Below, piece after piece: positions 1 to 64,000 of a stretch of 64,000 bases of DNA. The stretch comes from Yuukianura sp. NJ FZ-2021. Taxonomy: Eukaryota. Location of the stretch: NCBI GenBank assembly GCA_046563655.1, contig CM102283.1:434001-498000 (forward strand), given 5' to 3'. The translations under genes were made by a program, and so were the position numbers. Every line of letters begins with the position of its first letter. Position 1 is the stretch's first letter. Under the pieces are notes generated by a model, which saw nothing but the letters and a program-made list of their open reading frames with translations, was not told the DNA's origin and did not search any database.

Positions 1-477
1 GCTTTAGTTTCAAAATTTCGAAAATTAAGCAGAACTCTTTCATAATTTTGAAAATTATTCTGATTTATGTTACACTTTCATAATCATAATTCTTGTTTGG
101 GATGAAACAATTGGACTAAATGAGCGATTGAGGTTGAGGCGTGTCAATGTCGATTTGTGCGCATGTCCTTCTGTCTTCAATTAATCTTCCTAATCTCCCT
201 CCCAAGAGTATCCGCCTCTTCCAATAATTGAAAAAGTAAATTGGTTGTGCAGGTCAAACTTTAGTTTTCTTGGCTCCACATTTCCTTCCTTTGAATAACA
301 AAAGTAACAATAGAAATGTCCAAGGACAAACACATCGCATGATCTCCATCACTGATGCAACAAAACAGGCCAAATCTCTAACAAAACCTAAGTTTAACAA
401 AAGTTTTTTCATTCAAAGTTTACAAAACCTTTAGGTTTTGTTTATGTTAGCGCAAATTCTGTTTTGGAGATTTTGGC

Positions 478-645
478 AACTGGCAATTTCGAAAAGACAA
501 CAATTATGAAAATAAAACTGGTAATTTCGAAACGACAACACTTTTGAAAATAAAAGTTGCAATTTCGAAAAGACAACACTTTTGAAAATAAAAGTTGCAA
601 TGTTTAAAAGCAAACTGGCAATTTTGAAATTAAATTTGCAATTTT
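478..645. repeat. Short degenerate tandem repeat (~38 bp, gcaatttcgaaaagacaacacttttgaaaataaaagtt)
   Basis: About 4 degenerate copies visible directly. Confidence 0.7.
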
Positions 646-1279
646 GAGCATACAGACAGATCGGGGCGGGAGAGGAATTAAAATTGGCAAAACTTGGAGA
701 ATTTTTGTGTCGTAAAAATGAGAGTTTTCGGAAGATATACGATGAGCATGGCGGTAAAATTTTGCATTCGGAGGAAGATTTTATGGCTCAAAATATTAAT
801 TTTTTGTGTGAACGTTCGTAAAAGGCTTTTTGGAAAAGTGGTTTCGTTTTTTTTGGTTTGTCGGCAAGTGGAAAAGTCTGCACCAGCAGATGGAAGTCGT
901 CTCGGTTTGATGCCTTTTTCTGAATCATCTTCCAGATTCAAACATTCAAATTCCAATTCCTCTGTTGCCAAAAACTGTTATGGCTTTTTTTTGCTTTTGT
1001 AGAAAAAAAAATGTTACAAAAAATGTTTTTGGTGGTTATTCAACCCCTCCGTCCGTTGAAATTTCCACGAAATGACTAATTCTTTAGCCTTTTGCTAAAC
1101 TGTCTATATGTCTTCAACCAAATACCTAAGCAGATTATTTTCCAAAAAAAAAGGAGTCCAGTTTCAGCCTAAAAATTTTTGTTTTTAGAATAGAAAAATA
1201 AAACTGCTGGAAAAAAAACTACTTTTTGGACATGTTTTTGAAAAAAGTGACACCATTTTTGTTTGGTTTCTGTTTAGAT

Positions 1280-4200
1280 ATGAGTATCTCGAGCGGAAGC
1301 GACGTGACGATTCCCATCCAGGACTCCCCACCACCTCCCCCATCGCCCTACGCAAACGCAAAAGACCACTTTGACGCTGAAGCTGGAGCGTCACGAGGAC
1401 ATGGCATTGACAATAAAAGTTTCAGCGATGGCCCATCGTCACTCAACGAATTAAACGGGAACAAGAAGTCAATGAAGAATCAAACTGAGATTCCAATGGA
1501 CCACTACGCAGAATCAGGAAGCGACTGCTCTCCGAAGGTCACCGAGGCAGTGAACACAGAGTTGGTTCACGGGGTCAATGTCCTGGACACGATTCCACAC
1601 AAACCCCAGTCAGAATTTGGTCCATATGAAAAGTTTCCAGAGTACTTCATCTCCGTCAACCAGCACAAAAAGTTTTTTGCGTACGTTTCAAAATTCATTC
1701 CAAAAACTAAAATTTCAAAAACTGATTCCAAGTCAAAATTTTGAATTTACTGGTACTTTTGGACAGGCGCGGAGAGAAGCTGTCAGTGACTAAGGACAAG
1801 CGACGGAATTCCCGGAATTGCAAAAAGTATTTGTGCTGGGGTCTTGGCGGGCTTTTGGTTGCAGCGCTCATTACAGTGGCTGTGCTAGCAGCAGGTCAGT
1901 GTTCAACCAACGTAGTTTGTTGCGTAAACAATTTTGGACTTGCGCAGTTTGTTGTATTTAATACTACAAAGCTTTAAAGTTTTGAAGTGTTATGAGGTGT
2001 GACTAAACGCGTCTGTTTTGCTCCAAAAGAGAGTTAATGAAATCTCAAATTACATTTACAGTTGGTCTGATTCCTGAAAAGAGTGCTGATGCTACTTTGA
2101 GTCAACGAGTGATGACGACGTCCACTGGAAATCCAGATGACCTTAGCACATTCAGTTCCACTGAAACTGACCTTGGGTCATCCTCGTATCCACCACTCAT
2201 CACACCAGAAGTCACCCAAAGATCCACTGAACCCTCTACAAATTACGGTAAAAACGAAATCCGGGCTGTTCAAGTTCTGTTCCGCTTCCGGGGGTTTAGG
2301 TTAGCTTAGGTTACGAGGGGTTAGCTGAGGTTAGGTTAGGTTACGATAGGTTAGAAGAATCGGGACTAAATTTTTTGCAAAATTTCGAACTTCTTTCCTA
2401 ATTTCGAACTTTTTTTTCAAAATTTTGAACTTTTTCAAAATTTCCAACTTTTTTCAAAATTTCCAACTTTTCTTCAAATTTTCCAACTTTTATCAAAATT
2501 TCCAACTTTTCTTCAAATTTTCCAACTTTTATCAAAATTTCCAACTTTTTCAAAATTTCCAACTTTTATCAAAATTTCGAACTTTTTCAAAATTTCCAAC
2601 TTTTTTCAAAATTTCGAACTTTTTTCAAAATTTGGAACTTTTTTTTTTTTTTTCAAAATTTTGAACTTTTTTCAAAATCTCGAACTTTTTATCAAAATTT
2701 TGAACTTTTTCCAAAATTTCCAACTTTTTCAAAATTTTGAACTTTTTTCAAAATCTCTAACTTTTTTTTTCAAAATTTTTAACTTTTTTCAAAATTTCGA
2801 ACTTTCTTTTCAAAATTTCGAACTTTCTTTTCAAACTTGCGAACTTTTTTCAAAATTTCGAACTTTTTTTCCAAAATTTCAACCTTCTTTTTAAAATTTT
2901 GAACTTTTTTCAAAATTTTGAAAAAAAAGTTACTTTAGTTTTGAAAAAAGGTCGAAATTTTCAAAAAAAAAAAAGTCGAAATTGAAAAAATTTCAAAATT
3001 TTGAAAAAAAAAACGGTTTGAGCAATCTTTGGAAGGAAAGCCGCTTTATTGAAAAGAACTGAATTTTATTTTTGTGGAGCTATTTTTTGCTAGCCACCAT
3101 AATTCCTCATTTATACAGAAGCTCATTTATACCGAGTGTTTCAAGCCCCCTAGTAATTTTAATTGGATAATTTTCTAAATTTTACGAATTTTTAGTCCTT
3201 TCCCCCATCTCAAAGCATTGGACCACCCACGCTTTAAAGGAATTTACTCCCCACCCAAGAGAAAATTTTTACGGGGGGTAATGAAACACTCGGTAGGTTT
3301 TAGGTGTATCTTTTAGTTCTTTCTGTTTCTGTTGCGCTTATCATTTCTTGGGAGAATGCTGTTGATAGGCTAATGAATTAATCTAAATCGGTAATACTAC
3401 TTGCGAGTTTGTAAAAAGTTCATTCATAATCTTAACAAATTCCATTCTAATTTTCCACAAAAACTGTCACACTGGGAGGTCCTACTCCTAACTTCTTTTC
3501 CAAAAGCTAAGGTAACAACTATTAAAGGTTTATCGTTTTTGGAACCGAGCTTTGAGAACTTGAGCAGTCCTTAAATAATTGAGGTCAAAGGTCACCGGTA
3601 CCTCGGCACCTCAGCATATAAGAATTAAGTTTTGAAGCTTAGCTGTGCATTTTTTTAGTTCCGAATGCCGCTGACGTTGAGCTGAGGTTCAAAGATGCAG
3701 AATTTGAAGATGATTTGGACGATGCCACGAGCTCAAAGTTCAAATCGCTGGCGGCAGAAGTGGAAAGTGAAGTGAAACAGAAACTGGAGGCTGAAGAAAT
3801 CATTGATGTCGCTTCAGCTCATGTTACCGAATTCAGGTAAACAATTTCAAAGAAAAGAAAAGGTTAATCGAATTCTACCAATTTTTTCGGGTGATTTGCA
3901 GTTATCCGACCCGAGTTGAAACGGGGAGGTGGGGAGTGGGGAGTGGGGAGTCCCCACTCCCCATCATAGGTTACCATGGTTAAAACGGGGAGTGGGGGAT
4001 TCCATGTGAATTGGCCAAAATAATTTGGCCAAAAGTGAAAAGGTCAGAGGTGAAAAGGCCAGAAGTGAAATGACCAAAAAGTGAAATGGCCAGAAATGAA
4101 ATGGCCAAAAAGTGAAAAGGCCAAAATCTAAAAACGCCAAAAAGAAAATGGCCAAAAAGTGAAATGGCCAAAAAGTGAAAACGCCAAAAAGTGAAAAGGC

Positions 4201-7200
4201 CAAAATATGAAAAGGCCAAAAAACTGAAAAGACCAAAACATGAAATGGCCAAAAAGTGAAAAGGCCAGAATATGAAAACGCCAAAAAGTGAAACAAGGTA
4301 GATGTCAGTTGTGCAAACAAGTAACTTATATAGGATAAGTTTGCAGTCGGCTTAACAAAAGTCCATGTGGTGTACTGGACAGTGCGTTATGCACAGATCA
4401 CCGCTGCTGCGGGTTCAATTCTTCACCAAAGTGAATTTTTTTTCGGATTTCCTAATTAAATATGTAAAACGATTTTCTAAAAAATAAGCCTAATTTCAAA
4501 CAAAATTTAAAAAATAAAAAAGGGACACAATAATACGGGTGACAAGCTTTCTAAAAATGCAATAAAATCAATAAAAATTTTTTTTGGTACCAATGGGGTT
4601 TGAACCAATGAACGGCAGAACATATAACAGGAGACTTATTTTTTTTTTATTAAATCCGAATTCAGTGTGAAAAGTTAATAGCGGGCCATGAAAACCATAG
4701 TTCCGCACCCTACCAAATGCGAAACAAATCGAACTATAAAACGTGTATGTCAAAATTAACGCATTTGATACAACGTAACAATTAGTTTGAAGGTATCTTA
4801 CTGCTATTGATAAAAACGACGTAGACAAAGTATTTATCTAAAAACCTAACCGTTAATGGATTAGCAAAAACATAGAAACAGCAAATGTCAAACAATAACT
4901 AAAGAACGATAACTAAAATCTTAATTTTAACTACACTAAGTGTCCAATTTAACTATAAAATCCGATATTCTGAGCAATTCCGAGCAGATAATCCGAGACC
5001 GGTAGTTCGTCATACTTTTCGACAATACTGATGAGTCGAATCTCCAAATCCCGGTACTTCTTTCGTTGCGGCTGAGCAGGAGCACCAGCATTAAGTTGGT
5101 TCAGAACCATTTCAGTATGGCTTTGCTCTTCCTTAAGCTTATCGACGAAGCGCCAAATTGTCGGGTGAGACATACCGAGAAGGGTATTGAATCGCCGATT
5201 CCAGCCTTCGACCGAGTTGTTCGTTCTGGCATTGGTGACGACGGTTGCTTGAAAACAATTCCACAATGAATGTGCAAACATTGGTGGGCGCCATCTTCCT
5301 CGACGTCGACAGCCAATCCAAGTTGATTCAAAGTAGTCGAGCAACGGACGAAGTAGCTCCTCATTATCTTCATAAAATGGAGTGTTCAAAATGACGTCAA
5401 AGGACTGTCGGACGGCTTCAACCGGAACGAAGGCCAGCGCTGGTATTTGTCGGAGATAGAGGGCGAACTCAGCATCCGTGTTGTACTTATTCAAAATGTC
5501 TGGAAACTGCTGGACGTGTTTCCAGATACACTGCGAAAAGTGGAAAAAACATCCACGTTTTTCGGCGTTTGGAAAGACGGTATCAAAAGCATTGAGGCTC
5601 CCGGTTTCAAAGTCGGTCATGATCGAAGTTGGGTTGAAGTTGACCCCGGCGGTGACGGACAGGTTGTTCATCGCAGTTAGAAACCTGGTGTAAGTGTCCT
5701 CTTGCTTGTTGGGTAAAAGGCCGTATACAAGAGGCAAGGTCTTCTTGGATTTGACGCCGTGGACAGTGAATACTTGTTTAAACAATGGTGGTGAGCTCTT
5801 AAAAGTTCCATCCGCGTACCAGTGGCTGCTATGATTGAGAGCTCTTAAATTGGCTGCAGTCGAGAACAACAAAATTCGGTCGTTGCCTGGTCCGGAATCG
5901 AACAACAAAAACTCATCCCCGGTCAGCGTTTTGGTAAATCGTAAGGGCAGGATCAGTTCGGTTAGGTCCCTCGGGTTGGCAGGTGCTGAAGTTTCAACGC
6001 GACGAGTACGATTAATTGTGTTTGAAAGCTGCGATGATGAGGGAAATACCCCTGCGACAGCTTTAGACATCCCGGTGGTTGCGACGGCGATGATTTGAGA
6101 TGGAATCGTAGGCGTAGTTCTGGCCGTTTCTTTAATTGTGCTGATTAATCTCATTTTTTCCAAGGTCGCAGCATCAACAGGGTGATCATGACCTCCAGTC
6201 TCGGATTTGACCTCGTCGTTGGTGGTAACGCACTTTCCTGGACAGCCTTGTCGGTATTCCGTGCATCGCCAATAGACTGAGTCCTTGTAGTTTCCGGTTT
6301 TATAAAAAGTGTGTCCATTTTGCAGTAACAACTGCTTCCCTTTTTGTGATTCCAAGAATTCGAGTGGCATTGTTACTAAAAATTATAATTTAACCTTCAA
6401 TTAAACTTTAAACACTAAAAAAATATAAATATGTATGTTATATACATTACACTTACGCTGAATTCGATGCAATTGGTCTAGATGACCTTAGGATGTGTCC
6501 GAAAACGATTAAACCAAACGGAAACCAGTTGTAGTGTACCAGATGTAGACGTTTTCAAATTTACACTAAAGTTGTTTATTTATGTACTGATTTTCCTTCA
6601 AAAAGTTTTTTTTTCCTTTTTTTTTTGAAAGTGAAGCATTAGCGGTTGTTTTTTTTTTTTGAAATTTTTGTCTTTTCCTGAAAGCACAGAATTCCAGCGA
6701 GAATGATAAGACATTTGAAATTTTTGTAAAAAAAAATCCCTCATTTGAAATTTCAACTGCTAACTTTCGGGGTTTTGGCATTCTGGTCTTTTCACTTTTT
6801 GGCGTTTTCATATTCTGGCCTTTTCACTTTTTGGCCATTTCATGTTTTGGTCTTTTCAGTTTTTTGGCCTTTTCATATTTTGGCCTTTTCACTTTTTGGC
6901 GTTTTCACTTTTTGGCCATTTCACTTTTTGGCCATTTTCTTTTTGGCGTTTTTAGATTTTGGCCTTTTCACTTTTTGGCCATTTCATTTCTGGCCATTTC
7001 ACTTTTTGGTCATTTCACTTCTGGCCTTTTCACCTCTGACCTTTTCACTTTTGGCCAAATTATTTTGGCCAATTCACCTGCTACGGGAGTGGGGAGGAGT
7101 GGGGAGTGAGGAGGAGTGGGGAGTGAGGAGTGAGGAGGAGTGGGGAGTGAGGAGGAGTGGGGAGTGAGGAGGAGTGGTGAAATGTTACAAAATCAAACTT

Positions 7201-10110
7201 AACCTGTTTCATTGGCTCAGCCTAACCTACAGACGAAATCACTAACATGTGCTTTAGCAAACCTAACTCCGCGCCTCCGGCGCGGGCCATTGAACAAAAC
7301 GCATGACGGAAATTACCCTTTTCAATCTCAAACTTATCCGTAATGCGTTTGTTCAATGGCCCGCGCCGCAGGCGCGGAGTTAGGTTTGGTAAAGCACACA
7401 TTAGAGTTTTCATCTCCTCCCCACTCCTCCACACTCCCAGTTTCAACAATGGTAATATAGGACGGGGAGTGGGGAGGAGTCCTCCCCACTCCCAGTTTCA
7501 ACAATGGTAATATAGGACGGGGAGTGGGGAGGAGTCCTCCCCACTCCCAGTTTCAACAATGGTAATATATGACGGGGAGTGGGGAGGAGTCCTCCCCACT
7601 CCTCCCCACTCCCAGTTTCAACAATGGTAATATAGGACGGGGAGTGGGGAGGAGTCCTCCCCACTCCTCCACACTCCCAGTTTCAACAATGGTAATATAG
7701 GACGGGGAGTGGGGAGGAGTCCTCCCCACTCCTCCCCACTCCGAGTTTCAACAATGGTAATATATAACGGGGAGTGGGGAGTGAGGAGGACTCCTCCTCA
7801 CTCCTCACTCCCCACCTCCCCATTTCAACTCGGGTCGGATAACTGCAAATCACCCATTTTTTCAATAGTAGGATTAGATAAAAAAAAAACTCCGCATTTT
7901 TTCTTACTATCAATTCATCGTTGAATCAATTTTTTACAGAAGTGGGAGCATAATTGCTAAATTGCGAATTGGATGGAGTCGAATTGGCGTTGGGGAAGAA
8001 GCTCCTGCATTCCATACCATTCAGACCTTGGTCAGTAGTTGGACGGAAGTGGGCAATTTCACGCTCGGACGCGGCACCGTCCTCTACCGTAATCATAATA
8101 TCAAAGAAAAACTTTGCAGAATTTTTTAAAAGAGTTTTTGAATTTGTGAATTTTTTTTGTGTCACAGCCCTGTACAACTCCTGCAAACTGTCTAACGGAG
8201 GGTGCTCTCACAACTGTGCCTTTGACGAATCATCGCTGGAGTTCATGTGTACTTGTCCAGAAGACAAACTGCTGGACTCTGACAAGAAGACGTGCGTCGA
8301 ACCCCAGACGAATGTGCCAGAAGAAATGGAATCTTCCTCCGCGTCTTCTTCAGAACCACCGTTCGAAGTTTCCACTTCTACCACTACCACGGCTGCTCCA
8401 ATTCCCGTTTCAGCGACGTCTGTCCCAGAAGAAGTGACGACAGTCAGCACAACTACTACGGAAGCATCAACAACAACAACAACAACAGAATTGCCTCCAG
8501 TGACACCACAAGAAGAATCCAACCAATCACCAAGCGAGGACTCACAGCTACAGTCGACATCTAAGCCAGAAGTTGTAGTCTCGTCACATTCGACTGAAGA
8601 CGTCACAACGTCAACCACGACACACCCAGAAATCCATCCAGAATCCACGTCCGAACCGACTCCAGCTGAACCCACAACTTCAGTCGTCACACACAACGAA
8701 ACTAGTGAGCCTCATCCAGTTGAACCGCCGACTGCAACCGAACACACGTCCACGACACTCGAACCACCTCCGACTCATTCCGAACCGGACGAAAATGTGG
8801 CGGCAGTAGTCGTCCAAACGGAACCCGAAGTTATCACGATCACATTCGCCAGTGATTCGGCCGACTTGGTTACAACTCCACTCACTTTGGATCTAGGAGA
8901 ACCGCTAGCTCATGATAATCCAACCGTCACAAACACTACCTCCGACGCGGTACACGAAACGGTACCAGAGGAACGACCCACATCTGTCCAAACGGTACCA
9001 GAGGATCACCAAGTATCTGCCGAACCGGTACCACAAGATCGACAGACATCTGTCGAAACTGTGCCAGAGGATCAGCCAGCATCTGTCGAAACGATACCAG
9101 AGAATGGACAAACATCTGACGAAACGGTACCAGAGGATCAGCAAGTTTCTGTCGAACCGGTACCACAAGATCGACATACCTCCAACGAGACTCAGCCTGA
9201 AGTGGGACCAGAAGTGACCACTCTTCCAATCCTGGACGAAGGACACGCAGTAGTAGCCGAAGTTCCTGACGAAGACGCTGCTCAAAACAGTACTGGACGC
9301 AAGTCGTCTAGGGCGTTTGATTCTTCCGAAACGTCTGAGATGGAGCCAACACGCGAGGCACTGTTGCATCGTCCCTCTGTGAGTAACTCTGACGAATTCA
9401 TGGTCTACAGTGACATTGAGATGGCGCAACCCAACAACGAATCCACCACTTTGGGATCATCTCTCGCGAGTGACGAAATTGGAACGTCCATGTCACAGGA
9501 AGAAATGAGCCACGAAATGATACAAAGTGGAGAACAGAACAGGCCAGATCAGGAGCCGCATAGATTCGAACAACTCATCATCCCGCGGCATGAAATTGAA
9601 ATTCTGCCTGTCACAGACAGAGAACGTGAGGAAATGACGACGCAGTTGCCCATGAGCTACATCAACGACACTCTGGTTAACGAAATGACAGAGAATGCCA
9701 CCGAGGACGTCGACAGCGAACAGTTGACGCCGCATGCGCAGAGCGCTTCTCAAGAGTCAAGTGCCGAAGGCGTTGTGATCGAAGCCAACGCCAGCAAAGA
9801 ACAATCTAACACAACCAGTCCGGCAGAAGTCGTTCCAACGGAGTCACCAGTAGACTTATCACAGGAACTTCCGAACTCTACCGAACGAGACGACGATCTG
9901 GCCACTCTGGTGCAAGAAGTTCATTCGGAAATCGCTACGGCTGTTCCGAGTGAAACCGAGTTGGGCACGAGTAGTCCACAGTCTGAGTCAGAAGTTCCGA
10001 GAGAAGAGAGCAGCGCAGAAGCGATTTTAGAAACAGATCAAGCGTCGTCCGGAATTGGCACAAATTCGAATCTGCCTTCTGAGTTGTCGGAAAACGAACT
10101 CACATCCTAA
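1280..10110 (+). CDS. Type II membrane protein with SEA domain, one EGF-like domain and long acidic Ser/Thr/Pro-rich mucin-like tail
   Basis: Exons 1280-1680, 1767-1894, 2062-2247, 3659-3836, 7940-8088 and 8168-10110 join in frame across GT-AG introns. TM helix LCWGLGGLLVAALITVAVLAA; SEA signature FEDDLDDATSSKFKSLAAEVE...FR/SGSIIA; EGF motif CKLSNGGCSHNC...CTCPEDKLLDSDKKTC. A 13-aa repeat (ETVPEDxQxSV) lies at ~8955-9180. Confidence 0.8.
2375..3010. repeat. Intronic ~20-bp minisatellite (caaaattt(c/t)(c/g)aacttttt), last copies inverted
   Basis: More than 25 degenerate copies, preceded by degenerate TTAGG runs at ~2295-2353. Confidence 0.9.
3132..3293. mobile_element. Tc1/mariner-type MITE
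   Basis: TIR ccgagtgtttca / tgaaacactcgg, flanked by TA on both sides. Confidence 0.75.
4006..7077 (-). mobile_element. Mutator-like (MULE) DNA transposon with ~290-bp TIRs built of short tandem motifs
   Basis: 4006-~4293 is the near-perfect reverse complement of ~6790-7077 and encloses a transposase ORF. No TSD discernible. Confidence 0.9.
4949..6370 (-). CDS. MULE transposase with N-terminal FLYWCH zinc finger (473 aa, uninterrupted)
   Basis: FLYWCH-like YWRCTEYRQGCPG...HDH; MULE core WYADGTFK, IMTDFE, GCFFHFSQ, RTNNSVEGWN. Confidence 0.95.
   Translation of the reverse strand: MPLEFLESQKGKQLLLQNGHTFYKTGNYKDSVYWRCTEYRQGCPGKCVTTNDEVKSETGGHDHPVDAATLEKMRLISTIKETARTTPTIPSQIIAVATTGMSKAVAGVFPSSSQLSNTINRTRRVETSAPANPRDLTELILPLRFTKTLTGDEFLLFDSGPGNDRILLFSTAANLRALNHSSHWYADGTFKSSPPLFKQVFTVHGVKSKKTLPLVYGLLPNKQEDTYTRFLTAMNNLSVTAGVNFNPTSIMTDFETGSLNAFDTVFPNAEKRGCFFHFSQCIWKHVQQFPDILNKYNTDAEFALYLRQIPALAFVPVEAVRQSFDVILNTPFYEDNEELLRPLLDYFESTWIGCRRRGRWRPPMFAHSLWNCFQATVVTNARTNNSVEGWNRRFNTLLGMSHPTIWRFVDKLKEEQSHTEMVLNQLNAGAPAQPQRKKYRDLEIRLISIVEKYDELPVSDYLLGIAQNIGFYS
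7231..7414. mobile_element. Palindromic MITE-like insert (~80-bp arms)
   Basis: tgtgctttagcaaacctaactccgcgcctccggcgcgggccattgaacaaaacgcat is mirrored by atgcgtttgttcaatggcccgcgccgcaggcgcggagttaggtttggtaaagcaca. Confidence 0.7.
7415..7805. repeat. Tandem 54-65-bp repeat with internal ggggagtggggagg/cctccccactccc palindrome
   Basis: Six copies of agtttcaacaatggtaatata... inside the outer element. Confidence 0.9.
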
Positions 10111-11407
10111 TAGACCTTTTTTTTCAAAATTAAAATTTTGAAGGAGAGGAAACTGTTTAAAGTGTTCAGCGTTCCGACAATCTCTGACTGACGGGGAAAA
10201 TTTAAAAAGACGAAAATGGCAGGAGGGGTACTAATAATATTTTAAGATTCCAAGTAGATTGCTAGTTAAACTTCAATTAATCTTCTTTTAGTTAAACTCT
10301 AACTTTTTGTTAACTTAGTTCAATTTGTTAAACTAACCTTTAACTTTAAAAATTAAAAGTATAGTAGTGTAGAGGTCAAATCGTTAGTTCAAAATTCTTT
10401 CAAAAGTCATCAATTCAGAAAAGGTGTAAAACAAAATCACTCCTCCAGAGTATCCATACTTTGTTGTTTTTTTTTTCAGATGTCATAAAAATTTGAAATA
10501 AGCTAAGCTGCAGTAAAAAGTAGAAAAAATGAAATTTTTAGACTTGCATAGTACCAAAAATGTTAGCTGTTAGATTTTGTGTTAAGGAATGAAAACAGTT
10601 TTTGTCCAAATGTTCGCCAAATTGTGTGATACCTGTTTTGTAGCAATAAGTCATAGGTCACCACCTACAATTGTTTGTGCTTCAACTTAATTAATCAACT
10701 ACATTTTAGAGTGTAAATAGCTACGTTGACGTGCTTTTGATACAACTTAAGTCTAAGAGCAATTAGAGAATTGGGGATGAGCATTGTACTATGTTTAGAC
10801 TGTAAAAATAAATGTTAATTCGGAGGTCACGACCTCTCATGTTGCTTTATTGTTGTTTGAATAGCGTACACCTAGGTACTTTTTCGAACAAAAACGTACT
10901 TTTCCGTTCGGATTAGATAAATAAAATGGCTGTCAACGGCTATTGGCTGAACCATTTCAAGTGTGTCTGAGGCGCCACGGAGCGAACCCTGTCATTTCCA
11001 CACAAAAACGGGACGAACTAAGAATTGACGACTATAATTGTAACCCACCGGCCCTCTGCTGTGGGCTACATTAGGTGGCTACACCTGTGGCAACTTGTGC
11101 AGCCATTTTAGCCTAACATAACTTAAAGCGGCAAGATTTGTTGCTGCAGACTATTCACACTCATTGTAGCCGCAAAGTTGCTACATTGTGAATACAATTG
11201 GCCCGTATACCTTATCTCAACCTGAAAAATGGCAAAGTTTTTCAAATCACTTCTCTCGTGTATCTTTTCTCTTTTCTTTCATTCAAGTCTTCACCAGCTT
11301 TTCATTTCTTCAGGAATTTGAATCTAAAGACCGGTGTAACCGGAGTGTTGTTATAAGTTATTGCTCATCTGTTCTACTAAGTAATCGTTAATTGCAGTAG
11401 AAGTATA

Positions 11408-13289
11408 ATGGCTCAGTACGATTTGACAAACAAACTTGGTCAAAATTTTGACCGTCACTTGGTGGCTCCACTTCTTGAGTTTCTTGCAGCACAAAATGTA
11501 AGGAAACAATGGATTAATAAAATGGAACATGTCATTGTGCCATCGCTTGCTAACTATTTCACAACGGTATTTGTTTTGTTTAGATTTACAAACCAGAGGA
11601 TGTGCTCCAAACGAAGTTGGAGGTTCTGGGGAAACGAAGATGATGGATTATGTCATCGATGTCTTCAAGAAGGTCCATCCGGACGAACAAGTTCCAGCCG
11701 TAAGTTGTTGCCATTTCCCATGCCAGTTGCCAGTACGATGTTGCTTTAAGTAATTGGGATTTTTTAAATAGAAATTCATGGAGAAACGAACCAAGGTCGT
11801 TGAGGAATACAAGGCGGTTCAGGAAAAGTCGAGACCCATCACTGAAATTCTGGAGAGCAGTGAATTACCCGAGCAGATTTCCAATTCCCGCGACTACCGT
11901 CAATTGGTCGACTACTTGGTCAAAAACCATGATGTAAGATTTACTTAATTGGATATTAACCTGGAAATGGTTTAAGCTACTTATTCTTTACGCGTAAACC
12001 CGTTTTTTTTAAACAGTTCCAACCGGACCAAATTGACTCAATCTACGACTATGCCAAGTTGTACTACGAGTGTGGAGACTACGCCACTGCCTCCCAGTAT
12101 TTGAACTTGCACAACGAGTTGGTTCCAACTACTGACAAGGTCAGTTCGAGTTCTTATGTTGATCTCATAATCTGATTCATTGGAGTTGCTTTGTTTTGTC
12201 ATTTATTTAGAACTACTTGAGCGGACTTTGGGGAAAATTGGCATGCAATATCTTGTTGCACCAATGGGACTATGGAGTGGAAGATTTTGAGAAACTGAAG
12301 ACGTTCATCGACGAGGACGTCTTTCGGAGTTCTCTCCACGTAAGGCCACTTACTAACCAAACTGGGTTAGGACTAAATGACACTTGCTAATTTTTCATAT
12401 CTGAACGTTGATGTTGCAGTCGTTGCAACAACGTATGTGGCTTTTGCACTGGGGTCTCTACCTCTACTTCAACCACTCCAAGGGCTGGGATCTGCTGCTC
12501 GATCTCTTGGCCAACAACCCCAAGTATTTGAACGTCATTCAGACGACTTGTCCCCACCTCCTGCGCTACTGGGCCACGGCTGTCATCATCTCCAAACACA
12601 CTCGCCATTCCAGCGCCATGAAGGACTTGGTCAACGTCATTCGCCAGGTTCCCTTCCACTTCAAATTCTAAATTCACTATTCAATCATTCATAGCTTAAC
12701 ATGACTTCAATTCCTAGGAATCTTACAACTACCGAGATCCAATTACTGAATTTGTGGAGTGCCTGCATGTCAACTTTGACTTTGACGGAGCTCAGAAGAA
12801 GCTGAAGGATTGTGAGCAAGTGCTCTACAACGATTTCTTCCTCGTCAACTGCTACCCATTCTTCATGGAAAATGCAAGACTCATGATTTTCGAAACATTC
12901 TGTCGCATCCATCAATGCATCAGCATTGGGTAAGCATTTTTTACATCCTCTCGACCTAGATTATAAATTTGTACAGTACGTTCCACTTGCCAGATGACTA
13001 ACATGGTTTTGTTCATTTCAGAATGTTGGCTGACAAGTTGGACATGAATGAAGACGAGGCAGAACGATGGATTGTGAATTTGATTCGAAATGCTCGGCTG
13101 GACGCCAAACTGGATTCAAAGTTGGGTCATGTCGTGATGGGTGTTCATGCAGTGTCACCCTATCAACAAATCATTGAGAAGACAGAGTTTTTGAGCATGC
13201 GCAGTCAAGTGCTGGCAAACAGTGTTGGACGGAAGCTGGGAGGAGACAAAAGTTATCAAGTTCTTTACCGGGATCGGGACACAACGTAA
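11408..13289 (+). CDS. eIF3e: Eukaryotic translation initiation factor 3 subunit E (Int-6); apparent 1-nt frameshift in exon 2
   Basis: MAQYDLT...[37 protein letters not shown] and [28 protein letters not shown]. Approximate exons 11408-11497, 11584-11699, 11772-11933, 12017-12139, 12211-12339, 12420-12647, 12718-12929, 13022-13289. The extreme C-terminus is uncertain. Confidence 0.95.
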
Positions 13290-13405
13290 CTGGAGAGAAG
13301 ACGAACGACCTTGGATGCAACGTGGTTGTTGAAAGGTCATTCTTTTCCTAACCAGCGTCAAGCTCTGGTTCTCCGTTGTTGTTGTTGAACATTGTCACAT
13401 CTCTT

Positions 13406-16400
13406 CAATTAAATTAAAATTTACAGAATGGATAGAGATAGAGGGAATAAACATTTTACATTTATTTGTTTCATCAACGCATCCCTGCAGCCACCCTTCA
13501 TTTTGAATTGATGTTTCATGTCATTGTAAACAATTTACTCCGGCAAGCTTCACTGCATTCCAGCTAGTTGTAAATTGCATGTAATAATATTAGTTGTATG
13601 ACCTTCTGGGTCAAAGATTTATCATAAGAAAAACTAGAGTGAAGGGTCAAAGGTCAAAGCGGACGAGGACAGTGGAAGTTCCACTGGATTGAGTGAAGAG
13701 GAAAAACTTGGTGAGCTTCCCTTTTGTACGAAGAGAGAAGGAGTAGGATTCCTTTGTATTTTACTCTTTTGGAGTTGGGGGTGGTGAGGACAATGAGGTG
13801 GGAATGGAACAAATGCATGCAGGGACCATCCCAACTCCAAACCCCCCAACATCTTTTCACCAATTCAAAATTAATCGTCTTGACTTGATGTGATGAATTC
13901 CCTCCATCATTTGATTCATAATTCAATCGATTAATTAACTAAAATAAGAGTTAATTGGAGATGGCAATTAAAAATAACTGAAGAAGAAACAGCTGCTGTT
14001 TGTTTACATAAGAAATCTGTGTCTCCTCTGCCTTCATCTCTCCAACGAGACCACAAGAGACAATTAAATTAAAGTTTACAGAATGGATAGAGGGAATAAA
14101 CGTTTTACATTTATTTGTTTCATCAACGTATCCCTGCAGCCACCCTTCATTTTGAATTGATGTTTCATGTCATTGTAAACAATTTACTGAGGCAAGCTTC
14201 ACTGCATTCCAGCTAGTAAATTACATGTACTAATACTAGTTGTATGACCTTCTGGGTCAAAGACTTATCATAAGAAAAACTAGAGTGAAGGGTCAAAGGT
14301 CACAGCGGACGAGAACATTGGAAGTTCCACCGGATTGAGTGAAAAGGAACAATTTGTTGAGTTTTGCTTTTATATAGAGAGGGAAGGAGTAAGATTGCTT
14401 TGTATTTTACTCTTTTGGAGTTGGGGGTGGTGAAGAGAATGAGGTGGGAATGGAACAAATGCATGCAGGGACCATCCCAACTCCAAACCCCCCAACATCT
14501 TTTCACCAATTCAAAATTAAACGTGATGTGATGAATCTATTCCCTCAATCATTTGATTCATAATTCAATCGATTAATTAACTAAAATAAGAGTTAATTGG
14601 AGATGGCAATTAAAAATAACTGAAGAAGAAACATATGCTGTTTGTTTACATAAGAAATCTGTGTGTACTGTTCCTCCGTTTCTCGAACGAGACCACAAGA
14701 GTGAATGAAAAGAATTTGTAGAGCTTCCCTTTTATATGAGAGACGAAAGGAGTAAGACGAAGGAAGATTTTACTCTTTTGGAGTTGGACGGTGGGGGAGA
14801 GAGTGGGTGGCAATAGGAAAAATGCATGTGGGGACCATCCCAACTCCAAACCCCCCAACTAACAAACATTTTGAGTGAAAAAACGGAGAAAGTTTCTCAG
14901 AACAGGCTGAATCTATTGGAGTTCACTCCAATTTTATTTTGGTTTTTGAACTCACATCGTCACATCTTCTACATGCAGTTTCGATTCTTAAATCTATAAG
15001 TAAAAGTTCTATAAACTTTTCAATTTCACTTTTTTTGCTTCTTTTTCTCAAACTTTCTTTGTACTTTTTTTTATCAAAGTTAAAAATGAATTTTTCTTGT
15101 TATTTATCCGAAAACAGAGCTAAAAAGGCCAATTAATGCCAAAATTGCTGTTTTTTTTTCTTGTGAAGAAACAGAAACGACAGCCGTACCAATTTTCTTG
15201 TGCAAAATGTCATTTGTGATGATTTTCAATCATCATTTCGTCAGAAAAACTTGAATTTTTTGAGTGTGAAAAGCACCGAAAGTTGCTGAGAACAGGGAGA
15301 GTCTGTAGGAGTTGACTCCACTTTATTTTCAGATTGTGTTTCGTCCACTCTCAAAACACAAATTCTCCACACATTTTCTCTTGCCCCAACAAAATCAAAG
15401 GTTAAAAGCTTTCCAATTTCACTTTCTTTGCATTATTTTCACCAACTTTCTTTCTAATTTTAGTTTCCATTCGAAAATTCACTTTAATTGAAATCTAAGC
15501 GTGGAAAATGAAAGTTATGTTGAAAAAACTGTTTCTTGTTGTGAACAAATATGGACTACAATAGTGAAAGTTGTTTCACTCTGATCAGCCGTCATTTTGA
15601 GTGCCAAATTAAATCGTTAAAGACCTCGTAATTTGCACAACTTTCCAATTGGCGAAACAACTTTCTCCTTGAAAGTGTTTTCGATCCTCATAAGGAGGCA
15701 AGAAGCCTTCCGATCAGAAGAGGAGCCAACTACTCAATTTGAAATTGAACTGAAATAAATGAGTCCAACAATTAGCTTTTACCCTGCACCCTTCACGTCT
15801 TCACATATGGGCATTTTTAAAAAATTCAAACAAAAGACATTTAAGTAAACTGCAAAGAATCCGCTCAAACTTAATTGGTTTTAATGAAACTAATTAAGAT
15901 TAAAAAAAGTTTTGATTATTTGATGTTGATTTCCATTAATTTCATTAATTTGTTGTTTCTACTGATTTTATTTAGTGTTAAATCCAACATGTAGTGTTCC
16001 CAAAATTGGCGCAGGTAAGATGTTTGTGGCCGCCAGAGTTACCCCTGCCCTACTCAAAATTCTTCTATGACACTGAATTCAAATCTAATTCAATCGATTA
16101 ATTAACTAAAAGCAAAGTTAATTGGATATGACAATTAAAAACAACTGAAGAAGAGACAGATGCTGTTTGTTTACATAAGGAAACTGTGTCTCCTCTGCTT
16201 TCATTTCTCGTATGAGACCACAAGAGTGAATGAAAAGAATTTGCTGAGCTTCCCTTTTATATGAGAGACGAAAGGAGTAGAACGAAGGAAGATTTTACTC
16301 TTTTGGAGTTGGATGGTGGGGGAGAGAGTGGGTGGCAATAGGAAAAATACATGGAGGGACCATCCCAACTCCAAACCCCCAAGAAACAAGCAATTTGAGT

Positions 16401-19400
16401 GAAAAAACGGAGAAAGTTCCACAGATCAGTCTGAAACTGTTGGAGTTCACTCCACTTCAATTTTATTTTGGTTTTTGAACACCAAACTCACATTTTCTGC
16501 ATGCGGTTTCGATTCTTAAATCTAAAGTAAAAGTTCTATAACCTTTTCAATTTCACTTTTTTTGCTTCTGTTTCTCAAACTTTCTTTGTACTTTTCTTAT
16601 GAAAGTTAAAAATGAATTTTTCATGTTATTTATCCGAAAACAGAGCTAAAAAGGCCAATTAATGCCAAAATTGCTGTTTTTTTCTTGTGAAGAAACAGAA
16701 AAGACAGTCGTACCAATTTTCTTGTGCAAAATGTCATTTGTGATGATTTTCCATCATCATTTCGTCAGAATAACTTGAATTTTTTGAGTGTGAAAATCAC
16801 AGAAAGTTGCTGAGAACAGGGAGAGCCCGTATGAGTTGACTCCACTTTATTTTCAGATTGTGTTTCGTCCACTCTCAAAACACAAATTCTCCACACATTT
16901 TCTCTTCTCCAAACAAAATCAAAGGTTAAAAGCTTTCCAATTTCACTTTCTTTGCATTATTTTCACCAACTTTGTTTCTAATTTTAGTTTCCATTCGAAA
17001 ATTCACTTTAATTGAAATCTAAGCGTGGAAAATGAAAGTTATGTTGAAAAAACTGTTTCTTGTTGTGAACAAATATGGACTACAATAGTGAAAGTTGTTT
17101 CACTCTGATCAGCCGCCATTTTGAGTGCCAAATTAAATCGTTAAAGACCTCGTAATTTGCACAACTTTCCAATTGGCGAAACAACTTTCTCCTTGAAAAT
17201 GTTTTCGATCCTCATAAGGAGGCAAGACGCCTTCCGATCAGAAGAGGAGCCAACTACTCAATTTGAAATTGAACAGAAATAAATGAGTCCAACAATAATT
17301 GTTGGACTAATTAGCTTTTACCCTGCACCCTTCACGTCTTCACATATGGGCATTTTTAAAAAATTCAAACAAAAGACATTTAAGTAAACTGCAAAGAATC
17401 CGCTCAAACTTAATTGGTTTTAATTAAACTAATTAAGATTAAAAAAAGTTTTGATAATTTGATGTTGATTTCCATTAATTTCATTAATTTGTTGTTTCTA
17501 CTGATTTTATATAGGGTTAAATCCAACATGTAGTGTTCCCAAAATTGGCGCAGGTAAGAAGATGTTTGTGGCCGCCAGAGTTACCCATGCCCTACTCAAA
17601 ATTCTTCTATGACTCTGAAATCTAATTCAATCGATTAATTAACTAAAAGCAAAGTTAATTGGATATGACAATTAAAAACAACTGAAGAAGAGACAGATGC
17701 TGTTTGTTTACATAAGAAATCTGTGTGCACTGTTCCTTCATTTCTCGTATGAGATCACAAAAGTGAATGCGAAGAATTTGCTGAACTTCCCTTTTATATG
17801 AGAGACGAAAGGAGTAAGACGAAGGGAGATTTTACTCTTTTGGAGTTGGATGGTGGGGGAGAGAGTGGGTGGCAATAGGAAAAATACATGGAGGGACCAT
17901 CCCAACTCCAAACCCCCAAGAAACAAGCAATTTGAGTGGAAAAAACGGAGAAAGTTCCACAGATCAGGCTGAATCTCTTGGAGTTCACTCCACTTCAATT
18001 TTATTTTAGTTTTTGAACACCAAACTCACATTTTCTGCATGCGGTTTCGATTCTTAAATCTAAAGTAAAAGTTCTATAACCTTTTCAATTTTGTTGAAAA
18101 AACTGTTTCTTGTTGTGAGCAAATATGGACTACAATAGTGAAAGTTGTTTTCAATTAAATTAAAGTTTACAGAATGGATAGAGGGAATAAACGTTTTACA
18201 TTTATTTGTTTCATCAACGTATCCCTGCAGCCACCCTTCATTTTGAATTGATGTTTCATGTCATTGTAAACAATTTACTGAGGCAAGCTTCACTGCATTC
18301 CAGCTAGTAAATTACATGTACTAATACTAGTTGTATGACCTTCTGGGTCAAAGATTTATCATAAGAAAAACTAGAGTGAAGGGTCAAAGGTCAAAGCGGA
18401 CGAGAACATTGGAAGTTCCACCGGATTGAGTGAAAAGGAAGAATTTGTTGAGTTTTGCTTTTATATAGAGAGGGAAGGAGTAAGATTGCTTTGTATTTTA
18501 CTCTTTTGGAGTTGGGGGGTGGTGAAGAGAATGAGGTGGGAATGGAACAAATGCATGCAGGGACCATCCCAACTCCAAACCCCCCAACATCTTTTCACCA
18601 ATTCAAAATTAAACGTGATGTGATGAATCTAGTGATGTGATGAATCTATTCCCTCAATCATTTGATTCATAATTCAATCGATTAATTAACTAAAATAAGA
18701 GTTAATTGGAGATGGCAATTAAAAATAACTGAAGAAGAAACATATGCTGTTTGTTTACATAAGAAATCTGTGTGTACTGTTCCTCCGTTTCTCGAACGAG
18801 ACCACAAGAGTGAATGAAAAGAATTTGTAGAGCTTCCCTTTTATATGAGAGACGAAAGGAGTAAGACGAAGGAAGATTTTACTCTTTTGGAGTTGGACGG
18901 TGGGGGAGAGAGTGGGTGGCAATAGGAAAAATGCATGTGGGGACCATCCCAACTCCAAACCCCCCAACTAACAAACATTTTGAGTGAAAAAACGGAGAAA
19001 GTTTCTCAGAACAGGCTGAATCTATTGGAGTTCACTCCAATTTTATTTTGGTTTTTGAACTCACATCGTCACATCTTCTACATGCAGTTTCGATTCTTAA
19101 ATCTATAAGTAAAAGTTCTATACACTTTTCAATTTCACTTTTTTTGCTTCTGTTTCTCAAACTTTCTTTGTACTTTTCTTATGAAAGTTAAAAATGAATT
19201 TTTCATGTTATTTATCCGAAAACAGAGCTAAAAAGGCCAATTAATGCGGAAATTGCTGGTTTTTTCTTGTGAAGAAACAGAAACGACAGTTGTAATAATT
19301 TTCTTATGTAAAAAGTCATTTGTGATGATTTTCCATCATCATTTTGTCAGGAAAACTTGAATTTTTTGAGTGAGAAAAGCAGAGAAAGTTGCTGAGAACA

Positions 19401-19862
19401 GGGAGAGTCTGTAGGAGTTGACTCCACTTTATTTTCAGATTGTGTTTCGTCCACTCTCAAAACACAAATTCTCCACACATTTTCTCTTGCCCCAACAAAA
19501 TCAAAGGTTAAAAGCTTTCCAATTTCACTTTTTTTTTTGCATTATTTTTCACCAAGTTTCTTCTTATTTCATTTTTCCTTATTTTTTTCTTTATCTCCTT
19601 ATCTCCTTAATTTTCCTTTTGAAAATTAATTTTAATTGAAATCTAAGTGTGGAAAATGGAAGTTATGTTGAAAAAAGTGTTTCTTGTTGTGCACAAACAT
19701 TAGACTATACTAGTGAAAGTTGTTTTACTCTGATCAACCGCTATTTTGAGTGCCAAATTAATCGTTAAAGCCGTCGTAATTTGCACAACTTTCAAGTGGC
19801 CAAATGACTTTCTCCTTGAAAGTGTTTTTGATCCTGATAAGGAGACAAGACGCCTTCCGACC
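13406..19862. repeat. Complex tandem/segmental repeat array incorporating copies of the eIF3e 3' flank
   Basis: The block caattaaattaaa(a/g)tttacagaatggatagag...aataaa recurs at 13406, 14061 and 18152. 14061-15720 resembles 18152-19862, and 15000-16080 resembles 16520-17620. Confidence 0.9.
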
Positions 19863-20406
19863 ATACCAGTAGAGGCGCTCAAATAAGTGCCCAGCTGAGG
19901 ACACACGTCAATGCGTACTCGTAGCAGTAGTATAGCATTCACTTTTCATAGAATTTCTGATCATCAAAAACAAAAATTTGACACTTTTGAATATTATTGT
20001 CATTTTAGTTTTACAGAATTTGAATTTTCGGAACACACTTGGCTAACTGAACTGAAACTAAATAGTAAAATTATTTAACTAATCTTGATTAGTGTTAGTT
20101 TAGACTATGAATTAGTTTAATATTAATGAACGTGAATGTCTCCTCCTGCCTGGATAGTTGCTTCATACTGTTTATGAGTCTTTATCGTGTTTGTCGAAAC
20201 TTCTGGATTACGTTGGAAGTGTAAGTAATTAACAGCTAATTAAAAGTAATCCTTAATTTTGAATATACAGCCTTTTCATTTGGTTTCATTCTGGAGGTTT
20301 TTATTTTACAGTTTTTGTTTTTGGTTTCTGAAGTTCTGAATCCTTGAACCTTGACCTTCACGTTCTTAACTACTAATTGCTCATTTCTCACTGTTGGAAT
20401 ATTCCC

Positions 20407-20981
20407 ATGGTTATTTTGAACGGTAGTAGCGGCGGTGTTGGTGTGCGAGGGGAAGAAGGACTGGGCCGCAGTCCCAAGCCCAACAGGGTAATCAAAAATA
20501 CTGAACAACCTAACTAAAAACTGATTAAAAATTATTCTTATCCAGTGCTTTTTTCATTCTTTTTAAGAGCGCAACGACGCGTGCTCGTCCTCGTCCTCCG
20601 GCGCTTTGGACAATCCAGGAAGTAGTTCTATGGTTCGAGCGCCACTGCGGAGACTTGGGGGAAAGATACTCTCATGTCTTTCACGAGGCAAGTATTTTGA
20701 AGTAGAGGATATTGATGTTTGTGACATGATTAACTAAAACTGCGCAATCATGATTTCATTTGATTTTGATCCAGAACAATGTGAATGGAAGAATCTTGCT
20801 CCGGATGAACGTATCAGCCCTGGAGCGAATGGGCATCACTGTACCCGAACACCATGAGGAAATTTTTCGGGAAATATTAAAACTGAAGTTTAAGTCGGAT
20901 ATCTTGGAGCTCCAGGATCTAGAGAGACAGATGTCACACGGCGGTGCAGGGGCTGCAGGAGTATCACATTCCAACAAGTAA
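20407..20981 (+). CDS. ave: Aveugle/Hyphen-like SAM-domain protein
   Basis: Exons 20407-20487, 20568-20687 and 20775-20981 give RPPALWTIQEVVLWFERHCG...NNVNGRILLRMNVSALERMGI...REILKLKFKSDILEL, matching the Aveugle SAM pattern. Confidence 0.85.
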
Positions 20982-21973
20982 TCATGCCAAGAAAGCCAAA
21001 ACTACCAGCATTCAATCAGCGTCAGCATTCAGCAGTTTGTTATCATTCAGTCATTTGATGAAAATAAGATGATATGATAATGGCAGAGTGGGGTGGGACT
21101 CCCATATTTCCTGTTGTTAATCAATCAGGCTCACAGAAGAGCTTCACGCATCCCGCCAAAAGCTGCGTTTCACTATTCACTTACAAGTTTGAATTCTCAC
21201 TTTTGAGATCTCCAATGAATGTCCAATTGCAAATTGCAAATGACTTATGTTGCTGCAAGACAAATGGAGGAGGAAATGCCATATCATAAGCAACTCTAAC
21301 TAAAATAACACTCGAATCCGAAACTCTACTCACGAATTCAGTAATGCAAATAATGTGGGTTCGACAGTGTATTTGTTAAATCAACCTTTTAGGCAGTTTC
21401 GTTATGGTTAAATTAAACTTTAGCTTATGCTAATCTGAATTACAAATGTAAAGTTGTAGCCGATGAAGTGGAAATCGTTTCCAATAAAATCGACGTCGAG
21501 AAACCATTATAAAAAATAATTATAAAAAGTACGGTAGTAAGTCTAATATAATACAATATAAATTAATATAAGTGATGATTATACTCGTTAGGCGAGGATC
21601 AGCTGTTTTCCGGGAATCGGAATTTGCAGTCATAATTACATGTAGTGCAATTAGGCAATTCCAAAATGCAAAAGTAAAACCTCTCTAATAATCCGTCTTT
21701 TCTTTTGTTTCCTCAAGTTGATTAGATCAGTGCAAAGTGCATCCAAATAAGTTGTTCTTTTATGTAAGTGTGTTTGTGAGAAAAAATTGGGTTGCTTAGT
21801 TTGACTTTCGATTCAACGATTTTAATATCAAGACTTTGGGAGCTAAGAAAATGAATTATGTTGATTAGTGAAGAATAATTGGTTGCTACAACAGAGATCG
21901 GCGAGGAAGCTAACCAACGTGTCTAGGGCGGACAAAGGACTGAGGTATCGGTGTAAACATAAACACAGTGGAA

Positions 21974-24900
21974 ATGGACGTTGACATGGGTGTTGCGGGG
22001 GGATTTTATGCCGACCCTGGTGAGATCGATCAACGGGGGACCCATCATCGGTCACATGAAACCGGGCAAACACGGCACATCAAGAAGGGCCCCAACATTT
22101 CTACGAAAGCAAGGCGTAGTGCCACTCAAGCTCCTTCTCAACCCGAATCGAACAATGTGTGCACTTTTAACCTTGGAACTGACACTGCTCAGCCTATGCA
22201 GAAGGACACTGCAGTCAGCGAAGCTAAACGGTTCAAACTGACGCCAGAAGAAGTCCGAACTGGACTTTGCTCTGTGTGCGGGGTAATGTTCAGTCCCAAG
22301 TCGAATGCAGCCGCTTTGTATCGCCACATCAAGTATTTCCACGAACCGTCAAAGCCAAACCTACGGTAAGTCAAGTGGAACTGAATCAGTAGAGACAAAC
22401 TGAAGCAAATAGTGAAATTAAGCGAATGTTTGTCTAATTCTTTTTAATGGCCTTTGCAGATTTGGTCCGACAACATGCAAGATCTGTACTGCTTCCTTTG
22501 AAAATTCCAATTTCGACATGGCATTATACGATCACATGAAAACGGTCCATCAATTAGTTCCTCAATTCCACTGCAAGTGGTGCAAACGTTCATTTCCTAG
22601 TGAACAAGCGCGAGTCGTAAGTCACCATCATAATCATTTTGTATTTACAACGGTTCTATCCATCGATTTATTTTTGATTTATTTGCTTATAGCTTCATGA
22701 AGTTGATCATGCTTCCCGACCAAGTGAGCACAACTTCCAAGGCTGTACGAAGGCTACTACGCCAATACCAATAGCATCTGACATGTGGACTCAGCGGCAG
22801 CAGACTCACTTGAGCACAGACGAAGTGAACGTTGAGGAAGAGTCGGCTTCAGCTCCAGAAAGGCCGATTAAACCAGAAGTACACACACAGCATCCTATTA
22901 CTGCGGAGGATGAACAACAGCAGGAAGCCGTAGTGCAACATCTCGGCAGTAACAAGTTCATCATCATTCTAAACGCAAAGAAAACAGAAGCCGGGACAGA
23001 AGTTAGCTACTCAGAGGATGGACTCATCCAGCAGGCGCAACTTGTGGAAGTAGATGATCTGAGCGACCCCTTCAGAGTCGCTGAAGCTATTCAGTTCCAA
23101 ATCCAGAATGGAGAGGCTGTTCACATGCAAGAGACTGATGGAGCCGAAAATGTGGGACAATTCAACATGGAGACGGGAGTGGATGTTTTTCAAATTCAGT
23201 TTCACGATTCAGAAACCTTGGCTTGGGAAGAAGCTCAATACGAAGAACAGCAATTAGTTTGGGATGACGGAGAGTCAGTTGAGGCCATGGAGGAGGGTGA
23301 GGCGGATCAAATGATAATAAAGCAAGAGTTGAAGTTGACGCAAGAAGATCTCATCATTCCGATTACACTAGCTTCTGAAGTTACTCCTCCTGAAACGGCA
23401 ATGCCTCCGCTGATTGAAACTGTGCTTCCACCATCTGAACTGGACGCTTCATTAATCACAATGCCTTCACTCATTCAAATTAATCCACCACATGAACCAG
23501 CTCCTACTGCAACAATGCCTCCTCTGATTCAAATTGCGCCGTCACATTCTGAATCGACTGCTCCACCAGCCACAATGCCTCCACTGATTCAAATTGTTCC
23601 ACCGCTACCAAGAGAAACGGGTCTCCCAAGTACAAAGAAAGCATCCGATGTCAAAGTCATAGTCACTGCAGAAAATTTAAACTGTCCAGAACCACCAATA
23701 AGTCCGCCATCTCAATTAGAAGTTTCACCATTAGCAGATTCAGATGCGACTTCTCAGGATGAGCCACCAAAAGAGGTTTTGGAATCCAATGACTTCACTG
23801 AGCCTACGAAAGCAAGTAACGTCAAGGAGGTTTTAAAAGCAAGTGACTTCCAGGATCTTTTGCAATTGGATGAAGACGACGGCGGGAAAGAGAAGACGCC
23901 TTCACAGGTCACCGTGAATACGGAGAAGCAAGACCCTGAAAAGGAGGATGAAGACGAAGTAGAGTCGGACATTGAGCTGGTGGATCTTGTTTCTGAATCG
24001 GAGACATGGGAACCACCTCTTTCAAAGTCCAATTCGAGTGACTATGAAGTGCAAGTTGAAATCGCTTCAGTAACTTCCAATGAGTTGAGCTCAATTCGCG
24101 TTCCACCTAAGATTGGCAAAGGAAAACGAAAAATGGCTTCTACTCCTCCCGCTTTGCATACAAGTCGGCCACAAAGTAAACCACCGACGAAAGGAAAACG
24201 AACACCAGCTAACAAGAGTGGAGTGACGGATGAGCCTCCACGTAAGAAAATTCCTCCTTATATAACAGTGAAAGTCGTCATACCGGTTGCGTCTCGCGAA
24301 AGGAAACGGCGTCTGGATTCTAAATTGAACGAGATTTGTGGAATGATTCGGGAACTGGTGGACGTATCAATGGAGACTGATGATGATGACATTGACATCC
24401 CTGATGATCCTCTGATGGCAGCACATGACGAACCTGAGCACACTCTGGTGCGACCACAGAAGAAGAAGGAAAGTGCAAAGGGAAGTTCGCTGCTTGCTAA
24501 GAAGACGGAAATTGCAAAAGGATGTTCACCGCTTGCTAAGAAGACGGAAAGTGCAACGGGAAGATCGCGACCTGCTAAGAAGACGCAAAGTGCAGAGAGA
24601 AGTTCGACTGCTAAGAAGACGAAGGAGCCAGCGTCATCGCACCCAGCACTGAAGGACGCAGGATCAAGGCGTGACACGAGTGTCAGCGGTGACTTACGTG
24701 CACTGAGCACAGCGCATGACGAACCGGAGCAGACTCTTGTGCGACCACAGAAGAAGACGGAAAGTGCTAAAGGAAGTTCGCCACTTGCTAAGAAGACGGA
24801 AATTGCAAAAGAATGTTTACCGCCTGCTAAGAAGACGGAAAGTGCAGAGGGAAGATCGCGACCTGCTAAGAAGACGCAAAGTGCAAAGAGAAGTTCGACT

Positions 24901-25584
24901 GCTAAGAAGACGAAAGAGCCAGCGTCATCGCACCAAGCACTGAAGGACGCAGGGTCAACGCAGGACGAGAACATCGTTGGTGACTTACATGAACTAAGCA
25001 CAGCGCAGGACGAACCGGAGCAGACTATAGTGCGACCACAGAAGGAGACGGAAAGTGCAAAAGGAAGTTCTCCGCCTGCTAAGAAGAGGAAGACTGAAAG
25101 TGCAAAAGGAAGTTCACCGACTGCTAAGAAGACAAAAGCCAGATCCCTATCGCACATAGTACTGAAGGACGCAGGGTCAACGCAAGACACGAACATCGTT
25201 GGTGACTTGCATGGACTGAGCACAGCACAGGACGAACCGGAGCAGACTCTTGTACGACCACAGAAGGAGACGGAAAGTGGAAATGGAAGTTCGCCGCCAG
25301 CAAAGAAAGTGAAGGAGCCAGCACCATCGCACACAGCACTGAAGGACGCAGGGTCAACGCAGGACACGAACATGGTTGGTGACTTAAGTGGAATGAGCAT
25401 AGAAGGGATGCTGGAAGCGAGGAGCAAATTACTTGTCCCACTTCGACCACGATCCAGGTTTGTGACAGGCTTTTCCCCATCACCTCCCTTCGTCCCGTCC
25501 AGAATCAGAAGGGTACCAAGGAAACCAACCTCACTCAGAAGGGGAACCAGAACTAGGAAGACGAAGAACTTTGCATTTGAGTAA
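21974..25584 (+). CDS. C2H2 zinc-finger protein with acidic middle region and Lys/Ser/Ala-rich repetitive C-terminus
   Basis: Exons 21974-22365, 22460-22616 and 22693-25584 are in frame. Three CxxC...HxxxH fingers (CSVC, CKIC, CKWC). Confidence 0.8.
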
Positions 25585-26382
25585 CGTTAGAACGTAATGG
25601 ATTTTGACTCCGACGCTAGTAGATGTTACACCTCTAATGGACTATTTATTTGACTTATTTGTAGTTCTCAATATTTTCCAATTAATTTCAATACATATGT
25701 ATAATATATTATAACTAATAACAATAAAACATAACTACCATATATTCAGGATCCACTAAGCGTGCGACGATTCGGGATGTCAGTCAGATACTTATAGGAA
25801 ATCGAAGCAGCAATTCGTGATCTTTTTATCCAAATTTTTTTTCAAATCATATTTATCATGGCAAGGACGCTAGAATTTCTTTTCTTTTTGTAGTATAATT
25901 CATATAATTTTGTATATAATTTGGGATAGTTCGCAAAAACTTTGGGAATTAAGGAATTGGAAACGGAAAGTAACGACTGGAGGTCAATTGCAGTCTGTTA
26001 GCTTGACTTTTGTCTGAGATCTGACCAATCTACTTAACTAGTTTAGTTATGTTACTTTTGAAAATGGTTTGTATTTTCTTTTTCATGTGAGCGGAAGGAA
26101 GTTATGTGCATGACATGATGCTGTTCTCGAAGCCATTTCTCTGTTCTAGTCCAAATTAGGAGTGTTTGACTGCCGCTTGTGAAAGGAGAGAAGGAGCTCG
26201 AGTTTAATTTTGGACTGGGACGAAGTCTGCGCTTCACCCAAGCCAAAAACGAAGGAGACACAGATCGCTTCACAAGTCGCTTCCACAAGATCTGACCAGT
26301 TCTCCGAGATCACTTGTACAGCGACGTCTCAGCATTCAACTTCTGCTTCCTTCGTATCCCTCACTCCAGGACACAGGCAGAC

Positions 26383-27615
26383 ATGGTGAGTACAACTTAA
26401 AACATTCAATCTAGCTATAATTAATTAACAATGTGTGCAATTAAATTAACTTAATTGTTTGGAGAGTGTCTTAAGTAGTTCTGTCCAAACTTCAAGGAAT
26501 CAAAACCCATCAGCTCTAAACGTTTCAAAAACGTTCGATTCCTCCATTTCGATTTCTCCAAACGTTCGTGTCACTTCAGAGTTCTAGTCAATGAACGTAG
26601 CTTCCGCATTGAATTTTAGGAATTCTAGAAATTTTTGTGAGTTGGGAATGGTTCGATGTTAGATTTTTTGGGAAAGTGCCAAAATTGTGTCCCAAAAAGT
26701 TTTCCTTTGGTGAATCTCCATCTTTCCTTGAATCCTGGTTCACAAGTTTCTATTTTTAGTTTGTGGCACCACTAATGTTGTGTAACTTGTGATTACTTGC
26801 AGGCCGATGACAAGAAGGTGAAGAAGACGAAGAAGAAGAAGGAAGATGAGGCTGAGGCTCCTGCCGCTGCGCCTGCGCCTGCCGCAGAAGAGGCTCCCAA
26901 ACGCTCCAGCACACGAGAGTCCAAGAAGGCCAAGCGCACGGGCAGCAACGTCTTCTCCCTCTTTTCCCAGCGCCAACTCTCAGAGTTCAAGGAGGTAAAT
27001 GGCAACCTAACCTTCGCGTAACTTGTGAACAGCCAATTGGAGCTATGGAAATGAGATTGATGATGTTGTGGCGGGAATTTACAGGCTTTCCAGATGATGG
27101 ACGCAGACAAGGATGGAATCATCGGTAAGAGTGACCTGCGAGCTACCTTCGACGCCATGGGCAAAGTGGCCAACGAGAAGGAGCTGGACGAGATGCTGGG
27201 AGAGGCCAAATGGACCACTCAACTTCACCATGCTCCTCACGCTCTTCGCCAACCGCATGTCCGGAAGTGCTGACGATGACGAAGTGGTCGTAGCTGCCTT
27301 CAAATCATTCGACCAAGGCGGCAAAATCGACGGAGACAAGTAAGCAGGATCATTTTAAAGCTCAAAAATCATAAAATCCAAGAACCGAATCTTGGCCAAT
27401 CGCTGGATTTGTGTGAAAATGACTGTGATTGGTTCATTTTTTGTAGACTGAAGCATGCGTTGATGACATTCGGTGAAAAGTTTTCCCAAAGTGAAATTGA
27501 CGACGCCTATGAGCAAATGAGCATTGACAACGCAGGACGAATTGACACCGGGAAACTGATTGCCATGCTCACCGCTTCTGCGGAGGAGGGAGAAGAAGAT
27601 GGAGAGGCCGCATAA
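26383..27615 (+). CDS. Mlc2: Myosin regulatory light chain 2 (muscle); apparent +1 frameshift at 27208-27210
   Basis: ATG micro-exon 26383-26385, then exons 26803-26994, 27085-27340 and 27447-27615. Motifs KKAKRTGSNVFSLFSQRQLSEFKE, AFQMMDADKDGIIGKSDL and GPLNFTMLLTLFA. Confidence 0.92.
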
Positions 27616-28214
27616 AATCTTAACTTTTTCTCACCCCTGCGATTTTTGAAACTTTTCAAAAGTTTCCGCCATCATTTGTTGCCACCAATAATAAAGTAAC
27701 AGTCAGTGGATATTTGTAAAGCTCCATTTGTAAACCTGAAACACTTTTTTTTAAACTTTCCCGCCACTAAAATACACACAAAAGTCCACAGGATATGGTT
27801 TTACTTGACATGATTACAAGTCCTTGCATTGCAGTATTTACGAAATCAGTAGAAAATTGCAAAAGTGAAAAAGCCTAACCGTCTAATAAGTACTTGCTCA
27901 AATTTTGACACTACACACCAAGTACTAAACTGCTAATTTCTAAGACGAATTTTACAATTGTTGCAAAAGGTGTGAATTGACATAAAGCTACAGTAATTTG
28001 GTGAATAATTTAAGTAAAGTGTATGTTGTCCAAGTCGAAGTACTGTTCGACTAATTCTGGAAAATTTTACATGGAGAGAGTGATGGAGGAGGAGCCAGTA
28101 TAAGTGGATTGCGTGAGAGGAGATTCGTAATTCCTTTGGTTTCCACTCAGGGAGCACCGCAGATCTTAGTCACTTCCCAACGGGAACCTTGTTTAGTTGT
28201 GTTTAACGCTCTAC

Positions 28215-30268
28215 TTAAAACTCCCACTGCGTCGCTTCCGCGGGATCCGAGCCACCCAGACCCACTTGTCCGTTCTTCAGTGCGTTGAGATAGCGCCCAC
28301 CCTCCGTCCGAATTGCGAGTCGATTGGGCTCTCGGAGCTCAAACAGAAACTTGTTAGCCGCTGCAGCATCGCCTTCGGCAACCACCTCTTCTCCTTCCCC
28401 ACGAAGCACGCAGTACATTCCGCCCACTGCAAATAAAATACATTAATTCCCATCCCACTTGTACATGCAGAATTATATCTAAGTTGACTCACTTTTAAAA
28501 GTGACTCTGCCTTTCTCGCCTCTCACCACCAAGATAGTTTCGTAAGAAGCTTTGTTACACTCCAGACGCGGATACGACGGAGATTTGAAGCCAAGATATC
28601 CCTGTTCACACCGCAGGACGAGACGAGGCCTAATAAGAAAAACACACAATAAGAATCCACTGAAAAGCATTGGTGCATAACATTTTTATAGCATGACGAA
28701 ACATGAATTTGGTATTTGGCTGAGATGGGACCTGTTAACCAGATGGAAGAAGAATTTGGCATTCTCGTCTCCTTGGTCACAATTGGCGTACAGATGACCT
28801 GACCTCTTCACTCCCAGAAACTTTCCATTCTGGGCTCGGAATCCCAGTGACCCATCTTCACTCCACTTCAAATCGAAAAGACCAGAGGAATTCCTGCAAA
28901 AACGTAAACAGCGTTACAGATTTCGGAAACAAATAAGTAACGGTGGAAGAAAACATTTATGCTTTTACTTGGTCTGCGACGAAGCTTGAATGCCACCCTG
29001 GGTTTCGAGTGTCCAGTACTTGTCCTTCATTGTACGCAAGTACCATTGCCGAACAGAGGGCTCAAATTCCAATTGAAACACTTCGTCGTCAGATATCTCC
29101 TCTTGGTTCGCAGTGAGGTCAACACCTTAAAGACAAAAACAACTTCATCAGTTACTTACCTAAACTAGACGCAGCAGATAAACAAATGAAAAGTGCACTT
29201 ACCTTGCTTAACTGAGAGGAATCTTGAATTGAGAGCTGCGACGAATCCCGCTTGTGGAAACGAATCCTGCAGATAGAACAGCTCATCCTTTGTGATTGTA
29301 CTGGACCGCGTTTTGAGCACAGCTTTAGATCCAATGGGTGCCAAGTAAAGTCCAGCACTGTCGCGTAAAGCCAATTGTCCACGATGGAACTCAACCCAGA
29401 AGAAGCATGCGGTGTCAACTGCTTCCTAAACCGTAACAACAAAATTAGTTTACCATAGAAAATTCCAATCGGATTTTGATATCCGTGCAATTTATCAACT
29501 GCATAAACTGTTGGAACTTTTACCACAAGCGTCCCATCCTTGGTGAGAAATTTGTTGTTTGGAGTTTGGAGTGCATATCGTCCTTGTCTGAACTGAAGAG
29601 TAAACAGGGTGTCGGAACCCCACGCCACGTTAGAATCCACAATCACTTCATCCCCATCCTCCGATAGACGAGCGAATCGTTTGCGTCCGACGCTTCTCAA
29701 GTTCACTTGTGGTCGAGCGCAGAGATGAACGGACCAGATTTCGGTTGAAGTAGGAGTCTTGGCAGTGCAAGTCAACTTGTCCGAGCATGAGCCCAAGTAG
29801 TAACCACGGGAAACGTTCTTGAGTGCCCATCCACCTGTCAAAACAAGTCCAATTAAAAATAAGATTTAGAGTAGTTTTACAGGATTAAGAAGAGGTCAAC
29901 TTACCTTGGATGAGTTGAATTTCGAAGAAGGAGCCGGCGTCTCTCTCCTCTCCTTCGCAAGTGACGTTGCCAAAAGAGTCCACTGCCAAGTACCTACCCA
30001 AGTGTGACTTGAGCGTTACAGCCTCACCGTGTTCTGCCCCCTCCAACAGCCATGTCTGCTTCTTGCGCAGGGACACTCCGTTGGCATTGGCCTTGAACCC
30101 GAAAGTTTCAGCGGTCATGTAGTTGGAAGCGGAGTTGAGAAGCCCCACGGCCCAAACGCCGCTTTCCCACCCCATCCCACCGACTGACGACGCACCATTG
30201 TTCCCGTTCTCTGCGCAACACGAACCGTTGACCTTCCCCTTGCTCTTTCCATTTAGTAGCTCAGTCAT
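28215..30268 (-). CDS. sn: Fascin (singed) actin-bundling protein
   Basis: [60 protein letters not shown]-terminal ATQWEF. About 7 coding exons; start codon approximate. Confidence 0.95.
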
Positions 30269-32459
30269 AACTTGGTTGTTATTCGATCTCACTTGATCCA
30301 AGGTTCACTCCCCTCCTCCTGCGAAACACGATCAGCAGGAACTGAAATGACAGAAATTAAATCAAAGTCCTCTTCTTGTTCCAATTTCAAGTTGCCGTAA
30401 TGTCAACCATAACAAATGTACTCATCGGAGGATAATTTTTAACGATCATGCCATCAGGTTACTCTCATACCCTCGAAACGTCTCAATCTTCTATGTAATG
30501 CTGTTCTTATCAACGCAACGGGAGTCAAAACGTGTTATGTTCAGGAAAACACAAGTTCCCGAGAGAACGCCGTTAGAAACAAGTAAACGGATTAGTAAAC
30601 TTACTTTTAATACATATGATAAGTAGGTTTATGTTTATAAGCTTATAATCAATTCCTATTGAACGTTAACTGACTCAGTGAACGAAACCCTTAAGAAACT
30701 ACTTTCTGAAGTTCGGACAATCTCTGTTATTAGAAAAAGAAACGTTCGGAACCGGGTCAACAAATGCTACCAGTGTTCAGGAAGTTCAGATTTCAATATA
30801 GGTACTATCAAATTTTTTCGCAATAATACACATAACAAATAATTAATAAGTCGAGTTTTGGTGGGTACAGTGCCACCATTAGCCACTTACGTCAACCGGG
30901 GTAAGATGAGTCCACTTCTCACCCTTCCGTGCTTTTTGTTGCACTTGCAGTTGCACTTGAGTGCTTTATTTCCCGTTGTTTATGAGGATGAGTCGCTTTC
31001 TGTCAATGCTCTCCAAGTTCCACCACTTCCACCGACTGTTTACGACGTTTTTCCCAGAACTACGGAAATCAATATCCGCCTTCAACAGCAGATCTCGGAC
31101 TTCTGTTCTTTCCTTGTTCCTTGAACTCCCTTATCTCAATCCGACACCCCACGAACCTATCCGATTCCCGAAATCCAGGGAACCAAATGCTGCGAAAATT
31201 CCGATGACGGATGCCGCAACCAGCCGACACAGTACTTCACTAGTCTCCAGAATCTTAAGGAATGCTGTGGTGCCGCTAACTTTTAAGTTAGCTTCCTGTC
31301 CTAAGGTGGTCGACGTTCCTACCGGTGGGAGGTTTGATGATGGACTGACGAGAGCGACGGATCTTCCAAAGTCACTTGAAGGAACTAACATGAAATCTGT
31401 GGGGATCTTGATCTGGTTGGGATTGGGAATCAAGAGAATATAATGGGAAGCAATTGTGAATCATTATTCGAGCCTCCATAAGCATGTGGGTCTCCGAGAT
31501 CTCATCTTGAGATGAGTTCCCATGCAGTGAGGATGGAACGGGATAAGAAGACACTTGAAGGGCACAGAGTCATTTGCCAGGAAAGATACAGAGATTGTGG
31601 TTGATGAATTGGGATGAGAGGAGGCAGAGGTCAGATCATCATGCTTCGTCAACTGTAACACAATCCAAACTGAGCCATTAAAAATACTACATCTTCCTGC
31701 CACCTTGCCCTCCCCTCAACCCGTCAGCTGTGTACAGTCTTCCACAAATCATAATCACCAAATCAGCTGAGTCGCTGAGTGATGAAGAGACTCGGATTGG
31801 AACGGGATTCGTTTAGCCTGTCCTGCCACTCTCCTGCCTTGTCCATTCCCCGACAACCTGTTGACCTGTGGGTTGTTTCCATAGTGAAGCTCAACTGAAG
31901 TCACCACACAACACACAAGCACAACAGTAAGTACCTCGTCGAAAAAGTATTTACGGTGAATAATTTAAGAAATTGAAAATTTATTCTGAATAGTTGACAA
32001 ATCTAGGAATTTGAATGCTTGTGTTGCTGGGTGGGTGGAAGAGCGGGGTCAAAGGTTATCGTATTATGTAGCAAGAGGTATTCCTCTTTATTTCAAACCC
32101 AGACACACTACCATCTCCACAATCTTTTTCCCCTGCCCTATTTCTAACCAACTTCTGACTATTCAGTTTCTCTACTCATAAATGTATCCATTGCTACAAC
32201 AAAAGATACCCGAATACTAAAATAGAATACCTTTGTTCCGTCTTTGTAATTCGGTTATACGTTTTGGAATTGCAGGAAGTCGGAGAGGACCTTTGGGTTC
32301 GTGAATCGTGAATCACGAGTGGCAGAATTAATTTGGAACTCGTGGAATCCTGTTCCCATCCTGCCTTCAACCATCAACTCGATTTCGTTTAGCAACACGC
32401 CAAAACACTACCGACAAAAGTTGACCGTGACAAAAGTTTGCTCGGGACGGAACTAGAGA

Positions 32460-34061
32460 ATGGTGCTGTTGCTGGATGGTTTGGAGGTGGATGACCCTCC
32501 CGTCGACTGCCGCTCTCTCTTTGACCTTTGTCCATCCCTCAAGGAAAAAGGAGTGGAGTTTGCATCCAGGTCACCCAAAATGGTCGGACCCATGGGACTG
32601 CTTTATGTCGCTCAAAGGGAGTTTGCTATCGTCTCACCACAAGACAGTACGTTCATCCTGTTCCTTATGACAACTACCACTTTACAAAATTCCACTTTGT
32701 CACTACTGGGTTCTTATTATTTTCTAGAGCATGTTAGCATACTTGGAACCGACAGTTGTACAACGTGCCTAGCAGTGGTTCTCCGGCATCCGGGTAAGAC
32801 ACTTGAATGATTTAGATCTAGATGGGACAATCAGCCCAGCAGAGACACTGTTTGTGTGAACAACCGAAGATGTAAAACGCTTGTCTCAAATTTTGTTTTA
32901 CGTAGGTACTGGCGTGTTCGCCCTAGGCCATTTGGACTCCGTCTCCGTCGAAGGGGTTTGTTCCATGATTCAGAGGTTGGGAAAAGTTAACTATCAAATG
33001 TTATATAATAATATAGGATTTACCTACTCTTCCGCATATGAATGACCAATTAATTTGTTCCGACTTGTCCATTTTTCCAGATTACAGGATACCAGTTCCA
33101 CGTACTACGAGGACGTCGTCCTCCAAATGCATTTGGTGGGTTCGTTCAATGACTTTCAAGGCTACAGCCATGAGCTTGTCTTTGCCTTTCTCCGTGAGTA
33201 CTACTAGAGTACGACCTAATAATAAACTAACCTCTAACGTGGCCAACTAACAAAATTAGTGCCTGGTTATTAGGTTACGTTAAGGTTTAGAATATGATTG
33301 ATCAATTGTGCTTCTACACAGATTGCATCCAGAAACTCAGCACAAAAATTAATCTCGTTTCTGCGTGTATCGGTGATGTAAATACAACAGTTCGTGCCTC
33401 CATACCTTGGCCTATTGTGCACGGCCTCGGTAAGAATGAAAAACCTAACCAACGATATTTCGTACTTTTCAGTTTAAAGAAACGAGTTTGATGTCTTAAT
33501 TTTTGGATTTAAGGTGTCAATCTAAGGACTGGAGACATTTTCCCAGCGACATTTCCAGATAGGGGTCCCGACATTCCGTTGCGTGGTGCTCGACTGTTTA
33601 CTGGATCACACGCTGTAAACTTTACACTCAAAACAAATACGGACTTTACACTTTACCTATCTGACATGACTTTTTGTTTCAGTTGCTTGAAGTTTACGAC
33701 TACGGACTCGGTTTGCTTCGTATTGGTCCATTCCACTACGAGCCTATGCGATGCGCACCAATTCTGCTCCAGCAGTCAGATGAATTTATCCTTCAGCACC
33801 TCTCTTCCTCGCCTCAAGTGGAACCACCGCATGTGGTAGATTGTGTAAGTTTTTACGCTGATTCCACTGACATTCCTCCAATTGCATAAATACTTCCTAC
33901 TTCCATACGCTGATGTGTGACTTCTCTTTTTACTTTAGATCAAGAGCACTCTGAGGCACATCCAGGAGCACCCATTTCCAGAAATAACTGTTTTCCAAGA
34001 CAACGGTCCACGGTGGTACCGCAAAGATGAGAGTGGCCAATGGATCTTTACTCGGTTATAA
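32460..34061 (+). CDS. NTAN1: Protein N-terminal asparagine amidohydrolase
   Basis: LLYVAQREFA, ILGTDSCTTCLAVVLRH, GDIFPATFPDRGPD, ILQHLSSSPQVEPPH. Eight exons join in frame. Confidence 0.92.
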
Positions 34062-34446
34062 GGCGACGATTACTCAGGTTCCATTAGACAATTATACTCC
34101 TTCGCTGTCCAATCTCAGACGCTCCAAACTTCAACGACCACGTCCATTATGTTCAACGTGATATTTTTGCGTCAACATGTGAAGCCAATCATATATTTTA
34201 TAAACGTTTCTGCCAGAAGGAACGTAGCCTTATTATTCCCTTCCTTGCTCATCATCATTCTAAAGATTGACAGGTTCTCTTGATGCATTTAAAATTGACG
34301 TGATTTTAAGAAATGTAATTAAAGCATTGCAACAAGTCAAAATTCAATTAAGTTAACTCAATTAGGGTAACTAGGTCTTACGTAACTTTCACTACACTCG
34401 ACTACAAGATTCAGTCACTCCGAGGTAAGCTCATAAAAATTAAGAA

Positions 34447-37400
34447 TTAAAACCATTCTTTGAAACAAGCAATGTAAATAACCTTCATGATTTGTGTTGC
34501 TACACAGTAGGCCACGAGTTCCAGGAGAATGAATGGATACATGTCCAGCGGAAGATGGATAAATTCAAGCGTATCCGAAATGTACGGGATCCATGGGAGT
34601 GCCATTGCAATTGCAATTATCAGAGTCGTCATGACAGTGACCTGAACGGAAGCAAATGACTGGACAAAAGGAATCTTCGGTGTCCGCAGAAGATGGACAA
34701 TAAAAGTCTGTGTCAAAATCCCAATGGCAAACCACGTTGTCCTGAACAGTCCCAAATTGTCATCTGGTCCACCAGTAATTCCGTACAGAAAGTACATGTA
34801 CGCGAAGTACGTTATGTCAAAGATGGACGAAAGAGGGCCAAAGAATACCATAAACTTCAGGACGGATTTCATTGACCAGCGGTGTGGAACTTTCAAAAAT
34901 TCAGGATCCATTTTATCCCATGGTATTGCAGTCTAAAAATGACAATTTGAATTAATATATTATAATACATAAATTAATTAAACTTGGTCTATACATTTCA
35001 GTGATATCCGAATCTGATACCTGACTGATGTCGTAAAGCATGTTTTGAGTCAGCAATTGTAGTGGAAGAATTGGCGTAAATGGAAACCAAGCTGAAGCGA
35101 CGAGCAGTGAGAAAGCATTTCCAAAGTTTGAAGAAATGGCCATCACGATGTACCTAAAAATTAAACATGTTTTATAAAATTTCATAATTTTGAGAATTTT
35201 TTTTTTTGAAAATTTACTTGAGCGTATTGCCATAAGTTTGTCTCCCATAAATTACTCCGTCAGCTACAACCGTCAAGCTTTTCTCCAACAAAATAATGTC
35301 AGCCGAATCCCTAGCAATTTCCGTTCCATTGTCAACTGACAATCCAATGTCAGCCTCCTTAAGAGCATTCGCATCATTGATTCCATCACCCAGAAATCCA
35401 ACAACATGTCCATTCACTTTCAGAGCTCGAACGAGCTTTGCTTTTTGCAATGGCGTCAGTTTGGCAAAAATTGTTCCAGTTTCAGCCAGTGTGCAGATTT
35501 GTTCATCAGTAGCTCCGTCCAGGTCTCTTGACGTCACTACTCCTGTCACAGGTAGCTTCACATCTTCACAAATTTTGCGACAAATCAGTTCTGAATCGCC
35601 TGACAAAACTTTGATTTGAATGTTGTGTTGCAGAAGAGTCTTTATTGCTGGAAGGGTAGATTGTTTCGGTGGATCTTGAAAAGCAATGAAGCCAGCAAAC
35701 ACCATTTGGGACTCACTCATGACATGAAGTGACGGCGGAGCTTCTGGAAATGTTTTATAGGCTACAGCAATTACACGCAGACCATTTTGATTCAATTTAT
35801 TGTTCAAAGACTTGAGATGTGTTTGAACATCCGGAGTCATTTCGACTGCTCGAGCACGACTGATTGGAAGCAACTCTTCAGCAGATAGGATCCCTTGATT
35901 TTGCGTACTGCCACTGCTCCCATCAAATTCTTCACCAATACAAACATGACTACATTTCGAAAGCATTTCATCCACGGCTCCTTTCGTTACTAACAAATTT
36001 TGTGTTCTGTCGTTTTTAGCTTGGATCAAAACGGACATGCGTCGACGCACAAAGTCAAACGGAAGTTCATCCAATTTTTGAAATTTAGTGGCCATTCTTG
36101 GAACGCGTCGGCTAGGATGAAAGCGGTCAGAGAATTTTTTACGAAAATAATCCACTATAGCCATGTCCATTAAATTGGCCAATCCCGTTTGAAAGTGTGA
36201 ATTGAGAAAAGCAAGTTGCATTGGAAATGTGGCCGGATTGCCGTAAGCATCCAAATGCTGAATCAGTGCTACTCGATTTTGTGTTAATGTTCCTGTTTTG
36301 TCTACAGCCAAAACATTCATCCCGCCAAGATTGATAATGGCGTCTAAATTTTTGACAATACATTTCTTTTTGGCCAATAGAAATGCTCCGCGTGACAGCG
36401 TCGCACTTACAATCATCGGCAGCATTTCTGGAGTAAGTCCAACAGCAGCAGCTAAAGCAAACAGAGCCGCTTCGTACCAACCATCTCCTGGATGAATGTA
36501 GCCCTGAAGCAGAAATATTGGCGGAACTAAACAAATCATCGTGAGGAAGAAAATCCAAGAAATTCTGCGCACGCCCAATTGAAACGCATTTGTTGACCTC
36601 TGCTTCCCCAATTCTTGAGCCATACTTCCAAAGTACGTTTGGTTTCCAATTGCACGAACAATTCCAGTCCCAGTTCCAGATACGACTGAAGTTCCCATGT
36701 AACATAGACTCGGATTATCCGTTTCCGCTTGAATCGTAGTATTGATGTCTTTCAATTTTTCTACTCTCAAACCAAACAAGTTTCTGAAAAAGATTGTCAC
36801 TGACTCAAGGCATGAGTTGCCAGAATTGGTTGAATGGCGAACATGGACGGTGTCAGTTTCTTGTGGAATTGGAAGGACAATGTCGCCATCACGTCGCTCG
36901 GCTGTTGGATCCACTTGTTTCACCACTTCAGTCGCTTCTCCCGTTAGTGACGATTGAGATATAAACAAATCTTTGGCTTCCAGTAAAAATAGGTCGGCAG
37001 GAATCAAATCTCCAGCAGCCAACTTGACCTACGAAACGAAAGGAGTTAATAAGTAAACAAAATTTTCTATACAGTAATAACAATATTATTGATATTTGTT
37101 TAGTGTTCAATAATTAATTATTGGCTTCGAAAGTTCAAGTGCACGTTGGAGTGGGAGAGAAGAGGAGGAGGTATACATATCATGGAGGGAATTTCATGAC
37201 AATCTGCTTATTAACGTCCTCCAAACCCATTAAATTTAAATTAGTTCTTCTCGCATAGAATTTATTTGTATTAATTATGGAAAATTCTAAACTAACGCTT
37301 TTTTTTCATCTTTGAACGATATAGGAATAGTGTGCAGCACCTATAAGAATGGTTTGGTAAAGTCGACGATCAGTGTGATAAGGCCCACTGATTCTAAACA

Positions 37401-39594
37401 GAGAAATTCAATCGATTTTTAAATGTCCTATATAATATCTATTGCCTTTGGAGTTGTTAAAGTCGCTTGTACATTGGTCTCCTAAGTAATAAATTTAATT
37501 CTTTAACATTATTTTAATTTTCATAGTTTTTTGCTCATGCGTACTTTGTCTCAACGGTAGAATCACATAATGATAAAATAATAAGTAATTCCATAATGAA
37601 CTGGTTAGTAATGAGCTGTAACCAGTTTTTAGCAATGTTCGAAAGTTAACCTTTGACTAAGATTGGTACAGTTAAAAACCAATCCCACTTGTATTTTCCC
37701 TAATAGTACACCATACCTAAATAGTACACCAGGTCCCTAATAGTACACCAGGTCCAGGGCCCGAAAAATTAATTAGTACACCGTCCCAAATAGTACACCA
37801 GGTCTCTAATAGTACACCGGGTCTTTGGTCTTTGGTAATACACCCAAGGAGTATGCCCAGTGTTGCTGTATGCTTAAACATCCAGTGGCTTAATCCATCC
37901 GGATATCCAATAGAAGAAATGGGGTTGTAGTGGACGGTGAATGCAACAAATTAAAAATTCAGCGGAGTTCAAATAAATTTAAGTTAACTATTATAAAATA
38001 ATTTATTTGCATTTTAAACCGTCTCTTGATATGCGCACCCATTGACGAAATATCGAAAAAGTGGATTTCCAGCAACTCTGAGTATACGCCTACTGGAAAA
38101 GTTTGGCTATATTTAATTAAATTACAGTGTTGGTGGATGGATAAAATACTTCTTCCACTTCCCTCAAAAGTGCTGGATATATCCGGATTTTCTTGGTTTC
38201 TTACGGACGAAACTCAATTTCGTCCATCTGAAACTGGATTTCAACCGGATTTATCCATTTATCCAGTGGATATATCTTGGACGAAATGCTCAAAAAGTGG
38301 ATATCCACCAACACACAGATTAAATACAACAGAAAAAACATTAATGTTCTTTCTATCTTGTTCCTACACAAGCAATTCTACAAAATACACATCATTTACA
38401 GGCTTCTTTAAAATTTTTACAAGCAAAATTCGAATATTTCTTGCGTAATTTCAATGAGAGGTAAAAAATAATAAGCTTTTTGGAAAAAAGAATTAATACA
38501 CCGTCCCTAATAGTACACCAGGTCTCTAATAGTACACCACCCCCAGAAGTCGAAAACAAAATTAGTACACCAGGTGTATTATTTGGGAAAATACGGTATT
38601 TCTCATTTCTTTCCGGTTTCAAAAAAGCGTAGATTGTCAAGAAGTCGACCTTCTGACGGATTTTTCCCTCCATGATTTTGCTCCCCGCCAATTCTCCACC
38701 CAAAGCGTCTCCCTTCTTAACCATACCAATTGCCATACAATTTTAAACCAAAATAATTGAGGGCTTAATTATAATCTAATTAACACAAAAAATTAATAGT
38801 GAAAAAGTGATCAATCGTACCCAGTCTCCAGGAACAATATTTTCAGCCAAAATTTTTTCAGTGTAAACATCTCCGTCTGTGACAGTAGATTCATTTGTGA
38901 TGAGAGATGCTCTGCTAGAAGTTGTATCACTCGACTCATCTTCATCATCTCTGTATCTAAAAACTGTCACAGTATTTGATACAAATTGCTTTAGATTTTG
39001 AGCAGCTCTCGCTGATTTCCATTCTTGGACGAATCGAATCAAAATGGAAACGAGGACCATGACCATCATGATTGTTGTTGCATTTAAGTCATCCATTGCT
39101 GCACTACTTGCAGCCAGTATTCCCAGAAGTACATTAAACGGATGGAAAATTGCAGAGAACAAGATGGAGTACCATGTCACATTTCCGGTTGTTACGATCG
39201 TATTTTTTCCATACAGTTTTTGTCTTTCCTTGGCTTCAGATTTCGACAAAGGACGCTGACGCGTCTGCGCAGGAGCAGTGAATTGAGCCACTTGGGAAAA
39301 ATCAAATCCACCGTCAAAAACTTGTGGTGGGGCCGGTGCCACCGGTGGGACAATAGTTACCAACGACGGTGCTTCAAAAACAAAAAAAAATTGAAAATAG
39401 TTTTTTTTTAAAGAAAAAAATTCAGAAAAGAATTTCCTGAAAAAAAAATTCTTTTCATTCAAAACACTCCATTCAAAAGTTCTTTTCATCCAAAAATTCC
39501 TTCCATTCAAAAAGTTTTATGTGATAAAATTCGAATTCTTTGAATAGCATTTCTGTCTCTTACCTGCTTCTTCTTCTTCCACGATACGGTCCAT
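34447..39594 (-). CDS. mgtA: Mg2+-translocating P-type ATPase, MgtA/MgtB (P3B) type
   Basis: Exons 39594-39564, 39371-38821, 37028-35218, 35153-35021 and 34932-34447. Motifs AVGLTPEMLPMIV, DKTGTLTQN, ELPFDFVRRRMSV, VGFLGDGINDA, SSNFGNAFS, YDISQ, FGPLSSIFD and HLLRTPKIPFVQS are characteristic of the MgtA family. Confidence 0.9.
37691..38598. mobile_element. Non-autonomous TIR element (pogo/Tc1-like) in the ATPase intron
   Basis: gtattttccctaatagtacacc at the left end and ggtgtattatttgggaaaatacggta at the right end. Subterminal aatagtacaccagg repeats at both ends. Confidence 0.65.
38125..38314. mobile_element. hAT-like MITE nested in the preceding element
   Basis: Ends cagtgttggtgga...tccaccaacac; a second copy lies inverted at 62988-63180. 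Confidence 0.75.
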
Positions 39595-52904: not shown

Positions 52905-54983
52905 ATGGAGCTTACCGTTCCAATGCACTCGAAGCTGGTGGACACAAATGCCAAATTGGACTTGTTTTCCATGCCAGATACAGAAGTTTCTTGCTTGCTG
53001 GACAATTATCTCAAAGTAGAGTCGTACTATGCAACAAAAGGAAATGAAAATCCGATTCATTTTTCGTTTTGGCACATGGCCTACTTGGATTTGTCGGATT
53101 CGTTTTTCAGATTTGTAGTCTCCATTCGAAAAAAAGATGGTTCGGCACTCGGTGACACAGACAAGGTTGCTCCGGAAAATCTGTTCTTTCACACATTTAT
53201 CGAAGATTTTAAAGTCGTTGTCAACAACACGCAAGTCGTGGCCCAGGGGCCAAGGGCATACCCGTACGAGGCTTGGATATTTACTCAACTTCAGCAAGGG
53301 ATTGGTTCGAAAAGCAGTACATTGTCCAGGGAAATTTATTTTCCCGGCAATGTTATGGACAACTTTGACGACACAAACCCAAGCTTCAAAGCTCGACTTG
53401 AGCTGGCAAAGAAAAGTAATCAATTTGAGATGATTGGACGCCCGATGCTTGGAATTTTCACTTCGCCGAGACTTTTCCCGCCAGGAACACGGTTCAATTT
53501 TCAAATTCAGCGGACCAACCCAGAGTTTTGCTTGTGCGGACCATCCTCTACATCTGAATACAAGGTTGAAGTGGAGTGTGCAGACTTTTACGTTCGCCAA
53601 TATCGTCTAAATGAAAAGTTGACTACTCAACTTCGCACCGCATTTGCAAACAAGGTAGGGCGATGCTCAAGGGTTGAGCATAGGTCTTCTGGAGGGAGTT
53701 GACAATTGATACGACATTTAGACCGGCCTACCGCAAAACTGTGGACAAAATGAGAAACCGTTTTCATGGAATTGACGTATTAAAACGTCACTGAAAATTT
53801 TCAGTGCGAATGTGAGACACTACTTTGAGCATGAGTTGCACCAAATTTTGTATTGTCGATGTTGTCATGGCAATGCTCAATGTAGTTCTCAAACCTGCAC
53901 AAACCTTCAATTGTGTGCATCAGGGTGCATCATGCACCAAATTGTACGTTGTGGGGTAGGAGTCGAATATCGTTTCTTTAAAATCCAAATCATAAAAATT
54001 GACTTGTGAATGCAAATTTGACCCCTTTCATTCACTATTCACATATTACGAATTTAAGCCGGAACTTCTACACTCTAACGAGGCTTAAATTAACAACGTG
54101 AATAAACATACTGTCAGCAAATGACAGGGTCAAAACTTCGTTGTTTAAATAAATTTTGAGTATAATCGAAACCAAAAAATGTCGGGAAACGATAACACTG
54201 CGTGTGCGTAAAGTGGCCGCCCATTTCTACGCTGTTAATTCTACAATTTTAGTGCAATGTAGACCTAATGAAAACACTTGAGCCAAACATAACCCCCCGA
54301 ACAAATTGGGGCTTATGTTTCAGTGCAAAGTATCCTAAAAAATGTGACAGACGGACGGACAAAGTCGTATCAATAGTCTTCTTCAGCACGTCGTAGACGT
54401 GCGTCTCCAGAAGACTAAAAAGAAAATGGCATTGTACTCTTTTGACAACGCCGTCAAGTTCTCTACGTATGTACCCATTGGGGTCACCGAATTTGAAATT
54501 CCAAAAATTATGCCTACCGCAATTCGGCCAAAGCTTCTCTGCATTGCAATTACGACAAGCGAAGTCGTCAATGGCAAACTCGAAAAGTCACCGTTTAATT
54601 TCAAACCACATGGAATCAAAAACATGAAACTCAAATTCGAAGGAAAGGGAGTTGTTTTTGAGGAAATGAACTTTGAAAACAAAAATTACATGCTGGCCTA
54701 CAACAACATGTGCAAGTTAATTTCACATGGAACCGACGGAAACGACATTACATATGAGCAATTTGTAAAGGGCAATGCGATTTTTGTGTTTGACACTCAA
54801 AACTTGAGATCAGACACGTTCAACCCTGGAAAAATTGGACAATTTGCATTGGGCCTTAGTTTTGACGAAAAGACAAAGGAAGAGCTAATGGTTATCACCA
54901 TTGCCGTGGAAGACGTTACACTGGAAATTGGAGAAGGCGGACTAACGCGTTTCGCATCTACGAAAAGCATTTTTTTCAAGTAA
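52905..54983 (+). CDS. Polinton/adintovirus-type double jelly-roll major capsid protein (hexon-like), split by an insertion
   Basis: The N half has LDLFSMPDTE, YLDLSDS, VAPENLFFHTF, YPYEAWI and RLFPPG. The C half has RPKLLCIAI...NGKLEKSPFNFK, YMLAYNNM and GNDITYEQFVKGNAIFVFD. These parallel, from memory, Polinton MCP motifs (LDLF..P.T, YLDL, P.NLFLHSLF, YPYRAY, NPFNF). 52905-53654 plus 54411-54983 gives 440 aa. Confidence 0.82.
53649..54417 (-). mobile_element. Helentron-associated non-autonomous element (HINE/DINE-1-like)
   Basis: Subterminal inverted repeats gtcttctggag (53684-53694) / ctccagaagac (54405-54415). Extra IR tagtcttct (54374-54382), GTCY microsatellite on the minus strand (54346-54360), terminal stem-loop atgctcaa-ggg-ttgagcat (53663-53681). 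Inserted in an A/T run without TSD. Confidence 0.75.
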
Positions 54984-56722
54984 TTTTTCTCAACTTAAAA
55001 TTTCAAAGCGTTCCTTCATATGTATTCCACTCACAATACTTTATACAATTCATAATCTTGTGTAATGTATGGTATGAGCTTGAAAATAAAAACCAGCATC
55101 ATTAAAGCTAAATAAAAACAATAGTCTAACTTTGGATTTATTTAAAACTAGTTTTTAAGCGGATCGGTGACGCGGCATGTATTTCTGAATAAAATTATGT
55201 TGGCTTTTTGTGGACCGGCTGTGGTTTGCATCTCATTTTTTTATGATTCCACGAGTTTATTTTATTGCACTTTCTAGAAAAAATTGGCAGAGGATTTTAA
55301 AACATTTTGCGACCAGCCACTCCCATTGGTTGGACTGGGCCATTTTTGAACGACATGTCGACCAATCAGAAGCGAGCTGCACGCCCATTGGCTGAAAATT
55401 GGTATAGGGTTTGGAATTTTGACCAATCAAATTGCAGCAATGTACTGGCCACGCCCACTGATGCAACGACTCGTCGACCAATCAGAAGCGAGATGGACGC
55501 CAATTGGCTGAAATTGGTATACAGGTTGGGATTTTACCAAGCAAATTTCAGCATTTTACTGGCAAAGCCCTCTGGGGCAGCAACAAGTCGACCAATCAAA
55601 AGCGAGCTGGACGCCAATTGGCTAAAATTGAAACACGGGCTGGGATTTTGACCAATCAAATTTCAGTATTGTACTAGCCACGCCCTTCGGGGCAACAACA
55701 CGTCGACCAATCAGAAGTCAGGTTGACGCACTTTGTCGTCAGACTCGAGGGATTTGAACGTCCTTGGGCAGTTGACTTGCGATAAAGCTATTTCCCTGCC
55801 CATTCGAAACGACTAGTATGTGTAGTTTTGAAGGACTAGCGGACCAATAGTAACCGAGGTTGACGTCTAGCGGCAGAAATTAGTCGGTGAGATTTGTGAT
55901 TTTGAAAAATACCAAAATGAGCACTGGGTGTCGTATAAACTTGCGTACCAACACTCCACGGATCATAAGCAACTAGATGGAAACGCTTACTAGTCAAATT
56001 GCGGCATTGAAATGGTTACGCAATGCTTTTGCGGTGAGTGAAACGTTATTCACTCGGCGAAAAGCTAGACTGCAGAACTCCCACCAATGCCCTTGTGTTT
56101 GCAAATTAGGTTTGTATTGCAAATAAGTTTGTTTTTTGTACACGAGTCAATCAATTCACAAGGTCAAAAGTTTTCATTGCTTGAACTTGTCGTAAGTTTT
56201 TTTCGTGCATTCTAATTAGCGATCGCGACACGGAAGTAATTGGCAATTAAAAAACCGCAAACGTGCAAGACGAACAGTAGGTTACGTCTTGTGTCATCTC
56301 AAAATATTTTCGAAATATATTTAGAAAGGAACCTGATGTTTACAAAGAAATATTTTTGAGAATTTATTATTTAAAAGGGTTTCCGAGAAAAATAGTTTCC
56401 GTGAAAGTAGTATTTTCAAACACAAAAAAAAAATTAAAAACCAAATTAAATGCCAAGTTTAAAATGAGCCCAAGCTATAAAAAAAAACTAAAAAGTTGCA
56501 TAAAAGTGCAAAGAAGAGAGGATTTTTCAGGTGGGACTCAAACCACAAAACCGCAAAATATTTTTTAAATTATTTTTAAAAACTAATTAAACTCTTAAAC
56601 CTACAGTGAGCATGGACAAAAACGAAATATAAAAAGTTGCACAAAAGTGCAAAAAGAAAAGCATTTTGTGCAAAAGAAAAGGGGGTAGGGGGGGGGGGCT
56701 TTGCCCACCCAAACCATTGACT

Positions 56723-57391
56723 CTCGTAGTACAACTTGGCATAGTCGTAGATTGAGTCAATTTGGTCCGGTTGGAACTGTTTCAAAAAAAAAAACGGGTT
56801 TACGCGTAAAGAATAAGTAGCTTAAACCATTTCCAGGTTAATATTCAATTAAGTAAATTTTACATCATGGTTTTTGACCAAGTAGTCGACCAATTGACGG
56901 TAGTCGCGGGAATTGGAAATCTGCTCGGGTAATTCACTGCTCTCCAGAATTTCAGTGATGGGTCTCGACTTTTCCTGAACCGCCTTGTATTCCTCAACGA
57001 CCTTGGTTCGTTTCTCCATGAATTTCTATTTAAAAAAATCCCAATTACTTAAAGCAACATCGTACTGGCAACTGGCATGGGAAATGGCAACAACTTACGG
57101 CTGGAACTTGTTCGTCCGGATGGACCTTCTTGAAGACATCGATGACATAATCCATCATCTTCGTTTCCCCCAGAACCTCCAACTTCGTTTGGAGCACATC
57201 CTCTGGTTTGTAAATCTAAACAAAACAAATACCGTTGTGAAATAGTTAGCAAGCGATGGCACAATGACATGTTCCATTTTATTAATCCATTGTTTCCTTA
57301 CATTTTGTGCTGCAAGAAACTCAAGAAGTGGAGCCACCAAGTGACGGTCAAAATTTTGACCAAGTTTGTTTGTCAAATCGTACTGAGCCAT
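56723..57391 (-). pseudogene. eIF3e: Truncated eIF3e copy (exons 1-3 and part of exon 4)
   Basis: Runs from MAQYDLTNK... to YAKLYYE, then unrelated sequence. Confidence 0.85.
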
Positions 57392-58559
57392 TATACTTCT
57401 ACTGCAATTAACGATTACTTAGTAGAACAGATGAGCAATAACGTATACCACTCCGGTTCCGGTAACAACACTCCGGTTACACCGGTCTTTAGATTCAAAT
57501 TCCTGAAGAAATGAAAAGCTGCTGGTGAAGACTTGAATGAAAGAAAAGAGAAAAGATACACGAGAGAAGTGATTTGAAAAACCTTGCCATTTTTCAGGTT
57601 GAGATAAGGTATACGGGCCAATTGTATTCACAATGTAGTAACTTTGCGGCTACAATGAGTGTGAATAGTCTACAGCAACAAATCTTGCCGCTTTAAGTTA
57701 TGTTAGGCTAAAATGGCTGCACAAGTTGCCACAGGTGTAGCCACCTAATGTAGCCCACAGCAGAGGGCCGGTGGGTTACAATTATAGTCGTCAATTCTTA
57801 GTTCGTCCCGTTTTTGTGTGGAAATGACAGGGTTCGCTCCGTGGCGCCTCAGACACACTTGAAATGGTTCAGCCAATAGCCGTTGACAGCCATTTTATTT
57901 ATCTAATCCGAACGGAAAAGTACGTTTTTTGTTCGAAAAAGTACCTAGGTGTACGCTATTCAAACAACAATAAAGCAACATGAGAGGTCGTGACCTCCAA
58001 ATTAACATTTATTTTTACAGTCTAAACATAGTACAATGCTCATCACCAATACTCTAATTGCTCTTAGACTTAAGTTGTATCAAAAGCACGTCAACGTAGC
58101 TATTTACACTCTAAAATGTAGTTGATTAATTAAGTTGAAGCACAAACAATTGTAGGTGGTGACCTATGACTTATTGCTACAAAACAGGTATCACACAATT
58201 TGGCGAACATTTGGACAAAAACTGTTTTCATTCCTTAACACAAAATCTAACAGCTAACATTTTTGGTACTATGCAAGTCTAAAAATTTCATTTTTTTCTT
58301 CTTTTTACTGCAGCGGAGCTGTTTCAAATTTTTATGACATCTGAAAAAAAAACAACAAAGTATGGATACTCTGGAGGAGTGATTTTGTTTTACACCTTTT
58401 CTGAATTGATGACTTTTGAAAGAATTTTGAACTAACGATTTGACCTCTACACTACTATACTTTTAATTTTTAAAGTTAAAGGTTAGTTTAACACATTGAA
58501 CTAAGTTAACAAAAAGTTAGAGTTTAACTAAAAGAAGATTAATTGAAGTTTAACTAGCA
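56723..58559 (-). repeat. Inverted near-identical duplicate of 10260-12070 (eIF3e upstream region and 5' exons)
   Basis: Continuous reverse-complement match with scattered SNPs and small indels. Confidence 0.97.
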
Positions 58560-59642
58560 TCATACCCGGTTTGCCCAGGTTGTTAACTGGTGGTGGCACT
58601 ACAAGTACGAACATCAAGTTAGCCTTCTTCATTCCCTGCCCAATTGTCTTGACGAGTTTGCGTAATGCTTGTTTTGCCTGGCCACCCAGCTGACTCCATA
58701 CTTCGAGCACAATTCCATCAAACTTGTACGCCTGGGATCAAATTAGTTTCAACTAAAAACTTAAGAAAGAATCAAAACGATGTTAAGCGAAAGTTAATTA
58801 CCGTGGTAGTTGTGATGAGCGTTTTGACAAGTTCTTTAGTCTCTGCTGCCGAGGTAAATAAATTATAATAGTCGTCTCCCGTCCAGCCATCGAACAATAC
58901 TCGAGGTAATACTGTTGATTTAGGTACAAAACAGGAGATCGAGATTAGAAATGCAACAAACTTGGGTTTCCTGCCGCTGGACAACACAACTGGGTGAAAA
59001 TACCTTTAACTTGAGCCTTCTTTCCACGTTTCCTCACTTCTGCAACCCACCCATGGTCTACATCATGTGTTCCAGTTACAAAGTAGGTTCCGGTAGGCGT
59101 CCTTTTGATCTGAAGCCACACGGGTGATATCATTGCGAATTTGTTGCCAAACGTTTTGGCAATGTCGTAGCCCTTATTGTTCCACTGAAAGTGACAAGAT
59201 CAATTAGTTTTGCCCTAGGGAGACGAAGTATTTCAAAAATAAAGAATCTCACGGGGGTTATGTATCCCAGTACTTGTCCAGTGAAGTTCCGCTGACTAGT
59301 TTTCTTCCAGTAGGCTTCATGTTCTACTAAAATATCATTTGGCTTCGGATCTCGAACAACTAAATTCCTTTCGTAAACAGATTGCGCTATTGGTCCTTTC
59401 TGGAACAAAAACCAAAATTAAATTGAGTTCTAAGCGAAAAGTTAATAATGCACTTTGCCTCTTCATTTTTGGAATTCTGCAGTGACCTTTCACCTTACCT
59501 TTGAGGATAACTTGTCATCGTTATCATCTTCACCGAAACCGGTAAAGTCCTCTTCAATTTGAGAATACGAGTTACGTGGCAATGAAATCGTTGTGACCAG
59601 TATCACCGCAGTTGTAAGTACAAGGTTTAAGGAGGACCCCAT
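58560..59642 (-). pseudogene. CHID1: Chitinase domain-containing protein 1 (CHID1/SI-CLP), 3'-truncated
   Basis: Signal peptide, VLGYITP/WNNKGYDIAKTFG, ISPVWLQI, GTHDVDHGW, LPRVLFDGW and LEVWSQLGG. The reading frame runs into the duplicated segment at 58559, with the C-terminal part absent. Confidence 0.8.
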
Positions 59643-60018
59643 TGTTACCAGCCAATTACGTCGAATTCTAAATAATTAAATCAGCTGAATTACTCCTTTA
59701 TTAAACAGTTTAATTAATTATAATATAAGCATTACTTACATTAAGCTTTTACATACCCAATTTTAACGTATCATATGTTCCTGCTTTTGTTGTTGACGTT
59801 GCTGACAGATGAATCTGAAGATTCCGAGGATTAGGTTTCCCCAAATAATGTAAACACAAAACAGCAGGCAGCACATTTAAAAATTGGAAGCGGATTTTTA
59901 CCTGCATTTGAGGTGTGAAACACAGCACGTGCACGTGGGGAAACCGGCGTTGAAAATCCTGGAATCAATTAAATACTAATTAATTGTAATTTGATTTGAA
60001 CAAAGGGAGGAAGCGACC

Positions 60019-61708
60019 ATGGATGGAGGAGGTTCGGGAAGCGGAGGACGAGAATCCAATGGCGATGGAAGTAGAGGCAGGCTACCGACCTTCAGGGTAA
60101 GCTACTACTACTATGCTAATTCAATGATCGGGTGGAGTAAGGCAGAGTCCGTACGGCTTAATGCTCCATATCCCCTCCGGTATCCCCTCCGATTGTTGGT
60201 GTTCCAGTGTTGCCCAATTTGGCTACGCTGTGACAGAACTTAACCTAACCTAACTTGCAGCATTGCATCAGCAACAATTGGAGGGGATACCGGAGGGAAT
60301 ACGGAAAATTAAGCCGTACGGACTCTGCCTTACTCCTGCCCAATGATCTAAAGTTTAGATTCTAAACTTTTAGATTATGAAGATATTCTAACTTGATTCA
60401 TTTCAATCATTTCCGATTCTAGTAATTTATTATTTTTTGTTTTTTAGAGTCCACGAGATTTGTCTCTGACTGGCAAAAGTCCAATTCGTCCTCGGAAAAC
60501 CTACGTACCAAACATACCACCGAAACGAGACCGATCCGCAAGTTCAACTTCTACAACTGCATCGCCAAGTCCCAGCGATCAAGTCCCATCGTCTTCTGCA
60601 CCAGCACCCGAAGTCAGAGGTAGTCCAAGTCCAGGCCAACGTGGCAGAGGGGGTCGTGGTCGTGATTTACCTGAACGAGGAAGAAAGAAAGCACCAGATC
60701 TGGTTCAGTCTAGTTCCATTTTCTCGGACGGTGTAGGTGATGGTGAAAAGGGAAGAAAAGCTGATGGATCACGAGGATTCAGGTCTGGTGGCGGAGGGGA
60801 AGGTGGTGGAAAGCGTGGCGGTGGCAGTGGTGGTCGGTTTGGAGCATCCGAATCCGAAAAACACTTCAGAGATCGTGTTATAGATGAGGCTGGAAAGCTG
60901 CTGGAGGGAAATCTTTCGTTTCAAGAAACGCAGGCCAAAGTTCATGAGATGATTGGCGATGGAAGGTTCATTGCAGAGTTGGAGGATGAGGAAGATGAGA
61001 ATATTGACACCTCGCTTCATGCTATCGAGTTGCCAATGTCTTCTTGTAAGTCATCTGGCAATCTCTAGTATTATTCAACGGTGTTTCATTAATCTATACT
61101 TTTGATTCCAGATTTAGCCTCGACTTTGAATGAATTGAAGAAGAAACCGATTGCCATTCCACTGAAACCAGAAACGTTTAACCCCGAAGTAAAAACGGAA
61201 GTCAAACTTGAGAAGCCCGAAGAACCTGCACCTCCCACGACTGACACGGATAACCTTGACCCGTTGTCCTTTGCTCACACAGTTATCAATGCTCCACCAG
61301 ACGGAACTCTCGTATTCTTCCAGATGCCTGATCGCCTTCCAGTGCTGGATCAATCAAGTTCAGCGACAGGGGAACCCAAAGAGGCTAAACTGGCTAACAG
61401 CATTGCAGCTTTGCCAGAAGGATACATTGGAAAGATGCAAATTTTTGCGTCTGGTGCTACTCGGCTCCTTCTTGGAGAAAATGCCTTCGACGTTCTTCCT
61501 GCTACTCCAATTTCATTTCGACAGGTAAATGAAGAACACAAAAGCAAATAACTTTCTGTAAAATACTTAAAATTAAAAATGAAACTCATTAATTCAGGAG
61601 TTGGTGGCAATTGACCTCGAAGAAAAGAAGATGACTGCCTTAGGACCCGTTCAGAAAAAGTTCCTGGTTATACCCGATTTGGAACAGCTATTCAGAGAGA
61701 GTTTGTGA
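60019..61708 (+). CDS. POLR3D: RNA polymerase III subunit RPC4
   Basis: GRLPTFR/SPRDLSL...YVPNIP, QSSSIFSDG, FFQMPDRLP and LPEGYIGKMQIFASGATRLLLG. Four exons. Confidence 0.92.
60130..60341. mobile_element. MITE in POLR3D intron 1
   Basis: Arms ggagtaaggcagagtccgtacggcttaat / attaagccgtacggactctgccttactcc. Flanking direct repeat (c)aatgatc; central taacctaacctaac. Confidence 0.85.
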
Positions 61709-61960
61709 CTTGTAAGCGACCAAACGATTTTCCTCACGCATTCTTGACGGTTGGGCACTTGGGACAAGGATTCAGCTTATACCCGGAGACGACTCGACTC
61801 CACAAAATGCATATGGGAGTCGGTGAATTCAGAGCATCAAAAAAAAAACTTCATTTCCAATTCGACCGACCAACCGGTTGAACCGAAGTACACAACTCGA
61901 AAACACATTTACACCCCAATCCGCAGCATATATTTATTAAAATTATGCGAAGGAGAAATC

Positions 61961-62615
61961 TCACTTTTTCAACAAAACTGATTCATTTGCGTTTATCTCC
62001 ATTCCTCTGGCTTTCAGCATATCGATATAAGCATTACTTATTAGATCGGACTCTTTAATGTGGAATCTTTCAGTCAATTCTTGAGTAAACTTAACTCCGT
62101 CGGCCTCATCACTGTCCTGATCCAGGTTAACCTTAGAAAATCACAAAAATCTGTTAAAATTGATTCCCGTATTCAGTGGTTCTGTCGTCAAAAGGATTTT
62201 TTCCAACCTCCAGTTCCAGGAATCTCCCGAGTCCCTCCACGTCATCAATGTGGACGCGTGACACTAGCTTTGAATTTGTGTCAGGCACAAGGTAAAGTTC
62301 TCTGTGTTTCTTCACAACCCCAATAATTCCATGCGTACTTTCCAAGATTTGACGGAATTCGGTTCCATTGGGAATTTCAGTTTTGATGAAGTCGCTTCTG
62401 GAAGGCCCAGTGTCGTCTGTGCGATTGTAGCCAATGAGGTGTGATCTGGAAGTCGTCCCGTTGACAGTTTCCTGCCGGAGCTTGAGTCGCCCATGGTTGG
62501 CCCTGAAGAAAGTATCTGTTTGAAGCAGTTCTTCAACTCTGGTCCCCAGTTGGCTCTTGATGGATTCATATCGCTTATCGTCGTAATGTGCTTTGATCTC
62601 AATATTGGAAGGCAT
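61961..62615 (-). CDS. CYTH-domain protein (CyaB / class IV adenylate cyclase-like)
   Basis: NIEIKA, QTDTFF, GRLKLR, VVKKHRELY and RVHIDDVEGLGRFLELE. Exons 62615-62208 and 62131-61961 join in frame (ISNAYIDML). Confidence 0.88.
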
Positions 62616-62987
62616 TTTGCGAAACTAAAAAAAGAACAACATCAAGGTTAGAAACACAAAATAATTTTTGGTGTATTCATTACAGAAAAACAGCACGTTA
62701 CCTTGTAGCTCTTGTAAACTAGTTTCCAAATGTTATGGAATGATTGCTGTAATCGAATAGTTGTGAATGCCGCTTTCTTGCCTAGCTAATTGATTAACCT
62801 GTTCCAAATGAGTTAAATTAAAAATGTAAACTTACATTACGTAAAGTGTTTCTGTTTATGGCAAGAAGCGTGACACCCATAGCTCGGCACTTTTCGTCAG
62901 CTGCCGCTCCTGCAAAGCCCGATCTGTTTCCCTACTCCCAGCTCCCGCTCATCGGATTCCTAATATTTATTTTTGTCTACCCCTAAC

Positions 62988-63180
62988 TAGTGTTGGTGGG
63001 AATCCACTTTTTTAGCGTTTCGTCCAGGATATATCCACTGAATAAATGGATAAATCCGCCGGATGAAACCCAAACCCAGTTTCCGATGGACGAAATTGAC
63101 TTTCGTCCGGAAGAAACCTGGATATATCCACCACTTTCGAGGGTTAGTTGAAGAAATATTTTATCCATCCACCAACACTG
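62988..63180. mobile_element. hAT-like MITE, second copy
   Basis: tagtgttggtgg...ccaccaacactg; imperfect flanking repeat cccctaac / ccccttaac. Confidence 0.75.
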
Positions 63181-64000
63181 CCCCTTAACCCCTCCCCTCC
63201 ATGATTCCGCTAGGAATGTCGATCTTCTCGTCCCGTCACAAGATATCGAGGATTGCAAAGTGCCGAGCTTTGGTGATACCAATCTCAATGTAAGCAACAG
63301 AAAGTTCCCGCCAGAAATTTGCCTTTTGCGGGGTTTGCTAATGAGTTTATATCGGCGTCGATTTATTGAATGTAGATTTTAACGGAAATAAAGATTTATT
63401 TTTTTATAACTTCTAAAAGCATTATCCTTAGTTATAACACCAAAACCTCTGCGTTAAAATTGGAAATAGAAACCGAGGCTACTTTCTGTGTAAATAATAA
63501 AAAACAAACATTTGCTTATGGTCACGAGTTTTAATTTTTTCAAAAAATTGTGAATGAAATTGTTGGATGCAATTTTGCCTGACGTTGAATTTGAGTTCAA
63601 GATCCAGTTACGTTTGGTGTGCATGTCCTCAAATAGCGGAGAAACGAGTTTCAATTCACCTAACGTTTTTTTCACAATCAATTTACTTGTGAAATACAAA
63701 ACTAAAATGCGGAAGAGATCTTTCTCCACTTGATTCAGTTTTGAAGCCACCGAGCAGCATGTAAAACTCTTCAGGTTTGTGAAAATTTTCCTTCTGCAAC
63801 TCCAACTCCATGTTGCTTCATCAAATTTTGGTAAGAAACGAAGAGTGTCTCATTTTGGCCGAATTGTGATTAGTGAAGCATTTGTGCTTAATTTCATGAA
63901 GAATTTTATGAGAATGAGAATTTTATTTAATTTTATGAGAATCAATTTAAACACTTAAGTTTAATTAACTTGGATTAATTGATTCTGCATAGTTTTTGAT

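Follow-up and report, generated by a model that had tools for sequence, protein, structure and literature searches.

The window analysed here is a 64,000-nucleotide stretch of DNA from Yuukianura sp. NJ FZ-2021. On its minus strand, between positions 34447 and 39594, lies what is predicted to be an intact nuclear springtail gene for a P3B-type (MgtA-like) P-type ATPase of 1003 amino acids. Five exons join into one open frame of 3012 nt (1003 codons plus a stop, with 0 internal stops) and are separated by four introns of 192, 1792, 64 and 88 nt, which are GT-AG throughout, have pyrimidine-rich acceptors and show a G+C content of 0.13-0.34, as against 0.43 in the coding sequence. A first-pass annotation of this DNA had described five in-frame exons carrying MgtA motifs and had set the ends of the gene at 39594 and 34447; the frame is indeed open, the P3B model is the best match, and the two ends are the ATG and the final base of the TAA.

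Gene structure and host neighbours

The proposed exon 1 (39564-39594) holds the ATG (39594-39592), 10 further codons and 1 nt, with a GT donor at 39563. Both this exon and intron 1 (39372-39563; 192 nt, phase 1, GTAAGA...TTGAAG, G+C 0.23) are placed by splice consensus only; translation could instead begin at an in-frame ATG near 39489, which lies in the reading frame of exon 2. A homologous gene on an independent metagenome contig (L001) also has no in-frame ATG ahead of its conserved part, so that an upstream exon is needed there too. Exon 2 (38821-39371; TIGR01524 88.6 bits, PF00690) covers the protein's N-terminal tail, the helices TM1 and TM2 and the first part of the A domain, and aligns to residues 60-169 of MgtA chain 8uy7_A. 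It is followed by intron 2 (37029-38820; 1792 nt, phase 0, TGG/GTACGA...TCGTAG/GTC), which has the same position and phase as an intron of L001. Exon 3 (35218-37028; TIGR01524 570.7 bits) carries the A domain with TGEA and an insertion, TM3-TM4 with PEM, and the P and N domains with DKTGT, SGDS and GDGIND. The L001 counterpart of intron 3 (35154-35217; 64 nt, phase 2, CAA/GTAAAT...TTTTAG/G, G+C 0.125) lies 20 nt further upstream and is in phase 0. Exon 4 (35021-35153; TIGR01524 63.6 bits) encodes TM5-TM6 with the ion-path residues SSNFGN and QN..YD and aligns to residues 698-741 of 8uy7_A. Intron 4 (34933-35020; 88 nt, phase 0, CAG/GTATCA...TTTTAG/ACT) is absent from L001, where one HSP runs across the site. 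Exon 5 (34447-34932; TIGR01524 162.8 bits, PF00689) encodes TM7-TM10, including GPLSSIFD (with residue 881 corresponding to D780), aligns to residues 743-892 of 8uy7_A and ends in the stop TAA at 34449-34447.

Intron 2 contains transposon-like repeats. An element of about 900 nt (37691-38594) has 22-nt inverted ends (pair I1, 91% complementary) and subterminal 17-nt direct repeats (family D2, 7 copies); nested in it is an element of about 210 nt (38116-38325) with 23-nt imperfect inverted ends that are 78% complementary. These elements look like MITEs. A second, inverted copy of the smaller one lies 25 kb away at 62990-63180, matching with 82% identity over 200 nt (38125-38314 vs 63180-62990, E 3e-52).

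The flanking genes are of animal kind, with the two neighbours named in the first-pass annotation recovered as domain matches. An exon of NTAN1 (protein N-terminal asparagine amidohydrolase; 32457-32810, plus strand, PF14736, E 2e-11) lies 1.6 kb from the 3' end of the pump gene. A multi-exon, animal-type kynurenine aminotransferase (KAT) gene (41086-43377, plus strand, PF00155 at 42738-43121) lies 1.5 kb from the 5' end and is divergent from the pump gene. Among solved structures this KAT matches insect KAT best (104 bits), with mammalian KAT3 at 93 bits, far above yeast BNA3 (30 bits), and on that ground a co-transfer of KAT from a fungus is rejected. The fascin (singed) gene (28218-30208, minus strand; tblastn HSPs, PF06268) served for host placement: in a tree of 46 sequences the window groups with Orchesella, Allacma and Folsomia (SH-aLRT 100 for this clade). 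This placement, a quick tree of one fascin fragment of 278 aa, points to a springtail as the host.

Could the pump gene instead be fungal contamination, or the product of a chimeric assembly join, and be no part of the animal genome? The assembly is imperfect, in that a scaffold gap at 51168-51267 adjoins an odd partial rDNA unit. That gap is, however, the window's sole run of N and lies 11.6 kb from the 5' end of the pump gene, with no N between the pump gene and NTAN1, KAT or fascin, and the intron-2 repeat recurs at 62990-63180. Among 1.84 billion representatives the closest match is a single relative (P0001) at 69% and the next stands at 50%, so the pump gene is not from a known fungus. 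L001 independently carries a 68%-identical pump gene adjoining the same animal-type KAT gene, and the Bradysia homologue is part of a 3.3-Mb contig, that of Orchesella dallaii of one of 1.9 Mb. We therefore consider contamination extremely improbable and keep to the earlier view of a gene in an arthropod chromosome with GT-AG spliceosomal introns. A search of 34-41 kb with Rfam at the gathering threshold gave no match, and thus no bacterial Mg2+-sensing leader was detected there.

Family assignment and conserved residues

To our knowledge, animals are not expected to own MgtA-type magnesium pumps, and the assignment to this family draws on several comparisons. TIGR01524 (NCBIfam, P3B Mg) is the top family for all four large exons, with a P3A model as runner-up on exon 3 at 249.1 bits. 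The per-exon scores (570.7 + 88.6 + 162.8 + 63.6) give a rough sum of 885.7 bits, to be read against a curated cut-off of 610.75 bits that is defined for a whole protein; full-length members of the same clade score 995-1056 bits (Orchesella 998.6, Bradysia 994.8). The best structural matches of all large exons are solved MgtA structures, with 464.6 bits for exon 3, where the next pump type reaches 179.5. A comparison with the ESM Atlas returned generic P-type ATPase clusters only. The protein is thus assigned to the P3B ATPases and not to the animal P2 pumps, as first proposed.

The universal P-type catalytic motifs DKTGT, TGE and GDGxND are present, with TGEA at residue 223, DKTGT at 437, SGDS at 670 and GDGIND (GDGINDA) at 741. 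Two of these had been put down as deviations. TGEA turns out to be the commoner form, found in 48 of 67 sampled family sequences, 8 of 10 named bacteria among them, and is no deviation. The hinge, which reads SGDS and not TGD, does set this protein apart: the SGD form occurs in the window alone (1/67), though the T-to-S change is conservative. Of the residues with assigned roles in E. coli MgtA (bioRxiv 10.1101/2024.02.28.582502, the part of that preprint drawn on here), those kept are D373, E215, E331, D738, D780, N709, S776, S705, N706, Q733, N734, Q741, W806, Q814, G773, F445, F447, N102 and S131. The equivalents of the Mg2+ site are D881 (D780), N810 (N709) and S877 (S776), with T916 in place of S813, as in most sequences; the second adenine-stacking Phe (F447) is kept within a PFDF motif. 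Changes along the ion path relative to E. coli are S813 to T, H729 to Q, T702 to A, N99 to H and T106 to G.

The MgtA and MgtB pumps of E. coli and Salmonella (8uy7, 9byb, 9ejn) belong to the same family and share with the predicted protein the layout of ten helices and A, P and N domains, the motifs DKTGT, TGE, PEM, GDGIND and PFDF, and the D780/N709/S776 site. At about 45% identity, the springtail protein differs from them in a 58-aa insertion behind the TGE loop, an N-domain loop longer by about 25 aa, the motifs TGEA and SGDS, and its encoding by a spliced nuclear gene.

Relationship to fungal pumps

We placed the protein in an IQ-TREE phylogeny of 53 sequences and 943 columns (LG+C20+F+G4 PMSF; supports given as pairs), with taxa drawn from the best-120 lists of two homologue searches, a sample that includes neither plant PH1 nor chytrids or Mucoromycotina. 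A partial sequence filed under Sphagnum (P0094, <700 aa) was the sole match of the first best-120 search left out of the trees; it is nearest to Mortierellomycota (56-60%), not to the window. A single arthropod clade (100/99) unites the window with L001, Orchesella and Bradysia, its sister group is the Mortierellomycota (100/100), and Glomeromycota and Basidiobolus complete an enclosing fungal group (99/98). An AU test rejects the arrangement in which the fungi form one clade without the arthropods (delta lnL 36.9, p-AU 0.0002), a p-value weakened by the choice of that fungal group after a FastTree had been viewed. Both stems are long, at 0.26 changes per column for arthropods and 0.39 for Mortierellomycota, and some long-branch pull is possible.

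A second line of evidence, the insertion, is independent of the tree. Relative to E. coli MgtA, the actuator domain is longer by about 58 aa, inserted behind the TGE loop. The span from TGE to CxMGT measures 78 aa in the window, 77-93 aa in 13 arthropod sequences and 130 in another (P0060), compared with 92-120 aa in Mortierellomycota (n=14), 37-41 in Glomeromycota (n=5), 24-42 in Basidiobolus (n=3) and 25-35 in 10 named bacteria. Among the sampled sequences the long insertion is common to arthropods and Mortierellomycota only (14/14 in each, 0/10 named bacteria), and the two share an insert core, x-F/L-G-I/L-R/Q. The insertion first noted as a peculiarity of this gene is real, but by these alignments it is an inheritance from the fungal lineage and no deviation of this gene. 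The uncharacterised Mortierellomycota pumps (Actinomortierella, Linnemannia, Podila) align with the window at 47-49% over near full length; they differ from it in their longer insertions and in TM8, where their WF is followed by E (WFxEG) and that of the arthropods by V or I.

These results bear on where the gene came from. The first-pass annotation had suggested a domesticated horizontal transfer of a bacterial-type pump, to be checked by BLASTP and a phylogeny. The transfer stands, with the arthropod copies nested inside the supported donor group of early-diverging fungi as sister of Mortierellomycota, whereas a bacterium as the proximate source does not. A direct passage from bacterium to arthropod, with all introns gained later, would fit a family that is mainly bacterial, and the bacterial sequences, which lie outside the fungal group, are just about 5 points less identical to the window than the fungal ones (44-45% vs 47-50%). 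Against it stand both nested supports, the AU result and an insertion with its core motif that the named bacteria lack, and this route is already disfavoured; we hold it very unlikely. Vertical descent of an ancient opisthokont gene that disappeared from nearly every animal and from the majority of fungi would dispense with transfer altogether. The family's presence in fungi and animals, and also in Plasmodiophora among other eukaryotes, speaks for such descent, but the arthropods are nested in the fungi and are not their sister, and only 3 named animal species appear among the best 120 matches (4/120 sequences in one search, 6/120 in the other). Folsomia candida and Allacma fusca are not among the best-120 pump matches, even though the database covers the proteomes of both (fascin sequences P0219 and P0144). 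We thus regard vertical descent as exceedingly improbable. The donor was most likely a soil fungus and not directly a bacterium: the gene would have been horizontally transferred to arthropods from an early-diverging fungus that belonged to the Mortierellomycota lineage or stood close to it, would then have acquired the host features of short AT-rich introns and of host transposons in one intron, and would have been retained under purifying selection. The last point is indicated by the comparison with L001 over 956 aligned codons (pN 0.20, pS 0.80, which is saturated, pN/pS 0.25).

Predicted function and spread in soil arthropods

By analogy with bacterial MgtA, ATP would phosphorylate Asp437 of DKTGT, and Glu225 of the actuator TGE loop would dephosphorylate it. 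The transported ion, a divalent cation and in all likelihood Mg2+, would pass from the extracytosolic side to the cytosol through a membrane site of Asp881, Asn810 and Ser877 (E. coli D780/N709/S776), with Glu395 and Asp839 (E331, D738) on the ion path, giving the animal an ATP-driven step of Mg2+ uptake or retrieval. Mechanism, ion, direction, membrane and tissue are all inferred here from conserved residues. We know of no primary ATP-driven Mg2+ uptake pump in any other metazoan. Taken as a whole, the explanation of a springtail P3B gene with a Mortierellomycota-related donor, kept by purifying selection and predicted to encode a Mg2+ pump, is in our judgement probable.

A protein of this same origin might nonetheless be no Mg2+ importer, and act as a partner or modulator on an endomembrane or carry another cation or H+. 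In the part of the review used here (PMC10654040), Mg2+ transport by P3B pumps is questioned: plant PH1, also a eukaryotic P3B pump thought to be horizontally acquired, does not look like a Mg2+ importer and helps to acidify the vacuole at the tonoplast together with PH5, a P3A pump, which it boosts without transport of its own. The 50-90-aa actuator insertion private to the arthropod/Mortierellomycota clade and the five path residues unlike E. coli would also suit a changed role. On the other side, we know of no animal P3A H+-ATPase with which the protein could form a complex of that kind. The Mg2+-coordinating and complementation-essential residues are all present, including D780, E331 and D373, mutation of which abolishes complementation by E. 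coli MgtA (10.1101/2024.02.28.582502, in the portion of the preprint drawn on). We consider a role other than Mg2+ import unlikely and prefer the predicted Mg2+ pump.

Now we consider the distribution of the gene. It had been anticipated that related soil arthropods might already carry annotated copies, and homologues are annotated in Orchesella cincta, O. dallaii and Bradysia odoriphaga. These share TGEA and the insertion, lie on large host contigs and are 44-50% identical to the window, with two paralogue groups in Orchesella and the window lineage branching first. Because related copies in Orchesella and Bradysia form one clade, the spread reflects a single old acquisition with many losses, passage of the gene between soil arthropods, or repeated acquisition from the same unsampled fungal lineage. 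A like host range is described for the microbial-type terpene synthases of Sciaridae, mites and springtails, a different family that is likewise foreign to animals; the part of that study used here (PMC11665903) proposes transfer within arthropods with mites as donors, whereas no mite homologue is named among the best-120 pump matches. We found no paper that describes a P3B/MgtA gene from any animal. The genome paper on O. cincta counts 253 transferred genes but uses the words 'ATPase' and 'magnesium' 0 times in its main text; its supplementary table S6 may list the Orchesella homologue. A fuller account, in which a Mortierella-like donor gene spread from arthropod to arthropod (springtails, fungus gnats), drives a predicted ATP-dependent Mg2+ uptake and has its insertion as a eukaryote-specific regulatory module, is one we offer tentatively, as possible but doubtful.

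Horizontally acquired animal genes are mostly soluble enzymes, and an intact, constrained ten-helix primary ion pump in an animal, as predicted here, would be unusual among them. The review, in the text drawn on here (PMC10654040), places P3B ATPases in no eukaryotic kingdom besides land plants; in our data the family occurs in early-diverging fungi, in Plasmodiophora and, most likely via a fungal donor, in hexapods. It would be a second family with a range of fungus gnat plus soil micro-arthropod, a range that part of the terpene synthase study reads as arthropod gene exchange (PMC11665903), and the springtail pump may offer a tractable case for what P3B pumps really transport.

Gene model, neighbours and host of the P3B pump

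The pump gene, a P3B (MgtA-type) P-type ATPase gene on the minus strand at 34447-39594, holds up as first read, in five exons and at the same coordinates. With the frames joined by script in minus-strand reading, the exons (39594-39564, 39371-38821, 37028-35218, 35153-35021 and 34932-34447) give an uninterrupted open frame of 3012 nt (1003 codons followed by TAA), and the four introns (192, 1792, 64 and 88 nt) are all GT-AG and much richer in A+T than the coding sequence (G+C 0.13-0.34 versus 0.43). TIGR01524, the P3B Mg2+ ATPase, is the top NCBIfam family for all four large exons (570.7, 88.6, 162.8 and 63.6 bits). For exon 3, the second-best family is the P3A proton pump (249.1 bits), with animal-type P2 pumps below that, and in the Protein Data Bank E. 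coli MgtA scores 464.6 bits and the best other pump 179.5 bits. Because P3B and MgtA score so far above other pumps, we find no grouping with the animal P2A/P2C pumps, the outcome that the first-pass annotation had named as contrary to its reading. Pfam returns the expected N-terminal, E1-E2, Cation_ATPase, hydrolase and C-terminal domains. Exon 1 is the weakest part of the model, predicted solely from an ATG and a consensus donor, and translation could instead start, without an intron, at an in-frame ATG near 39489. In L001, a 10.8 kb metagenome contig with a related pump gene, there is no ATG from the upstream stop to the conserved part, so an upstream exon is needed there too.

As the first reading had it, the gene lies between NTAN1 (exon at 32457-32810) and a multi-exon class-I aminotransferase (41086-43377), with fascin (28218-30208) farther out than NTAN1. 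The aminotransferase, a kynurenine aminotransferase (KAT), could in principle be a fungal gene transferred together with the pump; it scores 104 bits against the insect enzyme and 93 bits against mammalian KAT3, but a mere 30 bits against yeast BNA3, and we therefore reject co-transfer and take KAT to be an animal gene. A search with a fascin exon returns 105 proteins, all of whose species-named rows are pancrustacean arthropods, and a quick 46-fascin tree groups the window fragment (278 aa) with Orchesella, Allacma and Folsomia in one clade (SH-aLRT 100). By fascin alone, the host belongs among the springtails and is not closely related to any of these three. The sole N run in the window (51168-51267) is 11.6 kb from the 5' end of the pump gene.

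The protein encoded on L001 is 68% identical to that of the window over 956 codons, and one L001 intron matches window intron 2 exactly in site and phase. KAT adjoins the pump gene on L001 as well, tail-to-tail there versus head-to-head in the window. The insertion is therefore older than the divergence of two springtail lineages that are fairly distant from each other. The next L001 intron (5618-5738 of that contig) lies 20 nt upstream of the site of window intron 3 (35154-35217) and differs in phase, falling after GRQ in L001 and inside the K codon that follows GRQTYGNTL in the window; intron 4 is present in the window and absent from L001. These differences could reflect intron sliding or independent gains after the transfer.

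Repeats, rDNA and mobile elements of the window

Intron 2 of the pump gene holds an element of ~210 nt with inverted ends (38116-38325; a second copy, 82% identical, is at 62990-63180), nested in an element of ~900 nt with 22-nt inverted ends and subterminal repeats. On a larger scale, the whole region containing the pump gene is flanked by two inverted copies of a ~1.8 kb segment (10260-12073 and 56720-58559, 99% identical and 45 kb apart) that carries an eIF3e N-terminal exon (PF09440) and may stem from a recent inverted duplication or from misassembly. Immediately downstream of the aminotransferase gene are two long AT-rich tandem arrays (43845-45622), one with units of ~63-65 nt (43845-44830) and one with 31-nt units in at least 16 overlapping registers (44910-45622).

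Amid the protein-coding genes we also see a eukaryotic rDNA unit (47383-51178) with a complete 18S (47383-49193), a 5.8S (49521-49672) and the first ~950 positions only of the 28S (50002-51178), ending at the 100-N scaffold gap. Directly after the gap come perfect inverted repeats of 432 nt (51268-51699 and 55238-55669) around ~3.5 kb that includes three ORFs (213, 284 and 211 aa); a Pfam scan of two of the three, those of 284 and 211 aa, gave no match, and this insert beside the rDNA is possibly a transposon or virus-like. Elsewhere, a MULE transposase of 477 aa with a FLYWCH zinc finger (4949-6382, minus strand) lies between perfectly complementary arms of 291 nt (4003-4293 and 6790-7080) composed of 16-nt tandem units, and 4003-7080 resembles a young Mutator-like element that is possibly complete.

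Fungal affinity and history among arthropods

Among the species-named exon 3 matches listed, Mortierellomycota rank first (47-50% identity), ahead of Glomeromycota, Basidiobolus, Bradysia odoriphaga and Orchesella; bacteria, mostly Verrucomicrobiota, appear from 44-45% identity down. A FastTree of the window model, the L001 model (fuller than P0001, which it replaces) and 118 of the 119 other listed matches places a single arthropod clade next to Mortierellomycota. The match left out, P0094, is a partial P3B protein of 416 aa recorded under the moss Sphagnum jensenii; its nearest sequences are Mortierellomycota at 55-60%, none close, and it derives either from fungal DNA within a moss assembly or from a further eukaryotic holder of the family.

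The P-type ATPase phylogeny proposed at first reading was then built with IQ-TREE (LG+C20+F+G4 with PMSF, 943 columns; supports are ultrafast bootstrap/SH-aLRT) on 53 rows hand-chosen to cover each clade, namely 51 of the 118 matches plus the window and L001. Arthropod rows nest inside the fungi, with Mortierellomycota as sister. Support is 100/100 for the window with L001, 100/99 for the 12-row arthropod clade, 100/100 for arthropods with Mortierellomycota, and 99/98 when Glomeromycota and Basidiobolus are added. When the 21 fungal rows are constrained to a clade that excludes the arthropods, the log-likelihood falls by 36.9 units and the AU test rejects the topology (p 0.0002), for a fungal group defined only after the first tree had been seen. 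A 67-row FastTree with a second Orchesella paralogue pair and more bacteria gives the same picture, 14 of 14 arthropod rows falling in one clade (0.999).

Independently of any tree, the distance between the TGE loop and CxMGT backs the grouping of arthropods with Mortierellomycota. It is 78 aa in the window, 80 aa in L001, 77-93 aa in Orchesella (n=5 rows), 79-84 aa in the Bradysia group (n=6) and 92-120 aa in Mortierellomycota (n=14); Glomeromycota have 37-41 aa (n=5), Basidiobolus 24-42 aa (n=3) and named bacteria 25-35 aa (n=10). A hydrophobic-G-[IL]-[RQ] core of the extra segment is common to arthropods and Mortierellomycota. The best-fitting donor would be a fungus on or near the Mortierellomycota stem. 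A direct bacterial source fits poorly, in which we depart from the first reading, and so do vertical descent from an opisthokont ancestor, with arthropod rows lying within the fungal group, and contamination.

How the gene came to be distributed among arthropods is a separate question. The best 120 matches to a full-length Bradysia protein name just three animal species, in six rows (one of Bradysia odoriphaga, two of Orchesella cincta, three of O. dallaii) and nine further sequences 81-90% identical to the query; Folsomia candida and Allacma fusca are absent from these 120, though both have proteins in the database. The nine (P0013, P0010, P0026 and others) come from contigs of ~3-10 kb, and several contigs of ~3-4.5 kb carry a near full-length ORF (890-960 aa), so that in this group either the gene is intron-poor or the contigs are transcripts. 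Across all 1.84 billion cluster representatives, the window pump has one close relative (69%) and no other above 55%. In the IQ-TREE phylogeny the window lineage branches first and Orchesella joins the fungus-gnat set (100/99), which makes springtails paraphyletic relative to a dipteran family. Three histories fit: a single old acquisition followed by paralogy and numerous losses, passage of the gene between soil arthropods, or repeated uptake out of one unsampled fungal lineage. Terpene synthases with the same host range (Sciaridae, mites and springtails) are read as transferred within arthropods in a published case (PMC11665903).

Residues, constraint and what the transfer means

We aligned the pump exons to E. 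coli MgtA, taking residue roles from the first MgtA structure paper (10.1101/2024.02.28.582502). Kept are (E. coli numbering, window in brackets) the phospho-aspartate D373 (D437), E215 of the TGE loop (E225), E331 of PEM (E395), D738 (D839) and the clade-specific D780 (D881), along with N709, S776, the path residues S705, N706, Q733, N734, Q741, W806 and Q814, and G773, both adenine-stacking phenylalanines, N102 and S131. The changes are S813 to T, the commoner state in the 67-row sample, H729 to Q, likewise common, T702 to A, N99 to H and T106 to G. Two motifs had been flagged as deviations: TGEA is in fact the commoner form in our sample of the family, and SGDS occurs only in the window (1 of 67 rows) and is conservative. 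Between window and L001, pN is 0.20, pS 0.80 and pN/pS 0.25; since pS is saturated, the real ratio is lower. The data support a predicted P-type pump that is active and constrained and has a cation site of MgtA type. By analogy, it may import Mg2+ into the cytosol of some epithelium, a role tempered by the open doubts about P3B function in a review (PMC10654040), where plant PH1, also P3B, is the partner of a proton pump.

The same review claims that P3B ATPases are absent from all eukaryotic kingdoms except land plants, which the predicted P3B proteins matched in fungi, Plasmodiophora and hexapods contradict. Our literature search found no description of a P3B/MgtA gene in an animal. For Orchesella cincta, the genome paper counts 253 genes as transferred (30.4% fungal), with no ATPase mentioned in the main text; the supplementary list may include the homologue. 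Annotation in related soil arthropods, as had been anticipated, does exist for Orchesella, whose proteins are labelled 'Magnesium-transporting ATPase, P-type 1' in public records. What is solid is that a primary ion pump has moved from a fungus into a hexapod and become well integrated there, and it has possibly spread later from arthropod to arthropod.

Follow-up and report, generated by a model that had tools for sequence, protein, structure and literature searches.

The window, the whole 64-kb stretch of DNA analysed here, contains a capsid-only host element of about 3.8 kb that is bounded by inverted repeats of 432 nt and carries, within its capsid gene, an insertion of the Helentron type. 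The main features are as follows:

51268-51699: left inverted terminal repeat, with 114-nt tandem repeats inside, cut by an N gap (51168-51267)
51922-52479, plus strand: ORF1, an open reading frame for a putative K/R/S-rich basic protein
52905-53648, plus strand: 5′ part of the capsid gene, with the first jelly roll and the linker helix, 54% identical to residues 1-247 of the homologue P0001
53649-54416, minus strand: DINE-1/HINE-like non-autonomous Helentron insertion, 768 nt
54417-54983, plus strand: 3′ part of the capsid gene, with the second jelly roll, 45% identical to residues 234-437 of P0001, stop codon at 54981-54983
55238-55669: right inverted terminal repeat, the repeat array continuing to about 55717-55760

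The inverted repeats are at least 432 nt long and 100% complementary, the outer left end being lost in the N gap. The neighbourhood is rich in repeats, with a truncated rDNA unit and the scaffold gap directly to the left. Between the inverted repeats, only ORF1 and the capsid gene are found, and no polymerase, integrase, packaging ATPase or protease. The protein-primed family B polymerase and the retroviral-type integrase of a Maverick/Polinton are absent from this interval: ORF1 and the capsid match no such family, and the unique sequence of about 2.7 kb leaves no room for the polymerase and the integrase. ORF1 and the two capsid halves gave nothing above thresholds in Pfam, PHROGs and PDB sequence searches, no family was found for ORF1, and ORF1 has no alignable similarity to the upstream ORF of locus L001. 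Most of the ORF1 differences listed between copies change the residue.

The identification of the interrupted gene as a capsid gene, proposed earlier from the letters alone, is borne out through its homologue. The ATG at 52905, in a frame that is open from 52848, aligns with residue 1 of the homologues, and the two parts correspond to a double-jelly-roll capsid of the 437-aa type. The AlphaFold model of the 54% identical P0001 (pLDDT 91.9, pTM 0.90) matches 242 PDB chains at E values up to 0.001, headed by the capsid proteins of mavirus, iridovirus and PBCV-1; with Foldseek, the E value to mavirus (6g44) is 1e-15, with similar values for the major capsid proteins of iridovirus, PBCV-1 and Sputnik. 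These comparisons support the view that the split gene encodes a double jelly-roll major capsid protein, the fold being that predicted for P0001. This fold is shared with the major capsid proteins of Maverick/Polintons, virophages and Nucleocytoviricota, whereas the host element, unlike the Mavericks/Polintons, is only about 3.8 kb long and lacks the four enzymes named above. The best BFVD match (E 1.7e-21) is to a Cotesia sesamiae Mombasa bracovirus protein; this virus is reported to harbour a Maverick. Among 99 relatives, only 5 match PF21738 (DJR-like_dom), no relative of P0001 was found in viral_contigs, and metagenome_contigs were searched with A3, a closer alignment than A1.

The insertion is non-coding, its longest open stretch in six frames being 77 aa. 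On the minus strand it displays the following parts, listed from its 5′ end:

54405-54415, minus strand: 5′ subterminal inverted repeat (subTIR), GTCTTCTGGAG, 1-3 nt from the 5′ end of the element, 11/11 complementary to 53684-53694
54374-54417, minus strand: 5′ inverted repeat, with an outer stem (54374-54382 and 54409-54417, 9/9, 26 nt apart)
54346-54360, minus strand: (GTCY)n microsatellite, GTCCGTCCGTCTGTC, element positions 57-71, unique in the window
53684-53694, minus strand: 3′ subTIR, partner of the same 11/11 pair, 33-35 nt from the 3′ end of the element
53663-53681, minus strand: 3′ stem-loop with an 8-bp stem and a 3-nt loop, 14 nt from the 3′ end of the element, located by folding

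The subTIR letters are GTCTTCTGGAG at 53684-53694 and CTCCAGAAGAC at 54405-54415, and by eye the pairing extends to 14 with one indel. The 5′ arm of the outer 9-bp stem is nested in the subTIR, and the 5′ inverted repeat also encloses a 7-bp palindrome (54386-54392 and 54396-54402). As DNA, the 5′ inverted repeat folds at -12.2 kcal/mol (z -5.4) and the 3′ stem-loop at -6.8 kcal/mol (z -4.4), with none of 200 shuffles as good in either case. The target site lies within a T run of the minus strand and is not duplicated. Every component of the minus-strand Helentron-type (HINE/DINE-1) architecture that the earlier note had described, namely the subTIRs, the 5′ inverted repeat, the GTCY microsatellite, the 3′ hairpin and the T-run target, was found.

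The DINE-1 features drawn from PMC2374699 and PMC4067079 are all present in this insertion. With DINE-1/INE-1 of Drosophila, as characterized by Yang and Barbash (2008, PMC2374699), it shares the subTIRs, the partial inverted repeat at the 5′ subTIR, the GTCY-rich microsatellite in the 5′ block, the lack of an ORF, the insertion between T's and a very high copy number. In common with the HINEs of Thomas et al. (2014, PMC4067079), it has a 5′ subTIR a few nucleotides from the 5′ end (1-3 nt, compared with 2-4), a 3′ palindrome beyond the 3′ subTIR, towards the end of the element (at a distance of 14 nt from it, within the published 8-35) and a T-rich target with variable boundary T's and no target duplication. 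Two dimensions differ slightly: the perfect subTIR of 11 nt is a little shorter than the 13 bp of DINE-1 (PMC2374699) and the approximately 12-15 bp of DINE-1/HINE elements, and the 33-35 nt from the 3′ subTIR to the end compare with 38-60 nt in mite HINE families, a range that comes from one genome (PMC4067079). The likeness to DINE-1 rests on anatomy rather than on comparison with a DINE-1 consensus sequence. Together with the repetitiveness described below, the anatomy supports assignment of the insertion to a highly repeated family of the Helentron type.

The limits of the insertion were determined from contigs of four public DNA runs (X1, X3, X4 and X5; two samples from two studies). In each of the four, one contig joins 53648 to 54417 and skips exactly 768 nt, the shorter side of these empty-site contigs being 138-180 nt long. 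The ends of the skipped sequence are AA..CT, and the boundaries can slide to the right by up to 2 nt. The interval of 53649-54417 given earlier was thus right at its start and one base too long at its end. Within the insertion, the capsid frame is closed by 13 in-frame stops spread from 53700 to 54345, and it is open again from 54348. The interruption is accordingly real and sharply bounded, and uninterrupted copies of the capsid gene, for which the earlier note had suggested a search, exist in all four runs. The insertion-free copies, whose flanks are 98-99.5% identical to those of the window copy, occur in all DNA read sets examined; for instance, the empty-site contig differs from the window copy at 34 positions in 1899 nt in X1 and at 5 positions in 732 nt in X4. 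Differences that distinguish the copies include those at 53075, 53085 and 54477.

The family to which the insertion belongs is highly repeated and in part very young. The four runs yield 1350, 1742, 408 and 757 matching contigs, which by summed depth lie mostly on the insertion, and 415 contigs of X1 show a likeness of at least 99%. In X1, the summed word depth, a marker of repetitiveness and not a copy number, is 615 on the flanks and climbs to 272,000 and 428,000 in the bins at the two ends of the insertion. The earlier note would have been refuted had no other copy shared these termini; it is not, since hundreds to thousands of contigs match the insertion and the depth is greatest at its two ends. 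Eight contigs of X4 continue from 54420 into unlike, A-rich sequence, which suggests further insertion sites with the same terminus. Within the 64-kb window, blastn (word size 9, E up to 1e-3) detected no second copy; none was found in loci L001-L004, and viral_contigs contained no match to the one terminal pattern searched, that of the 5′ inverted repeat.

These observations are probably best explained by an ordinary, recent and disruptive DINE-1/HINE insertion into one copy of a multi-copy virus-like element, the splice-like motifs described below being by-products. A non-autonomous Helentron of this kind would have entered the minus-strand T run, antisense to the capsid gene and with no target duplication; on the plus strand, this run would correspond to the lysine codons in the short stretch that links one jelly roll to the other. 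The carrier of the capsid gene would be a virus-like element of about 3.8 kb with inverted repeats, integrated in an animal genome, probably that of an arthropod. The choice of site would reflect the preference of the element for T runs and not selection for a tolerant spot. Because the insertion brings in 13 in-frame stops, this copy of the gene would be broken. We infer that the insertion is recent and specific to one copy or one allele, that this copy has lost its function, and that splicing is not under selection.

The earlier note had proposed that the insertion supplies in-frame splice sites, and the plus-strand donor and two acceptors that it named, all in phase 0, do exist at 53655, 54386 and 54410:

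53652-53660, plus strand: donor-like AAG|GTAGGG with its G at 53655, phase 0, rough score 7.9
54377-54386, plus strand: acceptor-like tcttcttcag|, phase 0, 14 of 20 nt before the AG pyrimidines; 30 nt of the insertion would stay
54403-54410, plus strand: acceptor-like gtctccag|, phase 0, within the subTIR, 12 of 20 pyrimidines; 6 nt would stay

The donor-like motif lies wholly within the insertion, where it complements the 3′ terminal bases of the element, and one acceptor lies in a subTIR; the motifs are probably by-products of sequences required for transposition. Of 3000 dinucleotide shuffles, 2175 contain some GT..AG pair that keeps the frame and lies outside the stops; only 20 contain a pair that equals the observed one, under a rough scoring matrix, uncalibrated for host introns. 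In the window, donor-like 9-mers of this quality appear about once every 2 kb on each strand. For the region of the acceptors, the predicted fold has -27.9 kcal/mol (z -2.8, equalled by 2 of 200 shuffles); in it, the pyrimidine tract pairs with the subTIR, and the acceptor that ends at 54410 is within the hairpin stem region. No YTNAY branch-like motif is found 13-52 nt upstream of either acceptor, and three AATAAA/ATTAAA poly(A) hexamers are located inside the insertion on the plus strand, at 53779, 54101 and 54148.

A property of the family as a whole, whereby antisense DINE-1/HINE copies could be removed from messages at any site, leaving 12 nt, is unlikely. In its favor, one terminus has the donor 6 nt from its end and the other has an AG at the same distance; both are in parts needed for transposition, so that other copies should carry these motifs too, and in one head-to-tail junction contig (X3) CAAGGTAG is repeated at the terminus. 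Splicing is predicted to leave 12 or 36 nt, a remainder that depends only on the termini, is divisible by three and contains no internal stop whatever the phase, and the element could thus be removed in frame wherever it is inserted. Against these points, only one further copy of the terminus is readable, with no second copy in the window, and the acceptor context is poor. Furthermore, DINE-1 is almost absent from coding sequence in Drosophila, with 0 to 15 cases per genome compared with hundreds in introns (PMC2374699, Table 2), cases that were read as mildly deleterious insertions awaiting removal (PMC2374699), whereas the insertion described here is in coding sequence. Were the family to have this property, its insertions in exons would be less costly, whether or not this particular capsid works.

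Very unlikely is the intronisation of this gene itself, that is, splicing from 53655 to 54410 (or 54386) to yield a working capsid with 4 (or 12) extra linker residues; the figure of four added residues for splicing to 54411 agrees with that stated earlier. Apart from the phase-0 donor and the two phase-0 acceptors, equalled in so few shuffles, this reading would be favored by the two gene halves that flank the insertion, which are otherwise intact, and by the differences listed between the capsid ORF of this copy and the uninterrupted contigs, 6 of 8 of which are synonymous. Insertions of about 100 residues are tolerated in other loops of the relatives P0004 and P0009, and introns that stem from Helitrons have been described in other eukaryotes (PMC12130899). 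However, the linker (P0001 columns F247 to Y255) has 6-8 residues in all 99 aligned homologues (by eye, 6, 6 and 7 in P0004, P0009 and P0008), whereas the inter-domain linker of the predicted spliced product would have 11 or 19. Also opposed to splicing are the placement of the acceptors in a hairpin, the absent branch-like motif and the internal poly(A) hexamers. Moreover, since uninterrupted copies are present in every DNA run, nothing requires this copy to work or selects for its rescue. On the whole, these indirect lines of evidence make a functional product from this copy less likely.

Like the introners described by Gozashti et al. (2022, PMC9860276) and in 2025 (PMC12130899), the insertion is a repeated element in a coding exon with splice-like signals near its ends, and Helitrons are among the sources of introners, at about 1% of the classified families (2025, PMC12130899). 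Introners, in contrast, are defined by many spliced copies in genes (PMC9860276, PMC12130899), whereas here there is one copy with a poor acceptor context, and, unlike in introners, the predicted residual nucleotides would lengthen a linker of invariant length. The most novel form of the proposal would be that the family is an antisense introner, with a consensus-like donor 6 nt inside its 3′ terminus and AG acceptors at 6 and 30 nt from its 5′ terminus, so that splicing out of any exon would leave 12 or 36 nt, in frame in every phase; here, it would have given the double-jelly-roll capsid gene of an arthropod virus-like element a spliceosomal intron. This, too, is very unlikely.

The weakest alternative, a repeat misplaced inside the gene by the assembler, could appeal to the N gap and the truncated rDNA unit 2.4 kb to the left and to the fact that none of the contig pieces listed bridges flank and insertion, but it was rejected as exceedingly improbable because the boundaries match complete Helentron-type termini and the T-run target to the base and the sequence skipped has precisely the length of the complete element, which is not expected of a misjoin.

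On present evidence, an ordinary disruptive insertion is most likely. The Pannagram preprint (10.1101/2025.02.07.637071) offers a parallel in the form of a transposon within a capsid-encoding virus-like element in a genome of the insect type, and reports that insect polintons with transposon insertions can stay mobile; its account of these polintons describes no insertion inside the capsid gene, nor the splicing of one. If splicing did occur, a rolling-circle transposon would have given rise to an intron in an animal genome and in a viral-type gene, in a case both dated and exact to the base. It would then also seem that the insect repeat family of greatest abundance lessens the damage done by its own insertions in exons. 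As a disruptive event, the insertion provides exact termini, a target and an empty site for one family of the Helentron type. The transposon is of a very common, insect type, and of the two it is the host element that is more out of the ordinary. The insertion also flags one dead copy of this small element, which encodes only a capsid and merits separate study.

Public sequencing runs set the limits of the insertion that splits the capsid gene. Five DNA runs come from two samples in two studies, and four of them (X1, X3, X4 and X5) were compared with the window over 51750-55200. Each of these four yields one contig in which 53648 is followed directly by 54417, so that exactly 768 nt are skipped (ends AA..CT, slide 2; 138-180 nt on the shorter side). 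Therefore, uninterrupted copies of the capsid gene, for which the earlier note had proposed a search, are present as DNA, and the insertion spans 53649-54416; the interruption placed by that note at 53649-54417 stands, with an end coordinate that was one base too many, the contigs resuming at 54417. The flanks of the joining contigs show 34 differences from the window over 1899 positions in X1 and 5 over 732 in X4. One study is possibly the source of the assembly, so that the independent support for the uninterrupted contigs comes from one or two studies.

Features of the interrupted element and of the adjoining rDNA
47383-49193, 18S rDNA, of the unit directly left of the N gap
49521-49672, 5.8S rDNA of the same unit
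50002-51178, 28S rDNA, model positions 24-954 only, of the rDNA unit ending at the N gap 51168-51267
51268-51699, left inverted repeat of the host element (at least 432 nt, 100% identical to its partner)
52848 (start) to 53700 (stop), plus strand, first open stretch of the capsid frame (ORF reading)
53649-54416 (+/- 2-nt slide), minus strand, insertion, skipped by contigs of all four DNA runs
54348-54983, plus strand, second open stretch of the capsid frame (ORF reading)
55238-55669, right inverted repeat of the host element (at least 432 nt, 100% identical to its partner)

The host element occupies 51268-55669 in the window and is ~3.8 kb in size without the 768-nt insert. Its inverted repeats contain 114-nt tandem repeats, and its outer ends are uncertain, with the N gap at 51168-51267 cutting the left repeat and a repeat array reaching ~55760 on the right. 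Only a basic, K/R/S-rich ORF1 and the double-jelly-roll capsid gene lie between the repeats, where ORF reading and Pfam revealed no polymerase or integrase. A metagenome contig of 3944 nt (L001) has the same layout, with inverted ends of ~450 nt, a K-rich upstream ORF that is not alignable with ORF1, and a capsid gene without interruption. Where the uninterrupted contigs of the four runs depart from the window (51838-54983), at least 8 differences fall in the capsid ORF, at least 16 in ORF1 and at least 14 in the 425-nt spacer; since 6 of the 8 listed in the capsid ORF are synonymous whereas most of those listed in ORF1 change residues, the capsid gene has been the conserved part of the element. 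The definition of Mavericks/Polintons does not extend to a capsid-only element of ~3.8 kb, which may instead derive from or be related to Mavericks as a non-autonomous or satellite-like form; a limited literature search turned up no description of such an element.

No continuation of the 28S rDNA lies to the right of the host element. The two may therefore adjoin across the N gap through scaffolding, and not because the element inserted into rDNA. Elsewhere in the window, an open frame of 477 residues (4949-6382, minus strand) contains FLYWCH zinc finger and MULE transposase domains and is a Mutator-like transposase gene, and a 963-residue open frame (22693-25584, plus strand), with no Pfam family above threshold, is overlapped by a 442-residue frame on the opposite strand.

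When read straight across the insertion, the capsid frame contains 13 in-frame stops, from 53700 to 54345. Sequence comparison matches both open parts to one protein family, the first being 54% identical to residues 1-247 and the second 45% identical to residues 234-437 of P0001, a homologous capsid protein which, like P0002, has 437 residues without interruption in public metagenome data. Neither capsid half of the window matched a family in Pfam, PHROG or PDB sequence searches. The profile search yielded 5701 representatives at E <= 0.001 and 411 at <= 1e-30, mostly of 420-450 residues; 99 members from the best 150 were aligned as single-stretch, near full-length rows, with short and two-stretch rows excluded. 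Five of the 99 match PF21738 (double jelly roll-like domain) and one matches the NCLDV capsid N-terminal family. The AlphaFold model of P0001 built from this alignment (mean pLDDT 91.9, pTM 0.90) matches 242 PDB chains at E <= 0.001 in Foldseek, the top ones being major capsid proteins of mavirus (1e-15), Singapore grouper iridovirus, PBCV-1 and Sputnik. In BFVD, a Cotesia sesamiae Mombasa bracovirus protein is its top match and many capsid proteins rank next, and in the ESM Atlas the nearest clusters are eukaryotic, with Arthropoda as the most frequent phylum. The profile family, the model and these matches identify the interrupted gene as one for a major capsid protein with a double jelly roll, belonging to a virus-like element in an animal; as we infer for the phylum, the animal is probably an arthropod. 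In two further homologues, P0004 (541 aa) and P0009 (555 aa), first-jelly-roll loops are enlarged by low-complexity inserts of ~100 residues.

Features of the insertion
1-3 nt from the 5' end, minus strand, 11-nt subterminal inverted repeat (subTIR; inverted-repeat search)
33-35 nt from the 3' end, minus strand, partner of the 11-nt repeat (inverted-repeat search)
5' end, minus strand, 9-bp inverted repeat whose 5' arm lies inside the subTIR, enclosing a 7-bp palindrome
Element positions 57-71, minus strand, microsatellite GTCCGTCCGTCTGTC
14 nt from the 3' end, minus strand, 8-bp hairpin (z -4.4; 0 of 200 shuffles equal)
G at 53655, plus strand, donor-like AAG/GTAGGG (cut before GT), wholly within the insertion, phase 0
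Ending at 54386, plus strand, acceptor-like motif 1, phase 0
Ending at 54410, plus strand, acceptor-like motif 2, phase 0, in the subTIR

The fold of the 9-bp inverted repeat has z -5.4 (0 of 200 shuffles equal), open stretches within the insertion reach at most 77 residues, the target lies within a T run on the minus strand, and the contigs without the insertion show no target duplication. Features of these kinds are catalogued for DINE-1 (Yang and Barbash, 2008; PMC2374699) and for Helentron-associated HINEs (Thomas et al., 2014; PMC4067079). The family is highly repeated: contigs matching the compared region number 1350, 1742, 408 and 757 in the four runs, most of them on the insertion by summed depth, 415 contigs of X1 are at least 99% alike, and in X1 the two terminal bins exceed the flanks several hundred-fold in summed word depth, a figure that does not give copy number. 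The 64-kb window holds no second copy. Eight contigs of X4 run past 54420 into A-rich sequence that differs from the window, which is what further insertions into T-rich targets should produce. In X1, X3 and X5, some contigs contain joints that lead, for example, from 54418 or 54420 back to 53648 or 53658, the 5' end of one repeat copy giving way within a few letters to the 3' end of the next copy. Such contigs resemble the head-to-tail tandem arrays that rolling-circle elements are able to generate. The minus-strand anatomy, the T-run target, the highly repeated family and the capsid fold match bear out the proposal of a Helentron-type insertion in a capsid gene.

A plain, recent, disruptive insertion is quite likely. 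Target preference explains the site, the lysine codons of the linker forming a T run on the opposite strand, and the interrupted copy need not function because every DNA run compared also contains copies without the insertion.

The in-frame donor and two acceptors reported previously do share phase 0, at 53655, 54386 and 54410. By a rough matrix for the donor and a simple score for the acceptors, they exceed chance for random sequence: when the insertion was shuffled 3000 times with dinucleotides preserved, 113 shuffles contain a donor of matching quality ahead of the first stop and 20 a matching donor/acceptor pair. A frame-keeping GT..AG pair outside the stops occurs in 2175 of these shuffles, and each strand of the window has roughly one donor-like 9-mer this good per 2 kb. 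The motifs fall within sequences whose conservation serves the transposon itself; the donor is the complement of the element's final bases beyond the 3' hairpin, and the terminal letters CAAGGTAG recur in one head-to-tail junction contig. The remnant after splicing would be 12 or 36 nt, fixed by the termini alone, with no internal stop in any phase. That the family as such is introner-like, whatever happens in the capsid gene, is unlikely.

It is decidedly improbable that the insertion is a working intron; the motif pair would fit one, but several indirect observations speak against efficient or useful splicing. The acceptor region is predicted to lie in an RNA hairpin (-27.9 kcal/mol, z -2.8; 2 of 200 shuffles equal), in which the pyrimidine tract of the first acceptor pairs with the subTIR containing the second; the tracts contain 14/20 and 12/20 pyrimidines, respectively, no YTNAY motif is found 13-52 nt upstream of either acceptor, and the plus strand of the insertion includes three AATAAA/ATTAAA hexamers. 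The insertion site maps to the linker between helix 237-248 and the first strand (253-266) of the second jelly roll in the P0001 model. In this family, surface loops tolerate large insertions, whereas the length of the inter-domain linker does not vary: the predicted spliced forms would have 11 or 19 linker residues versus 6 (51), 7 (45) or 8 (3) in the F247-Y255 columns of all 99 aligned homologues, and P0004, P0009 and P0008, excluded from the alignment and read by eye, have 6, 6 and 7. Furthermore, according to PMC2374699, coding sequences of Drosophila genomes contain 0-15 DINE-1 copies each, versus hundreds in introns, and the coding copies are interpreted as mildly deleterious. An assembly artefact is scarcely credible.

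Transposon-made introns, a few of them derived from helitrons, are described in PMC12130899 and PMC9860276 for other eukaryotes, and the intron reading, even if true, would thus represent a kind of event already on record.
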